Below, in pieces: positions 1 through 64,000 of a DNA stretch of 64,000 bases. The notes under the pieces are model-generated. The model worked only from the letters and a program-made list of their open reading frames with translations. It was not told the DNA's origin and searched no databases. Both the position numbers and the translations under genes were made by a program. Source of the stretch: Candidatus Latescibacterota bacterium (GTDB lineage: Bacteria > Latescibacterota > UBA2968 > UBA8231); contig CBDETK010000013.1 of the NCBI GenBank assembly GCA_965242865.1, positions 5,549,567 to 5,613,566 on the forward strand, written 5' to 3'. Each line of letters begins with the position of its first letter. Positions within the stretch are counted from its first letter, which is position 1.

Positions 1-1535
1 AACCAGTAGTGTAGATTGACCCCGCCGTAGGTGTACGCGATGGAAAGGACCGTCCAAGCGGACGTGACCAAGCTCACGGCAATGGCCAGGAGCAACGCCC
101 AAAAGAGCGGCGGTCGGCGCGTCCCAACAACCTCGGCCAGCCGGGTGCTGTTGGCCGCGGCCGCCATGACGGTCGTGCGAATGTCCCCGGCCCAGCCGTT
201 GGCAAACCCGAGCACCGTCAGCCCTTGCGGCCCAATGGGCGCGGTGCCCAGCGCATTGATCGCAAAGGCGGTGGGCGTCATCTGCGCTCGGCCATACCCC
301 ATGCCTCCCTCGGCGACGATGCGCGTCAAACCGACGAAGACCACAAAGGCGATGGCGAGCAACAGCAGGGCCGCTCCCACCGGCAGTCCCGCGCTTTTTA
401 GCCACACTACCGCGTAGAGGAAGGCCCCGAGCAGGAGCCACACGGCCTTGCGGTAGGAGAGCATCGTCCCCGCGTCCGCCCGCGGTTCCCTTTTCCACGC
501 CCCGACGACGATTCTTTTGAGGTGCCGCCGAGCGGTCCACAAGCAGGCCGCGACCAGGGCGATCAACGCCCCCATGGCCTGCTGGGCGGTTGCGATGGAC
601 CCTTCGGTGTGCATCAGCCGAATTTCTGCAATGCTGAAGCCGAGGGTGTTGAAAAGGCCCAACTGGAAGAAGTTGAGCAAGTAGAAAAACCACAGACTAA
701 AGGAGACCTCTAGGCTCAGGAAGTACGTCAGGCCGAGGACGATAAACCACAAGTTGAACAAGACGCCCCGCATATCGTGAAACACGGTCAGTTGGGTTGA
801 CAGCTCAATGGGGGGAACAAAGGGATAGTACTTGTGCAGGGCATTGATTCCCAATAGGACGAAGGGAATGGCAAATCCCAACCACATCAGCGGTTCCTTG
901 AGAAAGGGATTGACCGCTGAGGGCCGGTCGTCCTCGTGGATCATGTACAGGGGCAACTGGACGAGCGGAAAGATCAAGCGCTCGTTGCGGGCCCATTGTT
1001 CGTGGAGCAGGGCCGACAGGGCGATCATCATCAAATAGAGCGCGACCAAAAAGGAAGCCCACGCCAGCAGGGGCACCAACCACGCGCCCCAAGGGATGGC
1101 CGCCTCGTGGGGCAGCCCTTCGTAGAAGTACTTGATCGCCATTGGGTCTTGCGGCGCCAGCCACGGCTGGATGTACGGGTGGAGCAGCTCGGCCCAGTTG
1201 TTTTCGGGCGTCGCGTAGTAATAGACGCCGGCCAAAAAGGGGACCAATTGAGCCGTGACCCCGGTGGAGGGAATGGCCGAAGCCGCGATCATCATGGCGT
1301 AGATCACCACCAACTCCCGGGCCGACAAGCTCCACTGGCGTCCGATCCACTTGAGCGGAATGTTCACCAACAGCAGGAGAAAGAGGAGGAAGATCGCGCT
1401 CAGGGCGATGAAATCCCCGGTCCAATCGAGGGTTCCCATCACCAAGAGGCCGTAGGGAAAAACCGCGTTGATCGCCACGGCCATCAACGCGCCGACGAAC
1501 AAGGCCCGATTGTCGCTGGCGACGAATGGGTTCAT
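1..1535 (-). CDS. Polytopic membrane protein, DUF6785-like (putative transporter); runs off the left edge
   Basis: Missing from the ORF track because it has no stop inside the window. Manual translation from ATG 1535: MNPFVASDNRALFVGALMAVAINAVFPY...ELVVIYAM...YYYATPENNWAELLHPYIQPWLAP...FYEGLP...IPWGAWLVPLLAW...QWARNERLIFPLVQLP, with many TM helices. ATGA overlap with the upstream stop. Confidence 0.75.
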   Translation of the reverse strand, partial: MNPFVASDNRALFVGALMAVAINAVFPYGLLVMGTLDWTGDFIALSAIFLLFLLLLVNIPLKWIGRQWSLSARELVVIYAMMIAASAIPSTGVTAQLVPFLAGVYYYATPENNWAELLHPYIQPWLAPQDPMAIKYFYEGLPHEAAIPWGAWLVPLLAWASFLVALYLMMIALSALLHEQWARNERLIFPLVQLPLYMIHEDDRPSAVNPFLKEPLMWLGFAIPFVLLGINALHKYYPFVPPIELSTQLTVFHDMRGVLFNLWFIVLGLTYFLSLEVSFSLWFFYLLNFFQLGLFNTLGFSIAEIRLMHTEGSIATAQQAMGALIALVAACLWTARRHLKRIVVGAWKREPRADAGTMLSYRKAVWLLLGAFLYAVVWLKSAGLPVGAALLLLAIAFVVFVGLTRIVAEGGMGYGRAQMTPTAFAINALGTAPIGPQGLTVLGFANGWAGDIRTTVMAAAANSTRLAEVVGTRRPPLFWALLLAIAVSLVTSAWTVLSIAYTYGGVNLHYW

Positions 1536-4054
1536 TGGCGCGGCTGCCGACTGAGTTGCTCGGCCAGCAATCTGAAGAAATAGGCCGACGAGCTATCCGC
1601 GGGATTCGCCTGCAGGGCGCGCTGATAAGCCCTTGCTGCGGCCCGGTCGCGGTTTTGCAGCCGCATGATGTCTCCGGTTAGCGCGTGTTCTCCAGCCTTG
1701 AAGTACGCCTCCACCTGTTGCCGCACGGGAGCAGAGGGGGTCGTCAGCAGCGCCAGAGCCGAGGTGCGGTGCGGCGCCAAATCCTCCAATACCTCCCACG
1801 AGCCGCTGGCGTAGCCCCGCGGACTGACAAAGCTGATGTGGGGATGGTCGTCGGTGTTGAGCGGGCCCTCGCCCACATAGCGTCGCAGGGCGCGCTCGTC
1901 CAGCACGAGGCTGTTCAAGAGCGCGAACACATCCCCCAAGTCGATGTTCTCCAAGCTGCGCTGCACCCGCCGCGGCGTCATGTTCTCTCGGAGCCGCTCC
2001 CAATCAATCGCCAGCGGCTGCATGGTTCCCACCATGATCGAGTAGTTGTTTGAGTGCCACAAGGTGGCGTGGGGAAAGACTCGCTGAAAGGTCCGCACAA
2101 TGGTCTTGTAGTCGTCGGGAGGCAGGCCGTGAAAGGGCAGCCACTGCGCCATGATCCCGTCGGCGCTCAGGTGGGCGCGGCACAGCTCGTAAAACTCCTT
2201 GGTGTAGAGCACCCAGCTGTCGGCACTCGTCGGATGGGTGGCGTCCCCGGTGATGACTTGGTAGGTGTCGCGGCTGGAGCGCAGAAAGTTGCGGCCATCG
2301 TCGATCACCAGTTCGACATTCCACGCCGTCGGATTCTCCAAGACGTGGTGATTAAATTCGCCAAAGTGCGACCGGGCCGCGTCGATCACCTCCGGCACCA
2401 ACTCAACGCAGGTGATGCGTCGCGGCTCGTACTGGGCCGCGGCCCCCAAGGCGATGCCGCCGCCCAAGGAGACGACCAACACCGCTTGCGGGTCGGGATG
2501 CAGGAGCAGGGGCAGATGGCCCAGCAGGCGGAAAATTTGCAGGGAGCTGTAATCGGTCGGCACCTGCCCGCCTCCATTGAGGGCCATTTTGCGGAAGCCA
2601 TCGGTTTGTCGCTCAACCGTGATGACGCCTTCGGCCCCCTCTTGGTAAAACACCAACTCTCGGTTGGCGGCCGCTGGCTCGGCAATGCGCCGCAGCACAT
2701 CCGAGGGGACTAAGACCAGCAGCAGGGCCAAACCGGCCGCCCCACTCCAGACCCGCCACTGGCGTTGCTGGCTAACTAGGGCGACGGTTAGGCCCACCAA
2801 GCCATTCAGCCCCGCCAAGACCTTGACGCTCCACTCGGTCCCCAGCAGCGGAATCAGCACAAACCCCGTCGCAAAGGCCCCCCCAACCGCGCCCAAGCTG
2901 TTGACCGCACCTATATCCCCGATGCCGCGCCCTAGACTCGTTAGGTGTCGCGTGTAGATTTGGCCGACCAGCGGAAAGATACCCCCCATCGCCAAGGTCG
3001 GCGGCAACATGATGGCAACGGCCGTAAAAAACACCCCGGCCCTCGACACCCACCACGAGTCCGCCCGCTGGATCGGCTCCACGAGCGCGGGTACATGGGC
3101 AAAGGCCAACACGGACAGGGCGCCGCACGCGCCGATCAAAAACTGGCCCCAGACAAAGAGCGACAGCAGGTTGACCGGCCGCGTAAGCAGCCGACTGCCC
3201 AGCCATCCTCCCGCGGCCAGTCCACTCAAAAAGGCCACCAAGACGATGCTGAACTCGTAGTGCGAATTAAAGGAAAAGCTCACCATCAAGAGCCGCATCC
3301 ACGCCACTTCGTAGCCGAGCGCGGCAAAACCGGAGAGCGCGAAGCCGGCCAATACGCCCCACAGGACGCGGTTGGAGTGCGCGGTCTTTTTTACCGCCTC
3401 CTCAACGCCGACAGCTCGTTGGCTCCCCCACAGCCAAGCCGCGACCGCCACCGAGAAATTGACCGCGGCGATGGCTTGGGTCGTTCCCCGCAGCCCCAGC
3501 CCTTCCATCAGGCCGAAGGTCGCGGCCAACACGCCGACGACCGCCCCTAGCGTGTTGACCGCATAGAGTTGCCCGACCCGACCGCCCACCCGGCCCAGCC
3601 GCCGCACCGCAAATTTGGCCGCGACCGGCAGGGTCCCCCCCATCAGGGCCGTGGGGATCAAGAGCAGGGCAAAGCACAGGCCGAAGCGGGCCAAGGAAAA
3701 GAGATAGAAGTTCCCCTGTAACCCCACCAAAGCTCCGTAGGCAGTGCCCAAGTTCGCACTCATGCTGGGAAAGAGCAGGGCAAAGAGACCAATGCCGACT
3801 TCTAGCGCGGCAAAAACCCGCAGCGGGTGCTTGCAGCGGTCAATGCGCCGCCCCAACACATAGCTGCCCAAGGCCAGCCCCGCCATGAAGGCGCTGAGCA
3901 CGGTGCTAGTCGCCAGTAGGGTGGTGCCGAAGACGACGGTCAGCATCCGCGCCCACACGACCTGATAGACTAAACTGCTAACCCCCGAAAAAAAGAACAG
4001 GACCAAGAGGACCTTTTGTTCAGACCGCTCCAAGTCCCGGTCGCGTTCTTCCAC
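1532..4054 (-). CDS. Fused multi-TM membrane domain / spermidine-synthase-like SAM-dependent domain with C-terminal TPR
   Basis: FFFSGVSSLVYQVVWARML, LYAVNTLGAVVG, SLGGGI, CVELVPEV, DDGRNFL, LYTKEFY. Start moved to GTG 4054 (TTG 4033 also possible) because the ORF-track N-terminus runs through repeats and a MITE. Confidence 0.85.
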   Translation of the reverse strand: MEERDRDLERSEQKVLLVLFFFSGVSSLVYQVVWARMLTVVFGTTLLATSTVLSAFMAGLALGSYVLGRRIDRCKHPLRVFAALEVGIGLFALLFPSMSANLGTAYGALVGLQGNFYLFSLARFGLCFALLLIPTALMGGTLPVAAKFAVRRLGRVGGRVGQLYAVNTLGAVVGVLAATFGLMEGLGLRGTTQAIAAVNFSVAVAAWLWGSQRAVGVEEAVKKTAHSNRVLWGVLAGFALSGFAALGYEVAWMRLLMVSFSFNSHYEFSIVLVAFLSGLAAGGWLGSRLLTRPVNLLSLFVWGQFLIGACGALSVLAFAHVPALVEPIQRADSWWVSRAGVFFTAVAIMLPPTLAMGGIFPLVGQIYTRHLTSLGRGIGDIGAVNSLGAVGGAFATGFVLIPLLGTEWSVKVLAGLNGLVGLTVALVSQQRQWRVWSGAAGLALLLVLVPSDVLRRIAEPAAANRELVFYQEGAEGVITVERQTDGFRKMALNGGGQVPTDYSSLQIFRLLGHLPLLLHPDPQAVLVVSLGGGIALGAAAQYEPRRITCVELVPEVIDAARSHFGEFNHHVLENPTAWNVELVIDDGRNFLRSSRDTYQVITGDATHPTSADSWVLYTKEFYELCRAHLSADGIMAQWLPFHGLPPDDYKTIVRTFQRVFPHATLWHSNNYSIMVGTMQPLAIDWERLRENMTPRRVQRSLENIDLGDVFALLNSLVLDERALRRYVGEGPLNTDDHPHISFVSPRGYASGSWEVLEDLAPHRTSALALLTTPSAPVRQQVEAYFKAGEHALTGDIMRLQNRDRAAARAYQRALQANPADSSSAYFFRLLAEQLSRQPRQ

Positions 4055-4112
4055 GCTGAATGCTCTGGTTAGTGGTTGGTGGTTAGTGGCCTTACTGCTT
4101 GTTCCCGTTGCG

Positions 4113-4167
4113 CCTGGGATCGAGGGCGTCCCGCCCTCGACGAGGGCAAGATGCCCTCGATCCCGGG
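4113..4167. repeat. Nested double-hairpin REP-like element
   Basis: cctgggatcgagggcgtcccgccctcga-cgagggcaagatgccctcgatcccggg: two CGAGGGC..GCCCTCG hairpins inside an outer GGGATCGAGGGC/GCCCTCGATCCC inverted repeat. Confidence 0.7.
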
Positions 4168-4176
4168 AGGCTCTAA

Positions 4177-4310
4177 GAAGCGTTCTTAAAACTAGGGTTT
4201 CGGTCTCTGATTCGGCTTGGTCCTTTGCTGGATTCCCGCTTGCGCGGGAATGACCGTACGAGTCGTCATGCAAGACTAGCCAAAAGCAACATGAGTTTTA
4301 AGAACGCTTC
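4177..4310. mobile_element. 134-bp MITE with IS5(IS1031)-type ends carrying a REP
   Basis: Perfect 17-bp TIR gaagcgttcttaaaact (4177-4193) / agttttaagaacgcttc (4294-4310); TAA on both flanks (4174-4176, 4311-4313); TIR resembles that of the IS5 at 49105. Confidence 0.8.
4230..4254. repeat. REP palindrome GGATTCCC-N8-GGGAATGAC
   Basis: ggattcccgcttgcgcgggaatgac; other copies at 11928, 62378, 62428. Confidence 0.85.
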
Positions 4311-6262
4311 TAAGGTTCCTCGGCGGTGAGTCGCTGGTTGGTCTGGATCGGGCCGTCCCAGGTCTGCACCTGACCCGAGGGCCAGCGCACCGTTAGGCGA
4401 TCCACCGCCGTCGCCGTCCCCAAGCCAAAGTAGAGTCCCCAAGCACTCTGCGACAGATACCCGGACTGCCCATCCTGCACTTGGGTATATACCTGATCCC
4501 CGGCTCGTACTGCGACCACTGCGCCCAACCCATCTCGGTTCGACGATTTCCCCACCAGCACCACTTCCAAGTAGCGCAACTCCGTCTGCCGCTGACTTAG
4601 GTCGCTGAGCAAGACCTGCGGCACGCCATTGAACTCGTTGGTCACAATGTCGAGATCGCCATCGCCCTCCACGTCGAACAGCGCGGACGAGCGCGTCCCC
4701 AAAGCGCCGTACACCAGCAAGCCGCCCTGTTGGCCCTCGCAGTTTTTGTGCTCCCGATCCGCCCCATCGCAGTCGAGGGCGAACCACGGCTGCGCGGTCC
4801 GACCGTGGCGGCGCGGCTCCACCCCTAAGACGAACTCGCTGTCGAGGAAACCGCGCCCTCGGTCGTTGAGCAAGACGGTGTTGATGCCGTAGCGAAAGGG
4901 GTAATTCATGCTCGCCGCCACGAACACATCCTGCCAGCCATCGGCGTTGAGATCGCCGCTGCTCACCCCCCACGGCCAATAATTCTCCGCGCCGATTAGG
5001 TCGGAGATTTCTTCAAACCGCCCCTCGCCTATATGGTGGTAAAAGGCGTTGCCGAAGATGCTCTGCCCGTCGCTCCGCAAAAAATCTTCTGGATACTGCA
5101 TGTACGCCTTGAGCTTTTCGTCCCAAGGCCCGACCGGCTGACTCATGTCGGAGTGCATGTCCGAGATGAAGAGATCCAGCCGGCTGTCGTTGTCGTAGTC
5201 GAGGGCCTTGATCCCCATCGCTCCCCACGGCGTTTTGGGGAACAGCACCCGGCTCTTTTTAATGAAATGCTGCCCGGCCGCGTTTTCGTAGTAGGCGTCG
5301 TGCCCCTGCATGTTGAGCACGTAGAGGTCCTGCCAGCCGTCGCCGTTGAAATCCACCGGACTGGCGTCGCCCGACCAGCTCGAATCCAACAACCCCACTT
5401 GGCGGGAGACCTCGGCGAACACCCGCTGCCCCAGATTTTTGAACAACGCGCTCTGCTCGGCGCGCTCGGGCTTCAAATGCCCAGAGAAGGCATCCTTGAA
5501 ACCTCGGTAGTACTGATAGGTCGCCCCCTCCTCCAGCCGCGTGGGATCGACCGCGGCCGTCCGCTTTTCGTCTTGGGTGTAGATTCCCACATTGGTCACA
5601 AACAGGTCTAGCAACCCATCGTTATCGTAGTCGAAGAACTCACCGGACGACGAGTGCGCCTGCCAGCCCGTGCCCGAATGCTCGGTTGCGTCCTCAAAGC
5701 GGCCAGCCCCGTCGTTGACCAAGAGCCGATTGCCCAACCGCACCGCGGTCGCGTACAGATCGATGTCGCCGTCGTTGTCAATGTCGCCAAACGACGCGCT
5801 GACCCCGATCCGGTCGGCCAGCTCCAGACTCGACGTAGTGTGGTTTGCAAACCGCGCTCCCCCGAGATTGCGCCACAACTGATTGCTGCCCACTTGGGTC
5901 GTAAAGTAGAGGTCGTAGCGTCCATCGCCATCCACGTCCCCCACCGCCAGCCCATTGCCGTGGTCGTAGTGGACCGGGATGTGGTCCTTGCCCGAATCCG
6001 CCACCACCCGATTGCGAAACGCAATGCCGCTGGCTGCGAGTTGGTCGGTAAAGGAGAAATCGCAAAAGACCGCGTAGGCTTGGGCGGCCTCCAACTGGGC
6101 TTGCTGGCGACGCGCCAACCAAGGAGGCTCGACGATGGCGGCCGGCTCGGGAAAGGGCTTGAGCAGGGTTGCCGACCGGTCGGATTCAGCGCGGGCAATG
6201 GTTGAGGGAGCGAGCGCGAGAATGCACAGCGCAGTGAGAAAAGCCGCCTGACAATTGGACAT
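4310..6262 (-). CDS. Secreted CRTAC1/ASPIC-UnbV family FG-GAP repeat protein
   Basis: Signal peptide after ATG 6262; repeated DxDxDG motifs (GDVDGDGRYDLY, DYDNDGLLDLFV); C-terminal SNRDGLGA..GYLSQS..LYFGLG..VRWPSG. Confidence 0.88.
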   Translation of the reverse strand: MSNCQAAFLTALCILALAPSTIARAESDRSATLLKPFPEPAAIVEPPWLARRQQAQLEAAQAYAVFCDFSFTDQLAASGIAFRNRVVADSGKDHIPVHYDHGNGLAVGDVDGDGRYDLYFTTQVGSNQLWRNLGGARFANHTTSSLELADRIGVSASFGDIDNDGDIDLYATAVRLGNRLLVNDGAGRFEDATEHSGTGWQAHSSSGEFFDYDNDGLLDLFVTNVGIYTQDEKRTAAVDPTRLEEGATYQYYRGFKDAFSGHLKPERAEQSALFKNLGQRVFAEVSRQVGLLDSSWSGDASPVDFNGDGWQDLYVLNMQGHDAYYENAAGQHFIKKSRVLFPKTPWGAMGIKALDYDNDSRLDLFISDMHSDMSQPVGPWDEKLKAYMQYPEDFLRSDGQSIFGNAFYHHIGEGRFEEISDLIGAENYWPWGVSSGDLNADGWQDVFVAASMNYPFRYGINTVLLNDRGRGFLDSEFVLGVEPRRHGRTAQPWFALDCDGADREHKNCEGQQGGLLVYGALGTRSSALFDVEGDGDLDIVTNEFNGVPQVLLSDLSQRQTELRYLEVVLVGKSSNRDGLGAVVAVRAGDQVYTQVQDGQSGYLSQSAWGLYFGLGTATAVDRLTVRWPSGQVQTWDGPIQTNQRLTAEEP

Positions 6263-6401
6263 GTTATCGCAATCTCGTGAGAAGGGCGTCAAGAAAGCGG
6301 CATTTACCCGCTCTGTCAAGAGAGTGCGCCTTGCCGCCCCGTCGGCGCGTTGGATATTATGGAACGCTCGCAAAGCCAATGTCCCGAAGCCTTCACACGC
6401 C

Positions 6402-8939
6402 ATGGTCCGCCCTCGTCTTCTCCTGCTGCTCCTGCTGGTTCCGCTGCCCGCGACTGCCCAATACGAAGTGACCATAGAAGGCAAAGCCTACCAACTCGTG
6501 CTCGCCCGCGATCTCGTCGCGGCCATCCAACGCGCCCCGGCCGATACCGTCCTCGAATACAATCGCCTCGTGGTGCAGGGGCCGCTCGACTGGACCGGCC
6601 ACACCCTGAGCGCGGCCCTCGCCTTTGCGGATGTGCGCTTTACCGGCCCCGTAGTCTTAGAACGCGCCGTTTTTCTCCAGCCGATGCACTTTGTTCGCGC
6701 CCATTTTGAGCAGGGGCTCTCCCTGCTTGAAACCCGCCTCAACCGCGGGTTTTCTTGCCGCGACTGCCGCATAGAGGGCCAAGCCAATTTCAACCGGACC
6801 TTGCTCGCCGATACCGTGGATTTTTCGGCCACCCAGTTTTCGGCTGCGGCCCTTTTTCAGCAGACCCACTTTGGCGGCGCAACCACCTTTGAACGCGCCA
6901 AATTTGAGGGCGCGACCTATTTCGACCGGGCCACCTTCGCCCGCGCCGCCCTTTTTCGGGATGCTTCCTTTGCCGACTTGGCTTCCTTCAAAGAAGCGGT
7001 GTGGCAATCGACCGCGTCCTTTGCCGGGGCTCGCTTTGGCGCGGACGCCCTGTTCGCGCAAACCCGCTTTGCCAACCCCGCTGCGTTCGCCTCGGCTTAC
7101 TTTGGCGGCGCAGTTCACTTCGAGCGCGCTGATTTCGCGGCTGCGGTCACCTTCCGCCGCGCTGTCTTTGGCGGTCCGGCTCGCTTTGGCGGTGCCCACT
7201 TTCGCGCCGCAGCGTTCTTTGGCGACAGCCGCTTCAAGCGGGCGGCCACCTTTGCTGGCGCGACCTTTGCCCGGCCTTTCCAGCCCAGTGCCGACTTTAG
7301 CGTCGCCCCGGACTTAGCCGATGTGACCGCTCCGCTCATCAAGGTCGCAGTCCGCCCGATTCCACCGCTGGCCCCGGCCGCCCCTAGCTGCGACCCGATT
7401 CAGTTGGCCGATGTCACCCAAGCGGCCGGCCTCAACTTTGAGCACTACAACGGCTTTTCGGGCGAATACTACTACGTCGAAACCTTTGGCGCCGGGGCGG
7501 CGTTCCTCGACGCGGATGGCGATGGCTGGCTCGATCTCTATCTGGTCAACGGCGCGCCCCTGAGCGGCGAACGCCCCGACCCAATTCCCGTCAATCGCCT
7601 GTACCGCAACACGGGGGCCGGCGGTTTCGCGGATGTGACCGCGGGCTCGGGGACCGGGCACCCCGGCTACGGCATGGGCTGCACGGCCGGCGACTACGAC
7701 GCCGATGGGGACGTGGACCTCTACGCGACCAACGTTGGCCCCAACCTCTTGCTGCGCAACGAGGGCCATGGGCACTTTGCCGATGTGACCGCGGCGGTCG
7801 GCGGGGGCGATGCTCGGTGGGGCACCAGTTGCGGCTTTCTAGACTACGACCTCGACGGCGATTTGGATCTCTACGCGACGAACTACGTAGAATTTGACCG
7901 GCAAAAAAACAGGGTCTGCGCTGAGGGCGGAATCCGCTCCTATTGCGAGCCAAAATTTTACGAGCCGGTCCGCGATGTGCTCTACCGCAACGAGGGCGGC
8001 CAATTCCGCGATGTGGCGTCCGCGGCGGGAATCACCCACGAGGGGCGCGGCTTGGGCGTGGCGTTCTCGGATTACGATCTCGACGGCGACACCGACCTGT
8101 ACGTGGCCAACGACGGCACCATGAATTTCCTCTACCAAAACCAAGGAGGGCGCTTTGCCGAGGTCGGCCTCTACGCCGGCGGACGCTACAACGAGGACGG
8201 CTTGGCCGAAGCCGGCATGGGGGTAGAGTTTGGGGATTGGGACAACGACGGCTTCCAAGATATTTTCGTAACCAACTTCGCCCACGAGACCAATACCCTG
8301 TACGGCAACGATGGGCAGGGGCAATTCTACGACATCACCCAACGCGCCGGCCTAGCCGAGTGCAGCTACAAACCGCTGGGCTTTGGCACCAATTTCCTCG
8401 ACTACGACAACGACGGCGACCTCGACCTCTTTGTCGCCAACGGCCACGTCATGGACAAAATCGCTCAGGTCCACCCGGACCACGCTTACCCGCAGCCCAA
8501 TCAGGTGCTGTGCAACCAGCGGGGAATCCGCTTTGCCGAGGTCGCTGCTGGGGGCCTTCCCGCGCTCGCGGCCGCAGCCGTAAGCCGCGCTTCGGCCACG
8601 GCCGATTACGACAACGACGGCGACCTCGACCTGCTGGTGACCAATGTCGCTGCTGTCCCCAACCTCCTGCGCAACGACCGAGGCAACCGCCAGCACTATC
8701 TGACGATTCACTTGGAAGCTCTCGGAACCCGCGTCGCGGTGACAGCCGGTGGGCAGTGCCAAGTCAAGGAATACCAGTCGGGCGGTAGCTATCTTGCGAG
8801 CAGCGACCCTCGGCTCCACTTTGGCCTAGGAGCGGCCACCTCGGCCACGGTCCAAATTCACTGGCCCGACGGCACGGTGCAGATCATGGAAAAAGTGGCG
8901 GCCAATCAGATCATCTCCATAATTCAATCCAAACCCTGA
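6402..8939 (+). CDS. Secreted pentapeptide-repeat + CRTAC1/ASPIC-UnbV FG-GAP fusion protein
   Basis: ATG 6402 with signal peptide; about 200 aa of AxFxxAxF pentapeptide repeats; then DADGDGWLDLY-type repeats and SGGSYLASSDPRLHFGLG. Confidence 0.85.
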   Translation: MVRPRLLLLLLLVPLPATAQYEVTIEGKAYQLVLARDLVAAIQRAPADTVLEYNRLVVQGPLDWTGHTLSAALAFADVRFTGPVVLERAVFLQPMHFVRAHFEQGLSLLETRLNRGFSCRDCRIEGQANFNRTLLADTVDFSATQFSAAALFQQTHFGGATTFERAKFEGATYFDRATFARAALFRDASFADLASFKEAVWQSTASFAGARFGADALFAQTRFANPAAFASAYFGGAVHFERADFAAAVTFRRAVFGGPARFGGAHFRAAAFFGDSRFKRAATFAGATFARPFQPSADFSVAPDLADVTAPLIKVAVRPIPPLAPAAPSCDPIQLADVTQAAGLNFEHYNGFSGEYYYVETFGAGAAFLDADGDGWLDLYLVNGAPLSGERPDPIPVNRLYRNTGAGGFADVTAGSGTGHPGYGMGCTAGDYDADGDVDLYATNVGPNLLLRNEGHGHFADVTAAVGGGDARWGTSCGFLDYDLDGDLDLYATNYVEFDRQKNRVCAEGGIRSYCEPKFYEPVRDVLYRNEGGQFRDVASAAGITHEGRGLGVAFSDYDLDGDTDLYVANDGTMNFLYQNQGGRFAEVGLYAGGRYNEDGLAEAGMGVEFGDWDNDGFQDIFVTNFAHETNTLYGNDGQGQFYDITQRAGLAECSYKPLGFGTNFLDYDNDGDLDLFVANGHVMDKIAQVHPDHAYPQPNQVLCNQRGIRFAEVAAGGLPALAAAAVSRASATADYDNDGDLDLLVTNVAAVPNLLRNDRGNRQHYLTIHLEALGTRVAVTAGGQCQVKEYQSGGSYLASSDPRLHFGLGAATSATVQIHWPDGTVQIMEKVAANQIISIIQSKP

Positions 8940-8954
8940 TCCAAGGAGTTGCCG

Positions 8955-10928
8955 ATGATCACCAACTCCCCCGTACTCGGGCTCTTCGCCGCCCTGCTAA
9001 TGCTGGGCGCGGCCTGTTCCCCAAGCCCGGATGACGACGCCTTAGAAAAGCACCTTCGCCTCACCCGCCAAAACCCCACCGCGCCCCCTGCGTACTACAA
9101 CTTGGCCGTAGCCTATACGCAAGCCGGTCGCTACGACGAAGCCCAGCGCAATTACGCCAAAGCACTCGACCTCGATCCAAACTATGCCCTAGCCCACGAT
9201 GGCTTGGGGCTTTTGGCGCAACGGCGCGGGGCCTTAGAAGAGGCCGCGGCCCACTTTCAAAAGGCCCTTGACCTCGACTCCACCTTGGCCTCGACGAGCA
9301 ATAATCTGGGCAACATCCACTACCAGAAAGACTCTTTAGAAAAAGCGGTCGCGGCGTATCGAGCGGCCGTGCGCCAAGCACCCGAGCACATTGCGTTCTA
9401 CATCAATCTCGCCCGCGCTTTACGAGATCGACGCGAACTGGACCAAGCGGAGGCAGTCTTGTTGCAGGCCGTTGACCGCGACCCATTTTCTCGGGAAGGC
9501 CATGCGGCTTTGGGCCATCTGTACGCGGAAAGTTTTCGCATTGAAGCCGCGATAGCCGCTTACGGCGAGGCTCTCCGCATCGCGCCGAGTGCCGACCTCC
9601 ACATCCGCTTGGGAGATGTCTATACCCGCGTCAAAAAACTGGACGAGGCGATCCGCGAGTACGAAAGCGCCTTGGAATTGGATCAAGACAACGCCGAAGC
9701 TCGCTACAAGCTGGGGGCGATCTACGCCAGCTATCAGCGCGTCCCCGAAGCCGTGGCGTGGGCCGAAAAAGCCGTCGCCCTCGATCCGACCCAGACAGCG
9801 GCCCTACAACTCTTGGCGCGGCTATACGCCAACCAAGGCTCGTACGACCAAGCCGAAAAAGCCCTGCTGCAAGCCATTGAGGCCGCTCCCAACGCGATGG
9901 AAGCCCGCAGCGAACTGGGGGCGCTCTACATCCGCCAAGCCCAGTACCAAAAGGCCGAAGCCATCTTAAAAGAAGCTGTGGCCCTGGATCCGCAGCACGG
10001 CGAATCGCGGCGGCAGTTGGGCCTGCTCTATGGCGACTTGAATCGCCCCGCGGAAGCGGCCCAGATGCTGCGCCAAGTGCTCGAAATCGATCCCATGCAC
10101 CCGGAAGCTCACTACAACTTAGCCAACGTCTTGCTCGCGCTGGGCCAAGCGACCGAGGCCGAGCGCCTGCAAAACCGCTTTGAACGCCTCGTGCGCCTCC
10201 ACAACCACATCGACCAGTTGCAGCAGATGCTAGCCGCTACCCCGGCCAACGCCGAAGCCCGCTGGCGTCTGGCACGTGCTTACCTCATGCTCCAGCAGTG
10301 GGAAAAAGCCGAAGCCCAGTACCGCTTTCTGCTCTCCAGCGCGCCGACCCATTTGGAGGCGCGTCTCCAGTTAAGCGGCCTCTACGCCCAGCGCGGCAAA
10401 TTCGCCAGTGCGCTGCGGGTGTGCCAAGAGGCCCTAGCGCACAGCCCCCCGGACTCGGCCCTCTATAAAATCTACTTCGCGCTCGGTCATCTCTATCACG
10501 CCGAGGGCCGCATTGAGGAGGCCGAAGACGCCTTAGAGCGCACCTTGGCACTCGCGCCTACCCACGCCCAAGCCTATAACAATCTGGGCAACATCTATCT
10601 AGCAAAAGACGAGCTCCAACGGGCGGCTACGGCCTACCAAAAGGCCCTTGAGGTCGCGCCCGATTTTGCCGAAGCCCACTACAACTTGGGCCGCCTCTAC
10701 GCCCACCAGAACGCGCCGGCCAAGGCTGCACGCCAGTACCAAGCCGCCCTGCGGACGGATTCTACCTACGCCAGAGCGCATTACGCCCTGGGCGTTCTCT
10801 ACCAAGAGGCCGCGCAACCCGGCCGCGCCATCCGCGCGTACGAGCATTTCCTCGCGCAGTGGCGGGGCGACCCGCGCCTCACCCAATCCGCCCAAGCGGC
10901 ATTGGCGCGGCTTACCGCTTCCGAGTGA
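8955..10928 (+). CDS. TPR-repeat lipoprotein
   Basis: RBS aaggag before ATG 8955; lipobox-like LGAAC; many TPRs (AYYNLA, AHYNLG, AYNNLGNIY). Confidence 0.88.
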   Translation: MITNSPVLGLFAALLMLGAACSPSPDDDALEKHLRLTRQNPTAPPAYYNLAVAYTQAGRYDEAQRNYAKALDLDPNYALAHDGLGLLAQRRGALEEAAAHFQKALDLDSTLASTSNNLGNIHYQKDSLEKAVAAYRAAVRQAPEHIAFYINLARALRDRRELDQAEAVLLQAVDRDPFSREGHAALGHLYAESFRIEAAIAAYGEALRIAPSADLHIRLGDVYTRVKKLDEAIREYESALELDQDNAEARYKLGAIYASYQRVPEAVAWAEKAVALDPTQTAALQLLARLYANQGSYDQAEKALLQAIEAAPNAMEARSELGALYIRQAQYQKAEAILKEAVALDPQHGESRRQLGLLYGDLNRPAEAAQMLRQVLEIDPMHPEAHYNLANVLLALGQATEAERLQNRFERLVRLHNHIDQLQQMLAATPANAEARWRLARAYLMLQQWEKAEAQYRFLLSSAPTHLEARLQLSGLYAQRGKFASALRVCQEALAHSPPDSALYKIYFALGHLYHAEGRIEEAEDALERTLALAPTHAQAYNNLGNIYLAKDELQRAATAYQKALEVAPDFAEAHYNLGRLYAHQNAPAKAARQYQAALRTDSTYARAHYALGVLYQEAAQPGRAIRAYEHFLAQWRGDPRLTQSAQAALARLTASE

Positions 10929-11052
10929 GCAGGTTTTCCGCTTGACCCGTCCCCTTGTATGCCCGAATTTTCGCCCCATGCCCACTTGCGAGCCGGGCCG
11001 GACGAGAAAGCGCGGCCTAGCGTTAGCTACCCAAAAAGAAATGAGGACCGCC

Positions 11053-11823
11053 ATGAAAACAGCCTGCGCCGGTATTTTCCTAGTCGCGCTGCTGGCCACC
11101 CAGACCGCAGCGTTTTCGCAAACCGAGTTTCACTTGCAGTACGGCAACCACAAGAATCCATTCTCGAGAGTCTCCCACGAGACCTTCGTATTTACCGTGC
11201 AACAGGCGGCGGCATGGAAATGGGGGGAGAGCTTCTTCTTTATCGATTACCTCACCGACGATGCCCGCGACGACTTCAACGACCGAGATTTCTATGGCGA
11301 GTGGTATCCAACCCTGAGTTTCGGCAAGCTGGCCAACAGGGAATTGCGCGTCGGCCCCATTCGGGATTTTGCCCTGATTGCCGGGGTCAACCTCGGCGGC
11401 GACGCCAATGTCGTGAAGTACCTGCCCGGGTTGCGGGCCTCTTGGGACCTGCCGGGATTTTTATTCTTGAATACGGACCTGTCGGCCTATATCGACGCCA
11501 ACACCGGCGTCGCGGCTGGCGGTGCTCCCCAAACCGACAACGGCTTCATGGTCGACGTCAGTTGGGCCTTGCCCTTCAAGGTGGGCAATCAGTCGTTGGC
11601 CATCGTCGGCCACGCCGAGTACCTCGGTGCCCTCACCGACGAATCTGGCAAAACCGTCAAGGGTTCCATGCTCGCTCAGCCGCAGTTCACTTGGGATCTG
11701 GGCAAAGCACTCGGCGCCCCCCATCAGCTCATGGTCGGCATCGAATACCAGTACTGGCTCAACAAGTTGGGAACGGACGAGGACGAGAGCACGGCTCAGT
11801 TGCTGCTGGTATGGCGTCTCTGA
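11053..11823 (+). CDS. Tsx/OmpK-like nucleoside-specific outer-membrane channel
   Basis: RBS gagga, signal peptide, WKWGESFFFIDY, FYGEWYP, AQPQFTWD, GIEYQYWLNKLG; adjacent to a nucleobase permease. Confidence 0.8.
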   Translation: MKTACAGIFLVALLATQTAAFSQTEFHLQYGNHKNPFSRVSHETFVFTVQQAAAWKWGESFFFIDYLTDDARDDFNDRDFYGEWYPTLSFGKLANRELRVGPIRDFALIAGVNLGGDANVVKYLPGLRASWDLPGFLFLNTDLSAYIDANTGVAAGGAPQTDNGFMVDVSWALPFKVGNQSLAIVGHAEYLGALTDESGKTVKGSMLAQPQFTWDLGKALGAPHQLMVGIEYQYWLNKLGTDEDESTAQLLLVWRL

Positions 11824-11900
11824 AGTTTTTCCCTCTTTGTGCTTTTTATGCCTCTTGTGGCCATCTACTTTGAAGTAGGGCTAAGTTTCCCGGGCAATGA

Positions 11901-12020
11901 TATAGCAGTCCTACATCATTCAAGACTGGATTCCCGCGTTCGCGGGAATGACGCCTCGTAGCAAAAAAGACGGCGTCGATGAACACTCCATGCTTTCAAG
12001 TCATTTAGGACGGCTATATA
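11901..12020. mobile_element. About 120-bp MITE with IS630-type TA ends carrying a REP
   Basis: Left tatagcagtcctacatca; right end reverse-complements to tatagccgtcctaaatga; left end nearly identical to the IS630 end at 35203 (tatagcaatcctacatcatt); REP at 11928-11952. Confidence 0.7.
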
Positions 12021-12047
12021 CCCCGCAACCTGATCGAAAGAGACGAA

Positions 12048-13778
12048 ATGGCGAGAGCAAACGAAAACATTCGCTACGAGCCGGACGAGCGCCCCCCCCA
12101 CTCGGTCGCCGCTGGCGTCGGCTTTCAGGCTGCGGTGGTCATCATCGCGCCGGTGGTGCTCAGCGCGGTCATTATTGGTCGGGCGGCCAATCAGCCGGAG
12201 AGCTACCTGACGTGGATCGCCTTCGCGGCCCTGCTGGTCAGTGGAACGAGCACGATTCTACAAGCGGCCCGGCTCGGGCGGGTCGGGGCCGGGCACGTGC
12301 TCATTATGGGCACCTCTGGAGCCTTCATCGCGGTCTGCATCACGGCCTTGGTGAAGGGCGGACCGTCCCTGATGGCGAGCCTGATCGTGGTGTCGTCGCT
12401 GTTTCAGTTTGCGCTGGCCGCCCGGCTTTCACTGCTGCGCCGGATTATCACGCCGGTGGTCGCCGGCACGGTGATCATGCTCATCGCCGTCACGGTCATG
12501 CCGATCGTGTTCGACTTGCTGGAGGACGTGCCCGAAGACCTGTCGTCGGCCGCGGCGCCGGCCACGGCCGGGGCGACGCTCGCGACGCTTGTGGCGTTGG
12601 CCCTGTGCGCTCCGGTGAGTTGGCGATTATGGGCACCGCTCATCAGCATCGTGGTGGGCTGCGCGGTGGCCGCCCCGTTTGGCCTGTACGACATTCAGCC
12701 CGTACTCGAAGCGTCTTGGATCGGTTTTCCCGCTAACGAGTGGCCGGGGTTGGACCTGAATTTTAGCGCGGAGTTCTGGGCGTTGCTGCCAGCGTTTGTG
12801 GTCGTCACCATGGTTGGCGCGATCGAGACCATTGGCGACGGCGTCGCCATTCAGCGGGTCTCACGGCGTCGGCCGCGGGCCACTGATTTTCGCCTAGTCC
12901 AAGGCGCACTCAACGCCGATGGCATGGGCAACCTGTTGTCCGGGCTGATCGGGACGCCCCCCAATACGACTTACTCTAGCAGTATATCGCTCGCCGAACT
13001 CACCGGGGTCGCCGCGCGCCGCGTCGGGGTGTACGTCGGGGCCATCTTTGTGGTGCTGGCCTTATCGCCCAAGGTGACGGCCCTCCTGATCGCCATTCCC
13101 AATCCCGTCGGGGCGGCTTATGTCACCCTGCTAATAGGTCTGCTTTTCGTGCAAGGGATGAAATTGATCGTTGAGGACGGTCTCAATCACCGCAAGGCCA
13201 CGGTGGTGGGGCTGTCGTTCTGGCTCGGCGTAGGCTTTCAGAATCAGGTGATTTTCGCCGACTTGCTGAGCGGGACGTGGGGCACTCTGCTCGGCAACGG
13301 CATGACCGCTGGCTGTCTTACGGCGATTGTGTTGACCGCATTCATGGAGCTAATGGCTGCGCGTCGCCGACGCCTAGAGGTCGAGTTAGCCAGCACCTCC
13401 ATGCCCAAAATCGACGAATTCCTCCGCGCCTTTGCCGCGAAAGTCGGCTGGGACGATGCGGCGACTGAGCGGCTGCGCGCCACCGGCGAAGAGACCTTGG
13501 CGATTCTGACCCAACAAGCGGGAGACGATGCGGCCGCGCACGGCCGGCACTTGATCCTCACCGCACGGCCGGCCGAAGGGTCGGTGGAGTTGGAGTTTTT
13601 GGCCGCGGTCGCCGGAGAAAATCTCGAAGATCGGCTGGCGTTCCTGAGCGAACAGCCCGAGATACTAGACGAAAGCGAGGTTTCGTTTCGCCTGTTGCGG
13701 CACTACGCCTCTTCGGTGCGGCACCAGAAATACCACGACCTAGACATCATTGCGGTGCAGGTCGAGCGCGCGCCTTAA
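12048..13778 (+). CDS. NCS2 (xanthine/uracil permease family) transporter with about 130-aa C-terminal soluble extension
   Basis: IRYEPDERPP, ETIGD, GALNADG, PNTTYSSS..TGV signature region; 12+ TM helices. Confidence 0.88.
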   Translation: MARANENIRYEPDERPPHSVAAGVGFQAAVVIIAPVVLSAVIIGRAANQPESYLTWIAFAALLVSGTSTILQAARLGRVGAGHVLIMGTSGAFIAVCITALVKGGPSLMASLIVVSSLFQFALAARLSLLRRIITPVVAGTVIMLIAVTVMPIVFDLLEDVPEDLSSAAAPATAGATLATLVALALCAPVSWRLWAPLISIVVGCAVAAPFGLYDIQPVLEASWIGFPANEWPGLDLNFSAEFWALLPAFVVVTMVGAIETIGDGVAIQRVSRRRPRATDFRLVQGALNADGMGNLLSGLIGTPPNTTYSSSISLAELTGVAARRVGVYVGAIFVVLALSPKVTALLIAIPNPVGAAYVTLLIGLLFVQGMKLIVEDGLNHRKATVVGLSFWLGVGFQNQVIFADLLSGTWGTLLGNGMTAGCLTAIVLTAFMELMAARRRRLEVELASTSMPKIDEFLRAFAAKVGWDDAATERLRATGEETLAILTQQAGDDAAAHGRHLILTARPAEGSVELEFLAAVAGENLEDRLAFLSEQPEILDESEVSFRLLRHYASSVRHQKYHDLDIIAVQVERAP

Positions 13779-13802
13779 GAAGCGGTCTGCAAACTCTGGT
13801 GG
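13776..13802. repeat. IS5-type MITE end (taagaagcggtctgcaaactctggtgg)
   Basis: 27 bp identical, inverted, at 62482-62508; partial copy at 16732-16746. Confidence 0.6.
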
Positions 13803-13942
13803 ACTACTTCTTGAAGTCCGTCGCGCTGTTTTTTCTTTTAGTGTTTACCTTCGGACTACTGCACTGGCAGTCTCAGTACTTTGTTGACACTCTCGAAATT
13901 TTAGCCAGATATTCCCAATGGTACAAACCGGAGGCGATTGCT

Positions 13943-14221
13943 ATGTCCGATCTGAGTGACCGTGTAGGTCGTATAGAGGGGGAACTCAATCATCTAGCGA
14001 CAAAATCGGATTTGGTCCAGGTGGAGGCCGAGGTGAAGGCTGAGTTGGCCGAGGTGAAGGCTGAGTTGGCCGAGGTGAAGACTGAGTTGCTTGTGCAAAT
14101 AGCTTCAATCGAAGGGCAACTGAGTATCTTGATTTGGGCGATCCCTATCGCTGTTGCTATTGTTTCTTTACTTATGCAGTGGGCCGCTCCCTATCTGTTT
14201 CAGCGTAAGAGCCAGACATAA
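13943..14221 (+). CDS. Small coiled-coil protein with C-terminal TM (DUF1640-like)
   Basis: RBS ggagg, LATKSDL motif, AEVKAEL heptads encoded by a 21-nt tandem repeat, hydrophobic C-terminus. Confidence 0.65.
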   Translation: MSDLSDRVGRIEGELNHLATKSDLVQVEAEVKAELAEVKAELAEVKTELLVQIASIEGQLSILIWAIPIAVAIVSLLMQWAAPYLFQRKSQT

Positions 14222-14394
14222 GGACAAGGCGGTTGACGTAATGAACGAGACGATGGTTAAGCATTTCACATCAGGCAGGGGTCTTGCTGTGGGGCAAAAC
14301 CCTGTTGGGTGCTTGGAATCGTCGTCAAATTTAATGTGTCGTAAGTCCTTGAAAAACAACGACTTACCCCCCCCCCCCCCCCGAAAATTCTCCG

Positions 14395-14638
14395 CTAGCA
14401 CCAAGCACTAAACGCTCTACTTTTCTGCATCGGCCGACGGATCGTGCGCGGCTGTTGGGCGTCGCGTCGGTCTGGCCGCACGATCCCAAGCGCACGCGAC
14501 CGTGCGGCCTTTATGATCTAGCACTAAGCACCACACTCTCCACTTCTCAGCATCGGCCGACGGATCGTGTGCGGCCATTGGGCGTCGCGTCGATCTGGCC
14601 GCACGATCCCAAGCGCACGCGACCGTGCGGCCTTTATG
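14395..14638. repeat. Two tandem 123-bp GC-rich structured repeats
   Basis: Units start at 14395 and 14518 (ctagcac..gcatcggccgacggatcgtg..gaccgtgcggcctttatg) with few substitutions. Confidence 0.9.
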
Positions 14639-14858
14639 CTGATCCACGTTTACTGCACGACCCCCGCAACCCGTCTGCCAAAAACCGAGGGCGGAATCTC
14701 CTCGCCCCGGACGCCGCCAGAACACTAGCAAAGACGCACCCAAAGCAAGGGGCGCGTACTGAGTGCTCCAAGCATAGCCCTAGGGCTAACTCCGCCTCTT
14801 TGGGTGCGTCATGCCTCTCTTCCAATCTCCACACCATATCCATACAAAGGAGCGAAAA

Positions 14859-16613
14859 ATGTCTTTGTTGAAATCGACAAAAACCCTGCTTGCGTTCGTC
14901 CTTTTGGGCGTCGTCGGCACTTGGATCGGCTGCTCAGACTCCGCGCCGGTCGCTTCTCGGCCAGCGGGCAAAGCCACCTGTTCCTTATGCGAATTCTTGG
15001 GCGACGACACCTACACCGCTACCGACGGGCTGCCCGCCCCGGAAAGCCCTGATACCACCCAGACCGACGCCGAAGCCGACAGTACACAAGCCGAGACCGA
15101 CGCTGACGCCGATAGCACTCAATCGGCCACCGTGGAGTTTGCCGACGCCAATCTGGAGCGGGCGGTGCGAGAGGCGTTGGACCGCCCGTCAGGGCCGCTG
15201 ACCCCGGCAGACTTGGCGGCCCTAACCGAACTCGACGCGAGCTACAAAAACATTGAGAGCGTGGCCGGCCTCGAACACGCAACAGCACTGACAACGCTGT
15301 ATCTGCGGGGCAACGCGATTACCGACGTGCAGCCGTTGGCCAGCTTGACCAACCTTCAAACGTTGTCGCTGTGGGGCAACAAGGTGGCGGATGCGAGTCC
15401 GCTGGCCAGCCTGATCCGCTTACGTACGCTGGATATGTGGGGCAACGCGATTACCGACGTCAGTCCGTTAGCTCGCCTAACGAACCTGCAATTTCTCCAG
15501 CTAGGGGACAACGCGATTGCGGACGTGAGTCCGTTGGCGAGCCTGACGAACCTGCGATGGCTGGGCGTGATGGAAAACGCCCTCAGCCAGCACGCAGCCA
15601 ACCAACAACTCGCCGCCGCGATAACAAGCGGCCTCCGCGTCGTAGCGGTACTAGAAAAATACCCCCGCGTCGAAACCGTCCAAGTCTATCCAGAGCTGCC
15701 GGAACCGACATACGCACGCCCCGCCATATACTTCACGGACGATGACAGGGGATCATATACAGATGAAAATGACAGACAGTCTCGGATTTGGCGTGCCAAC
15801 TTGGATGGCACAGGCGACCAATCCTTCGTCCTCCCTGTAGAATATGCTGAAGGACCTTTTGGACCCGAAGCCCAAGGAAGTCATCCAACAGGCATCGCGG
15901 TGGATGTGGTGAACAGAAAGATATACTGGACGGACGGGGTCCTAAGCGCTTCGATACGGCGTTCCAACTTGGATGGCAAAGGCACGGAAACCCTCGTCTC
16001 GGGATTGGGGACGACAGCGGGCATCGCGCTGGATGTGGAGAATGGAAAGATATACTGGATGAATGCGGATACTCTTGGGTCTTTCAACTTGGAGGACAGA
16101 GACCGCCAAAACCTCGTCATCGATGACTTGAATGAGCCAGCCAGCATCGCGCTGGACGTGGAGAATAGAAAGATATACTGGACGAACTGGGGCGAAGATA
16201 AGATTGAGTATGCCAACTTGGATGGGGATGGCGGTGTCTCAAGCCGCCAAGAATTCCTTGCGAGTGCTATGAATGGCGATCCGGCCGATTGGGCATCGGG
16301 CCTCGCGCTGGATGGGGTGAACAGAAAGATATACTGGGTGACTTACTCGCGCGATTCGATGGATTCGGATCGGAGCAAAATTATGTGGGCCAACTTGGCT
16401 GGGGATGGCTCATTGGATGGGGGCGCCCAAGACTGCATCACCACGGGGTTGACGACGGCATGGGGCCTCGCGGTGGATGCGGCGGGCGGAAAGATATACT
16501 GGGTGGACAGGGCCGCGCGGACGGTTGGGCGCGCCAACTTGGATTGCTCAGAACAAGAAGACATCATCACGGGGTTGCGATTTCCACTGTACATCGCGCT
16601 GGGTGTTTGGTAG
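14859..16613 (+). CDS. Lipoprotein with internalin-like LRRs and LDL-receptor class B (YWTD) beta-propeller
   Basis: RBS aaggag; WIGC lipobox; FADANLERAVREAL cap; 22-aa LRRs (ITDVSPLARLTNLQFLQLGDN); KIYWTD/KIYWMN/KIYWTN/KIYWVT/KIYWVD repeats. Confidence 0.9.
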   Translation: MSLLKSTKTLLAFVLLGVVGTWIGCSDSAPVASRPAGKATCSLCEFLGDDTYTATDGLPAPESPDTTQTDAEADSTQAETDADADSTQSATVEFADANLERAVREALDRPSGPLTPADLAALTELDASYKNIESVAGLEHATALTTLYLRGNAITDVQPLASLTNLQTLSLWGNKVADASPLASLIRLRTLDMWGNAITDVSPLARLTNLQFLQLGDNAIADVSPLASLTNLRWLGVMENALSQHAANQQLAAAITSGLRVVAVLEKYPRVETVQVYPELPEPTYARPAIYFTDDDRGSYTDENDRQSRIWRANLDGTGDQSFVLPVEYAEGPFGPEAQGSHPTGIAVDVVNRKIYWTDGVLSASIRRSNLDGKGTETLVSGLGTTAGIALDVENGKIYWMNADTLGSFNLEDRDRQNLVIDDLNEPASIALDVENRKIYWTNWGEDKIEYANLDGDGGVSSRQEFLASAMNGDPADWASGLALDGVNRKIYWVTYSRDSMDSDRSKIMWANLAGDGSLDGGAQDCITTGLTTAWGLAVDAAGGKIYWVDRAARTVGRANLDCSEQEDIITGLRFPLYIALGVW

Positions 16614-16761
16614 GCATGGAGGTTCACCTGCCCGGCTGGCATGGCGTTGAGGCGACGGGCTAAAGCCGAGCGGGAAGGACAGCGACCGCCTCTACGGCTT
16701 GTTCAAAACGACCCAAGGTAGAATTTGCGGAGCAGACCGCTTCTAACCCCCTCCGAACCCA

Positions 16762-17814
16762 TTAGAAGGTGCGCCGGACGAGAAAGTCGAGCATCTCGCC
16801 CAGCATGTCGCGCGCGGGGTTGGCCGGAAGCCGCGCGAGGTGCGCCCAGCTCTCTTCGGCCTTCTGCTCGCACACCCGCTCGACGTAGCGGTCACATTCG
16901 TAGTGCTCGACCAAGGCGATGACGCGCTCGATCTCAGCGACCGTGTTGCGCTGCCGCTCTTGGTGCAAGATCGCCAGCACTTCCGCGCGCTCGGCCGCCG
17001 TGCATTTGCCCAACAGGTCGATGATGATCAAGGTCCGCTTCCCCTCGGCAATATCCCCACCCCGCTCCTTGCCGTAGGCCCCGGAGGTAATCCCGGGTGC
17101 AGACCCGGCGTCTTGCTCGGAAGAGCGCATGTTCAGCAGGTCGTCGCGGAGCTGGAACGCGATGGCCATGGCCTCGCCAAAGTCGCCGATACCAGCGCGC
17201 AACTCCGCGTTGGCGCCGGCGATAATCGCCCCGGCCGTACACGGCCCCCGGCCAGTGTACCACCCGGTCTTTTTGCGCAACATGGTCATAAACTCGGCCT
17301 CGCTGGGAATGTAGCGATGGCGAATCCAGCCGACGTCATACGCCTGCCCCTCAAACGTCTCGCACGAGCCGCGGATCATCTCGTCCATCAAATCGAGCGC
17401 GACCTTTGCTCCCAACCCCTCGCGGTTCGCGCAGAGGATTTCAAAGACCTTGGCGTATAGGGCATCGCCGACGTTGATGGACAATGGGATGCCGTGCAGC
17501 TTGTGCAAACAGGGCTTGCCGCGCCGCAGCTCGGAATCGTCTTCAATGTCGTCGTGGACCACGGCAAATGACTGAAACATCTCAAAGGCCACGGCCGTCC
17601 GCATGGCTTTCTTCACGTCGCCGCCGCAGGCTTGGCACGCCAAGAGCACCAGCACCGGGCGAAAGCGCTTGCCGCCGCGCTCCGGGTAGTCGCGCATCAG
17701 CCGATATAGAAATGCTTCGGGCTCGCGCACGACGAGGAACGACAGCAGCTCCTCTTCTAGCTTTGGAACGTAGTGGTGCAAAAATTGGCGCAAGCCTTGG
17801 ACAACCGCAGCCAT
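16762..17814 (-). CDS. Short-chain polyprenyl (probably geranylgeranyl) diphosphate synthase
   Basis: GGKRFRP, FARM HDDIEDDSELRRGKP, SARM FQLRDDLL, DIAEGKRT. Confidence 0.9.
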   Translation of the reverse strand: MAAVVQGLRQFLHHYVPKLEEELLSFLVVREPEAFLYRLMRDYPERGGKRFRPVLVLLACQACGGDVKKAMRTAVAFEMFQSFAVVHDDIEDDSELRRGKPCLHKLHGIPLSINVGDALYAKVFEILCANREGLGAKVALDLMDEMIRGSCETFEGQAYDVGWIRHRYIPSEAEFMTMLRKKTGWYTGRGPCTAGAIIAGANAELRAGIGDFGEAMAIAFQLRDDLLNMRSSEQDAGSAPGITSGAYGKERGGDIAEGKRTLIIIDLLGKCTAAERAEVLAILHQERQRNTVAEIERVIALVEHYECDRYVERVCEQKAEESWAHLARLPANPARDMLGEMLDFLVRRTF

Positions 17815-17842
17815 GTTCAGCCTTTCGTCGGGAAGGGCGCAT

Positions 17843-18427
17843 CTACCATCGGGGGCGCTCCACTTGCACCTCGGGATGCGAGACAATTAAATGCCATATA
17901 ACGGCTTGGAAGGATTCCGTCAGCGGCGTGACCGCATCCGGGGCGACCGTCGGCACAATCGCGCAGGCGTCCGCGACTTGGGCCGTAAAGCCGCCATCTC
18001 GCCCGACGATGCCGCAGATTTTGGCCCCGACCTCTTGGGCGAACTCCAGCGCGGCCACCAAGTTGACGCTGGTGTTCAGCGGGCGATTGCCCCCGCCGAC
18101 CGACAAGATCAAGACCAGATCCCGTTCGTTTAAGCGGCTGCCCTTGAGCCAGTTGGCCAAGCTGGTGTCCCAGCCCTCGTCGTTGATGCGGGCCGTCAGC
18201 TCCGAGACGTTGTCCGTCGGGGCATAAGCCTCAATGCCGGCCAGCTTGCGAAAGTCGTTGACCGCGTGGCTGGCATTGGCCGCGCTGCCCCCCACGCCGA
18301 GGATAAAAAGCCGCCCCCCGCGCTGACGGGTCTCCACGCAGAGCCGCACCATCGCTTCGATCGCATTGCGGTCGAGCTGCTCAATGACTTGAGCGGCCGC
18401 GGCCAAGTACTGTTGGCTGTAACTCAT
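17843..18427 (-). CDS. gmhA: SIS-domain phosphoheptose isomerase
   Basis: GVGGSAANASHAVNDF, ELTARINDEGW, ESFQAVIWH. Confidence 0.8.
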   Translation of the reverse strand: MSYSQQYLAAAAQVIEQLDRNAIEAMVRLCVETRQRGGRLFILGVGGSAANASHAVNDFRKLAGIEAYAPTDNVSELTARINDEGWDTSLANWLKGSRLNERDLVLILSVGGGNRPLNTSVNLVAALEFAQEVGAKICGIVGRDGGFTAQVADACAIVPTVAPDAVTPLTESFQAVIWHLIVSHPEVQVERPRW

Positions 18428-18435
18428 GGGCTGGC

Positions 18436-19185
18436 TCACAGGCTGTAGCCGGCCGCCGTGGCATCCGCGTAAAAGGTCTGCACCGTGTCCAGCGAGAATT
18501 GGCCCAGTTCCTTGCCCAAGGTCGGCAGCTTTTTGATGATGTCGCTGGTACAGGTGATGATGTGGCAGCCGATGCGGTCGGCTTGGACGACATTGTACAC
18601 TTCGCGGGGGCTGGCCCAGATGAGCTCGGCGCGAGGATTGGGCGCGAGCAGCTCGACCGATTCGGCCATGACCGGCATGTAGTCTAGCCCGGCGTCGGCG
18701 ATGCGGCCGGCAAAGACCGACACGCAGCACGGTGCTCCGCCGGCGACCGCGGCCGCCACTTCGCGCACTTGCTCGAGCAGAAAAATCGCGGTGACGTTCA
18801 CCTTGACCCCGTCGTGCGACAGCCGCTGGACCAAGTCGTAGCTAACCTCGCCTTGGGTGTTGCTGACGGGAATTTTGGCGTACACGTTTGAGCCCCAAGT
18901 GGCGATCTCGCGGGCTTGGCGCTCCATGTCGTCGAACTCGTCTGAAAAGACTTCAAAGGAAATGTGGCGGTCGGGAATGGCCGCGACGATGTCGCGGGCA
19001 AAGGCCCGGTAGTCGGTGACGCCGGCTTGGCGCATCAAGGTGGGATTGGTCGTAAAGCCAGCCACCAGTGGATTGGCATAGCTGGCCAACATGCTAGCGC
19101 GGTCGGCCCCGTCGGCAAAAATTTTGACTGCGAGGTCGGCGGCGGTTTTTTCGGACGCGAGCACTTGGGAAGTGCGGGTGGTCAT
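18436..19185 (-). CDS. tal: Transaldolase (small type)
   Basis: KIFADGA, GFTTNPTLM, ISFEV, YAKIP, VNVTAIF, SVFAGRIAD, IWASPRE. Confidence 0.92.
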   Translation of the reverse strand: MTTRTSQVLASEKTAADLAVKIFADGADRASMLASYANPLVAGFTTNPTLMRQAGVTDYRAFARDIVAAIPDRHISFEVFSDEFDDMERQAREIATWGSNVYAKIPVSNTQGEVSYDLVQRLSHDGVKVNVTAIFLLEQVREVAAAVAGGAPCCVSVFAGRIADAGLDYMPVMAESVELLAPNPRAELIWASPREVYNVVQADRIGCHIITCTSDIIKKLPTLGKELGQFSLDTVQTFYADATAAGYSL

Positions 19186-19416
19186 GGTCTAGCTCCTTTA
19201 GATTCGCGGTATGCTTACGACACCAAGGCGGGACGCAGAAAAGGCGGCCGCAAAGGAGGGGTCGTGTGCTTGGGTCTGTTAATAGTAAAGATAAAACGCG
19301 CAGCCGAAAAATTGGGGCGGCCCACGTGCGGTGCGGTTGGCAATCGTAAAACGCGTGTCGTATAATTACAAGCAACCGCTGCATCTCACTCGCCATCCAT
19401 AAGTAGAGGCACTGCG

Positions 19417-20856
19417 ATGAAATACCAATGGGCACTGGTCGGTTTGCTAATCGCCTCCACCGGCTCTATAGCCGCTGAGCTCTCGCTGCAAGAGTGCATT
19501 GACTTGGCCCTGCAAAACAACTTGCAACACCAAAGGGACCAACAAACGCTCGCCAGCAGCCGCTTTCAGCTAACGTCGGCGCGGGCGCCCTTTGCCTTTA
19601 ACGTGAACGCCGACGCCACCGTCCCCAGCTTTACCGGGCTGAGCGATACCCAAGAAAACATCGCCCTCGAAACCCGAGTCCGCGAAGAGAGTTCCGACAT
19701 CTTGTACGCGGGCAATCTGCGCATGACCCAGCGCCTGCGCCACCTCGGCCAATTCACCCTGAACTCGTCGGCCCTGCGCCGCGACTTCTCGTCCAATCGC
19801 CGCGCCAACTTCCTCGACTATTCCGGTTCGACGCGCCTTTCCTACGAGCGCGACATCCTCGGCCAGCCCAGCGAGGAGATCGCGCTCAAGCGGGCCGAGC
19901 ACGGCCTGCAAAGCGCCCGCCTCCTCCTCGACCGCCAGCGGCTCCAGCTAGAGGGGCAAGTCATCGACGATTACTACGATTTGGTACAGAGCGTCCGCGA
20001 GCTCGAAATCGAACAACAGCGCCTGACCCAGTCGCGCGCCAATTTGGAGCTGGCGCAACGAAAATTTGAGGTCGGCCTCATCGCCGAAGTGGAGGCCCTG
20101 CGCTTACAGGTGGAGATGCTGCAGGCCGAGGCCACGTACGACCAAGCCCAAACCAATATCGAATTGCGCCGCGACATTCTCCGCGAGACCTTGGGGATCG
20201 ACGTGTGGGCCCCGCTCGAAATCGACACCGAGGTCCAGTACGAGATTCACCCCATTGACGCCCAACGCGCCCTCGAAATTGGCTTGGCGCGCCGCACCGA
20301 CATGAAACGAGCCGAAATTTTTGCGGAAATCCGCGCCTTGGAGCTAAAAGATGTCCGCCGCCGCAATGGCATGAACGCGACTTTTGGCGCCAACGTCAGC
20401 ATGCGGGGGCACGGCGACGAAATCGGCGCCATCCGCGACAATTTTGAGCGCAATCGCTGGGGCGTCGAGCTGCGAGTAACCCTGCCCCTGATCGACAGCG
20501 GCCAGCGGCGGGCGGCCGTCGGCCAAGCGCGCATCGCCTTGGAGCAAAGCCGCATCACCCGCGAGCAGCAGCGCCGCCAGATCATCCAACAGATCCGCGA
20601 CGCCACGCGCCGCGTCCACGAGGCCGAGCGCCAGATTGACCTGCGCCAAGCCGCCCTCGAATTTGCCCAGCGCACCTACGACGTCGAGCAGAGCCGCTTT
20701 GAGCTCGGCTTGGCCGACAGCCAGCAGTTGCTCCAAGCCCAAGGCAATTTGACCCAAGCCCAGATCAACGCCCTAGGCGCGGTCATCGGCTACCAGCGCC
20801 AGCTCAAAAACGCACGGCTCGCGACCATGGCCGAGCTCAAAGAACTGGCGCCGTAG
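19417..20856 (+). CDS. TolC family outer-membrane efflux protein
   Basis: Signal peptide, LSLQECIDLALQNN, RKFEVGLIAEVE, SRFELGLADS; two OEP repeats. Confidence 0.88.
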   Translation: MKYQWALVGLLIASTGSIAAELSLQECIDLALQNNLQHQRDQQTLASSRFQLTSARAPFAFNVNADATVPSFTGLSDTQENIALETRVREESSDILYAGNLRMTQRLRHLGQFTLNSSALRRDFSSNRRANFLDYSGSTRLSYERDILGQPSEEIALKRAEHGLQSARLLLDRQRLQLEGQVIDDYYDLVQSVRELEIEQQRLTQSRANLELAQRKFEVGLIAEVEALRLQVEMLQAEATYDQAQTNIELRRDILRETLGIDVWAPLEIDTEVQYEIHPIDAQRALEIGLARRTDMKRAEIFAEIRALELKDVRRRNGMNATFGANVSMRGHGDEIGAIRDNFERNRWGVELRVTLPLIDSGQRRAAVGQARIALEQSRITREQQRRQIIQQIRDATRRVHEAERQIDLRQAALEFAQRTYDVEQSRFELGLADSQQLLQAQGNLTQAQINALGAVIGYQRQLKNARLATMAELKELAP

Positions 20857-20870
20857 CCACCCCCCAATAC

Positions 20871-20914
20871 AAAGGCGGCCCAAGCTGCTCAACGCACGCT
20901 CGGGCCGCCCTTTT
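20871..20914. terminator. Putative bidirectional intrinsic terminator
   Basis: aaa-ggcggccc...gggccgcc-ctttt between convergent genes; the loop is long. Confidence 0.45.
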
Positions 20915-20936
20915 GCTAACGCGCCGCTTTAAGTGC

Positions 20937-21425
20937 CTAGCGGTCGTCTTCTGAATCCATCAGCGGATGCGAGAACTCTTCTATGTCCTCGCCAAACATC
21001 CGCCGCGGGCGCAGCCGGGTATAGGATGGAATCCGGTGTTGCTCCTCGGCCTCCTGACAGGACACGCACAGCCGCGCCGTAGGCAGTGCCTCCAAGCGCG
21101 GCTTGGGAATAAACGGACAGGTCTGGCACAGGTTTAAGGGCTTTTCGAGGCAGGCTTCGCACTTGCCGTACGTCGTGCTGTCCAGCTTCTCAAGCGCCAG
21201 CGTGACCTCCTCCAACTCGCGGCGCTCGGTATCGCCCAGCGCGACCAACAGCTCCATGGCGCCCGCCTCAACCGCTCGGTCGAGGTCGTCGGCCTTGGGG
21301 TCTTGCAGTTCGTCAATCTCGTGCTCGGTGCCGTCCAAATCGCTGAGCAATTCAGCGCGACGCACCAAGAGCTTCTTCTTTATTCGCTCTCGATCTCGCT
21401 TGTTGAGGGCCATCTTTTTGGCCAT
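20937..21425 (-). CDS. dksA: DksA/TraR family zinc-finger transcription factor
   Basis: Coiled coil with DxxDxA tip (DDLDRA); TYGKCEAC...IPKPRLEALPTARLCVSC. Confidence 0.8.
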   Translation of the reverse strand: MAKKMALNKRDRERIKKKLLVRRAELLSDLDGTEHEIDELQDPKADDLDRAVEAGAMELLVALGDTERRELEEVTLALEKLDSTTYGKCEACLEKPLNLCQTCPFIPKPRLEALPTARLCVSCQEAEEQHRIPSYTRLRPRRMFGEDIEEFSHPLMDSEDDR

Positions 21426-21456
21426 AGCTCCCTTCTCCTTTAACCGGCTCTACCGT

Positions 21457-23208
21457 TCAAATGCCCGCGGGCTGCAAGCGAAAAACCGCCGTGCCCAACG
21501 GGCCTAGCTCGGCCGCGAGCCGTCCGTTGGCCAGCGTTGGGTCCGCTCGGCCGTGGAGTGCTTCGGCTCGTCGCATCGGCGGCAAACCGGCTAGACGCAA
21601 ATCGAGCCGCCGCGGCTCTTCGGCGACATTGACGGCAAACACGTAAAAATCGCGGTTGTATTCTCTGACTGCCACTTCGACCTCGCCACCCGCCGGTTGT
21701 GCCTCCAAGCGGTGCTCCTCCTGCAAGAGCACCGGCCCTAATTCGGCGAGCTCGGCCGCGAGGTCCTGCACTTCTCGCCACAATTCCAAGGGCTGAATGT
21801 GGCGTTCGTTTTCTTGGCAATGGCGGTAAAACAACACGCCCTTGGCCCCTCCGACCACCCCTTGGTAGATCATGTTCCGCAACTCGGTCGCCGTCGGCGA
21901 GCGCGGCCAGTGTTCCACGCCGCCAAAGGCTTGGGCTACCAACCAGACGGGCTTTCGGTCCAGCGAAGTCCAGCGCGCCTGCTGCATGGAGTCGCGCACC
22001 CGGCTGATGGGGTAATTCGGGATCGGATAGACGTCTATGGCCAGAATATCGCTGGCCCCGGCATACGTCGCGTATAGCTTCGGCCGGTTGTTGACCAAAT
22101 AGGCCGGGTGGTACGGGTCGCGCTTCCGCACGAGCTCGTATATGGCCTCGGCCGCGGCCGGTGCCATCTTGGTCTCGCCCGGCTCATCGACGATGTACCA
22201 AGCGAGCAGTGCTGGGTGCTGGCGATACCGCTCGACCAGGGCGGCAATGGCCCGATAGTCCGGCTCGGGCTGTCGCCGCGCGTACTCGGTCAGCTCCAGC
22301 AGGATGTACATCCCGGCCTCGGCCGCCTCGTCCATCAGCGCGGCAATTTGTTCGCCGCGCAACTTGTAGAAGTAATCCCCGGAATTGAAGTGTAGCCGGC
22401 GCATGGGGGCGAGAATGTCCGCCCGCAGCCAGTACAGGCCAATGGGAAAGAACGGCTCGCCGTCGATGAGCAAGGACTGGCTGAACTGGTCGATTTTTAC
22501 CTCTCTTGCGGCTGGCGCGAATTTCTCGCAGGGCACGACGAGTGAATCGGCCCCGCCGACCGGGTCCTGCCATTGCGCCGCCAGCCAGTAGCGCCCCTCG
22601 GGCAAATTGTAGGCGTCAAAGGCCCCGGCGACCTCCTGCCCGACCACGTTTACCTCCACGCGCTCTAAGACCTCGATGCCGCGCCGCAATTCGACCGTCG
22701 CGGGGATGGGGGTATGGCCGTGGCGATTGCGCCGCAGCCGGAAGCGAATCGCATCCTCTACGGTGTAATACGAGCGATCGGCCGAAAATTCCCAAGCGGG
22801 CCGCGCCAACAGACGCCACTCGGCCTCGTGGATGGGCGCGTCGCGCGCGGGATCGCGTAGCCGCAGGGACGCGCGGTGAACGCCCGCCTCTTCCAACCGA
22901 TAGGGCAGCGCGTAGCGCACGAGCCGCCCCCGCGGCACTTGCAACCGATGCTCGTCCGTGCGCTGGACGCCCGCAGGGGTTTCCCACTCCAGTGCCGCTA
23001 GCAGGACGTGCGAACCAGTACCCGGCCTAAACAACTGCAAGTCGAGCAGGTTGTCGCCAACTACGGGGAGCTGTTCTTGGATGATCTGGACCGTGGGCAC
23101 TCCGGGCGTCGTCTTAGGGGCCATTTGCCCGCAAGCGCTTAACAGGGCCAACAGGGCAAAGCAAAAGGGCCGAGAGACAACGCCCCTCGGCAGCAATCGC
23201 CCGTTCAA
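21457..23208 (-). CDS. Lipoprotein with glycoside-hydrolase-like TIM barrel
   Basis: LLSAC lipobox; LIDGEPFFPIGLY, HPALLAWYIVDEP, DPYHP, DILAIDVYP, KPVWLVAQAF, GAKGVLFY. Confidence 0.75.
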   Translation of the reverse strand: MNGRLLPRGVVSRPFCFALLALLSACGQMAPKTTPGVPTVQIIQEQLPVVGDNLLDLQLFRPGTGSHVLLAALEWETPAGVQRTDEHRLQVPRGRLVRYALPYRLEEAGVHRASLRLRDPARDAPIHEAEWRLLARPAWEFSADRSYYTVEDAIRFRLRRNRHGHTPIPATVELRRGIEVLERVEVNVVGQEVAGAFDAYNLPEGRYWLAAQWQDPVGGADSLVVPCEKFAPAAREVKIDQFSQSLLIDGEPFFPIGLYWLRADILAPMRRLHFNSGDYFYKLRGEQIAALMDEAAEAGMYILLELTEYARRQPEPDYRAIAALVERYRQHPALLAWYIVDEPGETKMAPAAAEAIYELVRKRDPYHPAYLVNNRPKLYATYAGASDILAIDVYPIPNYPISRVRDSMQQARWTSLDRKPVWLVAQAFGGVEHWPRSPTATELRNMIYQGVVGGAKGVLFYRHCQENERHIQPLELWREVQDLAAELAELGPVLLQEEHRLEAQPAGGEVEVAVREYNRDFYVFAVNVAEEPRRLDLRLAGLPPMRRAEALHGRADPTLANGRLAAELGPLGTAVFRLQPAGI

Positions 23209-23975
23209 GGCGACCTGCCGGCTTGCTCGGTCCCGAGCGAACGCAAGCGGTCCCTGAGCGAAGCGGCCAACTCGAATCGCTCGGTCTCAACGGCGGCCTG
23301 CAAGTCAGCCGTTAGCTGCTCGCGCAAGGTGCGCGGCCGACTGCTCTCCACCTCGCCTTCCCACTCGCGCAAAAAGAGCAACTCAGGGCACTGGTCGAGC
23401 TGGTCCAATTGACCAATTTTGGCGAGGAACGCCTCGATCTCGGCGATGCCCCGGCGAATCTCGGCGAGCGCCTCGGCGTGGTTTTCGGCTTCTAGACAGG
23501 CCAGTGCCCGCGCTTGCACTCGATGGGCGGTGACAAAGACGCGGTATTGTTCGGCGAGCTGGCGGTCTTCGTCCTCTTCGGCGCATTCGTAGCACAAGTC
23601 GAGGATGGCGAGGTTGTGCATGGCGTCCTCTTCGGCTCGCTCGTATTCCTTGAGTTCAAAAAAACCGATCCGCCGCCAGTAGTATTTCATGGCCTCTTGG
23701 GCCAACTCGGAACAATCGTCGTGCGAGAGGCTAAAGGTGCCCGGGCCGTGTGCTCTTTCCCAATCGCGTTGCTTTTGGCAGTAGTAATCCAGCAGCGACC
23801 CATAGCCGTGTGGACGGAGCGCGTCGGGACGGCCCCGCCATTCGAGCTGCATCAGGCCCAGATCCATGCGGATTTGGAGCTTTGCACTGCCGTTGCCGCC
23901 GCGTATTTTGCGCACGTTCAACTCGCCTGGGGCGTACTTCCAATCGCCGAGGATCGGGCCGATATCGCTTTCCAT
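23205..23975 (-). CDS. Conserved protein with C-terminal UvrB/UvrC (UVR) motif
   Basis: LQIRMDLGLMQLEWRGRPD; C-terminal LQAAVETERFELAASLRDRLR. Confidence 0.8.
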   Translation of the reverse strand: MESDIGPILGDWKYAPGELNVRKIRGGNGSAKLQIRMDLGLMQLEWRGRPDALRPHGYGSLLDYYCQKQRDWERAHGPGTFSLSHDDCSELAQEAMKYYWRRIGFFELKEYERAEEDAMHNLAILDLCYECAEEDEDRQLAEQYRVFVTAHRVQARALACLEAENHAEALAEIRRGIAEIEAFLAKIGQLDQLDQCPELLFLREWEGEVESSRPRTLREQLTADLQAAVETERFELAASLRDRLRSLGTEQAGRSP

Positions 23976-24125
23976 GGACTGTGCTTGGCTTTTAGGCCGG
24001 GGTAGCAGGCGAACGAAGCGTCCGCGCACCTCGCCCGCAACGGGGTGAGCCTATTGAGTATGTGGTGATTTTTCTTTTCGGTTGGGAGCCGTTTTATAAT
24101 ATGCGCTGGGCATACCCTTGTCAAC

Positions 24126-24974
24126 TTACGGACCGGCGGCTGTGGAATCGACTGTTACCGGCTGCGGAGCACTGGTGATTTCGCTTATTATGGCCAGCAA
24201 TTCCTTCTGCAAGGTCGGGCTTACGCGCAGGCTGTCTAGGTAGTTTTCAATGACCGGAATGGCGGCGGTCCCCACGGCCGCGATCGCCTCATGGGTTAGG
24301 GCGCGTTCTTCGGGCGTGGGGTCGTATTCCATCTGCATAGGCTCGATGGGCGTGCCGAACATGCTCACTCGGGGCTGCCCCCCTTCCCCAAAGGGATCCA
24401 ATCCTATGTTTGGATAGCGTCGCTGGCCGGCCGTGGAATCGGCGTCGAGCGGGCCATAAGGGCCGTAGGGAAAGGGGCGCTCCTCGCCGGTGAACACGCC
24501 CCGTCGGGTTCGCTGCTCAGTGCGGAGCGCGAGTAGGTCGTAGTAGCCGAGGGCATTCACCAAAATTTCGGCCGCCTTGGTCCCCCCCATCTTTCCGAGC
24601 GCTTCAATCGCGGCCATCCGCAGCTCGGCGTCGGCCGTATTGAGCGAGCGATCGAGCAACCGCCCTATATCCGGGGCTGCGTCTTGGTCGCCGATCGCGC
24701 CCAGCGAGCGGAGCGCGTCCTGCTTGAGCGTGGTGCGCTGCTCGTAGTCTTGGAGCGCCATTCTCAGCACGGGCACGGCGCGCGGGTCGCCGATCTCCCC
24801 GAGAATGCGCGCGGCCTTGCGCCGCGTGGCGTAGGGATAGTCTTGGCGGGAGACGATCTCCATGATCCGGTCTAACTGGGCGTGGTCGCCCTCCTGATAG
24901 AGCGCGTGCATCTGGTTGACATTCGTGCAACCTAAAGGGGCCAAAACGACCACTAAAAGCGCGATTCCATACAT
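24126..24974 (-). CDS. HEAT-repeat lipoprotein
   Basis: PLGC lipobox; RRKAARILGEIGDPRAVPVL, LRMAAIEALGKMG. Confidence 0.85.
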   Translation of the reverse strand: MYGIALLVVVLAPLGCTNVNQMHALYQEGDHAQLDRIMEIVSRQDYPYATRRKAARILGEIGDPRAVPVLRMALQDYEQRTTLKQDALRSLGAIGDQDAAPDIGRLLDRSLNTADAELRMAAIEALGKMGGTKAAEILVNALGYYDLLALRTEQRTRRGVFTGEERPFPYGPYGPLDADSTAGQRRYPNIGLDPFGEGGQPRVSMFGTPIEPMQMEYDPTPEERALTHEAIAAVGTAAIPVIENYLDSLRVSPTLQKELLAIISEITSAPQPVTVDSTAAGP

Positions 24975-25078
24975 GGCTGTCCTCCTCTGTCCTCCCCTTG
25001 CTGCAAAGCGGGCTTTCCTCTATACTTGCAAACTGCAAACTGCAAATTTCCCACTGCACAGCAACAGCAAAAACTCCA

Positions 25079-25870
25079 GTGAACGCCCCACAAACCCACA
25101 ACCGCCAACCCATTCCCGGCATTAAAGATACACTGGCCATCGCTAGCGGCAAGGGCGGCGTCGGCAAGTCCACGCTCTGCGCCAACTTGGCCGTGAGCTT
25201 GGCCGGCCAAGGGCTGCGGGTCGGCGTACTCGACGCCGACATCTACGGCCCCAACATCCCGGGCTTGCTCGGTCTCGCCGGGCGACCCACCGCGGAGGAC
25301 GGCCGCATCCAGCCCTTGGCCGCGCACGGGCTCAAAGCCATTTCCATGGGCTTGCTAATGGACCCGGGCACCCCGGTCGTGTGGCGCGGCCCCATGCTGG
25401 CCAAGATGACTCATCAGTTCCTCTTCAATGTCACTTGGGGCGAGCTCGATTTGCTGCTCATCGACTTGCCGCCCGGGACCGGGGATGTGCAAATCACCCT
25501 GACCCAAGTGGCCCCGTTGACGGCCGCCTTGATCGTCACCACGCCCTCGGCCATTGCCCTCGAAGACGTGCGCCGCGGCGTTGAGATGTTCCGCCAGACC
25601 GAGGTGCCCATCGTCGGCCTAATCGAAAACATGAGCTATTTCCACTGCGACCGCTGCGGCCATGCGGACCCCATCTTTGGCACGGGTGGGGGCCGCGCCA
25701 CCGCCCGCCGCTTGGGCATTCCCCATCTGGGCGAAATCCCGCTCGACCCGCTCGTCCGCCACCAAGCCGATGCGGGGGCGCCGGTCGTGCGATCGCATCC
25801 CCAAGCCGAGGGCAGCCAAGCCCTCGCGCACCTCGCCACTGCCATCGGCGCGTACTTCGAGCACCGATGA
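25079..25870 (+). CDS. mrp: Mrp/NBP35 (ApbC) Fe-S carrier ATPase
   Basis: SGKGGVGKST, DADIYGP, VWRGPM, DLPPGTGD, ENMSYFHCDRC. Confidence 0.92.
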   Translation: MNAPQTHNRQPIPGIKDTLAIASGKGGVGKSTLCANLAVSLAGQGLRVGVLDADIYGPNIPGLLGLAGRPTAEDGRIQPLAAHGLKAISMGLLMDPGTPVVWRGPMLAKMTHQFLFNVTWGELDLLLIDLPPGTGDVQITLTQVAPLTAALIVTTPSAIALEDVRRGVEMFRQTEVPIVGLIENMSYFHCDRCGHADPIFGTGGGRATARRLGIPHLGEIPLDPLVRHQADAGAPVVRSHPQAEGSQALAHLATAIGAYFEHR

Positions 25871-26877
25871 GCCGCGTCCAAATCGCCTGCGTTGGCGCGG
25901 GGTATTGGGGCAAAAACCTAGTGCGCGTCTTCCGCGAGTTGCCCGACGTGCAGCTGCGCCACGTTTGCGACGCCAGCTCGAACATCCGCAGCACCATCCA
26001 GCACCAGTTCCCAGCAGTCCCAGTCACCGCCCGTTACGACGAGGTGCTCAACGACGACGCGCTCGACGCAGTGGTATTGGCGGTGCCGGCCTCGGACCAC
26101 TACGAATTGGCCCGCCGCGCCCTAGCGCACGGCAAGCACGTGTACGTCGAAAAGCCCATGACCCTCAACGCCACCACAGCGGCTCACTTGGTCGAATTAG
26201 CCGCCGAGCGGGACCGGGTGCTCATGGTCGGGCACCTGCTCAAGTACCACCCGGCCGTGCAAATGCTGCATGGTTTGATAAGGGAAGGGGCGCTGGGCGA
26301 CTTGTACTATTTGTACTCCCAGCGCGTCAACTTGGGCATTGTCCGTAGCGACGAAAACGCCCTGTGGAGCTTGGCGCCCCACGACATAGCGGTCATCCTG
26401 TACCTGCTCGGCCAAGAGCCGGACGCCGTCAGCGCCCGCGGCGAGTGCTATTTGCAAGCCGACATCGAAGACGTGGTCTTTGCCAATTTGCACTTTGCCG
26501 ATGGCAAGATGGCGCAGATGCAACTCTCTTGGCTCGACCCGCACCGCATCCGCCGCCTGACAGTGGTCGGCAGCCGCAAGATGGCGGTGTTTGACGACGT
26601 GGAGAGCACGGAAAAGGTGCGCATCTACGACAAATCGGCTGAGCGGCCCCAATACGACTCGTATGGCGATTCCATCGCGCTGCGCTTTGGCGATGTCGTC
26701 ATTCCGCGGCTGCAAATGGCCGAGCCGCTCAAGCTCGAATGCCAGCACTTCGCCGAGTGCGTGCGCACCGGCCAAGTGCCGCGCAGCGATGGCCGCGACG
26801 GGCTGCGCGTCGTGCGCGTCTTGGAGGCGGCCCAGGCGTCGCTGCGCCAAGCCGGGGCTCCCGTGCCGCTGCGCTAG
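25867..26877 (+). CDS. Gfo/Idh/MocA oxidoreductase (nucleotide-sugar dehydrogenase-like)
   Basis: VGAGYWG, GKHVYVEKP, LMVGH, WSLAPHD. Confidence 0.9.
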   Translation: MSRVQIACVGAGYWGKNLVRVFRELPDVQLRHVCDASSNIRSTIQHQFPAVPVTARYDEVLNDDALDAVVLAVPASDHYELARRALAHGKHVYVEKPMTLNATTAAHLVELAAERDRVLMVGHLLKYHPAVQMLHGLIREGALGDLYYLYSQRVNLGIVRSDENALWSLAPHDIAVILYLLGQEPDAVSARGECYLQADIEDVVFANLHFADGKMAQMQLSWLDPHRIRRLTVVGSRKMAVFDDVESTEKVRIYDKSAERPQYDSYGDSIALRFGDVVIPRLQMAEPLKLECQHFAECVRTGQVPRSDGRDGLRVVRVLEAAQASLRQAGAPVPLR

Positions 26878-29066
26878 CGCACGGTAAATTCCGAGCGAAC
26901 CTCGGCTTGGTTGCCGCTCATGTCCCGCACCCTCAGCACCAAGCGGTGCGCGCCCGGCGGCAAATTTTCCGCCCAATGCCCATACACGCGCCCGGCTTCT
27001 GGATCGTATTCGGCGATCAGCGGGCGTCCGTCGAGCTCAAACTCGATGTCCTCTTCCCGCCCAATGCCCGAGCCGGAGTCGCGCACCGCGCCGCGAATTT
27101 CTGGGCGCGGGCCAACGACCGCCCCTTGAGCCGGCTGCAACCCGCCAATTTGGGGCGCTTCGAGGTCCGCCAACAGCGCGTAGCGGCCAAAGCGACGCAC
27201 CCGCGCCACCACCTGCCGCGCCCCAGCGTCCCACTCGTTGCTGACGAGCGTCCACTTTTCAGGGGCCACCTGTCGGTAGATGCCCAGTTTTTCCGGCACC
27301 AGGGAGCCGCGGTCGTAGCGCAAGCGCAGCTCGACCTTGTGGTCAAAGCTGAGCTCAGGCCCCAAGGCAAATGCCGGCCCGGCTTCGACTAAAGCGGCGG
27401 GCACCTGCGGCTCAAAGGCCACAACTTGGGGGAAAAACGGCGCGTACGCGCTCGCCACGGCAAACCCCAATTCGACCGTGCCGTTGGCGTAGCGTAGCTC
27501 GGCCGCAGCTCCCGGCTTCACGACCTGCCGGTCGAGGGCGACCCTTTGCACGGCGGCCTTGCCCGCGCGCAGCAAAACCGGCCCGGCGGCCGGGTCGCTC
27601 GGATCGAGCGGCACCACGGCCCGGAACTCGCGCAAGCCGGTCTGGCGGGGATTGATAGTGGCGGTGCCGGCGCGGACCAAGGGCGCCGCGCTAGGCACTT
27701 GTGAGTAGCGCAGCACGAGCTCCACAAAGTCCGGGTGGGCGCGGCGGTCCAAGGAAAAGCTCGGCGCAGCAGCCCCGTCATCGGGCAGGCGACAGACGGC
27801 AAAGGCGGCGACGCCGGCTGGATCCCGCGCCCGAATTCGCCAGTAGGGGGCATTCCGGTGGATCCGCCACTTGAGCGGCCCGGAGCGGCTCTGCCGCCGA
27901 TCGACGCGCCGCCACGTCTGGCCATCGCGCGAGCTGGCCAATTCTACTTCCACCAGCGGATCGTCCGCATCGGTTAGCTCGGCCTCGATAAAAATTCCGT
28001 CGGCTTCCGTTGCGATCCGCGCCCCGGCCAAGGCCGGCGGCTCATCGACCATCAGCCTAAAACGCGCTCGGCTCTCGTTGCCGTTGACATCCGCGACTTC
28101 GACTTCGACTTCGTGCAGCCCCTTGGCCAAGTTCAGCATTCCATCGCCCGGCCCTTGGTAGAATTCGAGGCGATTGCCCGGCTGGCGGCACAAGTTGTAA
28201 AAGCGACTCACCCCGCCCTTAAAGGCTGCGCGCGGCCGGTCCAAGTACATCTGGTGCATGTCGCCGTACCCAACTCGCTCGTAGCGCGCCGCAAAAACCG
28301 GGTCGCCGTCCACGTACAAGGCCGCGCGATAGGGGGCTAGTTTGTTGGGGGCGGCGTCGGCGCGATCGTACATCAACGCGCTGATGCTCACCGGAGAGCG
28401 CACCTGCACGGTCCGCTCCCCAATGAATTCCCCCCGGCCCGCTTGCCAGCCCAAGCGCAGCACGTACGGATCGTGCCCGCCCTCGACTTGGGCCGTGCGC
28501 CCATGCGGCGCGATGGCCACTCGTTGCACGGTCGGCGCAATCGTGTCGGCGATGGAAAACCCGTGCAAGAGGGGATTGATCGCCACGTTGTCTGCGTCGC
28601 GCAGCTCTAGGTGCAAGTGGGGCGGGCCGGCCCCGCTCTCGCCACTCCACGCGATAACCGCGCCCCCGACCACTGGAATCTCCCCGGCCTCAAAGTGCAA
28701 ATCCACGCTGTAGCGGCCGCGCTGCTTTTGCGCTTGCGCCACGCGCTCGGCCACGGGCGCGGCAAAGCGCTCTAAGTGGGCATATACCACCGTGCGACCA
28801 TCGGCCAATTTCTGGTACAAGGCCCGGCCATAGCCCCAAGGCGAGGTCCGCGCTCGCCAGATATAGCCGTCGGCTAGGGCCTGAATGGGGTGGCCGGTCG
28901 CGCCCCAAGTCTTGAGGTCAATGCCGGCGTGGAAGGCCCGGGCACGCGATTCGCCAAAGGTGGAAGACAAGGCGGGCGCGATTCGCAGCGGCCAGCTGAG
29001 GGCCGCCTCTTGCGCGCTCGCCGCCGGCCCCGCGACCACCCCCAATAAGAGCATCCATTTAACCAC
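26874..29066 (-). CDS. M23 family metallopeptidase with long C-terminal beta-rich region
   Basis: TFGESR..FHAGIDLK, VYAHL, GPPHLHLE; GTG start with gagga RBS and signal peptide. Confidence 0.88.
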   Translation of the reverse strand: MVKWMLLLGVVAGPAASAQEAALSWPLRIAPALSSTFGESRARAFHAGIDLKTWGATGHPIQALADGYIWRARTSPWGYGRALYQKLADGRTVVYAHLERFAAPVAERVAQAQKQRGRYSVDLHFEAGEIPVVGGAVIAWSGESGAGPPHLHLELRDADNVAINPLLHGFSIADTIAPTVQRVAIAPHGRTAQVEGGHDPYVLRLGWQAGRGEFIGERTVQVRSPVSISALMYDRADAAPNKLAPYRAALYVDGDPVFAARYERVGYGDMHQMYLDRPRAAFKGGVSRFYNLCRQPGNRLEFYQGPGDGMLNLAKGLHEVEVEVADVNGNESRARFRLMVDEPPALAGARIATEADGIFIEAELTDADDPLVEVELASSRDGQTWRRVDRRQSRSGPLKWRIHRNAPYWRIRARDPAGVAAFAVCRLPDDGAAAPSFSLDRRAHPDFVELVLRYSQVPSAAPLVRAGTATINPRQTGLREFRAVVPLDPSDPAAGPVLLRAGKAAVQRVALDRQVVKPGAAAELRYANGTVELGFAVASAYAPFFPQVVAFEPQVPAALVEAGPAFALGPELSFDHKVELRLRYDRGSLVPEKLGIYRQVAPEKWTLVSNEWDAGARQVVARVRRFGRYALLADLEAPQIGGLQPAQGAVVGPRPEIRGAVRDSGSGIGREEDIEFELDGRPLIAEYDPEAGRVYGHWAENLPPGAHRLVLRVRDMSGNQAEVRSEFTVR

Positions 29067-29733
29067 GGTCGTCCTCGTATCTGTGTAGGGCCATGCAGTC
29101 CGGGGCCACTTCGAGAAAGTGGAAGGGCTTTTCGGTCCAAGCCCCGGTGTTGAAGTAGCACCGGCCCTGCCGTTCAATCGCCATGGCCGCATGGGTGTGC
29201 CCGCAGACGATGGCTTCAACCCCCTCCTGCCGCGCCACGCGCAGGGCGTTGCGGGCCACGTGCTTATTGAGTATCCGGTAGAACAAAGGCCACTTCTTGG
29301 CGTACTCGGCCACGTGGGCATCGCGGCCGCCGAGCCAGATGCGGCAACAGTGCAAGCAGCGGAAGGCCCACTTGAACACCGGGTGCCGAGGCATCAGGCG
29401 GTCGAGCCGATGGCCGTGAACCACGAGCAACCGCTGGTCGAGCCGCCAGCTATCGACAAAGCGGATCTGCCCGGGATCGGCCAGCTTGAATTGGGCATCG
29501 TGGTTGCCGTACACCCAGATTACGGGCCGAGATTGCGACTCGCTCACGAGACGCTCCAGCACGGCCCGATGCGCGTCGGGCAGGGCGCGGCCCGGCTCAT
29601 CTATGACGTCGCCGTTGAGCACGAGCGGCACTCCTTTGGGCAAGGCATCGAGCCAAGCCGAAAAGTTGCGGTGGTAAAAGTACGCGGATCCGAGGTGTAG
29701 ATCGCTGACGATGAAGCAGTGTGCGACGCCCAT
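29059..29733 (-). CDS. Calcineurin-like metallophosphoesterase (LpxH-like)
   Basis: SDLHLG, LNGDVID, GNHD, HGH, CGHTH, NTGAW. Confidence 0.85.
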   Translation of the reverse strand: MGVAHCFIVSDLHLGSAYFYHRNFSAWLDALPKGVPLVLNGDVIDEPGRALPDAHRAVLERLVSESQSRPVIWVYGNHDAQFKLADPGQIRFVDSWRLDQRLLVVHGHRLDRLMPRHPVFKWAFRCLHCCRIWLGGRDAHVAEYAKKWPLFYRILNKHVARNALRVARQEGVEAIVCGHTHAAMAIERQGRCYFNTGAWTEKPFHFLEVAPDCMALHRYEDDRG

Positions 29734-29764
29734 GTTCCTTATTGTATAGGTTATATTGAGTTTG

Positions 29765-31216
29765 ATGAATAAACAGAGAACCCCTCCGCCGCGCAAAGCA
29801 GCCTTACAGGTCCTGCTCCAGTACATCGGCCGCCTGCTGCCCAACGACCAAGAGCGGGCGGCCTTTTACCAATGCGCCCAGACGCCTCCCCCGGCTTCGC
29901 TGCGCTTAAACGCGCTGCAAGCCCAAGCGCGCCCCCTGCGCCTCCACTTGCACCAGCGCGGCCAAAGCGTGCCTTGGTGCCGCGAGGGCTTTGCCCTGCC
30001 GGATGGCAACGCCCGCCTCGGCCAGACCATTGAACACGCGCTGGGCGCGTATTACGTCCAAGCCAAGGCCCCGATGCTGGCCGTTGAAGTCTTGGCCCCC
30101 CAGCCCGGGGAGCGCGTCCTCGACCTGTGCGCGGCCCCTGGGGGCAAGGCCACCCAGATTGCCGCGCACATGCAAAACAGCGGCCTGCTGCTGGTCAACG
30201 AAATGCAGCGCAAGCGCGTGCCGGCCCTCGTGGGCAATTTGGAGCGCTGTGGGGTGGCCAATCACGTCTTAACCCAAGCCCCGGGCACCCTGCTGACTCG
30301 TTACTTCCCCAACTTTTTCGACCGCGTCCTCGTCGATGCACCGTGCTCGGGCGACGGCATCGTGCGCAAAGACCAGAACATGCTCGCGTATTGGTCGCCG
30401 CAAGACGCCCAACGCCTCGCCCAGCAACAGATCGGCCTGCTGCGCGCCGCTTATGCCATGCTCCGCCCTGGCGGCACCCTCGTGTACTCGACCTGCTCGC
30501 TATCGCTGGAGGAAAACGAAGCGGTGTTGTTGGGGGTTTTGCGCCGCTACGGCGACGATGTCGCCATCCTCCCCATCCCCGCGGTCGCGGAGCGGCCCTT
30601 GCCCGCGGCGCTGGCCAGCCAGTTCCCGGCCGAGTTCGCCGGCTGCGCCCGCATCTGGCCCCACCGCCACGACACCGAAGGAGCTTTTGTCGCCTGCCTC
30701 TCCAAACGCGCCCCGACGCCAAGCCCGGAAGACGCCCCGGCTTGGGATGTTTCGACGATCGATGCGGCCGCGACCGAAGCTCGCCGCGCCATTGAAAGCC
30801 GGTGGGGCGGCACCCTGCCCTGCCCCGCAGACCAGATATTCACCCTCGGCAACCGCCACTTGTGCCGGCAACCGGCCCTCGGCCCGGCCCTCCAAGCGCA
30901 GCTGCCGCACTTCGTCCGCAGCGGTATGAAGGCGGCCCGCTGCCACAAAGGGTACTACTACCTGTCCCAGCAAACCGTCGCTCTGTGGGGGCATCGCATG
31001 CAAGGCCCCAGCGTCGAATTGAGCTGGCCCCAACTACAGGACCTATTCAAGGGGCGTCCGATCGAGTGCGACCCGCCCCTGGGTCTCAAGGGCGAGATTT
31101 TCTGCCGCTTTGGGCCGTGGACGGTCTGCCGCGCCATCGCCCGCGAACAAGGCCGCCGGCTCGAAGGCATGCTGCCGCGTGCGTTGTTCCGCGCCAATTT
31201 GGAGCGGCTGGTGTAG
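29765..31216 (+). CDS. RsmB/RsmF (NOL1/NOP2/Sun) RNA m5C methyltransferase
   Basis: VLDLCAAPGGK, FDRVLVDAPCSG, VYSTCS, EENE. Confidence 0.92.
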   Translation: MNKQRTPPPRKAALQVLLQYIGRLLPNDQERAAFYQCAQTPPPASLRLNALQAQARPLRLHLHQRGQSVPWCREGFALPDGNARLGQTIEHALGAYYVQAKAPMLAVEVLAPQPGERVLDLCAAPGGKATQIAAHMQNSGLLLVNEMQRKRVPALVGNLERCGVANHVLTQAPGTLLTRYFPNFFDRVLVDAPCSGDGIVRKDQNMLAYWSPQDAQRLAQQQIGLLRAAYAMLRPGGTLVYSTCSLSLEENEAVLLGVLRRYGDDVAILPIPAVAERPLPAALASQFPAEFAGCARIWPHRHDTEGAFVACLSKRAPTPSPEDAPAWDVSTIDAAATEARRAIESRWGGTLPCPADQIFTLGNRHLCRQPALGPALQAQLPHFVRSGMKAARCHKGYYYLSQQTVALWGHRMQGPSVELSWPQLQDLFKGRPIECDPPLGLKGEIFCRFGPWTVCRAIAREQGRRLEGMLPRALFRANLERLV

Positions 31217-31227
31217 CTGGTGTAGGG

Positions 31228-31842
31228 TTATCGCGCCGGTCCCGACCACGGGGGGAAGAGCTGGTGTTCAATCCCCAGCACATTGCAGATGCGGCCGGCG
31301 ATAAAATCGCCCAAATCGTCCAAGGTCTGCGGCTTTTGGTAAAAAGCTGGCATGGCCGGCAGAATGACGGCACCGGCCTCGGCTGCGACCGTCATATTGC
31401 GCAACTGAAGCAGGTTGAGCGGGGTCTCGCGCACCACCAGCACCAGCGGCCGCCGCTCCTTGAGGCTGACGTCGGCGGCCCGCTCAATCAGGCTCGCAGA
31501 CGCCCCCCGAGCAATGCTAGACAGCGTCTTGACCGAACAAGGCACCACCACCATCCCATCCACCAGCACTGAGCCGCTGGCGATCTGGGCCGCTAGATCG
31601 CCGGCGTTGTACTCGTGCAGGGTGCCGGCTTGGGTCGCCTCCCCATAGCACCGCGTTACAAACGCGCGCACGCTCTCCTCGCTGGGGCGAAAGCCCAATT
31701 CTTCGACGAGCAGGTAGCGCCCGTACTTGGACAGGACTAGATGTACTTGGTGGCCGCCGATCAGCAGGGCGCGCAGCAGGCGGCCGGCGTAGAGCGCACC
31801 GCTGGCCCCGGTGATGCCGACGACGATCTGCTTGCCGCTCAT
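31228..31842 (-). CDS. ubiX: Flavin prenyltransferase
   Basis: [46 protein letters not shown]. Confidence 0.95.
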
Positions 31843-33821
31843 GACGCGCCCTTGCGGCCTTGGCGGCCGGCTTCGAGGGCGGCGACAATCGCTTCCACGT
31901 CATAGACGCAACCGCCCCAGGTGCCGCCGCCGGCGTTTTGCAACGCCGCCCACAGCCGCGTGTCGTCGGGCAGTTCTGCTTCGGGCGCGAGGTCTGGGCG
32001 CAAGGCGCGCTCGGCGAGCACTCGCTGGCCTTTGGCCGCGCCAAATTCCTCGCCCGCGCAGCCGACCAAGTCAATGCGTCCACGCAGGTTGCGGCAATCG
32101 ATTTCAATGGCGATTAAGTCGCCGTCCCGCAGCTTGCCAATCGGGCCGCCGGCCAGGGCCTCTGGGCCGATGTGCCCGATGCAAGGGCCGGACGAAAAGC
32201 CCGAAAACCGCGCGTCCGTCAGCAGGGCTACGCGCTTGCCAATATCCGTGTATTTGAGCGCGATCGTAACCTGCGCGACTTCCTCCATGCCCGTGCCCAT
32301 CGGGCCGCAGCTCATCATCACCAAGACGTCGCCCGGCTCAATTGCGCCGGCCTTGATCGCGGCAATGGTGTCGCGCTCGGTGGTAAAGACCTTTGCCGGT
32401 CCGGTGTGCCGATAGACCCCTTGCGCGTCCAGCAGCGCAGGGTCGATGGCCGTGCTTTTGACGACCGCGCCTTCGGGCGAGATGTTGCCAACCGGGAAGC
32501 AGGTGGTGCTGGTCAGGCCCTTGGCGCGGGCGCGGTCGGCGTCCATAATCACGGCGTCCGGGTCGATCCCGTCTAGCGTTTGCAGCGCGGCGCGGAAGCG
32601 GTGCCGGCGAGGCGCACTCTCCCACCAGTCGAGGTTTTCGCCCAGCGTCCGGCCGGTAACCGTCATCGCCCCTTCCTCCAAAAGCCCCAAGCGGCGCAGG
32701 TGCAACATGACCTCTGGCACGCCACCGGCCAAAAAGGCGCGCACCGTGACGTGGAACTCGGGGCCGTTGGGCAGCACATCGACCAAGCGCGGCACCGCCC
32801 GGTTAATCCGGTCCCAATCCTCCACCGCCGGTCGCTTTAGCCCGGCTGCGTGGGCAATGGCTGGTACGTGCAAGATCAAGTTCGTCGAACCGCCAAAGGC
32901 CGCGTGGACCACCATGGCATTGTGCAGCGCCCGCTCGGTGACCAATGCTTGCGAGCAAATGCCGGCCGCCTCCAGCACCATCAGCGCCCGCGCCGAGCGC
33001 ACGGCCATGTCGAGCCAGACCGCTTCGCCCGAAGGGGCCAGTGCCGAATGCGGCAGCGACAGCCCCAGCGCCTCGCCCACGACTTGGGTCGTAGCCGCAG
33101 TCCCCAAAAACTGACAGCCGCCCCCCGGCGTGGCGCAAGCTCGGCAGCCGAGCACTTGGAAATCGTCAATGTCCAGCTCGCCGCGCGCCAGCCGCGAACC
33201 CGCCGACTGGATCGCGCCGGCATCCTCGCCCTCTTCCGGCGGCAGGGTCACCCCGCCGGGCACGACAATGACCGGCAGGTCGGGCGTCCCGGCTAGGGCC
33301 ATGAGGACCGCGGGCAATCCCTTGTCGCAGGTCCCCACGCCCATCACGCCGCGCCGCGTTGGCAACGAGCGGATCAAGCGGCGCAGGAGCATGGCCGCGT
33401 CGTTGCGATACGGCAGGCTATCGAACATGCCCGTCGTGCCCTGCGAGCGGCCATCGCACGGGTCCGAGCAATAGGCGGCAAAGGGAATGCCGCCCCGGCG
33501 GTGGATTTCCTCGGCCGCGGCTTCCATCAGCAGGCCGATTTCCCAGTGGCCGGTGTGGTAGCCCAAGGCGATTGGCCGGCCATCCGGGGCGCGGATGCCG
33601 CCCTGTGTGCTGACGATGAGGAATTCTCCGCGGCCCAATTCAGCGGGGTTCCAGCCCATGCCCGCGTTTTGGCTGTAGCCAAAGATGTGCCCGCTCGGCG
33701 CTTCTACCACTTGCTCTATGGTCAGCGGCAGCTTGCCGCTGGGGCCGGGAGCGCGGGTGCGGACCTCGTAGATCGCCTCGTCGGTCTCGCCGACGATTGC
33801 TGCAAAGGAATCAGTATTCAT
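31839..33821 (-). CDS. yjhG: YjhG/YagF family D-xylonate dehydratase (IlvD/Edd family)
   Basis: [56 protein letters not shown]. Confidence 0.88.
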
Positions 33822-33837
33822 GCGGCCTCGTTGGACT

Positions 33838-34854
33838 TTACCAGCCCTCTTCGCGGACTTGGATTTTCTTTAGCAGGGGACGCCACCAGGCTTCGTGGTC
33901 GCGGTACCAGTGGACCGTATCGCGGAAGCCTTGGGCAAAATCGACTTGGGGTTCCCAACCCAACTCGGTGCGGATTTTGGTCGAGTCGAGCAGATAGCGG
34001 CGGTCGTGCCCGGGCCGATCCTCAACGTAGGTTTTGTGCGCGGCGTCCATCCCCAAGGCGTCGAGGATGAGGTCCGCAATGGTTTCGACGTCTTTTTCTA
34101 CGCCGCTGCCCACGTTGTACGTGTGGCCGATCTCGCCTTTCTTGAGCACGAGGTCAATGGCCCGGCAGTGGTCGTCCACGTGGAGCCACTCGCGGCGGTT
34201 GTGGCTCGATTTGTACAGCGGCATCCTCTGGCCAGTGAGCAGGCGGACGACAAAGAAGGGGATGACTTTTTCGGGGAATTGGTAGGGGCCAAAGTTGTTG
34301 GCGCAATTCGACAGGGTCACGGGCAGGCCAAAGGTGTGGCTGTAGGCGCGCACGGCCAGATCTGCGGCGGCCTTGGCCGCGTTGTACGGGGTTTGCGGTC
34401 GGTACGGCGATTCCTCGCTAAAGGACTCGTCCGCGTCGAGGGCCAAGTCGCCGTACACTTCGCAGGTGGAAATGTGGTGGAAGCGCGGCACTTGGGCGTC
34501 GGCCGCAGCCTGCAACAGCTTTTGCGTACCCACGACGTTGGTCTGAAAAAAGGCCGAGGGGTTGACAAGGGCCAAGCTGTTGTGCGATTCCGCGGCAAAG
34601 TTGACTACGTAGTCCGGGCGATGGACCGCGAAGAGGTGGCGAGTCAGGTCGGCGTTCTGAATGTCGCCGCGGACAAAGGTATAGCGGTCGCCGTAGCTTG
34701 CTTTCACGTCCGCGAGGCTGGCCAAATTGCCGGCGTAGGTGAGCAGGTCGTAGTTGACAACGCGGTCGTCGGGATAGGCCGATAGCCAGTAGCGAATGAA
34801 ATTGGAGCCGATGAAGCCGGCGCCGCCGGTGACGAATAGGGTTCTAGGCAGCAT
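33838..34854 (-). CDS. rfbB: dTDP-glucose 4,6-dehydratase
   Basis: [48 protein letters not shown]. Confidence 0.92.
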
Positions 34855-35065
34855 AGGCGATGACTTCCAGCTCAGCGGCTTCATCCGTCTGCTCGAGTAA
34901 ATTCTCAATCTTTTCCATGACTGGATCCTCAATAGAGAACTCAGGGCAATTGGTGCATTCCAGCACAGGTAGCCTCTTGATCACGACAATACTAGTCGGC
35001 CCAAGGCGGAAGGGCAGGTCTGAAATGGTCAGCTCTAAGCGTCCTCCACAAACATGACACTTCAC
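34844..35065 (-). CDS. YgiT-type zinc finger (MqsA-like antitoxin domain)
   Basis: GTG start, KCHVCGG...IKRLPVLECTNCPE; start overlaps the upstream TGA. Confidence 0.8.
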   Translation of the reverse strand: MKCHVCGGRLELTISDLPFRLGPTSIVVIKRLPVLECTNCPEFSIEDPVMEKIENLLEQTDEAAELEVIAYAA

Positions 35066-35204
35066 GATGATACTCTCCGTGTTTTTAGGTCTGGCAACCA
35101 TTCTAGTTTGCTCGGTCGGTATGTGGTCACGATCCGGACGTTTTTATCTTTTACGTCCGTCGCGAAAAGAATATGATAACATTCTCCTGCATGTTCAGTG
35201 TATA
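35062..35204 (-). pseudogene. 3' fragment of DUF4258-like toxin, cut by IS630
   Basis: Manual translation YTEHAGECYHILFATDVKDKNVRIVTTYRPSKLEWLPDLKTRRVSS*; typical partner of YgiT fingers; 5' part replaced by the IS end at a TA. Confidence 0.65.
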
Positions 35205-35820
35205 TAGCAATCCTACATCATTTAAGAGATACTGTATATTGCTGTAACTTAGGGAAATGGAAGTATTTTTTTCGCCGAATTCCCTTGACAAACAGGTCTT
35301 TGATCGGTTCAAAGCTTGTGGTCCACGAGGCATGGGTACGCACAAAAGTCTTCCCTTTTAACCAAATATCTTCGACCGGATTTTCTTGCGGTGTATAAGG
35401 GGCCAATCGCATACAGCATACCTTCCATTGCTCCGGTGGTCGGTTCGCTTGTATGGTTTCGAGAACGGTGCGCATGGCCTGTTGACGATGATAGGAAGCC
35501 CCATCCCAAAAAATCAATAACCGTTGACCGGGACGACGCTGTTGTATAGAGCGTATAAAGTCCACCGTATGCTGCGAATTAGCCTGCGGATAGCTTTGCA
35601 TGAGGAAGGTGCCTTTAATCACATCCAAAGCCCCATAATAGGTTTGGCGTTGGCGTTCGTTTTCAATACATACCCTACGCCGTTGACCGCGTCGTCCCCA
35701 AGCATATCCACAAGCATCACCCCAGTGTAGGTGCGACTCGTCGACGAAAAAGGCACTGAGGTGCCCCCTTGGAGTGCCTCCTTATACACGGCTAGTTTTT
35801 TTTATCTCGGCTCGCCGTGC
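35203..35820 (-). mobile_element. Truncated IS630-family element (DDE domain only)
   Basis: FFVDESHLHWGDACGYAWG..TYYGALD..IFWDGASYH..PYTPQENPVEDIW; end tatagcaatcctacatcattta; A8 slippery run near 35796-35803; frame disruption near 35765-35785; N-terminal HTH absent. Confidence 0.85.
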
Positions 35821-35832
35821 GATCCCCGGACG

Positions 35833-36675
35833 CTATGTTAGATTTCGTACGTTCTCTTCTAAATCGTCCTCCGAGTCCTCATACCAAAAGTGAATCTTGA
35901 GGCCGAGTAGTTCGGCAGTCGAGTCGAGGAACTTCAAACGGGTGAGGAACCATTCTGTCCCAGCACCGCGTTCTGAGTTCTTGAAGTGATCGGCGGCCTC
36001 CAAGTGGCTATGAATTTTCTTTTCGACTTCCGCTATGTCCATGCCGTTTGAGCCGACATATACCCGCAGCAAGTCGGGCGATTCGGGTAGTGCTGTGCTT
36101 CTTTTTTGTTGCTGGAAGTGCTTGATGGCGTCTTTTTCGGACATACCCACTTTCAAGTATGTCCGATCATCTGCTCCTTTTCTCTTAGCAGGCTCAACCG
36201 GTCGATTGAAGTAGTGGGGCAGCACGTACACGTATATCCCCGGAATCATCTCTTTCTCGACAGCACTCGTTTGCCGCTCGAGTCTTCGTTCCTCCTTTTT
36301 CCATAGATCAGGATCATTTGCCTGATGCTCGCAGTTAGCTGCCCGCTTCTCAATCTCGTCGACGGTTTCAGGGGAGAGGGACGCCTCGTGGCGTTCTGCG
36401 AAACCTCGGAGGGTCGATGCGCACTGTCGAGCGATTGACGGAGAACTTGGCACTTTACCCTCCTCAATTGCTTTTATGAAATGCCGATTGTTGTAGACAA
36501 ATCCTGCTGTCCCAACATCTAGCTCTTTCGCGATCTCGTTCGCATTCAGCCCCTTCTGATGGTGTGTCCATACATCGCCGAGCCGTGTTTCATCCTGACT
36601 AAGCGCATCTTTGACTTCTTCCAGATACTTATCTTTAGCACCGGTAGCTTCCTGCTGGGTCGATTCTTCGGCCAT
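35833..36675 (-). CDS. GIY-YIG / T5orf172-like nuclease domain protein with N-terminal helical region
   Basis: GIYVYVLPHY..YLKVGMS..VEKKIHSHL..GTEWF; RBS gaggagg; lower GC. Confidence 0.75.
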   Translation of the reverse strand: MAEESTQQEATGAKDKYLEEVKDALSQDETRLGDVWTHHQKGLNANEIAKELDVGTAGFVYNNRHFIKAIEEGKVPSSPSIARQCASTLRGFAERHEASLSPETVDEIEKRAANCEHQANDPDLWKKEERRLERQTSAVEKEMIPGIYVYVLPHYFNRPVEPAKRKGADDRTYLKVGMSEKDAIKHFQQQKRSTALPESPDLLRVYVGSNGMDIAEVEKKIHSHLEAADHFKNSERGAGTEWFLTRLKFLDSTAELLGLKIHFWYEDSEDDLEENVRNLT

Positions 36676-36783
36676 GATGAACCTCCTCTTTGATTTGGTT
36701 GTTTTATTACGGCCTCTTTCCGTCGTAATATAGGCGCACAATAATAGACGCACAAGCGCGGCCCAGCCAATCGCGTCGCCTGC

Positions 36784-36812
36784 TTGACGCTCCCTTTTCA
36801 CCGCCCTATACT
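36784..36812 (+). promoter_or_regulatory. sigma70 promoter (copy 1)
   Basis: TTGACG-N17-TATACT. Confidence 0.75.
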
Positions 36813-36868
36813 AGCCGCTCGGTAATTCAGTAAAATCAACTGCTTATCACCCAAGAGGAGCGGCTACA

Positions 36869-37189
36869 ATGATTCATTTAGGGGCCAATTCAGTGCTCTT
36901 TGCCGGATTCGATTTGGAAACGGCGATGCGCCATATCCACCTCGCTGGCTACGATGGCGTCGAGCTGGCGGCGATCAAGGGCATGTGCGAGCACTTGGAG
37001 TTGGACAACTGGTCGGCGCAGGCCAGCCAAATCAAAGAGCTGGCGGAAAAATACGAGCTAAAATTGCTGGCGATGGAAGAGGCCGCGCTCGACGAAGAGC
37101 GCCTGATGCGGGCGTTTGCGGCGGGTGCTGAAATCGGCATTCCCGTCGTCAACGTCGGCCCGGGGGGCAAAAGCGACGTGGAGGCAGAT
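36869..37189 (+). pseudogene. Truncated duplicate of the sugar phosphate isomerase 5' end
   Basis: First 107 codons identical in protein to 40262-41062, then read-through into antisense uvrA. Confidence 0.85.
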
Positions 37190-37459
37190 GGCCTCTTCCA
37201 AGCGGCGGTCTTCGCGCTGGCGGAGAATCAAGCGATCTACCACGACTTCGATGGTGTGGCGGCACTGGCGTGCGTACGCCGACAGCGAGGTGACGTAGCG
37301 GTGCTGCCCTTCGGCGTACAGGGTGTCAAAGGCCAGCGAGGACTTGCCCGAGCCGGAGACGCCGGTGAAGCAGATCAGTTTGTTTTTAGGGAGGGTGAGC
37401 TGGACGTTTTTGAGGTTGTGGACGCGGGCACCGCGGACGACGATATCTTGGGTTTCCAT
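37190..37459 (-). pseudogene. uvrA: uvrA 5' fragment with internal deletion
   Basis: [48 protein letters not shown] joined directly to [10 protein letters not shown], which lies much further downstream in intact UvrA; truncated at the repeat junction. Confidence 0.85.
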
Positions 37460-37608
37460 GGCTTCGTGTAGCGCGAGGGGCGGGGAACGAAAACAAAGAA
37501 TATACTATACGAATGTGCAGCGGGCAAGCGGTGGGATGCGGATAGACGGCTTTGATCTAAAGGTAGTGCTGTGTATCAGACACTAGGGGCTGAGTGTCTT
37601 AGACCGCA

Positions 37609-38853
37609 CTATCCGCTACTGGCACCCTTCTTGATCCCCCGCACGTCAGCGATAAAGTCTTCCAAAGTGTTGAGATGCGGCCGGACAGAAGCCGGAAATT
37701 TATCGGCCAGACGAGTCGGAATGACCAGTTGCACTCCAGCGTCTCTCATCTCCCGAAACTGCCCTTCCGAAATCCCTTCTTGCAGGGTCAAAAGGTGCTT
37801 GCGCTGTATGCGATCAGCTTCGTTGAGAATCTGACGCCAACGGTCTTTGCAAGTGGTCTTGACCGCGAGCATTCGCAGCCGTGATTCCGGGAATGCCCTA
37901 TCTTTGTAGGTTTCCGCCGAAGGAAATAGAAAGTCGGGACGGCGGCCCGGTTCGGCTTCTTGCTGATACGCAAAATCGCGATTTTCGCGCAGCCCTTCCT
38001 CCATGAAGATCGTTCGTACATGAAGCTCAAGCGACCGTCCCGAACGCGACTTACGGCGTTGGAGGATAGTCTGCGCCCGGGCGGTGAATTCATCCATACT
38101 GTCAAACCCTTCCCTAACTGCCGGAAGTTCCACCGCTTCCTCAACGCTGCGGAACAACTCGAACTCACAGCCCCGACGGCGTAGCAACCGGTCATCAGGA
38201 CTGACGGATAAGTCTGGCCGCAACTCGACAGTCTTATCAATGAGTTCCATTCCAGTCGGAAATGTTTTCAGCCACTCTGGGGGAATTTCGCTAGGATTCA
38301 GCCAGCAACTCGCTGGCGTTTCCGCGGTAAATTTGAAGAGGTTTAGATGGGCTGAATAATGTGGCGGCCAGATCGTCCACTTGCCGGGTTCTACGGGGCC
38401 AATGCGATCTTCAACTAATTCTTCTTCGGTTTCGCAGCGACAGACCCACACATAGCACTCCATCGCCGTGCCTTGCTCATCCAAGGAGAACGCGAATATG
38501 CTCAACGCGCCCGTGTTACTTGGATTGAGCAGTGCCGATTGGGAACCGCCGAAATTAGTTAGGCGAGTCTCATTGCGCGTACCATTATGGAATTTGTTGT
38601 TGTACCAAATAGCCCGGACACATCGGTGAGCAGCATGCGAATCAATACAGAGGTCGAACCAAACATCCGGGTTTCGGGTTTCCGGTCTATTAAGTTGAGG
38701 AAACATACCAAACAGAAAACCCTTTGGAATGTATGGACCGGCTTGATGAGTTCCGTTGGCTAGAGTGTCGTTTCCCGACAGGCGTTTTGCATACCAGATG
38801 GAGTTGGGATTAGAATGCTTGTCGAGCCAATTTCTCAGATCAGTCGGGGCCAT
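37609..38853 (-). CDS. EcoRII-like type II restriction endonuclease
   Basis: N-terminal YAKRLSGNDT..HQAGPYIPK effector domain; C-terminal RRKSRSGRSLE..PDFLFP..MLAVKTTCKDRWRQILNEA..HLLTLQEG. Confidence 0.9.
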   Translation of the reverse strand: MAPTDLRNWLDKHSNPNSIWYAKRLSGNDTLANGTHQAGPYIPKGFLFGMFPQLNRPETRNPDVWFDLCIDSHAAHRCVRAIWYNNKFHNGTRNETRLTNFGGSQSALLNPSNTGALSIFAFSLDEQGTAMECYVWVCRCETEEELVEDRIGPVEPGKWTIWPPHYSAHLNLFKFTAETPASCWLNPSEIPPEWLKTFPTGMELIDKTVELRPDLSVSPDDRLLRRRGCEFELFRSVEEAVELPAVREGFDSMDEFTARAQTILQRRKSRSGRSLELHVRTIFMEEGLRENRDFAYQQEAEPGRRPDFLFPSAETYKDRAFPESRLRMLAVKTTCKDRWRQILNEADRIQRKHLLTLQEGISEGQFREMRDAGVQLVIPTRLADKFPASVRPHLNTLEDFIADVRGIKKGASSG

Positions 38854-38894
38854 TTTACCTTGCCGTATCCCGCCATATCGTTGCTCAACCGCCC

Positions 38895-40049
38895 TTACCC
38901 AAAGAGAGGCAACCGCATTGGGCGCAACGCCCTGTCGCCATCTTCTTCGATGCCTAGCCAAGGCGCAATGAAACGCGCTAGGGCCTCGACGCATGGGATG
39001 GCTACCGCATTTCCGAATTGCTTATAGGCTTGCGTATCGGAAACCGGGATCACAAATCGGCTTTCGCGTGGCTTGTCAAAACCCATGAGCCTCGCACATT
39101 CCCGCGGCGTCAAGCGACGCGGGTTTTGCCGCTCGCGTTTCACGAGAATTTCGGAGCCATCCTTATAGTAGCGGGCCGAGAGGGTGCGCGCTCTATCTTC
39201 TGGGCCAACAAGCCCGAAACCGAAACCATTGCCGGCCGCCCGGTGCTTTTCAGCATACCGCTGAAGATAGCTCCACAGGTGGTTGGAGAGCGTGTACTTG
39301 TCGGAGACCTTTGCTTTTGGTCCTAGCGTGTATGGACTTTCAGCGGGTTCGCTGCCGTCTTCAGGGTGTAGAACCGCCTTGAGCCGTGGTCCCTTGAGCG
39401 GGTCGGGAACAACAAAATCGTTAAAAGAAAACAGGTTGGGATCGCGGAAGCCGACAATGAAAATCCGCTCGCGGTGTTGTGGAACCCACGAACGGGCATC
39501 CACGACCTTTGAGTGAACCTGATATCCCAACTCATCGGTTAGTGCCCGGTGGATTACGCGAAATGTTCGGCCCTTATCGTGATTGACTAGATTTTTGACG
39601 TTTTCGAGAAAAAAAGCATGGGGCCGATGAGCCTCAATGATCCGCGCCACATCAAAAAAAAGTGTTCCCTGTGCTTCGCAACGGAACCCGTGCGGCTGCT
39701 TGAGCGCATTTTTCTTTGACACGCCCGCGATCGAAAATGGCTGGCACGGGAAACCCGCCAGCAACAGGTCATGTGGCGGAATTTTATCTATTGGGACCTG
39801 TGTAATGTCCCCAGCAATCTCGTGATCGCAGTCGTAGTTGGCTTGGTAGGTGCGTTGGGCGTACTTGTTCCACTCACTGGTGAATACGCACTTTCCGCCC
39901 AACGGCTCAAAGCCGCGGCGCATCCCGCCAATACCAGCGAACAAGTCGATGAATCTAAAGGCCGGATGGCTTGGAGTTCTCGACTCAATCGACAAGGCGG
40001 TCTGCTCTTTTTGCGGTTTGCCAGCGGATTTATTCTCAATAGGCGGCAT
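38895..40049 (-). CDS. dcm: C5-cytosine DNA methyltransferase (Dcm/M.EcoRII-like)
   Basis: [53 protein letters not shown]. Confidence 0.92.
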
Positions 40050-40172
40050 GATAATGGGAAACCTTTCTGGATTGCTTTCCGTGCCCGTCTTAGCGGCGGC
40101 GGAATGGAGGGAACCGGCCACATTCAATTAAATAGACCAACCGCCAAACCCCGTCAAGCACGCTCCCGGCAT

Positions 40173-40582
40173 CTGCTTGACGCTCCCTTTTCACCGCCCT
40201 ATACTAGCCGCTCGGTAATTCGGTAAAATCAACTGCTTATCACCCAAGAGGAGCGGCTACAATGATTCATTTAGGGGCCAATTCAGTGCTCTTTGCCGGA
40301 TTCGATTTGGAAACGGCGATGCGCCATATCCACCTCGCTGGCTACGACGGCGTCGAGCTAGCGGCGATCAAGGGCATGTGCGAGCACTTGGAGTTGGACA
40401 ACTGGTCGGCGCAGGCCAGCCAAATCAAGGAACTGGCAGAAAAATACGAGCTAAAATTGCTGGCGATGGAAGAGGCCGCGCTCGACGAAGAGCGCCTAAT
40501 GCGGGCGTTTGCGGCGGGTGCTGAAATCGGCATTCCCGTCGTCAACGTCGGCCCAGGGGGCAAAAGCGACGTGGAGGCAGAT
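40173..40582 (+). repeat. Direct repeat copy 2
   Basis: Matches 36780-37189. Confidence 0.95.
40177..40205 (+). promoter_or_regulatory. sigma70 promoter (copy 2) for the 40262-44223 operon
   Basis: TTGACG-N17-TATACT upstream of RBS gaggag. Confidence 0.75.
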
Positions 40583-41062
40583 TTCGACCAGCAGGTCGCG
40601 CTGTTGGGCAAAATGGCCGATAGGGCGCACGACCACGGCGTAACGCTGTGCGTCAAGGCGCACGTGGGGCAGTGCATCTACGACACGCCGACCACGTTGC
40701 GGGCGCTGGAGCGCATTGACTCGCCGGGGTTTGGCGTGGATATGGATCCGAGCCACATCCATCGGGCGGGGGAGAATACCGTAGAGGCACTGGCGGCGGT
40801 TATTGCGCGGGTCAAGCACGTGCATATCCGGGATTGCGCGGTGGCAGCCGGCGGGCCGGGCGAACCGGAGTCGCAAGCGTGTGGGCGGGGCGACATCGAC
40901 TTGTTCGGGTACGTCAGGGTGCTGCACGAATCCGGCCTAGATGTGGCGGCCAACTTGGAAGTGATCGGCGCCAGAGCATACGACTTGGGGCAGGTGGCGA
41001 CGATTGCGGCCGAGAGCCGAGGGTATTTGAACGCCTGCTTGCGAGCGTGCGGTGCCCGTTAA
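40262..41062 (+). CDS. Sugar phosphate isomerase/epimerase (xylose-isomerase-like TIM barrel)
   Basis: GYDGVEL, DMDPSH, HVHIRD, GRGDID, NLE. Confidence 0.85.
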   Translation: MIHLGANSVLFAGFDLETAMRHIHLAGYDGVELAAIKGMCEHLELDNWSAQASQIKELAEKYELKLLAMEEAALDEERLMRAFAAGAEIGIPVVNVGPGGKSDVEADFDQQVALLGKMADRAHDHGVTLCVKAHVGQCIYDTPTTLRALERIDSPGFGVDMDPSHIHRAGENTVEALAAVIARVKHVHIRDCAVAAGGPGEPESQACGRGDIDLFGYVRVLHESGLDVAANLEVIGARAYDLGQVATIAAESRGYLNACLRACGAR

Positions 41063-41600
41063 ACGCGCCTTTGTCGCCATCCGGCTGCCAGCGGCCTTGG
41101 GCACGTTGAGCGACGCGATGCGACCGTGGTGGCCAGCGCAGGGCGTGGCTTGGGTGCGGCCGGAAAACCTCCATCTGACGTTGCGCTTTCTCGGCGCGGC
41201 TGAGGACGCGCAAATCGCTGCGCTGCGGAAAGGGCTGACCGCGGTTGCCGCCCGGCACGAAGGGTTTGTCGCGTCTATTGAGCAAAGCGGCTGTTTCCCC
41301 AATCGCGGCCGACCGAAGGTTATTTGGGCTGGCGTGGGGGACGCGGCCGGCCGGTTGGGCGCGTTGCAACGGGATGTTGAAGCGGCGGTATGCGCCGCGG
41401 GTTGGGCGCGGGAGGAACGGGACTTTCGCCCGCACGTGACGCTCGGCCGGGTGCGGCCCGGGGGACGCCCGCCAAGCAGCAAGTGGAGCGGCGACCTGCC
41501 GCGATTGCCGGTTCCAGTCGAGGCGGTGGAGTTGCTCGAAAGCATCCTCGAGCCGACCGGGGCGGTGTACCGGCCTCTGCACCGAGCGGTGCTATTATAA
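41052..41600 (+). CDS. thpR: RNA 2',3'-cyclic phosphodiesterase (2H family)
   Basis: RAFVAI, NLHLTLRFLG, FRPHVTLGR. Confidence 0.92.
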   Translation: MPVKRAFVAIRLPAALGTLSDAMRPWWPAQGVAWVRPENLHLTLRFLGAAEDAQIAALRKGLTAVAARHEGFVASIEQSGCFPNRGRPKVIWAGVGDAAGRLGALQRDVEAAVCAAGWAREERDFRPHVTLGRVRPGGRPPSSKWSGDLPRLPVPVEAVELLESILEPTGAVYRPLHRAVLL

Positions 41601-42361
41601 TGCCCGGCCGACCCTACATCCTCGCCGAGACCAATTGGCAGACCGTAGCGCAAACCCCGTACGAGGTGGCGATCCTGCCGTGGGGGGCTACGGAAGCCCA
41701 CAATTACCACCTGCCCTATTCGACCGACGTGGTGCAGTGCGACGAAATCGCGGCGGCCGCGGCCGGCATCGCTTGGGAGCAGGCCGCTCAGGTCATCGTC
41801 TTGCCGACCGTGCCCTTTGGCGTCAACACCGGCCAACTCGACATCAAGCTGGACCTCAACCTCAATCCCTCGACCCAACTCGCGGTACTGCAAGATTTGG
41901 TCGAGGCACTCGCCCATCAGGGCATCCCCAAACTGCTCATTGTAAACGGCCACGGCGGCAACGATTTCAAGCAGATGGTGCGGGAGTTGTTGCCGCGCTA
42001 TGCGGTTTTTATTTGCTGCATGGATTGGTATCGCATCGTCGATACCGGGCTTTTTGCGGCCGGCGGCGACCACGCCAACGAAATGGAAACCAGCCTCATG
42101 CAGTACTTGCGACCGGATTGGGTGCGGCCCCTGTCCGAGGCGGGTAGCGGCCGCGAGCACAAGTTCAAGATCGCCGCGCTGCGGGAAGGCTGGGTCTGGA
42201 CCCAGCGCGATTGGACGCAGGCGACCGACGACACCGGCATCGGCGACCCGCGCCAAGCCACCCCGGAAAAGGGCCGCCGCTGCTTGGAGCAAGTAGCCGC
42301 CCAACTCGCTGCGTTTTTGGTCGAGCTCGCCGCGGCCGACCTAACCGACCTCTACGAATAG
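41600..42361 (+). CDS. Creatininase family amidohydrolase
   Basis: PWGATEAHNYHLPYSTD, NGHGGN, DHANEMETS. Confidence 0.9.
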   Translation: MPGRPYILAETNWQTVAQTPYEVAILPWGATEAHNYHLPYSTDVVQCDEIAAAAAGIAWEQAAQVIVLPTVPFGVNTGQLDIKLDLNLNPSTQLAVLQDLVEALAHQGIPKLLIVNGHGGNDFKQMVRELLPRYAVFICCMDWYRIVDTGLFAAGGDHANEMETSLMQYLRPDWVRPLSEAGSGREHKFKIAALREGWVWTQRDWTQATDDTGIGDPRQATPEKGRRCLEQVAAQLAAFLVELAAADLTDLYE

Positions 42362-42365
42362 GGCC

Positions 42366-43442
42366 GTGCAGTTCTACGCATTCGTCGCCCCTGGGCTAGA
42401 GCCAATCGCCCAACGAGAAATCGCAGCGCGGTTGGGGGGCCAGCGGCAGGGCCAGCAGCGCGGCGTGGTGTTCTTTGACACGGACGCTCCGCCGCCGGAT
42501 TTGCTCGCCCTGGGAACGACCGAGGATGTATTCGCGCTGGTGGCGCGCGGTCCGGTGGCCGCGGTGCGCGAGGGTTTGGCGCAGGCCGGCACCCTCGTCG
42601 CTGAGTCGCCGCTCTTTGCCGAGGCTGTGGCCGCGCATCGCCGCGCTCGCCCCAAGCGGATCAAGCGCATCACCTACCGAATTGTGGCCCAGCGTCGCGG
42701 CGGGCAGCAGCGCTATGCGCGTCAAGAGATGCGCCGCGCCTTGCAGCAAGCCGTAGCGTGGCGTTTCCCGCGCTGGAAAGACCGGGCCGAACACGCCCTG
42801 TTGGAGGTGTGGGGCTTGGAGGCCGGCGGCGAGCTGCTGTGCGGGGTGCGCCTTTCCGACGAGACCATGCGCCACCGCACCTACAAGGTCGCGCACGTGG
42901 AGGCTTCGCTGCGGCCCACAGTGGCGCGGGCCTTAGTGCTGCTATCCGAGCCAGCCGACGGCGACGTCTTTCTCGATCCCATGTGCGGAGCGGGGACCAT
43001 CCTCATCGAGCGGGGGTTGTGCGGCCGCTACGCCCAACTCTTGGGCGGCGACCTATCCCCGACCGCGGTCGCGGCCACTCGCACGAACATCGGCCGGCGC
43101 TACCAGCCGATCGCCATCCGCCAATGGGATGCGCGAAATTTGCCCTTGGGCGCCGGCAGCGTCGATCGGGTGGTGTGCAACTTGCCCTTTGGCAAAAAGA
43201 TCGGCGAGCCGCACGCGCTGCGGCCGCTCTACGAGGGGTTTGCCCGCGAGGTGGCGAGGGTGCTAAAGCCCGGGGGCGTGGCCGTGTGCCTGACCAGCGA
43301 GCGCACGTTGCTGGCCGAAGCATTTGGCGCGTGGCCGGCACTGTATCTGGAGCGCGTGTGCCCGGTCGAGGTGCTGGGGCAGCGGGCGTTTTGTTGTAAA
43401 TTGAAGAAATCTCATCAAACCAAAGGAGATTGTCATGGCTGA
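42366..43442 (+). CDS. THUMP-domain RNA methyltransferase
   Basis: APGLEPIA, ASLRPTVA, DPMCGAGT, NLPFG. Confidence 0.85.
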   Translation: MQFYAFVAPGLEPIAQREIAARLGGQRQGQQRGVVFFDTDAPPPDLLALGTTEDVFALVARGPVAAVREGLAQAGTLVAESPLFAEAVAAHRRARPKRIKRITYRIVAQRRGGQQRYARQEMRRALQQAVAWRFPRWKDRAEHALLEVWGLEAGGELLCGVRLSDETMRHRTYKVAHVEASLRPTVARALVLLSEPADGDVFLDPMCGAGTILIERGLCGRYAQLLGGDLSPTAVAATRTNIGRRYQPIAIRQWDARNLPLGAGSVDRVVCNLPFGKKIGEPHALRPLYEGFAREVARVLKPGGVAVCLTSERTLLAEAFGAWPALYLERVCPVEVLGQRAFCCKLKKSHQTKGDCHG

Positions 43443-44223
43443 TTTTACGGGCCGAGTAGTAATCGTAACCGGCGGCGCCAAGGGCATTGGCGCGGGGATT
43501 TCGCGGGCGTTTGCCGGCGAGGGAGCGCAGGTCGCGGCGTTGGACATCAACGCGGAGGCCGGCGCGGCGTTGGCCGAGGAAGAGGGCCAGATCCGCTTTT
43601 TTGCGGCCGACGTTTCAAACGACGAGGTGTGCGCCCAGACCGTGCGGCAGATCATCGACGATTGGGGCCGCATCGACGTGTTGTGCAACAACGTCGGCAT
43701 CCAGCCCGTGCCCAGCTATTTGCCGGCGCACGAGTTGCCGGTGGAAATGTGGGACCGGATCATCGACGTCAACCTGAAGAGCTTTTTCCTGATGGCGCGG
43801 CATTGCCTGCCGCAGATGATGGAGCAGCGCAAGGGCGTCATCATCAACACGGCCAGCGTCCAAGGTTTGCAGTCGGCTTCGATGGTTTCGGCGTATGCCG
43901 CCAGCAAGGGCGGGATCATCTCCCTGACTCGGCAACTCGCGCTCGACTACGCCCAGTACGGGGTGCGGGTTTTAGCGGTCAATCCGGGGGGCATCCAGAC
44001 GCCGTTGGTCGATGAGGTTATCGAGGCATTCGGCCACGAGCGCGAGCAGTTCTTTGAGGACTACGCCAAAATTCATCCGCTCGGTCGCTACGGCCAGCCG
44101 GCGGACATCGCCAACGCCGTGCTGTTTTTGGCCAGCGACAAGGCAGCGTTTATGACCGGCGAGAACGTCTGCGTTGACGGCGGGTTGATGGCTAAGGGCG
44201 CGTGGGCCGAGGTTGAGGAGTGA
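43435..44223 (+). CDS. SDR family oxidoreductase
   Basis: TGGAKGIG, NNVG, YAASKGG, NPGGIQT. Confidence 0.92.
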   Translation: MADFTGRVVIVTGGAKGIGAGISRAFAGEGAQVAALDINAEAGAALAEEEGQIRFFAADVSNDEVCAQTVRQIIDDWGRIDVLCNNVGIQPVPSYLPAHELPVEMWDRIIDVNLKSFFLMARHCLPQMMEQRKGVIINTASVQGLQSASMVSAYAASKGGIISLTRQLALDYAQYGVRVLAVNPGGIQTPLVDEVIEAFGHEREQFFEDYAKIHPLGRYGQPADIANAVLFLASDKAAFMTGENVCVDGGLMAKGAWAEVEE

Positions 44224-44236
44224 GAAAGCGGGGCCG

Positions 44237-44566
44237 CTAGACTGCGACGACCCGCTGGCGTCCCTTTGCGTCTTTGGCTGGCGTAATGCGAATCTCGACA
44301 TTGCGATTGAGCCGATTGAGCAATGCAAACAGCCGTTCCACGCTGAAACGGTCGAAATCCCCGTTCTTCAGCCGCGACACATCCGCCTGATCCACGCCGA
44401 GGAGTTTTCCAGCCTCTGCTTGCGTCAGTTTCCGTGCCGCGAGAATGCGGTAGATCTCAACGGCGAGATCGGCTTTCAATAACGCGCGTTCCGCTTCTGT
44501 GTCGGGAAATCCAATGTCCTTAAACACGTTCCCAGTACTTCGCTCAAACCGGATGTTTTCACTCAT
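44237..44566 (-). CDS. XRE-family HTH antitoxin (HigA-like)
   Basis: STGNVFKDIG, LTQAEAGKLLGVDQADVSRL, FSVERL. Confidence 0.88.
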   Translation of the reverse strand: MSENIRFERSTGNVFKDIGFPDTEAERALLKADLAVEIYRILAARKLTQAEAGKLLGVDQADVSRLKNGDFDRFSVERLFALLNRLNRNVEIRITPAKDAKGRQRVVAV

Positions 44567-44933
44567 TTTCTGCCTCCAGCATTCGTGCCCTGTTCAACCG
44601 TTGTCGAATCAAGTCAATTTCCTTTTTCGGAGTTCTGCTGCCACGAGTGGACTTCTTCTGGAATGCGTGAAGCACATAGATGGTCTCGCTAATTCTAACG
44701 GCATATACGGCGCGATAGGTGTCCGTGTCGTAACGGGCGACAATCTCCAACACGCCCGAATCGATCCCACGCAATGGTTTTGCCTTTGGATGTTTCTCTC
44801 CCTGCTGAGCAAAACGCAGAGCTTCACCGATGAGTCTCCGCGTAGCTTGGGGAAAGCTCCGAACTTGTTCACGAGAATTCCCAATCCATGTTACGTCTCT
44901 CACGGCTGCATTCAAAATGCCGCCTTTCTCCAT
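44559..44933 (-). CDS. RelE/ParE superfamily (gp49/HigB-like) toxin
   Basis: KPLRG..GVLEI..DTYRAVY..IYVLHAFQKKS..TPKKEIDLIRQRL; toxin-first order. Confidence 0.88.
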   Translation of the reverse strand: MEKGGILNAAVRDVTWIGNSREQVRSFPQATRRLIGEALRFAQQGEKHPKAKPLRGIDSGVLEIVARYDTDTYRAVYAVRISETIYVLHAFQKKSTRGSRTPKKEIDLIRQRLNRARMLEAENE

Positions 44934-45015
44934 TTATGGTAAACTCACCATACTTAATAATTCATAATTTTGACCGATTGCGGCGACCAAGTCAACGCTT
45001 TTTCAGCTTAGAGGA

Positions 45016-48000
45016 ATGGATATGCCCGGCCAACTGTTCACTCATTATTTTTTGACCGACGGCATAAAGGCCACGGCCGAGTGGCAAGCGTCTTGCGCTC
45101 AGCCGGAGGCGTTTGCTGCGTTTCGGGACGGCGTTGCTCGGCGTCTCGACGCGCTCAGCCGTTCCCAAGAGCCTAACGAAGCGGCGACCGAGCAGGACTT
45201 GATCCGTCCGGTTTTGGCGTTGCTCGGCTGGGTTGATTATCTGCCGCAGCAGAGCGGAGCGGGCAATGAGGACATTCCCGATCACCTGCTTTTCGCCGAC
45301 GCCGACGCCAAGCAGCAGGCCGCGGCCGAGCGCAATGCCGGTGCGCGCCTTAGCTACGCGGCGGTCGTTGCAGAGAGCAAACGCTTTGGGCTTTCGCTCG
45401 ACAGCCGGGAGCGGAGCGGGTCGCCGCACGGGCAAATCCTCCGGTACTTGGCGACGGCTGAGATCGCGTCGGAGGGACGCGTTCGCTGGGGCATCCTGAC
45501 CAATGGCCGGGTCTGGCGGCTCTACGACTACCGCGCCCGACCGCGAGCCAGCGGCTACTTTGAAGTCGATTTGGGCGAATTGCTCGCGCCCGGCAGGGAA
45601 GACGATCTCCGCGTCTTTCACCTGCTGTTTTGCCGTGCGTCCTTCGCGCTCCAAGCTGGGGCCACGACCACGTTCCTCGAAGCGGCGTTGGCCGAGGGAC
45701 GTCGCTATGAGGAACAGGTCGCGCAAGACCTTTCTGGGGTGGTGTTTGAGCGCGTGTTTCCCCGTCTCGTCGATGCGCTAGCTGAGGCGTCGGGGCAAAG
45801 CCTCGCCGAGAGCCGGGATGCCGCGCTGATTTTCCTTTACCGCTTGCTGTTTGTGCTCTACGCCGAAGACCGGGGGCTGCTGCCGGTCAACGACGGTCGT
45901 TACGACGACTATGGCCTGCGGAAACGAGTGCGAGACGACATCGTGCGGCGGATGGCGACGAACGACACGTTCTCGGCCAAGTTCACCCTCTACTACGACC
46001 ACTTGGTCAATCTTTTCAGAATCATTGAAGAAGGCGACGAGTCCATTGGGCTGCCGCCTTACAACGGCGGGCTGTTCGCGGCGGATGCCGCGCCGCTATT
46101 GGAAACCACTCGCCTCGCCGACGCGCCCCTCGCGCCGATCATCCATGACCTGAGCCACGTCGAAGGCCGCTTTGTCAACTACCGCGACATGTCCGTGCAA
46201 CAGCTTGGCTCGATCTACGAGCGGCTGCTGGAGCGCGAGCCAGTGCGCACCGACGGCAACATTTCCATTCGTCTCAATCCCTACGCTCGCAAGGACAGCG
46301 GCAGTTTCTATACCTCGCAGGAACTGGTCGATCTGATCGTCGAGCGGACCTTGCGACCGCTGGCCGACGAGCGGCTCAATGCTTTTGCAAAAAAGGCGGC
46401 GGCGCTCCAAAGCGACCGCCGATCCAAGCAGGAACGGCGCGTTGAGCTTGAGCGGTTTGATCCGGCGGTGGCTGTTTTGGACCTCAAGGTCTTGGATCCG
46501 GCCATGGGCAGCGGCCACTTCCTCGTCACGGCCGTAGATTTCCTGTCGGACTACATCGCCGAGTTGATCGAGCGCGTTCCCGCGGTTCCCGAATGGCTCG
46601 ACGGCGAGTACACGTCGCCGCTGGTGGGGCGCGTGGCGGCAATTCGGGACGACATTCGCCAGCGAGCCACCGCATCGAATTGGGTCTTGGACGAGGCTCA
46701 GCTTACCGACCAAGCCATCATTCGCCGCATGGTGCTCAAGCGTTGCATCTACGGGGTTGACAAGAATCGGCTGACGGTCGAGTTGGCCAAAGTGTCGCTG
46801 TGGCTGCACAGCTTTACGGTGGGTGCGCCGCTGTCTTTCCTCGACCACCACCTGCGCGGCGGCGACTCGCTGGTCGGCTTGCGGGTGCGCGACGCCACCG
46901 ATGAGTTGCATCGGCTCGGTGGGATGTTCGCTGGCAGTGCCATTGCCGGGGCGGAGATGGCCACCGAAGGGATGCAGCGCATTGAGGAGATGTCCGACGC
47001 GGATGTGGCCGAGGTGCAGGCGTCTGCCGCGCTGTTCGACGGGGTGGAGAAGACGACCGCCGACCTTCGCGGCTTGCTCAATTTTTTGTGCGGTTGGCGT
47101 TGGCTGACGGCTGGCATGAAGAAGCAGGAACGCGATGCGTTTGAGGGGCCGCTGGGCACGACGATCGGCCAGCATCCGGCGGATGCGTATGAGCTATTGG
47201 CGCGTGGGCCGGAGGACGACGATGCGCGGTTTGCCGAGTTGTGGCACGCGGCGCGAAAAATTGCTAACGAGGAAGGCTTTCTGCATTGGGAGGTGGCCTT
47301 TCCCGGGGTGTGGCATCAATGGCAAGACCGCTGTCCGCAGGGCGGCTTTGACGCGGTTATTGGCAATCCGCCGTGGGATCGCATCAAGTTGCAAGAAGTC
47401 GAGTGGTTTGCCAGCCGCGCCCCGGAACTCGCGCTAGCGCCGACAGCGGCGGCGCGACGAAAAGGCATTCAGAATCTGCGCGATCAGAGATCGTCTTTGG
47501 CGGCTGAGTTCGACGCAGCCAAGGAACGAGCCGACACGCTCGGGCGCTTGGTTCGGGCGTCTGGCGATTATCCGTTGCTCAGTGGCGGCGACATCAACCT
47601 CTATTCGCTGTTTGTCGAGCGGGCGATGAGCCTGATTAAGCCGGATGGCTTTGTTGGCTTGTTGACGCCGTCGGGCATTTACGCCGACAAGACCGCGGCC
47701 CGGTTTTTCAAGTCGGTTTCGACCAAAGGTCAAGTGGGCGGTCTGTTCGATTTTGAGAACAAGAAAATTTTCTTCAAGGATGTTCACGCTTCATTCAAAT
47801 TCTGCGCCCTCATCTTGGGCGGCGAGGAGCGCCGATTCGACCAAACCGAATGCGCGTTCTTCCTCCACGACACGAAAACAGTCCACGACGAGGACCGCTG
47901 CTTTCCGCTGACGCCGGACGACTTCGCCCGCGTGAATCCGAATACTAACACCGCGCCCGTGTTCCGCCGCCGGAAGGACGCGGAGATCACGCGATACATC

Positions 48001-48984
48001 TACGAGTGGCATCCAGTATTGGTGAATCGCTCGGGAAGAAAAGAGCGCAAGGTGTGGCCGGTGAAATACACGCGTATGTTCGACATGGCGAATGATTCTC
48101 ACCTCTTCAGAACGGCTGAACAGCTCGATGCGGAAGGTTTTTATCCCGTTGAGGGCAACCGCTGGAAACGGGGCGAGGAGCTGTATTTGCCGCTGTATCA
48201 AGGCCGGATGATTTGGCACTTTGACCACCGCGCCAACTCGGTTCGCGTCAACCCGGAGAGCACACACAACCCGTACCTCAGCGAGGAAGTAACCCAAGCG
48301 CAACACGCCGACCCCCGGTTCCTGCCCCAAACACAGTATTGGGTGCCAGCTCACAACGTAGAGGCGGCTTTGCCCCAAAGTCGCGGGTACGCCTTGGGCT
48401 TCCGCGACATCACCAATCCTACAAATGAGAGAACAGTCATTGCTTCCATCGTCCCATGGGCGGGGTATGGAAACACTATTCCTCTACTCCTCAGTGCCGA
48501 CCCCTTGGCCACCGCGTATCTCATGGCCAACCTGAATGCGATATGTGTGGACTTTGTTGCAAGACAGAAGGCTCAAGGTACGCACCTGAATTGGTACATC
48601 CTCGAGCAACTCCCCGTTATCGCTCCCGACGCGTACGACCAAAAATTCGGCCCCACAACCGCCCGCGACCTCGTCCGCGACCACGTCCTCCGCCTCACAT
48701 ACACCGCCCACGACATGGCTCCTTTCGCCCGCGACCTCGGCTACGATGGCGACCCCTTCGTCTGGGACGAAGAGGAACGCCGCCACCTACGCGCCCGCCT
48801 CGACGCGCTCTACTTCCACCTCTACTGCTTGTCACGCGACGCCGCCGAATACATCCTCGACACCTTCCCCATCGTCCGCCGCGACGACGAAGCCGCCTTC
48901 GGAACATACCGCACCCGCGATATGACGCTGGCGTACATGAACGCGCTCGCCGCGGGGGATACGGAGACGAAGGTCGCGGTGTAG
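45016..48984 (+). CDS. Type IIG fused restriction endonuclease / N6-adenine methyltransferase (Eco57I-like)
   Basis: PD..ESK nuclease motif, WGILTNG, YNGGLF, LGSIYERLL, GSFYT, LDPAMGSGHF, GNPPW, C-terminal TRD region. Confidence 0.9.
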   Translation: MDMPGQLFTHYFLTDGIKATAEWQASCAQPEAFAAFRDGVARRLDALSRSQEPNEAATEQDLIRPVLALLGWVDYLPQQSGAGNEDIPDHLLFADADAKQQAAAERNAGARLSYAAVVAESKRFGLSLDSRERSGSPHGQILRYLATAEIASEGRVRWGILTNGRVWRLYDYRARPRASGYFEVDLGELLAPGREDDLRVFHLLFCRASFALQAGATTTFLEAALAEGRRYEEQVAQDLSGVVFERVFPRLVDALAEASGQSLAESRDAALIFLYRLLFVLYAEDRGLLPVNDGRYDDYGLRKRVRDDIVRRMATNDTFSAKFTLYYDHLVNLFRIIEEGDESIGLPPYNGGLFAADAAPLLETTRLADAPLAPIIHDLSHVEGRFVNYRDMSVQQLGSIYERLLEREPVRTDGNISIRLNPYARKDSGSFYTSQELVDLIVERTLRPLADERLNAFAKKAAALQSDRRSKQERRVELERFDPAVAVLDLKVLDPAMGSGHFLVTAVDFLSDYIAELIERVPAVPEWLDGEYTSPLVGRVAAIRDDIRQRATASNWVLDEAQLTDQAIIRRMVLKRCIYGVDKNRLTVELAKVSLWLHSFTVGAPLSFLDHHLRGGDSLVGLRVRDATDELHRLGGMFAGSAIAGAEMATEGMQRIEEMSDADVAEVQASAALFDGVEKTTADLRGLLNFLCGWRWLTAGMKKQERDAFEGPLGTTIGQHPADAYELLARGPEDDDARFAELWHAARKIANEEGFLHWEVAFPGVWHQWQDRCPQGGFDAVIGNPPWDRIKLQEVEWFASRAPELALAPTAAARRKGIQNLRDQRSSLAAEFDAAKERADTLGRLVRASGDYPLLSGGDINLYSLFVERAMSLIKPDGFVGLLTPSGIYADKTAARFFKSVSTKGQVGGLFDFENKKIFFKDVHASFKFCALILGGEERRFDQTECAFFLHDTKTVHDEDRCFPLTPDDFARVNPNTNTAPVFRRRKDAEITRYIYEWHPVLVNRSGRKERKVWPVKYTRMFDMANDSHLFRTAEQLDAEGFYPVEGNRWKRGEELYLPLYQGRMIWHFDHRANSVRVNPESTHNPYLSEEVTQAQHADPRFLPQTQYWVPAHNVEAALPQSRGYALGFRDITNPTNERTVIASIVPWAGYGNTIPLLLSADPLATAYLMANLNAICVDFVARQKAQGTHLNWYILEQLPVIAPDAYDQKFGPTTARDLVRDHVLRLTYTAHDMAPFARDLGYDGDPFVWDEEERRHLRARLDALYFHLYCLSRDAAEYILDTFPIVRRDDEAAFGTYRTRDMTLAYMNALAAGDTETKVAV

Positions 48985-49104
48985 GCGATTTAGGCGGCTA
49001 TTGACCAGTGTTATAGTGATTTATAATATGTACTTAGGTCTCTCGGCCAATAACTAAGAGAAACCCCTGATAATGTTTCAAAAGGGAATTATATAGATAC
49101 CTAA

Positions 49105-50028
49105 GAAGCCTTTTTAAAACTCCTTTTTTGCTTGGATTTGACGTTGGCGTACTCACCGCACCCCTTCAGGTTTCGCCTAAGACCCCTGAACGAAAGGTCT
49201 CCGATGAGTACGCCCTATCAATATCCGACCGACCTAACAGACGCGCCATGGCAGCGGCGGTCTCCCCTCGTACCCTCTCGTCGTTGGCGTCGGGGGGGTC
49301 CGGGTCGTCCTCCCCGTACTCTACGTTTGGTGCTCAATGGGATCCTCTATCGAGCTAAAACCGGCTGTCCGGGGCCGATGCTACCGCCGACGTTTGGCCC
49401 TTGGCAAACAGTGTATGGATACTTCAACCGCTGGCGACGAGCCGGACCCTGGCAGCGGATGTTGGACGCCTTGACCCGCCAACAGCGCACCCGACAAGGC
49501 CGCCGGCCAACCCCTTCGGCCGGCGGCATCGACGCCCAGCGTGTCAAGACCGCCACGCAAGGCCGAGCTATAGGGTACGACGCCGGGAAACGGGTCAAAG
49601 GGCGCAAACGCCACCTGTTCGTCGATAGCCAAGGCTCGATCCTACAAGGCAAGGTCACCGCCGCCGATGGCTCCGACGCCGACGGCTTAAAGGCCCTGTT
49701 GAGGGACTATTTCTCCGCTGGCGTCCAACGGCTGAGAAGCGTGTGGGTCGATGCCGGCTACCGAGGGGAGGCACTTAACGCATGGGGCGCCAACTTAAAA
49801 AAAACCTATAAAATCCGATTGGAGGGCAGCGAAAAACCACGCCCCGGCTTTACCCTACTCAAGCGCCGATGGGTCGTAGAACGAACCTTTGCTTGGTTGG
49901 GCAACTATCGTATCCACGCCAAAGATTATGAGATCGTAACCGACAATAGCCAAGCCTTTATACACATCGTTATGATCCATCTGTTGCTCAAGCGAAAAAA
50001 CAAAGAAAAAGAGTTTTAAAAAGGCTTC
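49105..50028 (+). mobile_element. IS5 family (IS1031 group) insertion sequence, 924 bp
   Basis: Perfect 18-bp TIR gaagcctttttaaaactc / gagttttaaaaaggcttc; TAA duplication at 49102-49104 and 50029-50031. Confidence 0.92.
49204..50019 (+). CDS. IS5 family transposase
   Basis: YPTDLTD, NGILY, IDAQRVK, GKRVKGRKRH, VDAGY, RRWVVERTFAWL. Confidence 0.9.
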   Translation: MSTPYQYPTDLTDAPWQRRSPLVPSRRWRRGGPGRPPRTLRLVLNGILYRAKTGCPGPMLPPTFGPWQTVYGYFNRWRRAGPWQRMLDALTRQQRTRQGRRPTPSAGGIDAQRVKTATQGRAIGYDAGKRVKGRKRHLFVDSQGSILQGKVTAADGSDADGLKALLRDYFSAGVQRLRSVWVDAGYRGEALNAWGANLKKTYKIRLEGSEKPRPGFTLLKRRWVVERTFAWLGNYRIHAKDYEIVTDNSQAFIHIVMIHLLLKRKNKEKEF

Positions 50029-50220
50029 TAAGCATTGTAAATCGGCACTTCAAAAGACGAATCCGCCCCGTGATCGGGCTGCGAGTTTTGGCAAATTTTG
50101 TTCAAATGTTCAAAATTTGCCAAATTTTGGACTGTGGTGTGAGTCACACCCACCGCATCCGCGATCACTTGCTGCGTATAACACGCCAAGAACAGAGCCG
50201 CTTAGACAACTATATAAGCC

Positions 50221-50331
50221 CCAAAAATTGTGATGCTCCACAGCTTCGTGAAGAAGTCTCAAAAGACACCCAAGAAAGAGCTTGAAACCGCAAGAAAACG
50301 ACTGTCAGAATTCAGGGCTTCTCAAAATTAG
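50221..50331 (+). pseudogene. 3' remnant of gp49/HigB-like toxin
   Basis: PKIVMLHSFVKKSQKTPKKELETARKRLSEFRASQN*, directly upstream of an HTH antitoxin; 5' part absent. Confidence 0.75.
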
Positions 50332-50342
50332 GAGGAATTAAG

Positions 50343-50627
50343 ATGATGACGCACAAAGAATTGATCGCAAAAATGCGGGCGCAGCCCGAATACAAAGAAA
50401 AGTATGATGAAGCAGCACCCGAATTTGAATTGCTGCGCAAGATGCTCGAAGCGCGAAAACGCGCCGGACTGACTCAAGAGCAGGTAGCTGAGAAGATGGG
50501 CACGAAGGCAACGGCGATTACCCGCTTAGAGTCTGCCAGCAGCGAACACTCTCCCAAAGTTGAAACACTGCGGAAATACGCTGAAGCCGTAGGATGTCGG
50601 CTCAACATTGAGTTGATTCCTGATTGA
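50343..50627 (+). CDS. XRE-family HTH antitoxin
   Basis: RBS aggagg; ARKRAGLTQEQVAEKMGTKATAITRLE..TLRKYAEAVG. Confidence 0.9.
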   Translation: MMTHKELIAKMRAQPEYKEKYDEAAPEFELLRKMLEARKRAGLTQEQVAEKMGTKATAITRLESASSEHSPKVETLRKYAEAVGCRLNIELIPD

Positions 50628-50652
50628 GCTACTTCGTTCAACCGCTGTCGAA

Positions 50653-52710
<2,058 letters not shown>

Positions 52711-52938
52711 TCAACCCACCCCTTTTGTGTATTTTGTGCCTTTTGTGGCCAATCTGTTTTAACGCTGCATTGGCCAACGCAACCAACCTAAAAATCGGGC
52801 CGCTCATCAGGGCGACGCCTTGCCGCAACCGCCTGTCCCCTCCTGCTGTCCATTGCATCTCTGCCGCCCGTTCCGTATCGACGCTCTGCGAAAATATCAG
52901 TTTAGCCGAACCTTCGCCGCCAATGACGGGTGTGTTCG

Positions 52939-52976
52939 TGCGATGATTTGACGCACTTGTGCGATATATCCGCGCA
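52939..52976 (+). promoter_or_regulatory. Paired enhancer-like sites TGCG-N9-CGCA (UAS 1)
   Basis: tgcgatgatttgacgca (52939) and tgcgatatatccgcgca (52960), 21 bp apart; repeated at 58382/58403. Confidence 0.75.
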
Positions 52977-53121
52977 CTTTTAGGCCGTCAAAAGGGCTAC
53001 ACAAAGAGCCTAAGAGACGAATGAGAAAATTTTGCTAATTTTTACAAACCATTGTTTAACAATTATTTATAATATATAAAACCAAACATATCAGCGCGAT
53101 TATCACCTGTTGACTACCTAC

Positions 53122-53137
53122 TGGCACGATAATTGCT
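53122..53137 (+). promoter_or_regulatory. sigma54 (-24/-12) promoter 1
   Basis: TGGCACG-ATAA-TTGCT, a perfect consensus match after an AT-rich tract. Confidence 0.88.
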
Positions 53138-53296
53138 ATATACTTACTGAAGCAACAACCCGCCCTCGTCCACAGCAACAGAACGGAGGGAATGCTTATG
53201 AAGGACATCGTCTCAACGGGCTTGGGGCTTGCAGCCCTAGCGGCCAGTGCTTCCCCGCGGAGATCGCCGCGAGATGACAAAACCAAGGAGAACACC

Positions 53297-54136
53297 ATGA
53301 AACCCGTAGCCATTCAAACCCTGTATTTCGCCCTAGTCGCCATTTGGTTCGCTGTCTCCAGCATAGCCGCTGCCGAGAAGCCCCAATACGGCGGCTTTTC
53401 ATCTAACCCCGACAGCCTCCAGCCCTTCTACGACTATATCCACGGTCAAGAGATGATGAAGGTCGAGGCCGGTGATGAATTGCGGCGTGCTATAGACGCC
53501 ATCCCGGTTGACTTGGGTACTGCCATTGATCTGGAGCAAGAAGCCGGACTGCGAGACTGGCTCTACGACTTGCTGGTCGCCTTTTCGGCGTCAGGCAACG
53601 ACAGCCTCGCCGCCGCGTTTTACCTGCGCGAGGGCTTCAATAATCCCGACCTAGCAGTGCAGATGATAAAGGAGGTTGAGCGTAGGGGGATCTCAATAGG
53701 CAATACCGATACGCCTTTTGCCTTCTGTAAAAGTATGCACAAGTTCGCGCTCAATTTTTTAGCGGAGCGCGACTATTTCTTTGAAAACGTGTCTTTTTTT
53801 GATAGCGTGTTCAAAGTGTTCGAGATGCAGGAAGCGTACGATAGCTATGAGTCCTACCTCAAGACCCATGGCATGATTCCGAGAGGCATAGACTTCTTTG
53901 ACCTCATCAAAATGCGGAAAGAAGTTGAGGAGCGATTGCAAAAGGGTGCCCAACTGGTCTTTGTCGATGTCATGTTCATCGTTGAAGAGCCTGAGCAGTT
54001 CTCAACATTCGAGAGGCCGGGGCGCACCCCGTCCTTTTTTCGGCTAGCTTGGGACTCAGAGAAGGGTGTTTGGCGCCATGTAGAGATCTATTTTAGCCAA
54101 GGTGTGCCGCAAGATTTTTTATTTAACATCATGTGA
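53297..54136 (+). CDS. Secreted hypothetical protein, paralog A
   Basis: RBS aaggag, signal peptide ending AAA; homologous over full length to 54265-55095. Confidence 0.85.
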   Translation: MKPVAIQTLYFALVAIWFAVSSIAAAEKPQYGGFSSNPDSLQPFYDYIHGQEMMKVEAGDELRRAIDAIPVDLGTAIDLEQEAGLRDWLYDLLVAFSASGNDSLAAAFYLREGFNNPDLAVQMIKEVERRGISIGNTDTPFAFCKSMHKFALNFLAERDYFFENVSFFDSVFKVFEMQEAYDSYESYLKTHGMIPRGIDFFDLIKMRKEVEERLQKGAQLVFVDVMFIVEEPEQFSTFERPGRTPSFFRLAWDSEKGVWRHVEIYFSQGVPQDFLFNIM

Positions 54137-54264
54137 GCAACGTAAAGGAAGTCGCCCTCGGGTTGGTCAGCGAATCTCTACAATGTACATTTCGGCCCCG
54201 GGGTGGTGGCCTAGTCGCCGCTCCCCAAGGCAACCCAATGGACTTAAAAAGAAAAGAGGTATAG

Positions 54265-55095
54265 ATGAAAATCCTAGCCATTCGCATCTTGTCTGTCGCC
54301 CTGATCGCTGTCGCCAGCACAGCCATAGCCGAGCCTACATCCCAATACGGCGGCTTTTCATCTAACCCCGACAGCCTCCAGCCCTTCTACGACTATATCC
54401 ACGGTCAAGAGATGATGAAGGTCGAGGCCGGTGATGAATTGCGGCGTGCTATCGACGCCATCCAGGTTGACTTGGGCGTTGCCATCGATCTGGAGCAAGA
54501 AGCCGGGCTACGCGACTGGCTCTACGATCTCTTGGTCGCCTTTTCGGCTTCGGGCAGCGATAGTCTCGCCGTTGCATTTTACATGCGAGAGGGGGCAACC
54601 AACTCCGACCTAATAGAGCAGGTAAGCAAGGAGGCTAAGAGCCAAGGAATCCTAACAGGCGATACCGACACGCCCCTTGCTTTCTTTCGCAGCTTTCACA
54701 AGGTCGTGCTCAACATGGCGGAGCGCGATTATTTCTTCGCCAATGTGTCTTTCTTCGACAGCGTGTTCAAGGTGTTTGAGATGCAAAAAGAATACGATAG
54801 CTATGAGTCCTATCTCGACACGCATGGCATGCTTCCCAAGGGCAGCGTGTTCTTTGAGCACATCAAACTACGGCAAGAGGTCGAAAAACGCTTGCAAGGG
54901 AGCACCCCACTGATCTTTGCCGACGTCATGTTCATCGTCGAGGAGCCCGAAGAATTTAGCACGTTTGAGACCCCGGGGCGTACGCCGACCTTTTTTCGGT
55001 TACTCTGGGATGAAGAGCAGGCGTTGTGGCGTCATGTAGAGGTCTATTTCAGCCTCGGTGTGCCGCATGAATTTCTTCTGTTCAACTTCATGTAA
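54265..55095 (+). CDS. Secreted hypothetical protein, paralog B
   Basis: RBS gaggt, signal peptide ending AIA; QYGGFSSNPDSLQPFYDYIH ... WRHVEVYF. Confidence 0.85.
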   Translation: MKILAIRILSVALIAVASTAIAEPTSQYGGFSSNPDSLQPFYDYIHGQEMMKVEAGDELRRAIDAIQVDLGVAIDLEQEAGLRDWLYDLLVAFSASGSDSLAVAFYMREGATNSDLIEQVSKEAKSQGILTGDTDTPLAFFRSFHKVVLNMAERDYFFANVSFFDSVFKVFEMQKEYDSYESYLDTHGMLPKGSVFFEHIKLRQEVEKRLQGSTPLIFADVMFIVEEPEEFSTFETPGRTPTFFRLLWDEEQALWRHVEVYFSLGVPHEFLLFNFM

Positions 55096-55111
55096 TTCTA
55101 GGAGCCGCACC

Positions 55112-56686
55112 ATGATCGGCATTGTGTTCAAAAAAGAGATGCTCAGCCATCTGCTCAGCCAGCGTTTCGCCGCTTGCACCATCCTCGCCGTCGTGCTGAT
55201 TCTCGCCAACGGCGTCCTCACGACTCAGACCTATGTCCACAAAAAGGCCAGCTACTTCACCCAGCGGGCCACTGAGGACAGCAAACTACACGAAATCACT
55301 TACTATTCGGTGCTGGGCAGCGATTGGTGGATGGTGCCCAACGGTATGCCCAAGCCTAGGGCGGCTCCGCGAGCACTGCGGGCTCCGCGCCCCTTAGAGG
55401 CGTTCGCCCGAGGCGCCGAACGACAGTTGGGACAGGCCGTCAGGGTGCTGCTCTTTGAGGTGCCTTACCAAGCCGCGGAGGTCTCCCCCTTCCAGTCGAG
55501 CAACCCTTATCTCGCCATCTTTGCCTTCTTCGACATGGTGTACATCTTCCAACTCGTACTCGGGTTGCTGGCCATCCTCATCGCCAGCGAAACCATCTCC
55601 GGCGAGAAAGAGGACGGTACGCTGCGGCTGATGCTGTCCACCAATGTCAGCCGCGCCCAAGTCCTCGCCGGCAAAATCCTCGCGGGTTTGACCACGCTGG
55701 CCATTCCAACGGCTCTCGGCTTCATCCTGCTGACGATCTTGCTGTTGGGCACGGAGCAGATCGACGTCGGGGCTGGCGAGTGGGTGCGGTTGGGGCTGCT
55801 GTTCGCACTGTCGCTGCTGTATCTGCTGGTGTTCTATTTGATTGGACTGGCGATCTCATGCGCGACGCACCGCTCGGCGACTAGCTTGGTCGTCGCGCTG
55901 TTTGCGTGGGCGTTGCTGGCGATAGTGCTGCCCAACAGCCTCTCGGCCTTGCTCAACGAACAGGCCAACATGGGCGAAAAGCATGCCCAAGCCCATCATA
56001 AGGCCGCGCAAGTGTGGAAGGAGTTCGATCAGGAGGTCACCGACCTCGCCCGGGCGCACAACCAGCCGAAGTACTTTCCCATAGATATGGTCGAGCGGCT
56101 CCCGCCGAGGGCGGAACGCGGGACGCTATCCTACTTCAAAGGAACGGACGCGTACTCTATCAGAGACGGGCAGACGCCTGACCTCTGTCTATCGAATATC
56201 GCCGATACACCCGCGTTGGCGAAATTCCAAGACATCGTCCGCACCGGCGAGCGGCTGCGCTTGAAATACGCCCAACGCGCTTGGAACGAGAAAGCCCCTC
56301 TGCTCGAAGGCTTTCCCCGCCGAATCCAACGCCTCAACGACCAACTCCAGCGCCTGCTGCCCGCTGGTGCCTACGCCCAAGCCGCCAGCCTGCTCGCTGG
56401 CACCAGCCGCCGTGAATACGACGACTTCATCGACCAAACCCGCACCTATCGCGGGCAGATCATCGCCTTCCTCGAAGAGCGCGATGCGTTTGGCTCCCGC
56501 GAGTGGTTCAACGACGATCCCGGCTGGCGCGCCGACCTGCGCGACTTGCCGCGATTTGCCGAGCGCGGCTGGACCGTTGCCGAGAGCCTGCGCCATGCCT
56601 TGCCGGCACTGACCTCCCTGCTGCTGTATGCGACCGTGCTCTTTGTCCTCGCCAACCGCCTCTTTGCCCGCTACGACGCGATGTGA
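55112..56686 (+). CDS. ABC-2 type exporter permease with large extracytoplasmic loops
   Basis: IVFKKE, ISGEKEDGTLRLMLS..SRAQVLAGK, six TM helices. Confidence 0.88.
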   Translation: MIGIVFKKEMLSHLLSQRFAACTILAVVLILANGVLTTQTYVHKKASYFTQRATEDSKLHEITYYSVLGSDWWMVPNGMPKPRAAPRALRAPRPLEAFARGAERQLGQAVRVLLFEVPYQAAEVSPFQSSNPYLAIFAFFDMVYIFQLVLGLLAILIASETISGEKEDGTLRLMLSTNVSRAQVLAGKILAGLTTLAIPTALGFILLTILLLGTEQIDVGAGEWVRLGLLFALSLLYLLVFYLIGLAISCATHRSATSLVVALFAWALLAIVLPNSLSALLNEQANMGEKHAQAHHKAAQVWKEFDQEVTDLARAHNQPKYFPIDMVERLPPRAERGTLSYFKGTDAYSIRDGQTPDLCLSNIADTPALAKFQDIVRTGERLRLKYAQRAWNEKAPLLEGFPRRIQRLNDQLQRLLPAGAYAQAASLLAGTSRREYDDFIDQTRTYRGQIIAFLEERDAFGSREWFNDDPGWRADLRDLPRFAERGWTVAESLRHALPALTSLLLYATVLFVLANRLFARYDAM

Positions 56687-56712
56687 GCCATCCAACCAAA
56701 GGAGCTATTCCC

Positions 56713-58164
56713 ATGTTAGCAGCCATTGTAAAACGCGAACTGATCGACCACCTCAGCAGCCTGCGCTTCGGCTTGGCCCTCGTGCTGACGGTGGGGCTGA
56801 TGGTGCTCAACGCCCTCAGCTTTGTCGGCGGGTCCTACGAGTTCCGGCGCGACCACTACCTCCAGCAAGTCCAAGCCCAGCAAGAAATCGGCCGCAGCCA
56901 CGCCCAACGCGGCCTGTGGAAGCTGATCCTCCACGCCGGGCAAGAGTACATCTACAAAAAACCCAGCCCCCTCATGTTCTGCGCGGCCGGGGCCGACGAC
57001 ACCCTGCCCGAGCGGCTCTGGACCCAAGGCGGCGAAGACTCCTACAATCAAACCCGATTCTACAACCCCTTTGTCCTGATCTATTGGGACATCGTCGACA
57101 TCTGGGCGCCCAAGGCCAGCCAACTGCTGGAGACCCAAGCCGTCGACTGGGTCTTCATCATCGGCGGCCTGCTCAGTCTCATGGCCCTGTTGTTCACCTT
57201 TGACGCCTTCATCGGCGAAAAAGAGCGCGGCACCCTCAAGCTGGTCATGGCGCAGAGCTTGCCACGGCACACCCTGCTGTTGGGCAAGTTCCTCGGCGCG
57301 ATGCTCGCTCTCGCCCTCGCCCTAAGCCTCGCCATCGTCGTCAACTTGCTCATCGTCCTCGCGCTGTCGCAGGTGAACTTGGGTCTGGTTGAGGCCGGGC
57401 GCATCGTCGGCATGGTCGGCCTGTCGCTGCTGTATCTGGCCTGCTTTGTCGGATTGGGCCTGTGGGTGTCGATCCGGAGCAGCACCACCCGCTCCAGTCT
57501 GGTGGGTGTGTTGTTGCTGTGGACCTGTGGGGCGTTGCTGTGGCCGGCCACCGGCGGCGCATTGGCCGCTCGCGTGTTGGTCAGCGAATTTGAGGAGGAA
57601 TTGATCCTGGGGTGGGGCTTTGCCCACAACAGCACACCCGCCCACGAAAGCCTCCTAACCCTCAAGAGGCGTTTGGGGAACCGCGATCTGAGAAACCCGC
57701 AAAAAGTGCGCCAGTTGGCCGACGCCCAACGCGCCGTGCGCCAGTTCAACCAAAACCGCGAAGACCGCTTTTTGGCCTACAGCCTCGGCGAAGTCGAAAA
57801 CGCCCGCCACATCGTCCGCCTGTCGCCCACCGGCTGCTTCCAGTACGGCATGGAAGCCCTCGCCGGCACCGGACTGGCGCGCCACAAGAGCTTTGTCGAG
57901 CAAGCCCGCACGTACGTCCAGCAGTTCGAGCAAACCATGCTCAACCGCGACCGCGACGACCCCAAAAGCATGCACATCCACCTCGTCGCCCAAGGGCTGT
58001 CGCGCCAGAAGATCGACCCGGACACGCTGCCGGTGTTCACCGAGAACCTGTCGGCGACGACCTTGCTGCGGCATGCGGTCGTCGATGTCATCGGCCTCTT
58101 CTTCTTCGCCATCCTCACCTACATGCTGGCCTACCGAGCGTGGCTACGCGCCAGCATCGTCTAG
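56713..58164 (+). CDS. ABC-2 type exporter permease (second paralog)
   Basis: IVKRE, FIGEKERGTLKLVMAQSLPRHTLLLGKF, RLSP. Confidence 0.88.
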   Translation: MLAAIVKRELIDHLSSLRFGLALVLTVGLMVLNALSFVGGSYEFRRDHYLQQVQAQQEIGRSHAQRGLWKLILHAGQEYIYKKPSPLMFCAAGADDTLPERLWTQGGEDSYNQTRFYNPFVLIYWDIVDIWAPKASQLLETQAVDWVFIIGGLLSLMALLFTFDAFIGEKERGTLKLVMAQSLPRHTLLLGKFLGAMLALALALSLAIVVNLLIVLALSQVNLGLVEAGRIVGMVGLSLLYLACFVGLGLWVSIRSSTTRSSLVGVLLLWTCGALLWPATGGALAARVLVSEFEEELILGWGFAHNSTPAHESLLTLKRRLGNRDLRNPQKVRQLADAQRAVRQFNQNREDRFLAYSLGEVENARHIVRLSPTGCFQYGMEALAGTGLARHKSFVEQARTYVQQFEQTMLNRDRDDPKSMHIHLVAQGLSRQKIDPDTLPVFTENLSATTLLRHAVVDVIGLFFFAILTYMLAYRAWLRASIV

Positions 58165-58185
58165 CAGTCGTCGTCGCCGCCACTG

Positions 58186-58380
58186 GGGGCGGCGACTGCG
58201 GGGGCGGGGGCGGCGATGGCGATGGCGGCGATGGCGATGGCGATGGGGACGGGGGCGATGGTGGCGGGCGGTGGCGATGGCGGCGACAGCGGCGGTGGCG
58301 ATGGCGGCGACAGCGGCGGTGGCGATGGCGACTGCGGCGATGGCGATGGCGACGACTGCAACGGCGGCGACGACGGGGCC
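58186..58380. repeat. G-rich low-complexity GGCGAT/GGCGAC array
   Basis: Repeated ggcgat hexamers and tandem ggcggtggcgatggcggcgacagc units. Confidence 0.85.
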
Positions 58381-58381
58381 A

Positions 58382-58419
58382 TGCGATGTTTCGACGCACC
58401 TCTGCGATATATCCGCGCA
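58382..58419 (+). promoter_or_regulatory. Paired enhancer-like sites TGCG-N9-CGCA (UAS 2)
   Basis: tgcgatgtttcgacgca (58382) and tgcgatatatccgcgca (58403). Confidence 0.75.
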
Positions 58420-58562
58420 CTTTCAGCGCATCCAGCGGCTTTCGCAAAGTACCTAAGAGCCGGCCACGAAAATAATTTTATCTCCACAAAACATTATATA
58501 ACAACTAGTTACAACCATCATCCCCAAGAAATCGCCGCAATCATCACCCTCTACCTCCCTAT

Positions 58563-58578
58563 TGGCACGATAATTGCA
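58563..58578 (+). promoter_or_regulatory. sigma54 (-24/-12) promoter 2
   Basis: TGGCACG-ATAA-TTGCA. Confidence 0.88.
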
Positions 58579-58700
58579 ATAATACTCACTGACCACAACA
58601 CTCAAGAAGGATTCATCGCAATGCGAGCAGCCAGCACAAAACGCGAACCAATTGACCCCCTCAGCAGCCAGTGCCCTAAGCTGCGGAAAGGAGTGTAATT

Positions 58701-60212
58701 ATGTATTCCATTTTCTACGTCTTCGGCCTGCTGGTGTGCGCCGTCGCCGCCAACGCCGAGACCCTGACCAAGGAGCAGCAGCGCATCCTGCTCGACCTCG
58801 AAGAGGCCCATCTGACCCGCCAACAAGCCCAAGCACACGAGGCTGAGATCGCCATTGAGCACGAGCAGATGATTGGCCTCAAGGAACGCGGCGTGGTCAC
58901 CGGCCAAGAGCTGCGCCGCGCCCGCGAGCGATTTGAGCGCGCCGGCCAGATGCGGCAACAAGCCGACCTCAACCTCCAGCGCGCCTTTCTCAACTCCCTC
59001 AGCGACGCCACCCACCTAACGGTCGTCAACGGCCAAAAGTACGGGGTCGAGGGCGACAAGGTGCGCGTGCGGCTCACCCTGCGGAATGACTCGGACCTCC
59101 ACTTGGCGCAAATGGTCGATCGCGCCCGCCGCCGCTACGCCATCAACGGCCTCGACCAAGACGCAGAGTCCCTGTTGCAGGTCAACAACATCTTCGTCAC
59201 CATCCTCGCCGACCGCGTCATGGTCGGCCAGCCCTACCAAGTCCACATCCCGGTGCTGGCCCTCGGCGAGGAAGTCGAAGTCGAAGTCGGCTTGCAGCGG
59301 CCCGAAGTCGAAGACCTCACCGTGCAGCTCCAATACCTCAACCGCACGGACGACCACGTCATCCACCTAGAGAAAGCGTCGGCCCGCGACGTCGTGCGCG
59401 TGTATGCCACTCAGTTTTCTCAAGAAGGCCCGCTGGGCAATTCCGTGGAATACGAGTTGCAGCTAGAGCGGCTGGCCGAAGACGAAAAGATCTTCCAATT
59501 GATGGCGCACGGCCTGCCCGACGACTTCCGCTGGGAGTTTGCCAGCGGGGGCCGCACCCTGTCGCGGCTGCGCTTTTCCCGCGACCACTCCAACGATTCC
59601 CTGACCCTCAACGTGTACGTGCCCGAACAGGCCGTCAGCTTTGCCGTGGACCAGCCGCTCGTGTTCTCGGTGCTCGCCTACGATCCCAAGGACATCGAAG
59701 CCGAGGTGTTGGCCGCGGCCGACCCCGACCGCCTGCAAGCCATGGGCATTGGCTACGAGCAACTGCAACTGGTGCCCACCGGCCGCGCCGAGCTGGAGTT
59801 GAGCACCCTCAACCTCGACCTCGCCGTCAATGGCGCCGGCGAGTCCCAGTCCGTTTGGCAGCTCCGCAACCTCGGCACGGTGGAATTGCTCGACATCCGC
59901 CTACAAGCCCTGTCGCCGCCCGGCTGGGAAGTGTCCTTTGAGCCGCAGGAAATCGCCCTGCTACAGCCGCGTGCGGAGGTAGAAGCCCTGCTGACCGTGC
60001 GGCCAGTCAACAGCGCCGAAATCGGCCGCTACGAAGTCAAGACCAGCGCCAGCACCCAGCACAAGGGGCAGTGGGTCGAGTCGGTCGAGCGCACCGTCAA
60101 CATAAACATCAAGAGCGATGGGTCGTTTTGGGGCATCACCGGGTTGGTGCTCTTGCTGGTGACCATCGTGCTCGGCGTGGCTGTCTTCACCGTGCAATGG
60201 AGCAAGCGATGA
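58701..60212 (+). CDS. Secreted, C-terminally anchored protein: coiled-coil hairpin + Ig-like (NEW3/NPCBM-associated-like) domains
   Basis: Signal peptide; helical GVVTGQEL hairpin; LRNLG..PPGWEVSFEP..IGRYEV; C-terminal TM + KR. Confidence 0.75.
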   Translation: MYSIFYVFGLLVCAVAANAETLTKEQQRILLDLEEAHLTRQQAQAHEAEIAIEHEQMIGLKERGVVTGQELRRARERFERAGQMRQQADLNLQRAFLNSLSDATHLTVVNGQKYGVEGDKVRVRLTLRNDSDLHLAQMVDRARRRYAINGLDQDAESLLQVNNIFVTILADRVMVGQPYQVHIPVLALGEEVEVEVGLQRPEVEDLTVQLQYLNRTDDHVIHLEKASARDVVRVYATQFSQEGPLGNSVEYELQLERLAEDEKIFQLMAHGLPDDFRWEFASGGRTLSRLRFSRDHSNDSLTLNVYVPEQAVSFAVDQPLVFSVLAYDPKDIEAEVLAAADPDRLQAMGIGYEQLQLVPTGRAELELSTLNLDLAVNGAGESQSVWQLRNLGTVELLDIRLQALSPPGWEVSFEPQEIALLQPRAEVEALLTVRPVNSAEIGRYEVKTSASTQHKGQWVESVERTVNINIKSDGSFWGITGLVLLLVTIVLGVAVFTVQWSKR

Positions 60213-61606
60213 CTGCCTACCGATTGGCCTTAGCCGCCCTCGCCTGCGGGGCGAGCGCCCTGTGCGCCGAGGAGTGGGACCTAACGACCTGTCAGCGCGC
60301 GGCCGGCCAGCACAGCCCGGTGATCGAGGCGGCGCGCGCCCGCTGGCATACGACGCGCGCGCGCACCCGCCTCGATGTGGCCGAGCAACTGCCGGACGTT
60401 GGCCTGCAAGCCCAGTACGAGCGCAGCGACTGGGCGGACGCGACCGCGCCAGAGGCCGACCAACGCGCACTGTTCTTGCAAGCCCGGCAAGAGCTCTTGC
60501 GCTACGGGGCCACCACCCCAACGCGCTTTGCCGCCCAGCACCGCGAGCAGGCCGAAAAGGCGCGCTACCGCCAAGCCATCATCGACGTGGATAGCCAAGT
60601 GCGCCAAGCCTATTACCGCCTGCTGCTGACGCGCGACGAAATCGCCAACCGCGACGAGTTGCTCGCGTACTTCCGCGCCAAAATGGAGCGGGTGCAAACG
60701 CGCCTCGACGCCGGCTTGGCCCGGCCAGTGGAGCTGTACGAAGCCGAGCTCGAAGTGCTCGAAGAGCAGGCGCGCATCAACCACCTCCAGCGCACCCTGC
60801 GCGCCCTGCATCTACAGCTCTTCACCGAGATTGGCTTGGTGGGCAAACGCTCGCTGCGCGCCCTTGAGATTGTCGGCCCGCCCTACGAGCAACTGCAATT
60901 GCTCGACCCCAGCGAAGCGGATTTGCCCGGCCTGCTCGAGGAAGCCCGGGCCAACCGGCCGCAACTGGACGAACTCGTCTGGCAAATCGGCCAACAGCAG
61001 CGGCAGGCCCGCAGCGTGTTGTGGCAATGGGCACCTCACGTCGGCCTGCAACTGACCAAGGATTTCCAAGACACGGACCTCGGCTTGGACTGGAGCGGCA
61101 ACGGCCAGACTTGGAAGCTGGTGGGGTCGGGCCGCCGGTCGCTGGCCAGCCGGGGCTTGGCGGCCGAGCCGGACGCGGGCGAGGGCTGGCGGGTGATGGC
61201 CAACGTGTCGCTGCCCCTGTTCCAAGGGGGGCGGCGGCTGGCCCAGCGCACCGAGGAGAACGCGCGGCTCCACGAGCTGCGCCAAAACCGCGACGAGACC
61301 CGCCACTGGATCGAACTCGAAGTGGTGGAGGCGTTTTACGATTTGAAGAGCCGGCAGGAAAACACCCAGATTCTGCGCCGGCGTGCGGACGTGGCTCGCC
61401 AGCGGTTGGACACGGTCGAAGAGCTGTTTGAAAACGCCATGGGCAACCTCAACTTCGACGACATCCGCCGCCAGCGCACCGCCGTCAACCTAGCCGAGCA
61501 GCGCTACTTCGCCGAGCGCTTGGCGTACATCCTCGCGGCCGAAAAGCTGCGGCGGATCTTGGGCCGAGCCCTCAACAGCGAGTTTTACCAAACCCGTGAT
61601 CAGTAA
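60209..61606 (+). CDS. TolC family outer-membrane efflux protein
   Basis: Signal peptide, VRQAYY, RLDAGLA, VSLPLFQGG, EVVEAFY. Confidence 0.85.
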   Translation: MTAYRLALAALACGASALCAEEWDLTTCQRAAGQHSPVIEAARARWHTTRARTRLDVAEQLPDVGLQAQYERSDWADATAPEADQRALFLQARQELLRYGATTPTRFAAQHREQAEKARYRQAIIDVDSQVRQAYYRLLLTRDEIANRDELLAYFRAKMERVQTRLDAGLARPVELYEAELEVLEEQARINHLQRTLRALHLQLFTEIGLVGKRSLRALEIVGPPYEQLQLLDPSEADLPGLLEEARANRPQLDELVWQIGQQQRQARSVLWQWAPHVGLQLTKDFQDTDLGLDWSGNGQTWKLVGSGRRSLASRGLAAEPDAGEGWRVMANVSLPLFQGGRRLAQRTEENARLHELRQNRDETRHWIELEVVEAFYDLKSRQENTQILRRRADVARQRLDTVEELFENAMGNLNFDDIRRQRTAVNLAEQRYFAERLAYILAAEKLRRILGRALNSEFYQTRDQ

Positions 61607-61634
61607 CCCCTGATCGCAAAGAAAGGATCGCCTC

Positions 61635-62359
61635 ATGTTGGAGATCATCGGACTTTCCAAGCACTACGGTGACGTCAAAGCGGTCACCGACCTCACCCTG
61701 ACCGTCGAAGAAGGGGAGATTTTCACCATGCTCGGTGCCAACGGCGCCGGCAAGACCACCACCTTGATGGTCGCGTTGGGCTTTACCGAACCCACCGAGG
61801 GGACGGTCAAGCTGTGCGGCATCGACATCACCGAGCAGCCCTTAGAGGCCAAAAAGCACGTGGCGTACGTCTCGGAAAACGTCATGCTCTACGGCAACTT
61901 CAGCGCGCGGCAAAACTTGGATTTCTTCACCCGCTTGAGCGGCCAGCCGCCCCAAGACGCGGCCCAGTACGACCAGATCATGGGGCGGGTGGGGCTGCAA
62001 TCGGAGGCGTTTGACCGCCCGGGTCAAGGAGTTTTCCAAGGGGATGCGGCAGAAGCTGGGCATTGCCATTGCCATCGCCAAGGACGCCCGCATCGTGCTG
62101 CTCGACGGAGCCGACCTCTGGCCTCGATCCCAAGTCCGGGGCCGAGTTCTTGGCGTTGCTGGACCAGTTGCGCGACGAGGGCAAGGCCATCTGGATGACG
62201 ACCCACGACGTGTTCCGGGCGCGGGTGATCGCCGACCGACTCGGCATCATGGTCGAGGGCCACCTCGTCAAGACGCTCAGCCGCGCCGAGTTCCAAGAGG
62301 CCGACTTGGAGCGGCTCTACGTCGAGTACGTGGAGCAGCCCGTCGTGCCAGCGGCTTAG
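61635..62359 (+). CDS. ABC ATP-binding protein carrying two +1 frameshifts (sequencing error or pseudogene)
   Basis: GANGAGKTT in frame 1; FSKGMRQK..IVLLD in a second frame after about 62018; EPTSGLDP..TTHD in a third frame after about 62107. Confidence 0.85.
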
Positions 62360-62377
62360 GGGACGCAGGGGGTTTCT

Positions 62378-62452
62378 GGATTCCCGCGTTCGCGGGAATG
62401 ACGGTAGGAGCGTTCGCGGGGGGCTCCGTCATTCCCGTGAAAACGGGAATCC
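62378..62452. repeat. Inverted pair of REP palindromes
   Basis: ggattcccgcgttcgcgggaatgac (62378) and gtcattcccgtgaaaacgggaatcc (62428). Confidence 0.85.
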
Positions 62453-62526
62453 AGCCGAGATCGTTTGGACGCAAGAAACGACCACCAGAGTTTGCAGACC
62501 GCTTCTTAGGATGGAGGCATGCTGAC

Positions 62527-63000
62527 ATGGAAACCACGGCGCTGGACTCAATTCACCAAAAGCGCATATACGGATTGGCGTACCAGTATATGACCAACCG
62601 CGAGGATGCCGAGGATGTCGTCCAAGAGGTGCTGCTCCGCCTGTGGGACCACAATTCCGGCCTTACCGGCCAAGCTCAGGAGGCTTGGATCTATCGGGTG
62701 ACGCGCAACGCCTGTTTGGACGCCTTGCGGCGGCGGAACAGCTATCGCTCGGCGGTTGAGACTCGGGCGGGCGAACCCGCCGGGCAGAACGCCTCGGCGG
62801 TCGAGGGGAGCTTGCTCCAGCACCTCGGCATTGAGGAGGCCCTGAGCCGATTGGCCGAGCCTTACCGAACCGTTATCCGGCTGCGGTATTTTAAGGGGCT
62901 GTCTTGCAAAGCGACGAGTCAGGAGCTAGGGATGCCCCTTAGTACGGTCAAAGTATATCTCCACCGCGGCCGGAGACGCCTGCGGGACCTTTTGGAGTAA
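62527..63000 (+). CDS. ECF sigma-70 factor
   Basis: RBS ggagg; DAEDVVQEVLLRLW..WIYRVTRNACLDALRRR; region 4 LGMPLSTVKVYLHRGRRRL. Confidence 0.9.
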   Translation: METTALDSIHQKRIYGLAYQYMTNREDAEDVVQEVLLRLWDHNSGLTGQAQEAWIYRVTRNACLDALRRRNSYRSAVETRAGEPAGQNASAVEGSLLQHLGIEEALSRLAEPYRTVIRLRYFKGLSCKATSQELGMPLSTVKVYLHRGRRRLRDLLE

Positions 63001-63045
63001 ATCGATCGACGTGTTCTACAATCTGCTCCACTTTTTTATTTTTTT

Positions 63046-63075
63046 TGTAACATTTTTCTAACGGCATACGTTATT
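63046..63075 (+). promoter_or_regulatory. Putative ECF promoter copy 1
   Basis: TGTAAC-N17-CGTT after a T-tract; duplicated near 63796. Confidence 0.6.
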
Positions 63076-63139
63076 ACTTATGAAGCGTTCTTAAAACAGA
63101 TAAAGACGATCTTTCACCTCCACCTCAAGGGGGACTGTC

Positions 63140-63334
63140 ATGAAGCGGAAACTGTCGAAAGTGGCCATCGGCCTCATTGCCCTCGCTGTGCAACTCTTGC
63201 CGAGCAAAGCAGAGGCTATAACGTGCTGCATAGAACTGCCGAGTGGGGTCAAGATGTGCATCTATTGCCCTAGTGACGCTAGCTGCGAATTTGAGCTGTT
63301 AGGCAACGGCAATTATAGGGTTATGTGCATATAG
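63140..63334 (+). CDS. Small secreted cysteine-rich peptide (26-aa signal, 38-aa mature, 6 Cys)
   Basis: RBS aagggg; MKRKLSKVAIGLIALAVQLLPSKAEA then ITCCIELPSGVKMCIYCPSDASCEFELLGNGNYRVMCI. Confidence 0.8.
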   Translation: MKRKLSKVAIGLIALAVQLLPSKAEAITCCIELPSGVKMCIYCPSDASCEFELLGNGNYRVMCI

Positions 63335-63427
63335 CCAACTTGCCCAGCAGCTATCCTCGGTTGATCTACATACCCTCCACTTTGCCTTGAGTTATCGAGG
63401 ATAACTTGCGAGGGAGGCAGGCTCGTC

Positions 63428-63776
63428 ATGAAAAACACGTATCGCTACTCAATATACCAAAAGCGCATATACGGATTAGCGTGCCAGTATATGGCCAACC
63501 GCGAGGATGCCGAGGACGTCGTCCAAGAGGTGCCTGCCCCGCCTGTGGAACCATCACTCTTGCCTTACCAGCGAAGGGCAGGAGGCTTGGATAGGGCGGG
63601 TGACGCGCAACGCCTGTTTGGACGCCTTGCGTTGCGGCGACGGAACAACTATCGCTCGGCTGTCGGGACTCAGGCAGGCGAAGCAGCCGTGCAGAACGCC
63701 CCGGTGGTTGAGACGAATTTGCTTCAGCACCTCGGCATCGAGGAGGCTCTGAGCCGACTGGCGGAGCCCTACCGAT
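63428..63776 (+). pseudogene. Frameshifted, region-4-deleted copy of the ECF sigma gene
   Basis: Close DNA match to 62550-62868; frameshifts near 63533 and 63630; ends at AEPYR then jumps to the downstream promoter copy. Confidence 0.85.
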
Positions 63777-63795
63777 TTTATTTTTTTATTTTTTT

Positions 63796-63825
63796 TGTAA
63801 CATTTTCCTAACGGCATCCGTTATT
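63796..63825 (+). promoter_or_regulatory. Putative ECF promoter copy 2
   Basis: tgtaacattttcctaacggcatccgttatt, nearly identical to copy 1. Confidence 0.6.
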
Positions 63826-63877
63826 ACTTATGAGAAGCGTTCTTAAACAATGCGAAAATCATGCAAGGAGGCTTTCT

Positions 63878-64000
63878 GTGAAAACGCTTACGCTCTTGTG
63901 CAGTGCGCTTATTATCACACCCGTACCCAGTCAAGCCCGCGAAGGGGGCTATGGCGGCTTTACCCAAGAGAACATACAGGAGTTTTACGACTACATACAC
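63878..64000 (+). CDS. Secreted hypothetical protein, paralog C (5' part; runs off the right edge)
   Basis: RBS aaggagg, GTG; MKTLTLLCSALIITPVPSQAREGGYGGFTQENIQEFYDYIH matches YGGF..FYDYIH of paralogs A and B. Confidence 0.75.
   Translation, partial: MKTLTLLCSALIITPVPSQAREGGYGGFTQENIQEFYDYIH

Follow-up and report, generated by a model that had tools for sequence, protein, structure and literature searches.

An ECF sigma factor gene without an anti-sigma partner, its predicted promoters and a dead second copy in a sponge-associated Latescibacterota bacterium

The locus and its intact sigma factor gene

The window analysed here is a stretch of 64,000 nucleotides from the genome of a Candidatus Latescibacterota bacterium (G000), and its last part holds an ECF sigma factor gene, a decayed second copy of that gene and two associated promoter blocks. 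The host is an uncultured sponge-associated bacterium, and the sigma gene lies inside a secretion/export gene cluster. Upstream on the forward strand, on which all genes and promoters of the window described here lie, a sigma54-type promoter, TGGCACGATAATTGCA (58563..58578), an exact match to TGGCAY-N5-TTGCW, heads an operon of three genes. These encode an NPCBM_assoc (NEW3) protein of 503 amino acids with a C-terminal transmembrane helix (58701..60212; PF10633, 44.9 bits), a TolC-like outer membrane efflux protein (60209..61606; Pfam OEP, 120 bits in two stretches) and an ABC transporter ATPase (61635..62359; Pfam ABC_tran). Real frameshifts in the ATPase gene were considered and rejected as assembly errors; one base each at 62018 and 62107 is absent from the contigs of all four independent sequencing runs described below. 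Nested REP/MITE-like palindromes (62373..62509), present in dozens of copies genome-wide, stand in place of the ancestral ATPase-sigma hairpin and leader. Contig depth is extreme over the same positions.

The intact sigma gene (62527..63000) encodes a polypeptide of 157 amino acids. The protein contains regions 2 and 4 only, both above the Pfam cut-offs (Sigma70_r2, PF04542, 63.6 bits against 24; Sigma70_r4_2, PF08281, 56.3 bits against 25.7), as befits an ECF (group IV) sigma-70 factor, and it passed the superfamily model TIGR02937 (92.1 bits, cut-off 42.9). All NCBIfam equivalog and subfamily models scored below their cut-offs, NF058625 ranking first (103.3 against 130), and a HrpL model was absent among the 25 best NCBIfam matches listed; for ECF group classification, the Pfam and NCBIfam matches were generic only. 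Text searches of PMC7826278 gave nothing useful on the AAC and CGT motif letters, Gemmatimonadetes or sigma54. Region 2.2 contains a DAED motif (NREDAEDVVQEV), which according to PMC8999054 marks an intrinsically active ECF, unlike the phosphorylation-dependent ECF43.

The original prediction stated that no anti-sigma gene follows the sigma. None was found beside sigma genes of this type in six loci (G000, G046, G019, G002 and two in G005), in all of which the orthologous sigma is followed directly by the promoter and either a paralog C gene or the peptide gene. In the nearest paralogous (sister) clade, the one locus examined (G022) has a ZAS anti-sigma gene 3' of the sigma, and G000 contains no homologue of this ZAS protein. 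The products of the genes behind the promoters, pep1 and paralog C, have signal-type N-termini and so are not cytoplasmic binders of the sigma. A canonical autoregulated sigma/anti-sigma module would have a TGTAAC...CGT site upstream of 62527 and an adjacent anti-sigma gene; neither was found.

A duplicated unit with a dead sigma copy

Behind the intact sigma gene lies promoter P1 (63032..63073), consisting of a T-tract, a -35 element TGTAAC (63046–63051), a 17-nt spacer and a -10 element CGTTA (63069–63073). It precedes pep1 (63140..63334), which encodes a 64-amino-acid precursor with a signal-like leader ending in AEA and a 38-amino-acid core with six cysteines. In an alignment of the peptide family the leader and the six cysteines are invariant and the core is variable. 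A paralogue, pep2, lies across the contig junction (C13:311..502; 79% identical at the protein level), and no Pfam or NCBIfam family contains these peptides.

The unit of sigma gene, T-tract and TGTAAC-N17-CGTT had been noted to occur twice, and copies were found at 62527–63073 and 63428–63823. The second sigma copy (63428..63775) differs from positions 62527–62868 at 52 of 342 gapless positions (84.8% identity), with 15, 14 and 23 mismatches at codon positions 1, 2 and 3, respectively. Two insertions, of 1 nt near 63534 and of 5 nt (TTGCG) near 63632, together preserve a 127-amino-acid open reading frame, within which some 32 codons of sigma region 2 (regions 2.2–2.4) are scrambled. Sigma homology ends at ...TACCGA (63775); the 163 nt that follow in the first copy (62869–63031, comprising region 4, the stop codon and 31 nt) correspond to 6 nt in the second, after which the T-tract begins. 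The predicted frameshifts and loss of region 4 are thus both present. The dead copy is preceded by the retained ancestral sigma leader (63366..63427), formed by the 3' half of the post-ATPase hairpin and the RBS region; it is 89% identical over 54 nt to the sequence 5' of the G046 sigma gene, and has no match in the sequence upstream of the intact sigma gene at 62527. No sigma pseudogene was found in the 20-kb loci of G046, G019, G002 and G005.

Promoter P2 (63776..63823; T-tract, -35 TGTAAC at 63796–63801 and -10 CGTTA at 63819–63823) follows the dead copy and precedes paralog C (63880..64000), which begins with GTG behind AAGGAGG and is cut by the end of contig C13, where the window also ends, 121 nt into the gene. 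Independent contigs extend 171–187 nt past this point. Paralog C is 100% identical over 57 amino acids to a second paralogue, C', and its homologues of 303–313 amino acids start at the same place. No Pfam or NCBIfam family includes it. A search of PDB by Foldseek with its AlphaFold model (pLDDT 86.5, pTM 0.83) gave nothing at E <= 0.001, and a wider structure search (VIA) gave middling NTF2-like matches, the best with a Z of 6.8 and an rmsd of 3.7 over 118 aligned positions, a range that is common for this tool.

Misassembly had been raised as a way in which the second copy could prove false, and an assembly artefact at the contig end would be compatible with two features: the window stops within a 219-nt repeat, and the same assembly has two indel errors 1.4 kb upstream. 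We consider this explanation extremely improbable in view of Logan contigs from public runs of three studies (X1 and X2 from one, X4 from another and X6 from a third). The X1/X2 contigs over 63188–63811 and the X4 contigs over 63263–63811 show no differences and no gaps relative to the assembly, including at both indels and the truncation junction, and in X1/X2 copy 2 can be told from the copy at C13:8237 by position 63818; X6 covers part of the dead-copy region. Since contigs of independent runs reproduce them, the indels and the junction are real. With its frame disrupted and an essential domain missing, and sequencing error not the cause, the second sigma copy is a pseudogene, the now dead product of a lineage- or strain-specific duplication. 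In outline, the alignments of both copies and the independent contigs bear out the history proposed originally, in which the unit was duplicated, the second sigma decayed and its promoter survived.

The promoter block and its copies

The block at P2 was claimed to be nearly identical to that at P1 and to head paralog C, as it does: the blocks at P1 (63032–63083) and P2 (63782–63833) differ at 2 of 52 positions, both in the spacer, with -35 and -10 unchanged. Given the divergence rate of the sigma copies, so few mismatches have a binomial probability of P = 0.01. The two elements are also unchanged in the X4 strain variant, despite 32 differing positions elsewhere. An X4-type variant appears to have sigma and P1 joined to a pep2-like gene, with the pseudogene unit missing. 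The window contains two occurrences of TGTAAC-N17-CGTT, against an expectation of 0.02 derived from shuffled sequences. A third intact copy, P3, lies across the contig junction from P2 at C13:8237, and a fourth, P4 (C13:12603), has decayed, its -10 CGTT having become CATT, and has no gene behind it. Because window positions 63782–64000 match C13:8223–8441 at 218 of 219 positions (99.5%), P2 and P3 may have been kept alike by gene conversion, and conversion between promoter heads may have contributed no less than selection to the 'survival' of P2. The block also forms a recombination joint in several genomes.

At about the expected transcript start behind P1 lies a solo motif resembling a MITE terminal repeat, GAAGCGTTCTTAAA (63082..63095), and a second lies behind P2 (63834..63847). 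Allowing up to one mismatch, GAAGCGTTCTTAAA has 46 matches genome-wide, three of them in promoter blocks, and 11 pairs are inverted at a distance of 130–160 nt, which identifies it as a MITE terminal repeat. The earlier inclusion of gaagcgttcttaaa in the promoter unit therefore does not hold; it is a genome-wide MITE end and not promoter-specific.

With this motif 9 nt past the -10, a long T-tract directly 3' of the sigma gene and the role of the block as a recombination joint, the block might instead be a sigma-gene terminator tail or mobile-element debris copied with its flanks. This is highly unlikely. No significant hairpin precedes the P1 T-tract (z +1.13), the predicted block always has behind it a gene on its own strand with a good RBS, the only copy without a gene behind it has lost CGTT, and the positions shared with the sites upstream of sister-clade sigma genes are exactly the ECF -35 and -10 elements.

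The pairing of sigma and promoter was examined in relatives. Among 31 genomes of the genus, the orthologous clade comprises seven genes in six genomes, the orthologues in the five other genomes being 81–55% identical to the window sigma. For all six assessable genes, the block of T-tract, TGTAAC, N17 and CGT lies 85–253 nt beyond the end of the tblastn match and precedes a paralog C gene, with TAAAAC in place of TGTAAC as the -35 in G002; the seventh gene (G014) falls outside this count, as a contig end cuts its locus. ECF factors usually autoregulate, by which their own promoters can be identified (PMC7826278). In the sister clade (nine genes in nine genomes, 47–53% identical to the window sigma), 9/9 genes carry TGTAAC-N16/17-CGTTAG at a distance of about 60 nt 5' of their own start. 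Common to all 18 promoters are only TGTAAC, the TTT next to it, a C and CGT, and the flanks of the two sets are unrelated. Regions 2.4 (AWI.RVTRNACLDALR) and 4.2 (PLNTVKVYLHRGRRRLR) of the sigma are nearly identical between the two clades. An extended promoter pattern was found only at these sites (three in G000, two in G046, one in G019, two in G005 and one in G002), and its reversed form gave no match in any of the five genomes.

On the strength of the synteny, the sister-clade -35 and -10 elements, the near-identical regions 2.4 and 4.2 and the lack of any other genomic site, the sigma at 62527..63000 very probably has its cognate promoter in the TGTAAC-N17-CGTTA block, which heads the peptide and paralog C genes, and the comparison supports the original assignment of both to this sigma. 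Another ECF sigma might read the block, its position behind the sigma gene then being inherited synteny only; G000 has about 20 ECF-like candidates (21 scored), and AAC/CGT promoter boxes are common to many ECF groups. We regard this as improbable, as the identical motif stands at a sigma's own gene only in the sister clade, of which G000 has no member (nor any further member of the orthologous clade), the DNA-reading residues match between the clades and the motif is confined to the sigma locus in five genomes. G002 and G005 carry both clades, so cross-talk would arise, and in these two genomes the sigma that reads the block cannot be deduced from adjacency alone. A GTAAAAC-N16-CGTTA site upstream of the G005b sigma was rejected as a sign of autoregulation, being not conserved in G005a.

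Supply of the sigma and comparison with known systems

A cascade from sigma54 to the ECF sigma, as proposed originally, is plausible from conserved gene order. G046 and G005b, too, have the sigma54 site 5' of the NEW3 gene, and a sister site at 53122 has an upstream sequence that is 75% identical. The nearest bEBP candidate is at the sister locus C13:4554428, with none adjacent to the sigma. The sigma lies directly 3' of the ATPase gene on the same strand in five of seven loci (G000, G046, G019, G005b and G014). In G002 it instead follows another ECF sigma, a ZAS anti-sigma and a 454-amino-acid gene, an arrangement that suggests an ECF-to-ECF cascade, and in G005a no ATPase gene lies upstream.

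The sigma-promoter pairing could be right and the sigma still be supplied from its own unrecognised promoter or by post-transcriptional control, with no sigma54-to-ECF cascade; this is possible, though we think it rather unlikely. The upstream contexts in G002 and G005a differ, and the two G005 copies share a conserved stretch of about 230 nt ahead of the sigma, in which a promoter could lie. In G000, G046, G019 and G005b, ATPase and sigma are separated by a stable palindrome or hairpin: the 168-nt spacer of the window has a palindrome of -85.5 kcal/mol (z -3.66), and the GC-rich hairpin of the relatives, with its weakly U-rich tail, could terminate transcription. Against this, the palindrome has no U-tail and the hairpins lack a proper U-tract; a consensus scan of 58300–64000 gave three terminator-like sites where 6.1 were expected, with none between ATPase and sigma, and no sigma70-like promoter on the forward strand, 62360–62526 included. 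That interval contains no sigma54 promoter either. Among public runs, none of RNA was listed for 62360–64000. The direct succession of ATPase and sigma in most loci also argues for read-through, and the G002 sigma, which likewise comes last in an operon belonging to a different regulator, fits such a supply.

Overall, we think it probable that an ECF sigma without an anti-sigma serves as dedicated, locus-specific activator of three promoters, with a history of duplication and a supply by sigma54-driven read-through. The layout of the locus, the pseudogene, and the conservation of the promoter and its confinement to this locus are established here; from the sequence we infer both the reading of TGTAAC-N17-CGTTA by this sigma and the route by which the sigma gene is transcribed. 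The sigma would be intrinsically active and, free of an anti-sigma, would activate promoters made of a T-tract, TGTAAC, 17 nt and CGTTA. P1 (63046) would drive the Cys-rich secreted peptide pep1. As the contig end truncates paralog C, the targets of P2 (63796) are predicted from the contig start and from relatives; they would be paralog C and, across the junction, probably pep2, a DUF1573 protein, a GT1-transglutaminase fusion, a GT2 and two ABC-2 permeases. P3 (C13:8237) would drive paralog C' and two further ABC-2 permeases. A lineage-specific duplication of the unit leader-sigma-promoter-(paralog C)-peptide would have produced the second sigma, which would then have lost region 4 by a deletion of about 157 nt and had region 2 scrambled by the +1 and +5 indels; P2 would have been preserved by its continued place at the head of a functioning operon, with help from gene conversion involving the other promoter heads. 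Supply of the sigma would most likely be transcriptional, with transcripts of the sigma54-dependent NEW3-TolC-ABC ATPase operon reading through into the sigma gene, giving a sigma54-to-ECF amplifier without autoregulation.

The arrangement of sigma and promoters is tidy yet fairly ordinary, and the pseudogene is a strain-level curiosity. The arrangement yields a clear prediction of which promoter belongs to the sigma of an uncharacterised ECF clade, a pair possibly usable as an orthogonal regulatory part, and may illustrate how a pathway-specific orphan sigma arises from a canonical sigma/anti-sigma pair with the promoter code unchanged. The likely regulon comprises a secreted Cys-rich peptide, NTF2-like secreted paralogues, ABC-2 exporters and glycosyltransferases. 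A broader reading, which we offer as speculative and on balance unlikely, is that an orphan sigma from a duplicated sigma/ZAS pair kept its specificity and was rewired as a non-autoregulated amplifier of whichever operon it trails (mostly sigma54-dependent, an ECF pair in G002), that its regulon is solely a genus-restricted peptide export cluster and that the promoter and paralog C head form a recombining cassette. If so, sponge symbionts would make a new RiPP-like or glycopeptide product, namely the peptide with its invariant leader, hypervariable six-Cys core and two neighbouring glycosyltransferases; gene conversion would keep the cassette of promoter and 5' head of paralog C uniform while the first gene behind the promoter is reshuffled, and the dead sigma copy would be a by-product of this reshuffling.

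Among known systems, Bacillus subtilis sigma-X and sigma-W type promoters (TGTAAC-N17-CGAC and TGAAAC-N16-CGTA) share AAC in the -35, CGT in the -10 and a spacer of 16–17 nt, but come from a different phylum and belong to a different sigma group; such likeness is general among ECF promoters and gives no information on group membership. The canonical ECF/ZAS pair of the sister clade (G022, locus L019) has a sigma 47–53% identical to that of the window and the same TGTAAC and CGTTA elements and residues of regions 2.4 and 4.2. The sister promoter, however, lies upstream of the sigma's own gene, whereas that of the window sigma lies downstream and is predicted to drive other genes, and in G022, the one locus examined, an HxxxCxxC anti-sigma with a transmembrane helix, absent for the window sigma, stands behind the sigma gene. 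Transcriptionally regulated ECFs such as SigE/CseBC (ECF39) and PA3285 under PvdS, an ECF-to-ECF cascade, are alike in that an upstream regulator sets the level of the sigma, as described in PMC8999054, although no two-component system adjoins the window sigma. The closest analogue, and a well-known precedent for the cascade idea, is the sigma54-dependent HrpL (ECF32) of Pseudomonas syringae, which stands under a HrpRS/sigma54 cascade. This ECF likewise lacks an anti-sigma, is supplied at the level of transcription and serves as dedicated activator of one secretion-related cluster (PMC8999054, section 3.1; PMC5263251). Whereas hrpL owns its sigma54 promoter and has a T3SS as cargo, the sigma54 site of the window lies 3.96 kb upstream of the sigma, heading a three-gene operon from which read-through is presumed, and the cluster served would be one of ABC, TolC and peptide genes.

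Duplication of the sigma gene and the adjoining promoter block

The last base of the window is also the end of the 5.61-Mb contig C13. The operon approaching it is headed by a sigma54-type promoter (TGGCACGATAATTGCA, 58563) and encodes a NEW3-domain protein (58701..60212), a TolC-like protein (60209..61606) and an ABC ATPase (61635..62359). A 168-nt spacer of nested REP/MITE-like palindromes separates the ATPase gene from an intact ECF sigma gene (copy 1, 62527..63000), which is followed by a T-tract with TGTAAC-N17-CGTTA (P1, 63032-63073), pep1, encoding a Cys-rich precursor of 64 aa (63140..63334), a second sigma copy (copy 2, 63428-63775), a second promoter block (P2, 63776-63823) and paralog C, with a GTG start at 63880. 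Some 220 nt of GGCGAT/GGCGGC-type triplet repeats (58173-58390) separate the region upstream of the sigma54 promoter from the stop codon of an ABC-2 permease gene.

The original prediction that sigma and promoter had been duplicated and the second sigma had decayed was confirmed and extended. Copy 2 differs from 62527-62868 at 52 of 342 gapless positions (84.8% identity), and codon positions 1, 2 and 3 carry nearly equal shares of the mismatches (15/14/23), indicating relaxed constraint. Insertions of +1 near 63534 and +5 near 63632 sum to +6, so that a 127-aa ORF remains open, with ~32 codons covering sigma 2.2-2.4 out of frame. Homology to copy 1 stops at 63775; beyond it, copy 2 has only 6 nt before the T-tract in place of the 163 nt of copy 1 that hold region 4, the stop codon and 31 nt of 3' flank. 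The 52-nt promoter blocks differ at two positions, both in the spacer, leaving -35 and -10 identical; given the divergence of the sigma copies, so few mismatches have a binomial P of 0.01. The 62 nt preceding copy 2 match the leader of the orthologue in G046, a genome of the same genus, at 89% identity over 54 nt, whereas the leader of the intact gene has been overwritten by the palindromic repeat, indicating that the duplicated unit began in the ancestral ATPase-sigma hairpin. It ended ~22 nt past the peptide gene.

Misassembly of the second copy was examined by comparing contigs of public sequencing runs over 61500-64000. Contigs from runs X1 and X2 (one study) covered 63188-63626 and 63602-63811, and those from X4 (another study) covered 63263-63811, without difference or gap, which rules out an assembly artefact; X6, from a third study, covered parts of the copy 2 region. 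The pseudogene indels are thus real. Two apparent frameshifts in the ABC ATPase gene were rejected: contigs of all four runs have one base fewer than the window at 62018 and at 62107, identifying these as assembly errors in an intact gene. A 3070-nt X4 contig (record 22) covers 62479-63270 with 32 differences, is pep2-like from 63170 and continues with 2279 nt unlike the window; the -35 and -10 of P1 are unchanged in it. The contig points to a strain variant that lacks the unit of pseudogene, P2 and paralog C; this form, from a sponge metagenome, may be a pep1/pep2 recombination product or an earlier state.

Promoter heads and repeats across the contig junction

The locus evidently runs on from the end of C13 to its start, as a circular chromosome broken at a repeat. 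The start of C13 carries the C-terminal 72 codons of a paralog-C gene (1-220), pep2 (C13:311..502) and genes for DUF1573, a GT1-transglutaminase fusion, GT2 and two ABC-2 permeases. A third promoter block (C13:8237) lies ahead of a full-length paralog C' (C13:8271..9230), two more ABC-2 permeases follow, and a fourth block, with CGTT changed to CATT, has no gene behind it (C13:12603). The frames of the paralog-C fragments at the two contig ends do not join, implying that several hundred bases are missing at the junction; contigs beginning at 63782 extend past the window end by 171 nt (X1/X2) or 187 nt (X4). Window 63782-64000 and C13:8223-8441 are identical at 218 of 219 positions, whereas the 3' ends of the same two paralog-C genes are only 83% identical, which argues for gene conversion among promoter heads. 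G046, the closest relative, has two heads with identical 5' UTRs (14124-14465 and 19067 of its locus); behind the first come just 75 codons of paralog C, after which DUF1573-GT genes follow. The promoter-head module recurs as a joint of rearrangements and is kept uniform within a genome.

GAAGCGTTCTTAAA, originally counted as part of the sigma/promoter unit, proved not to be specific to it: of 46 genome matches with at most one mismatch, 43 lie elsewhere and only 3 within promoter blocks. Eleven pairs are inverted 130-160 nt apart, so that the motif is the terminal inverted repeat of a MITE-like element (~135-160 bp; window 4177-4310, 62373-62509 and genome-wide). The repeat reads GAAGCGTTCTTAA(A/C)A, and TNA usually stands before it. 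The genome also holds dozens of copies of REP-like palindromes, GGATTCCCGCG...CGCGGGAATGAC, and contig depth over these repeats is enormous in the metagenome runs.

Probable pairing of the sigma with the promoter block

The 62527..63000 product has Sigma70_r2 and r4_2 domains, scores 92.1 bits against TIGR02937 (cut-off 42.9) and reaches no subfamily model cut-off; it is a minimal ECF. Thirteen of 31 genomes of the genus gave a match at E <= 1e-30, and the matches formed two clades. The orthologous clade (81-55% identity, full length) comprises seven genes in this genome (G000), G046, G019, G002, G005 (two copies) and G014. Excluding the G014 copy, which is cut by a contig end, all six genes have the T-tract + TGTAAC + 17 nt + CGT block (TAAAAC for TGTAAC in G002) ahead of a paralog-C gene, 85-253 nt past the end of the tblastn match, which falls 42 nt short of the last base of the sigma stop codon. 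The sister clade (47-53% identity, nine genes in nine genomes) has TGTAAC-N16/17-CGTTAG ~60 nt upstream of its own start in 9/9 genes; in the one locus examined, that of G022, a gene for a ZAS anti-sigma (173 aa, with HAATCAAC and one TM helix) comes next. ECFs usually autoregulate, which is the basis for identifying their promoters (PMC7826278).

When 18 intact promoters were aligned in register, only TGTAAC, TTT, a C and CGT were common to all, and the flanks of the orthologous and sister sets were unrelated; between the two clades, the DNA-reading parts of the sigmas (region 2.4 and the helix of region 4.2) hardly differ. TGTAACNTTTNNCN10CGT occurs three times in G000, twice each in G046 and G005 and once each in G019 and G002, only at these sites, and the reversed pattern is absent from all five genomes. 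The looser TGTAAC-N15-19-CGTT has 21 genome matches, with the rest of the block at only three. Neither a sister-clade sigma nor a homologue of its anti-sigma was found in G000. The predicted activation of the block by this sigma is thereby well supported by comparison: the sigma very probably reads TGTAAC-N17-CGTTA, and its regulon is very likely confined to this locus.

Both downstream products have signal-type N-termini. The paralog-C family has ten full-length copies in G000 besides the fragment at either contig end, matches no Pfam or NCBIfam model and has homologues in 95 clusters of a large protein database, one of them named (hypothetical protein of a MAG). Its confidently predicted structure (pLDDT 86.5) gave only middling NTF2-like matches, and these weak matches suggest an NTF2-like domain with a helical insert. 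Members (~300 aa, secreted; 53192-55095, the sister locus and C13:3559067-3559849) almost always adjoin ABC-2/DUF3526 permease pairs. The secreted peptide family, with a third gene at C13:4563989-4564147, comprises only 10 protein clusters; its 26-residue leader, ending AEA, is invariant, and its core is hypervariable apart from six invariant Cys. With GT2 and the GT1-transglutaminase fusion encoded nearby, the product may be a modified, perhaps glycosylated, peptide.

Proposed supply of the sigma by transcription

The original prediction also proposed a sigma54-to-ECF cascade. In favour of read-through, the sigma gene lies directly behind the ABC ATPase gene of a sigma54-headed operon in five of seven cases (G000, G046, G019, G014 and one G005 copy, G005b), G046 and G005b share the sigma54 site, and a bEBP gene, the only one nearby, is present at the sister locus (C13:4554428), which is rich in the same paralogues and sigma54 sites. 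Against it, the ATPase-sigma spacer folds as a nested palindrome (-85.5 kcal/mol), with a GC-rich hairpin at the same place in relatives. Judged from sequence, such a cascade by read-through would have about even odds. G000 contains five near-identical sigma54 promoters, TGGCACGAT(A/T)(A/G)TTGC(A/T), at this locus (52939-53140, 58382-58581) and the sister locus (positions 3881, 5309 and 15036 of L024); the two window sites share upstream sequence with TGCG-N9-CGCA-type inverted repeats.

In G002 (7222-10249 of its locus, L015) the sigma gene instead comes last, behind genes for a different ECF sigma, its ZAS anti-sigma and a protein of 454 aa, which suggests that an ECF-to-ECF cascade takes the place of sigma54 there. 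As originally noted, no anti-sigma gene follows the sigma, and none adjoins it in any of six loci; the protein has the DAED motif, a mark of intrinsically active ECFs (PMC8999054). In both arrangements the sigma gene trails the operon of another regulator, which fits control by transcription as for HrpL (PMC8999054). The arrangement would join the known class of ECFs that lack an anti-sigma and are supplied transcriptionally.

Follow-up and report, generated by a model that had tools for sequence, protein, structure and literature searches.

The window analysed here, a 64-kb stretch of DNA, carries near its end an open reading frame (ORF) for a small six-cysteine pre-peptide, preceded by an intact ECF sigma gene and a promoter-like element and followed by a decayed copy of the sigma gene, a second copy of the element and the start of a second secreted-protein gene. 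The features are as follows:

62533..63000, + strand: intact ECF sigma gene, 155 aa, 45 nt upstream of the promoter element
63032..63083, + strand: 52-nt promoter-like element, comprising a T-rich tract, TGTAAC (63046-63051), a 17-nt spacer and CGTTAT (63069-63074)
63127..63134, + strand: ribosome-binding site (RBS) AAGGGGGA, 5 nt ahead of the ATG
63140..63334, + strand: six-Cys pre-peptide gene, ATG at 63140, TAG at 63332-63334, 64 codons
63140..63217, + strand: Sec-type signal peptide, codons 1-26, ending in A-E-A, assigned by reading the sequence and from the alignment
63218..63334, + strand: 38-aa mature six-Cys peptide, codons 27-64 plus the stop, with invariant Cys and two beta-hairpins predicted by AlphaFold2
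63428..63775, + strand: decayed second sigma copy, 84-87% identical at the nucleotide level (repeats D1-D3), with a partial Sigma70_r2 only
63782..63833, + strand: second copy of the promoter-like element, direct repeat D4, 96% identical, boxes at 63796-63824
63878..64000, + strand: beginning of a second secreted-protein gene, which starts with GTG and extends beyond the window, with 82% blastn identity to positions 4937-5088 of L001, a related locus on the Latescibacteria MAG chromosome OY282352.1

The ORF at 63140..63334 translates into the 64-aa sequence MKRKLSKVAIGLIALAVQLLPSKAEAITCCIELPSGVKMCIYCPSDASCEFELLGNGNYRVMCI. Its first seven residues include four basic ones (K2, R3, K4 and K7). 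A hydrophobic core of 13 residues follows, with Pro at -6 and A-E-A in positions -3 to -1, and the pre-peptide, as read from its sequence, thus has the n-, h- and c-regions and the small -3/-1 residues of a substrate of Sec and signal peptidase I. The A-x-A motif was present in 11 of 11 aligned sequences (the window peptide and 10 homologues), among which M1-L5, K7, A9, I10, L12, A14, L15, Q18, L20, P21, A24 and A26 were invariant. Processing as a lipoprotein by signal peptidase II was rejected, as the +1 residue is Ile, the first Cys stands at +3 and there is no L-(A/S)-(G/A)-C lipobox. In the mature part, which has a net charge of -2 and contains no His, Cys residues occupy positions 3, 4, 14, 17, 23 and 37, giving CC-x9-C-x2-C-x5-C-x13-C. 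The original prediction had claimed a 38-aa mature peptide with this spacing behind a Sec signal ending in AEA, a good RBS and an even number of Cys. The first matched exactly, the Sec layout was read in the sequence with A-x-A kept throughout the alignment, and the RBS was found in place; its equivalent in L001 is AAGGAGGG.

A search of 5.8 billion protein clusters (E<=10) yielded 10 homologues of 62-66 aa with E-values from 3.6e-34 to 4.3e-4. The six Cys form invariant columns in their alignment with the window peptide, and the closest full-length homologues, one 98% and several 72-84% identical, keep all of them. Conservation of all six Cys in 10 homologues argues against a chance reading frame, and on this comparative evidence 63140..63334 is a real gene, which very probably encodes a genuine secreted disulfide peptide of a new family. 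Broken frames at homologous loci had been named in the original prediction as evidence that would count against it; the L001 copy is indeed truncated, but the 10 homologues are full-length with six Cys.

A profile search of 1.84 billion representatives without a word filter returned 10 proteins at E<=1e-3, and a 21-member profile run against 5.8 billion proteins returned 49 at E<=1 among 520 candidates. None of the proteins found bore a name from any source. The exact window peptide is already present, also without a name, in NCBI- and ENA-derived protein sets. It matched 0 families in Pfam, NCBIfam and PADLOC, and 50 relatives searched against Pfam gave sub-threshold matches only, none reaching a family cut-off. 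In the literature covered, no description of the six-Cys family was found, and the best ESM Atlas score, 0.82, lay inside the range of shuffled sequences. Profile matches to PDB sequences were confined to antibody light chains (E 0.04-0.5) and were taken as chance. Among 8000 scored candidates no longer or fused form appeared at E<=1, which hints that the six-Cys domain stands alone.

A tblastn search with all the family proteins collected detected no second copy in the 64-kb window, and against genome loci it detected one truncated copy, in L001 only. The genome scan had returned six loci, of which L001 alone represents a genuine relative; in L002-L006, from Herpetosiphon and a Chloroflexia MAG, the similarity is confined to residues 12-30 and was dismissed as chance signal-peptide likeness. 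The longest contig recorded measures 5,613,566 bp for each of the window peptide, its paralogue P0004 (group A, as defined below) and P0034 (group C), and 62,277 bp for P0002 as well as P0011. From these equal bp values, at least three family members appear to share one 5.6-Mb contig, and we infer that the family is multi-copy per genome.

Fifty sequences were analysed further after the truncated or aberrant P0018, P0047, P0053 and P0054 had been dropped; P0014, the window's own peptide, was counted once and P0023 was read from an internal Met. Signal and mature parts were split five residues past the conserved hydrophobic-hydrophobic-Pro motif, an operational rule rather than a SignalP prediction. 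By this rule the signal is 26 aa long in 49 of the 50 sequences and never contains a Cys. The mature parts are 28-46 residues long, mostly anionic (net charge -5 to +1 across the family) and hold six Cys in 36 cases, four in 13 and five in one; the even Cys number anticipated for the window peptide is therefore found in 49/50 members. The sequences were sorted by signal type and Cys framework into three groups, listed here with mean pairwise identities, in which mature parts were compared without their Cys and the contrast between signal and mature part is partly inflated because the searches were largely signal-driven:

Group A (that of the window peptide), 19 members: CC-x(8-11)-C-x(2-3)-C-x(3-6)-C-x(8-13)-C in 18, four Cys in 1; identity 0.77 in the signal, 0.30 in the mature part
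Group B, 11 members: four Cys; identity 0.72 in the signal, 0.32 in the mature part
Group C, 20 members: mostly C-x3-C-x4-C-x8-C-x-C-x7-C; identity 0.87 in the signal, 0.25 in the mature part
Group A versus group C: identity 0.48 in the signal, 0.17 in the mature part

Notwithstanding this ascertainment effect, comparison of the sequences indicates that different Cys frameworks stand behind clearly related 26-residue signals. The original prediction had looked to homologues with conserved Cys spacing and variable loops. The six Cys are invariant among the close homologues and the loops do vary, whereas the exact spacing of the window peptide recurs in only 6/19 group A members, the window included; CxxC is kept in 17/19 and CC in 18/19 of them. 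In six members of group B (P0021, P0024, P0025, P0028, P0029 and P0031) the second hairpin turn is His-rich (D-H-G-D-H-aromatic-H), and two of the 50 relatives, both of group B, weakly matched the zinc-binding Pfam family Strep_his_triad below its cut-off (best E 0.0082); the His-rich members are possibly a metal-binding subgroup. In group C, 15 of 54 family proteins (among P0033-P0046, P0049 and P0050) carry CxxxC...CxC, the signature of a cysteine-stabilised helix, following a related signal, and weak Pfam matches were obtained for two sequences to Antimicrobial25 (E 0.00047) and for one to Defensin_2 (E 0.034).

The AlphaFold2 model of the full-length pre-peptide was mediocre (pLDDT 66.6). 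The mature part modelled alone from 21 aligned sequences reached a pLDDT of 86.5, with predicted strands at residues 2-6, 12-16, 23-27 and 33-37 (mature numbering) and no helix, that is, two predicted beta-hairpins. In the register of this model C4 lies opposite C14 and C23 opposite C37. C4 and C14 are both present in 18/19 group A sequences, and in the 4-Cys relatives P0015, P0019, P0020 and P0021 one Cys of the CC pair is absent jointly with the Cys at position 14. This joint absence is evidence that the two are bonded, in which case C3 and C17 would make up the third pair. Covariation and strand register, rather than model coordinates, thus suggest the disulfides C4-C14, C23-C37 and C3-C17. 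Homodimer prediction for the mature peptide scored 0.02 and speaks neither for nor against a dimer. Foldseek returned nothing at E<=0.001 for the full-length model, and a wide VIA-align search with the mature model gave nothing significant, its best match (Z 2.8) being an unrelated Synechocystis protein.

The original prediction had considered a defensin- or knottin-like effector, and neither comparison favours it. PMC11561630 describes the cis-defensin Cys pattern, C-x(2,18)-C-x3-C-x(2,12)-C-x(4,17)-C-x-C, and five classes, whose members were selected for a predicted signal peptide and come from Proteobacteria, Acidobacteria and Actinobacteria, with 0 occurrences of 'Latescibacter' in its text. 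None of the 54 family proteins, the window peptide included, fits this pattern. Bacterial cis-defensins, actifensins and laterosporulins (PMC6989792, PMC5396196) are small bacterial three-disulfide peptides, as is predicted for the window peptide. In contrast to cis-defensins, the window peptide is modelled as all-beta, with no helix pinned to a beta-sheet, its net charge of -2 is not cationic, and its mature part has neither CxxxC nor CxC. The mostly anionic character of the six-Cys family also sets it apart from typical membrane-active antimicrobial peptides. Knottins share with the window peptide six Cys within ~30-40 residues, a beta-rich structure and secretion. However, the joint loss of a CC-pair Cys and Cys III suggests a bond between Cys I or II and Cys III, with which the knottin pairing I-IV/II-V/III-VI would not be compatible. 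No knottin was found among 24 chains at Z>=2 in VIA-align, although the model is very small for such a search.

Stacked beta-hairpin mini-folds, such as granulin-like folds and the first loops of three-finger toxins, are also built of disulfide-pinned hairpins, as predicted for the window peptide, and VIA-align rows included bucandin (Z 2.7), bungatoxin (Z 2.5), ringhalexin (Z 2.3) and a rice granulin-like fragment (Z 2.0). All of these Z scores, however, lie below 3 and amount to noise, the Cys patterns differ, and nothing among them speaks for common descent. In organisation, conotoxin superfamilies and the mussel MgCRP-I peptides are closer, as a conserved signal, varied mature parts, multiple copies and several Cys frameworks occur there as here; for MgCRP-I, PMC4558851 describes a highly conserved signal and a hypervariable mature part around invariant Cys. 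Unlike both, the family of the window peptide comes from bacteria and lacks a pro-region, and it matches them neither in sequence nor, at a significant level, in predicted fold. The order CC-C-C-C-C is, we assume, formally like one of the conotoxin framework numbers. The likeness to venom and immune peptides is limited to organisation and mode of evolution.

The sigma gene at 62533..63000 matched Pfam Sigma70_r2 (1.5e-17) and Sigma70_r4_2 (2.4e-15) and scored 92.1 bits against NCBIfam TIGR02937 sigma70-ECF (cut-off 42.9). Its best equivalog, NF058625, reached 103.3 against a cut-off of 130, so no subgroup was assigned. No anti-sigma-like ORF lies between 62533 and 63427. The 38-nt core of the promoter-like element occurs twice, compared with 0 occurrences expected from 100 shuffles, and GTAAC-N16-18-CGTTA is found only at these two sites in the 64 kb. 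A combined sigma-70 promoter and terminator scan gave no sigma-70 promoter on the + strand before the peptide gene, and its one 'terminator' is the palindrome within the second element. The first element contains the palindrome TAACG-N5-CGTTA, and an operator for another regulator is thus possible. We take the element to resemble promoters of the B. subtilis SigX/SigW type. In Sinorhizobium meliloti, boxes of the TGTAAC type at -35 and of the CGTT type at -10 occur among ECF promoters assigned experimentally, such as those of RpoE7 and RpoE2 (PMC6180224), and the window element agrees with them in its AAC at -35, CGT at -10, 17-nt spacing and position beside an ECF sigma gene. The arrangement differs from classical ECF modules in having no adjacent anti-sigma gene and in placing the element downstream of the sigma gene, before the payloads, and not upstream of it as in autoregulation.

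TGTAAC-N17-CGTTAT is a plausible ECF-type promoter with putative sigma dependence. The promoter that had been claimed for the peptide gene is thereby upheld as plausible and backed by the intact sigma gene and the second copy of the element, while its dependence on the sigma factor is still putative; ECF-sigma-dependent expression of the peptide gene is, in our estimate, slightly better than an even bet. The second sigma copy bears +1 and +5 insertions, has lost the part coding for region 4 and joins the second element directly. From its sequence, the locus reads as two tandem sigma-promoter-payload cassettes, of which the first is intact and has the peptide as payload. The same element precedes the second secreted-protein gene, and both may thus be payloads of one sigma factor. 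The L001 homologue of that gene encodes 312 aa and belongs to no Pfam family. The link of sigma gene, promoter and peptide was seen at the window locus only.

L001, the sole related genome locus from the scan, is syntenic with the window at 86-91% nucleotide identity over the NEW3-domain gene, the OEP gene and the ABC ATPase. There the sigma gene is a short remnant, the -35 part of its element is deleted, and the peptide gene sits after the 312-aa gene without an element. The peptide homologue (L001 6001-6332) is cut off after about residue 38 and fused into the 3' part of ORF 6072..6332, which has no family, and the peptide is therefore dispensable in that relative. A perfect 10-bp hairpin is located just upstream of it, at ~5945-5968. 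Comparison of the two loci indicates rapid turnover of the peptide region. Between the window and L001 copies of the peptide gene, 13 differences fall in the first 38 codons, with pN 0.129 and pS 0.069 and one partner being a pseudogene, whereas the three flanking genes have pN 0.04-0.095 and pS 0.25-0.33. The few silent and many replacement changes would fit recent paralogue exchange plus relaxed or positive selection. Decay is seen on the window side as well: its ABC ATPase (61635-62359) falls into three frames (ORFs 61635..62198, 62011.. and 62063..62359) and, judged by the intact 240-aa ATPase of L001, carries two frameshifts, so that it is a pseudogene unless the frameshifts are errors of sequencing.

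The array that surrounds the peptide gene, in the window as in L001, encodes two ABC-2 permeases, an OEP, an ABC ATPase, a protein with a NEW3 domain and secreted proteins of 276-314 aa. The TolC-like OEP gene of the window, identified by Pfam, indicates an outer membrane. A module of two ABC-2 permeases with DUF3526, NEW3, OEP and ATPase is repeated (window 55058-62359; L001 1-4631 and 6341-9364), and no membrane-fusion adaptor was recognised in it. Three paralogues of the 276-314 aa secreted proteins are encoded in the window, at 53192-54136, 54265-55095 and 63878-64000, and L001 has one at 4954-5892; they have no Pfam, NCBIfam or PADLOC family, and their genes, each before or after a pair of ABC-2 permeases, have a GC content of ~0.52 compared with 0.61 for the window. 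Between the ABC ATPase and the sigma gene, a REP-like 29-nt inverted repeat, 90% complementary with a 21-nt loop, occupies 62376-62454; a sub-threshold miRNA-family match to this hairpin, the only Rfam match in 60000-64000, was taken as chance. Farther upstream, a stretch of lower GC content (0.54) at 35218-40127 encodes an EcoRII-like endonuclease together with a C5 cytosine methylase, as well as a T5orf172-domain protein and part of a DDE_3 transposase; at 45016-50019 there follow an MmeI/Eco57I-type restriction-modification enzyme of 1322 aa and a transposase of the IS4/5 family.

Taken together, these data are best explained by a Sec-exported, sigma-controlled and diversifying extracytoplasmic peptide effector, a reading to which, as a whole, we assign a probability of about 0.5. 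The sigma factor encoded at 62533..63000 would read TGTAAC-N17-CGTTAT, where transcription of the peptide gene most likely starts. After export by Sec and cleavage behind A-E-A by signal peptidase I, the peptide would be oxidised in the periplasm of a diderm relative of the Latescibacteria MAG, giving a 38-residue, three-disulfide mini-protein with a double beta-hairpin. Across the family the exported part appears to have diversified into at least three Cys frameworks behind a conserved 26-residue signal, a combination that most likely points to a binding effector with a changing target. Such an effector could be a peptide with antagonistic or bacteriocin-like action, or it could serve as inhibitor or decoy, and a housekeeping protein is less likely. 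Antagonism, or a variable target generally, is the most speculative part of the proposal and is put forward tentatively, as an interpretation that we hold at less than even odds; no small membrane immunity-like ORF was identified beside the peptide gene among the window ORFs. Three larger points were absent from the original prediction, namely the multi-copy superfamily with its varied frameworks, the sigma-promoter-payload cassette and the decay of the locus.

Several other roles have to be weighed against this reading, two of which, a signal peptide and a metal-binding mini-protein, had been suggested from the outset and are conceivable for the window peptide. A small, exported peptide whose gene adjoins a sigma gene, with no anti-sigma-like ORF in 62533-63427 and no terminator-like site before the next sigma copy, might act as a pheromone or autoinducer, or as a periplasmic regulator of the adjacent ECF sigma circuit; given the missing terminator, the ancestral unit could even have been promoter-peptide-sigma. 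However, several divergent paralogues per genome and three Cys frameworks fit a one-to-one pair poorly, L001 has neither sigma nor peptide intact, and no receptor or sensor gene was seen beside the peptide gene, and we regard a signalling role as unlikely. Even less probable is a periplasmic metal-binding or redox mini-protein that would use the CC and CxxC Cys as free thiols and form no disulfides. The adjoining ABC-2 permeases belong to PF12679, a family whose members often carry the annotation of multi-copper enzyme maturation permease, CxxC and CC are kept in most of group A (17/19 and 18/19), and the two weak, sub-cut-off Strep_his_triad matches in group B point the same way; yet the Cys count is even in 49/50 sequences, the Cys completing CC and CxxC are lost jointly in 4-Cys relatives, as for a structural disulfide, and the window peptide has no His, with its Cys predicted at cross-strand hairpin positions.

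The location of the peptide gene within an ABC-2/NEW3/OEP/ATPase array, in the window and in L001, could instead mean that the peptide is a non-antagonistic cargo or accessory of these permease, ATPase and TolC-like modules, either as an exported substrate or as an envelope component. The two loci are syntenic, so that this context counts as one independent observation. Moreover, the window ATPase is frameshifted where the peptide is intact, the L001 transporters are intact where the peptide is broken, and a Sec signal crosses the inner membrane without an ABC exporter, which together make this role improbable. A conserved N-terminus followed by a hypervariable, Cys-rich C-terminus is also the layout of a RiPP precursor, with the former as leader and the latter as core. 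Here, however, the N-terminus shows all three regions (n, h and c) of a Sec signal as well as A-x-A. No radical SAM, YcaO or LanB/M domain, in agreement with the original prediction, and no peptidase-ABC exporter domain was detected by Pfam in the 51 ORFs scanned of the window, which ends 666 nt past the gene, nor was any RiPP enzyme or leader-peptidase exporter found in the seven distinct L001 ORFs scanned, six of them against Pfam; we consider a RiPP-type precursor very unlikely. A similarly small chance is given to 63140..63334 being a chance ORF or a functionless decaying remnant. Decay of the locus would favour it, as seen in the two frameshifts of the ATPase, the second sigma pseudogene and the truncated L001 peptide, but the frame is intact behind a good RBS, and the 98%- and 72-84%-identical full-length homologues keep all Cys.

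The diversifying extracytoplasmic effector is thus the reading that we prefer. To our knowledge, disulfide-rich secreted mini-proteins are well known in animals, plants and fungi, and few bacterial families have been described. The six-Cys family is new in having no name, curated family or structural relative, although secreted disulfide-rich peptides as such are known. Its pattern, with a signal more conserved than its product and several Cys frameworks sharing one signal type, is unusual for bacteria. If accelerated diversification holds, the target would be a changing one, for example competitors, predators or phage, and peptide engineering would gain compact, stable scaffolds of ~30-45 residues. 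The 52-nt element and the neighbouring sigma gene could in addition serve as a compact pair for orthogonal expression. A bolder and rather doubtful possibility is that the uncultivated, Latescibacteria-related lineage maintains a venom-like arsenal, that is, a superfamily defined by its signal, with three or more Cys frameworks, more than one copy in each genome and accelerated change behind a frozen signal, delivered as payloads of ECF cassettes. If true, such an arsenal would be a bacterial counterpart of the conotoxin or NCR-type families and a source of new disulfide scaffolds.
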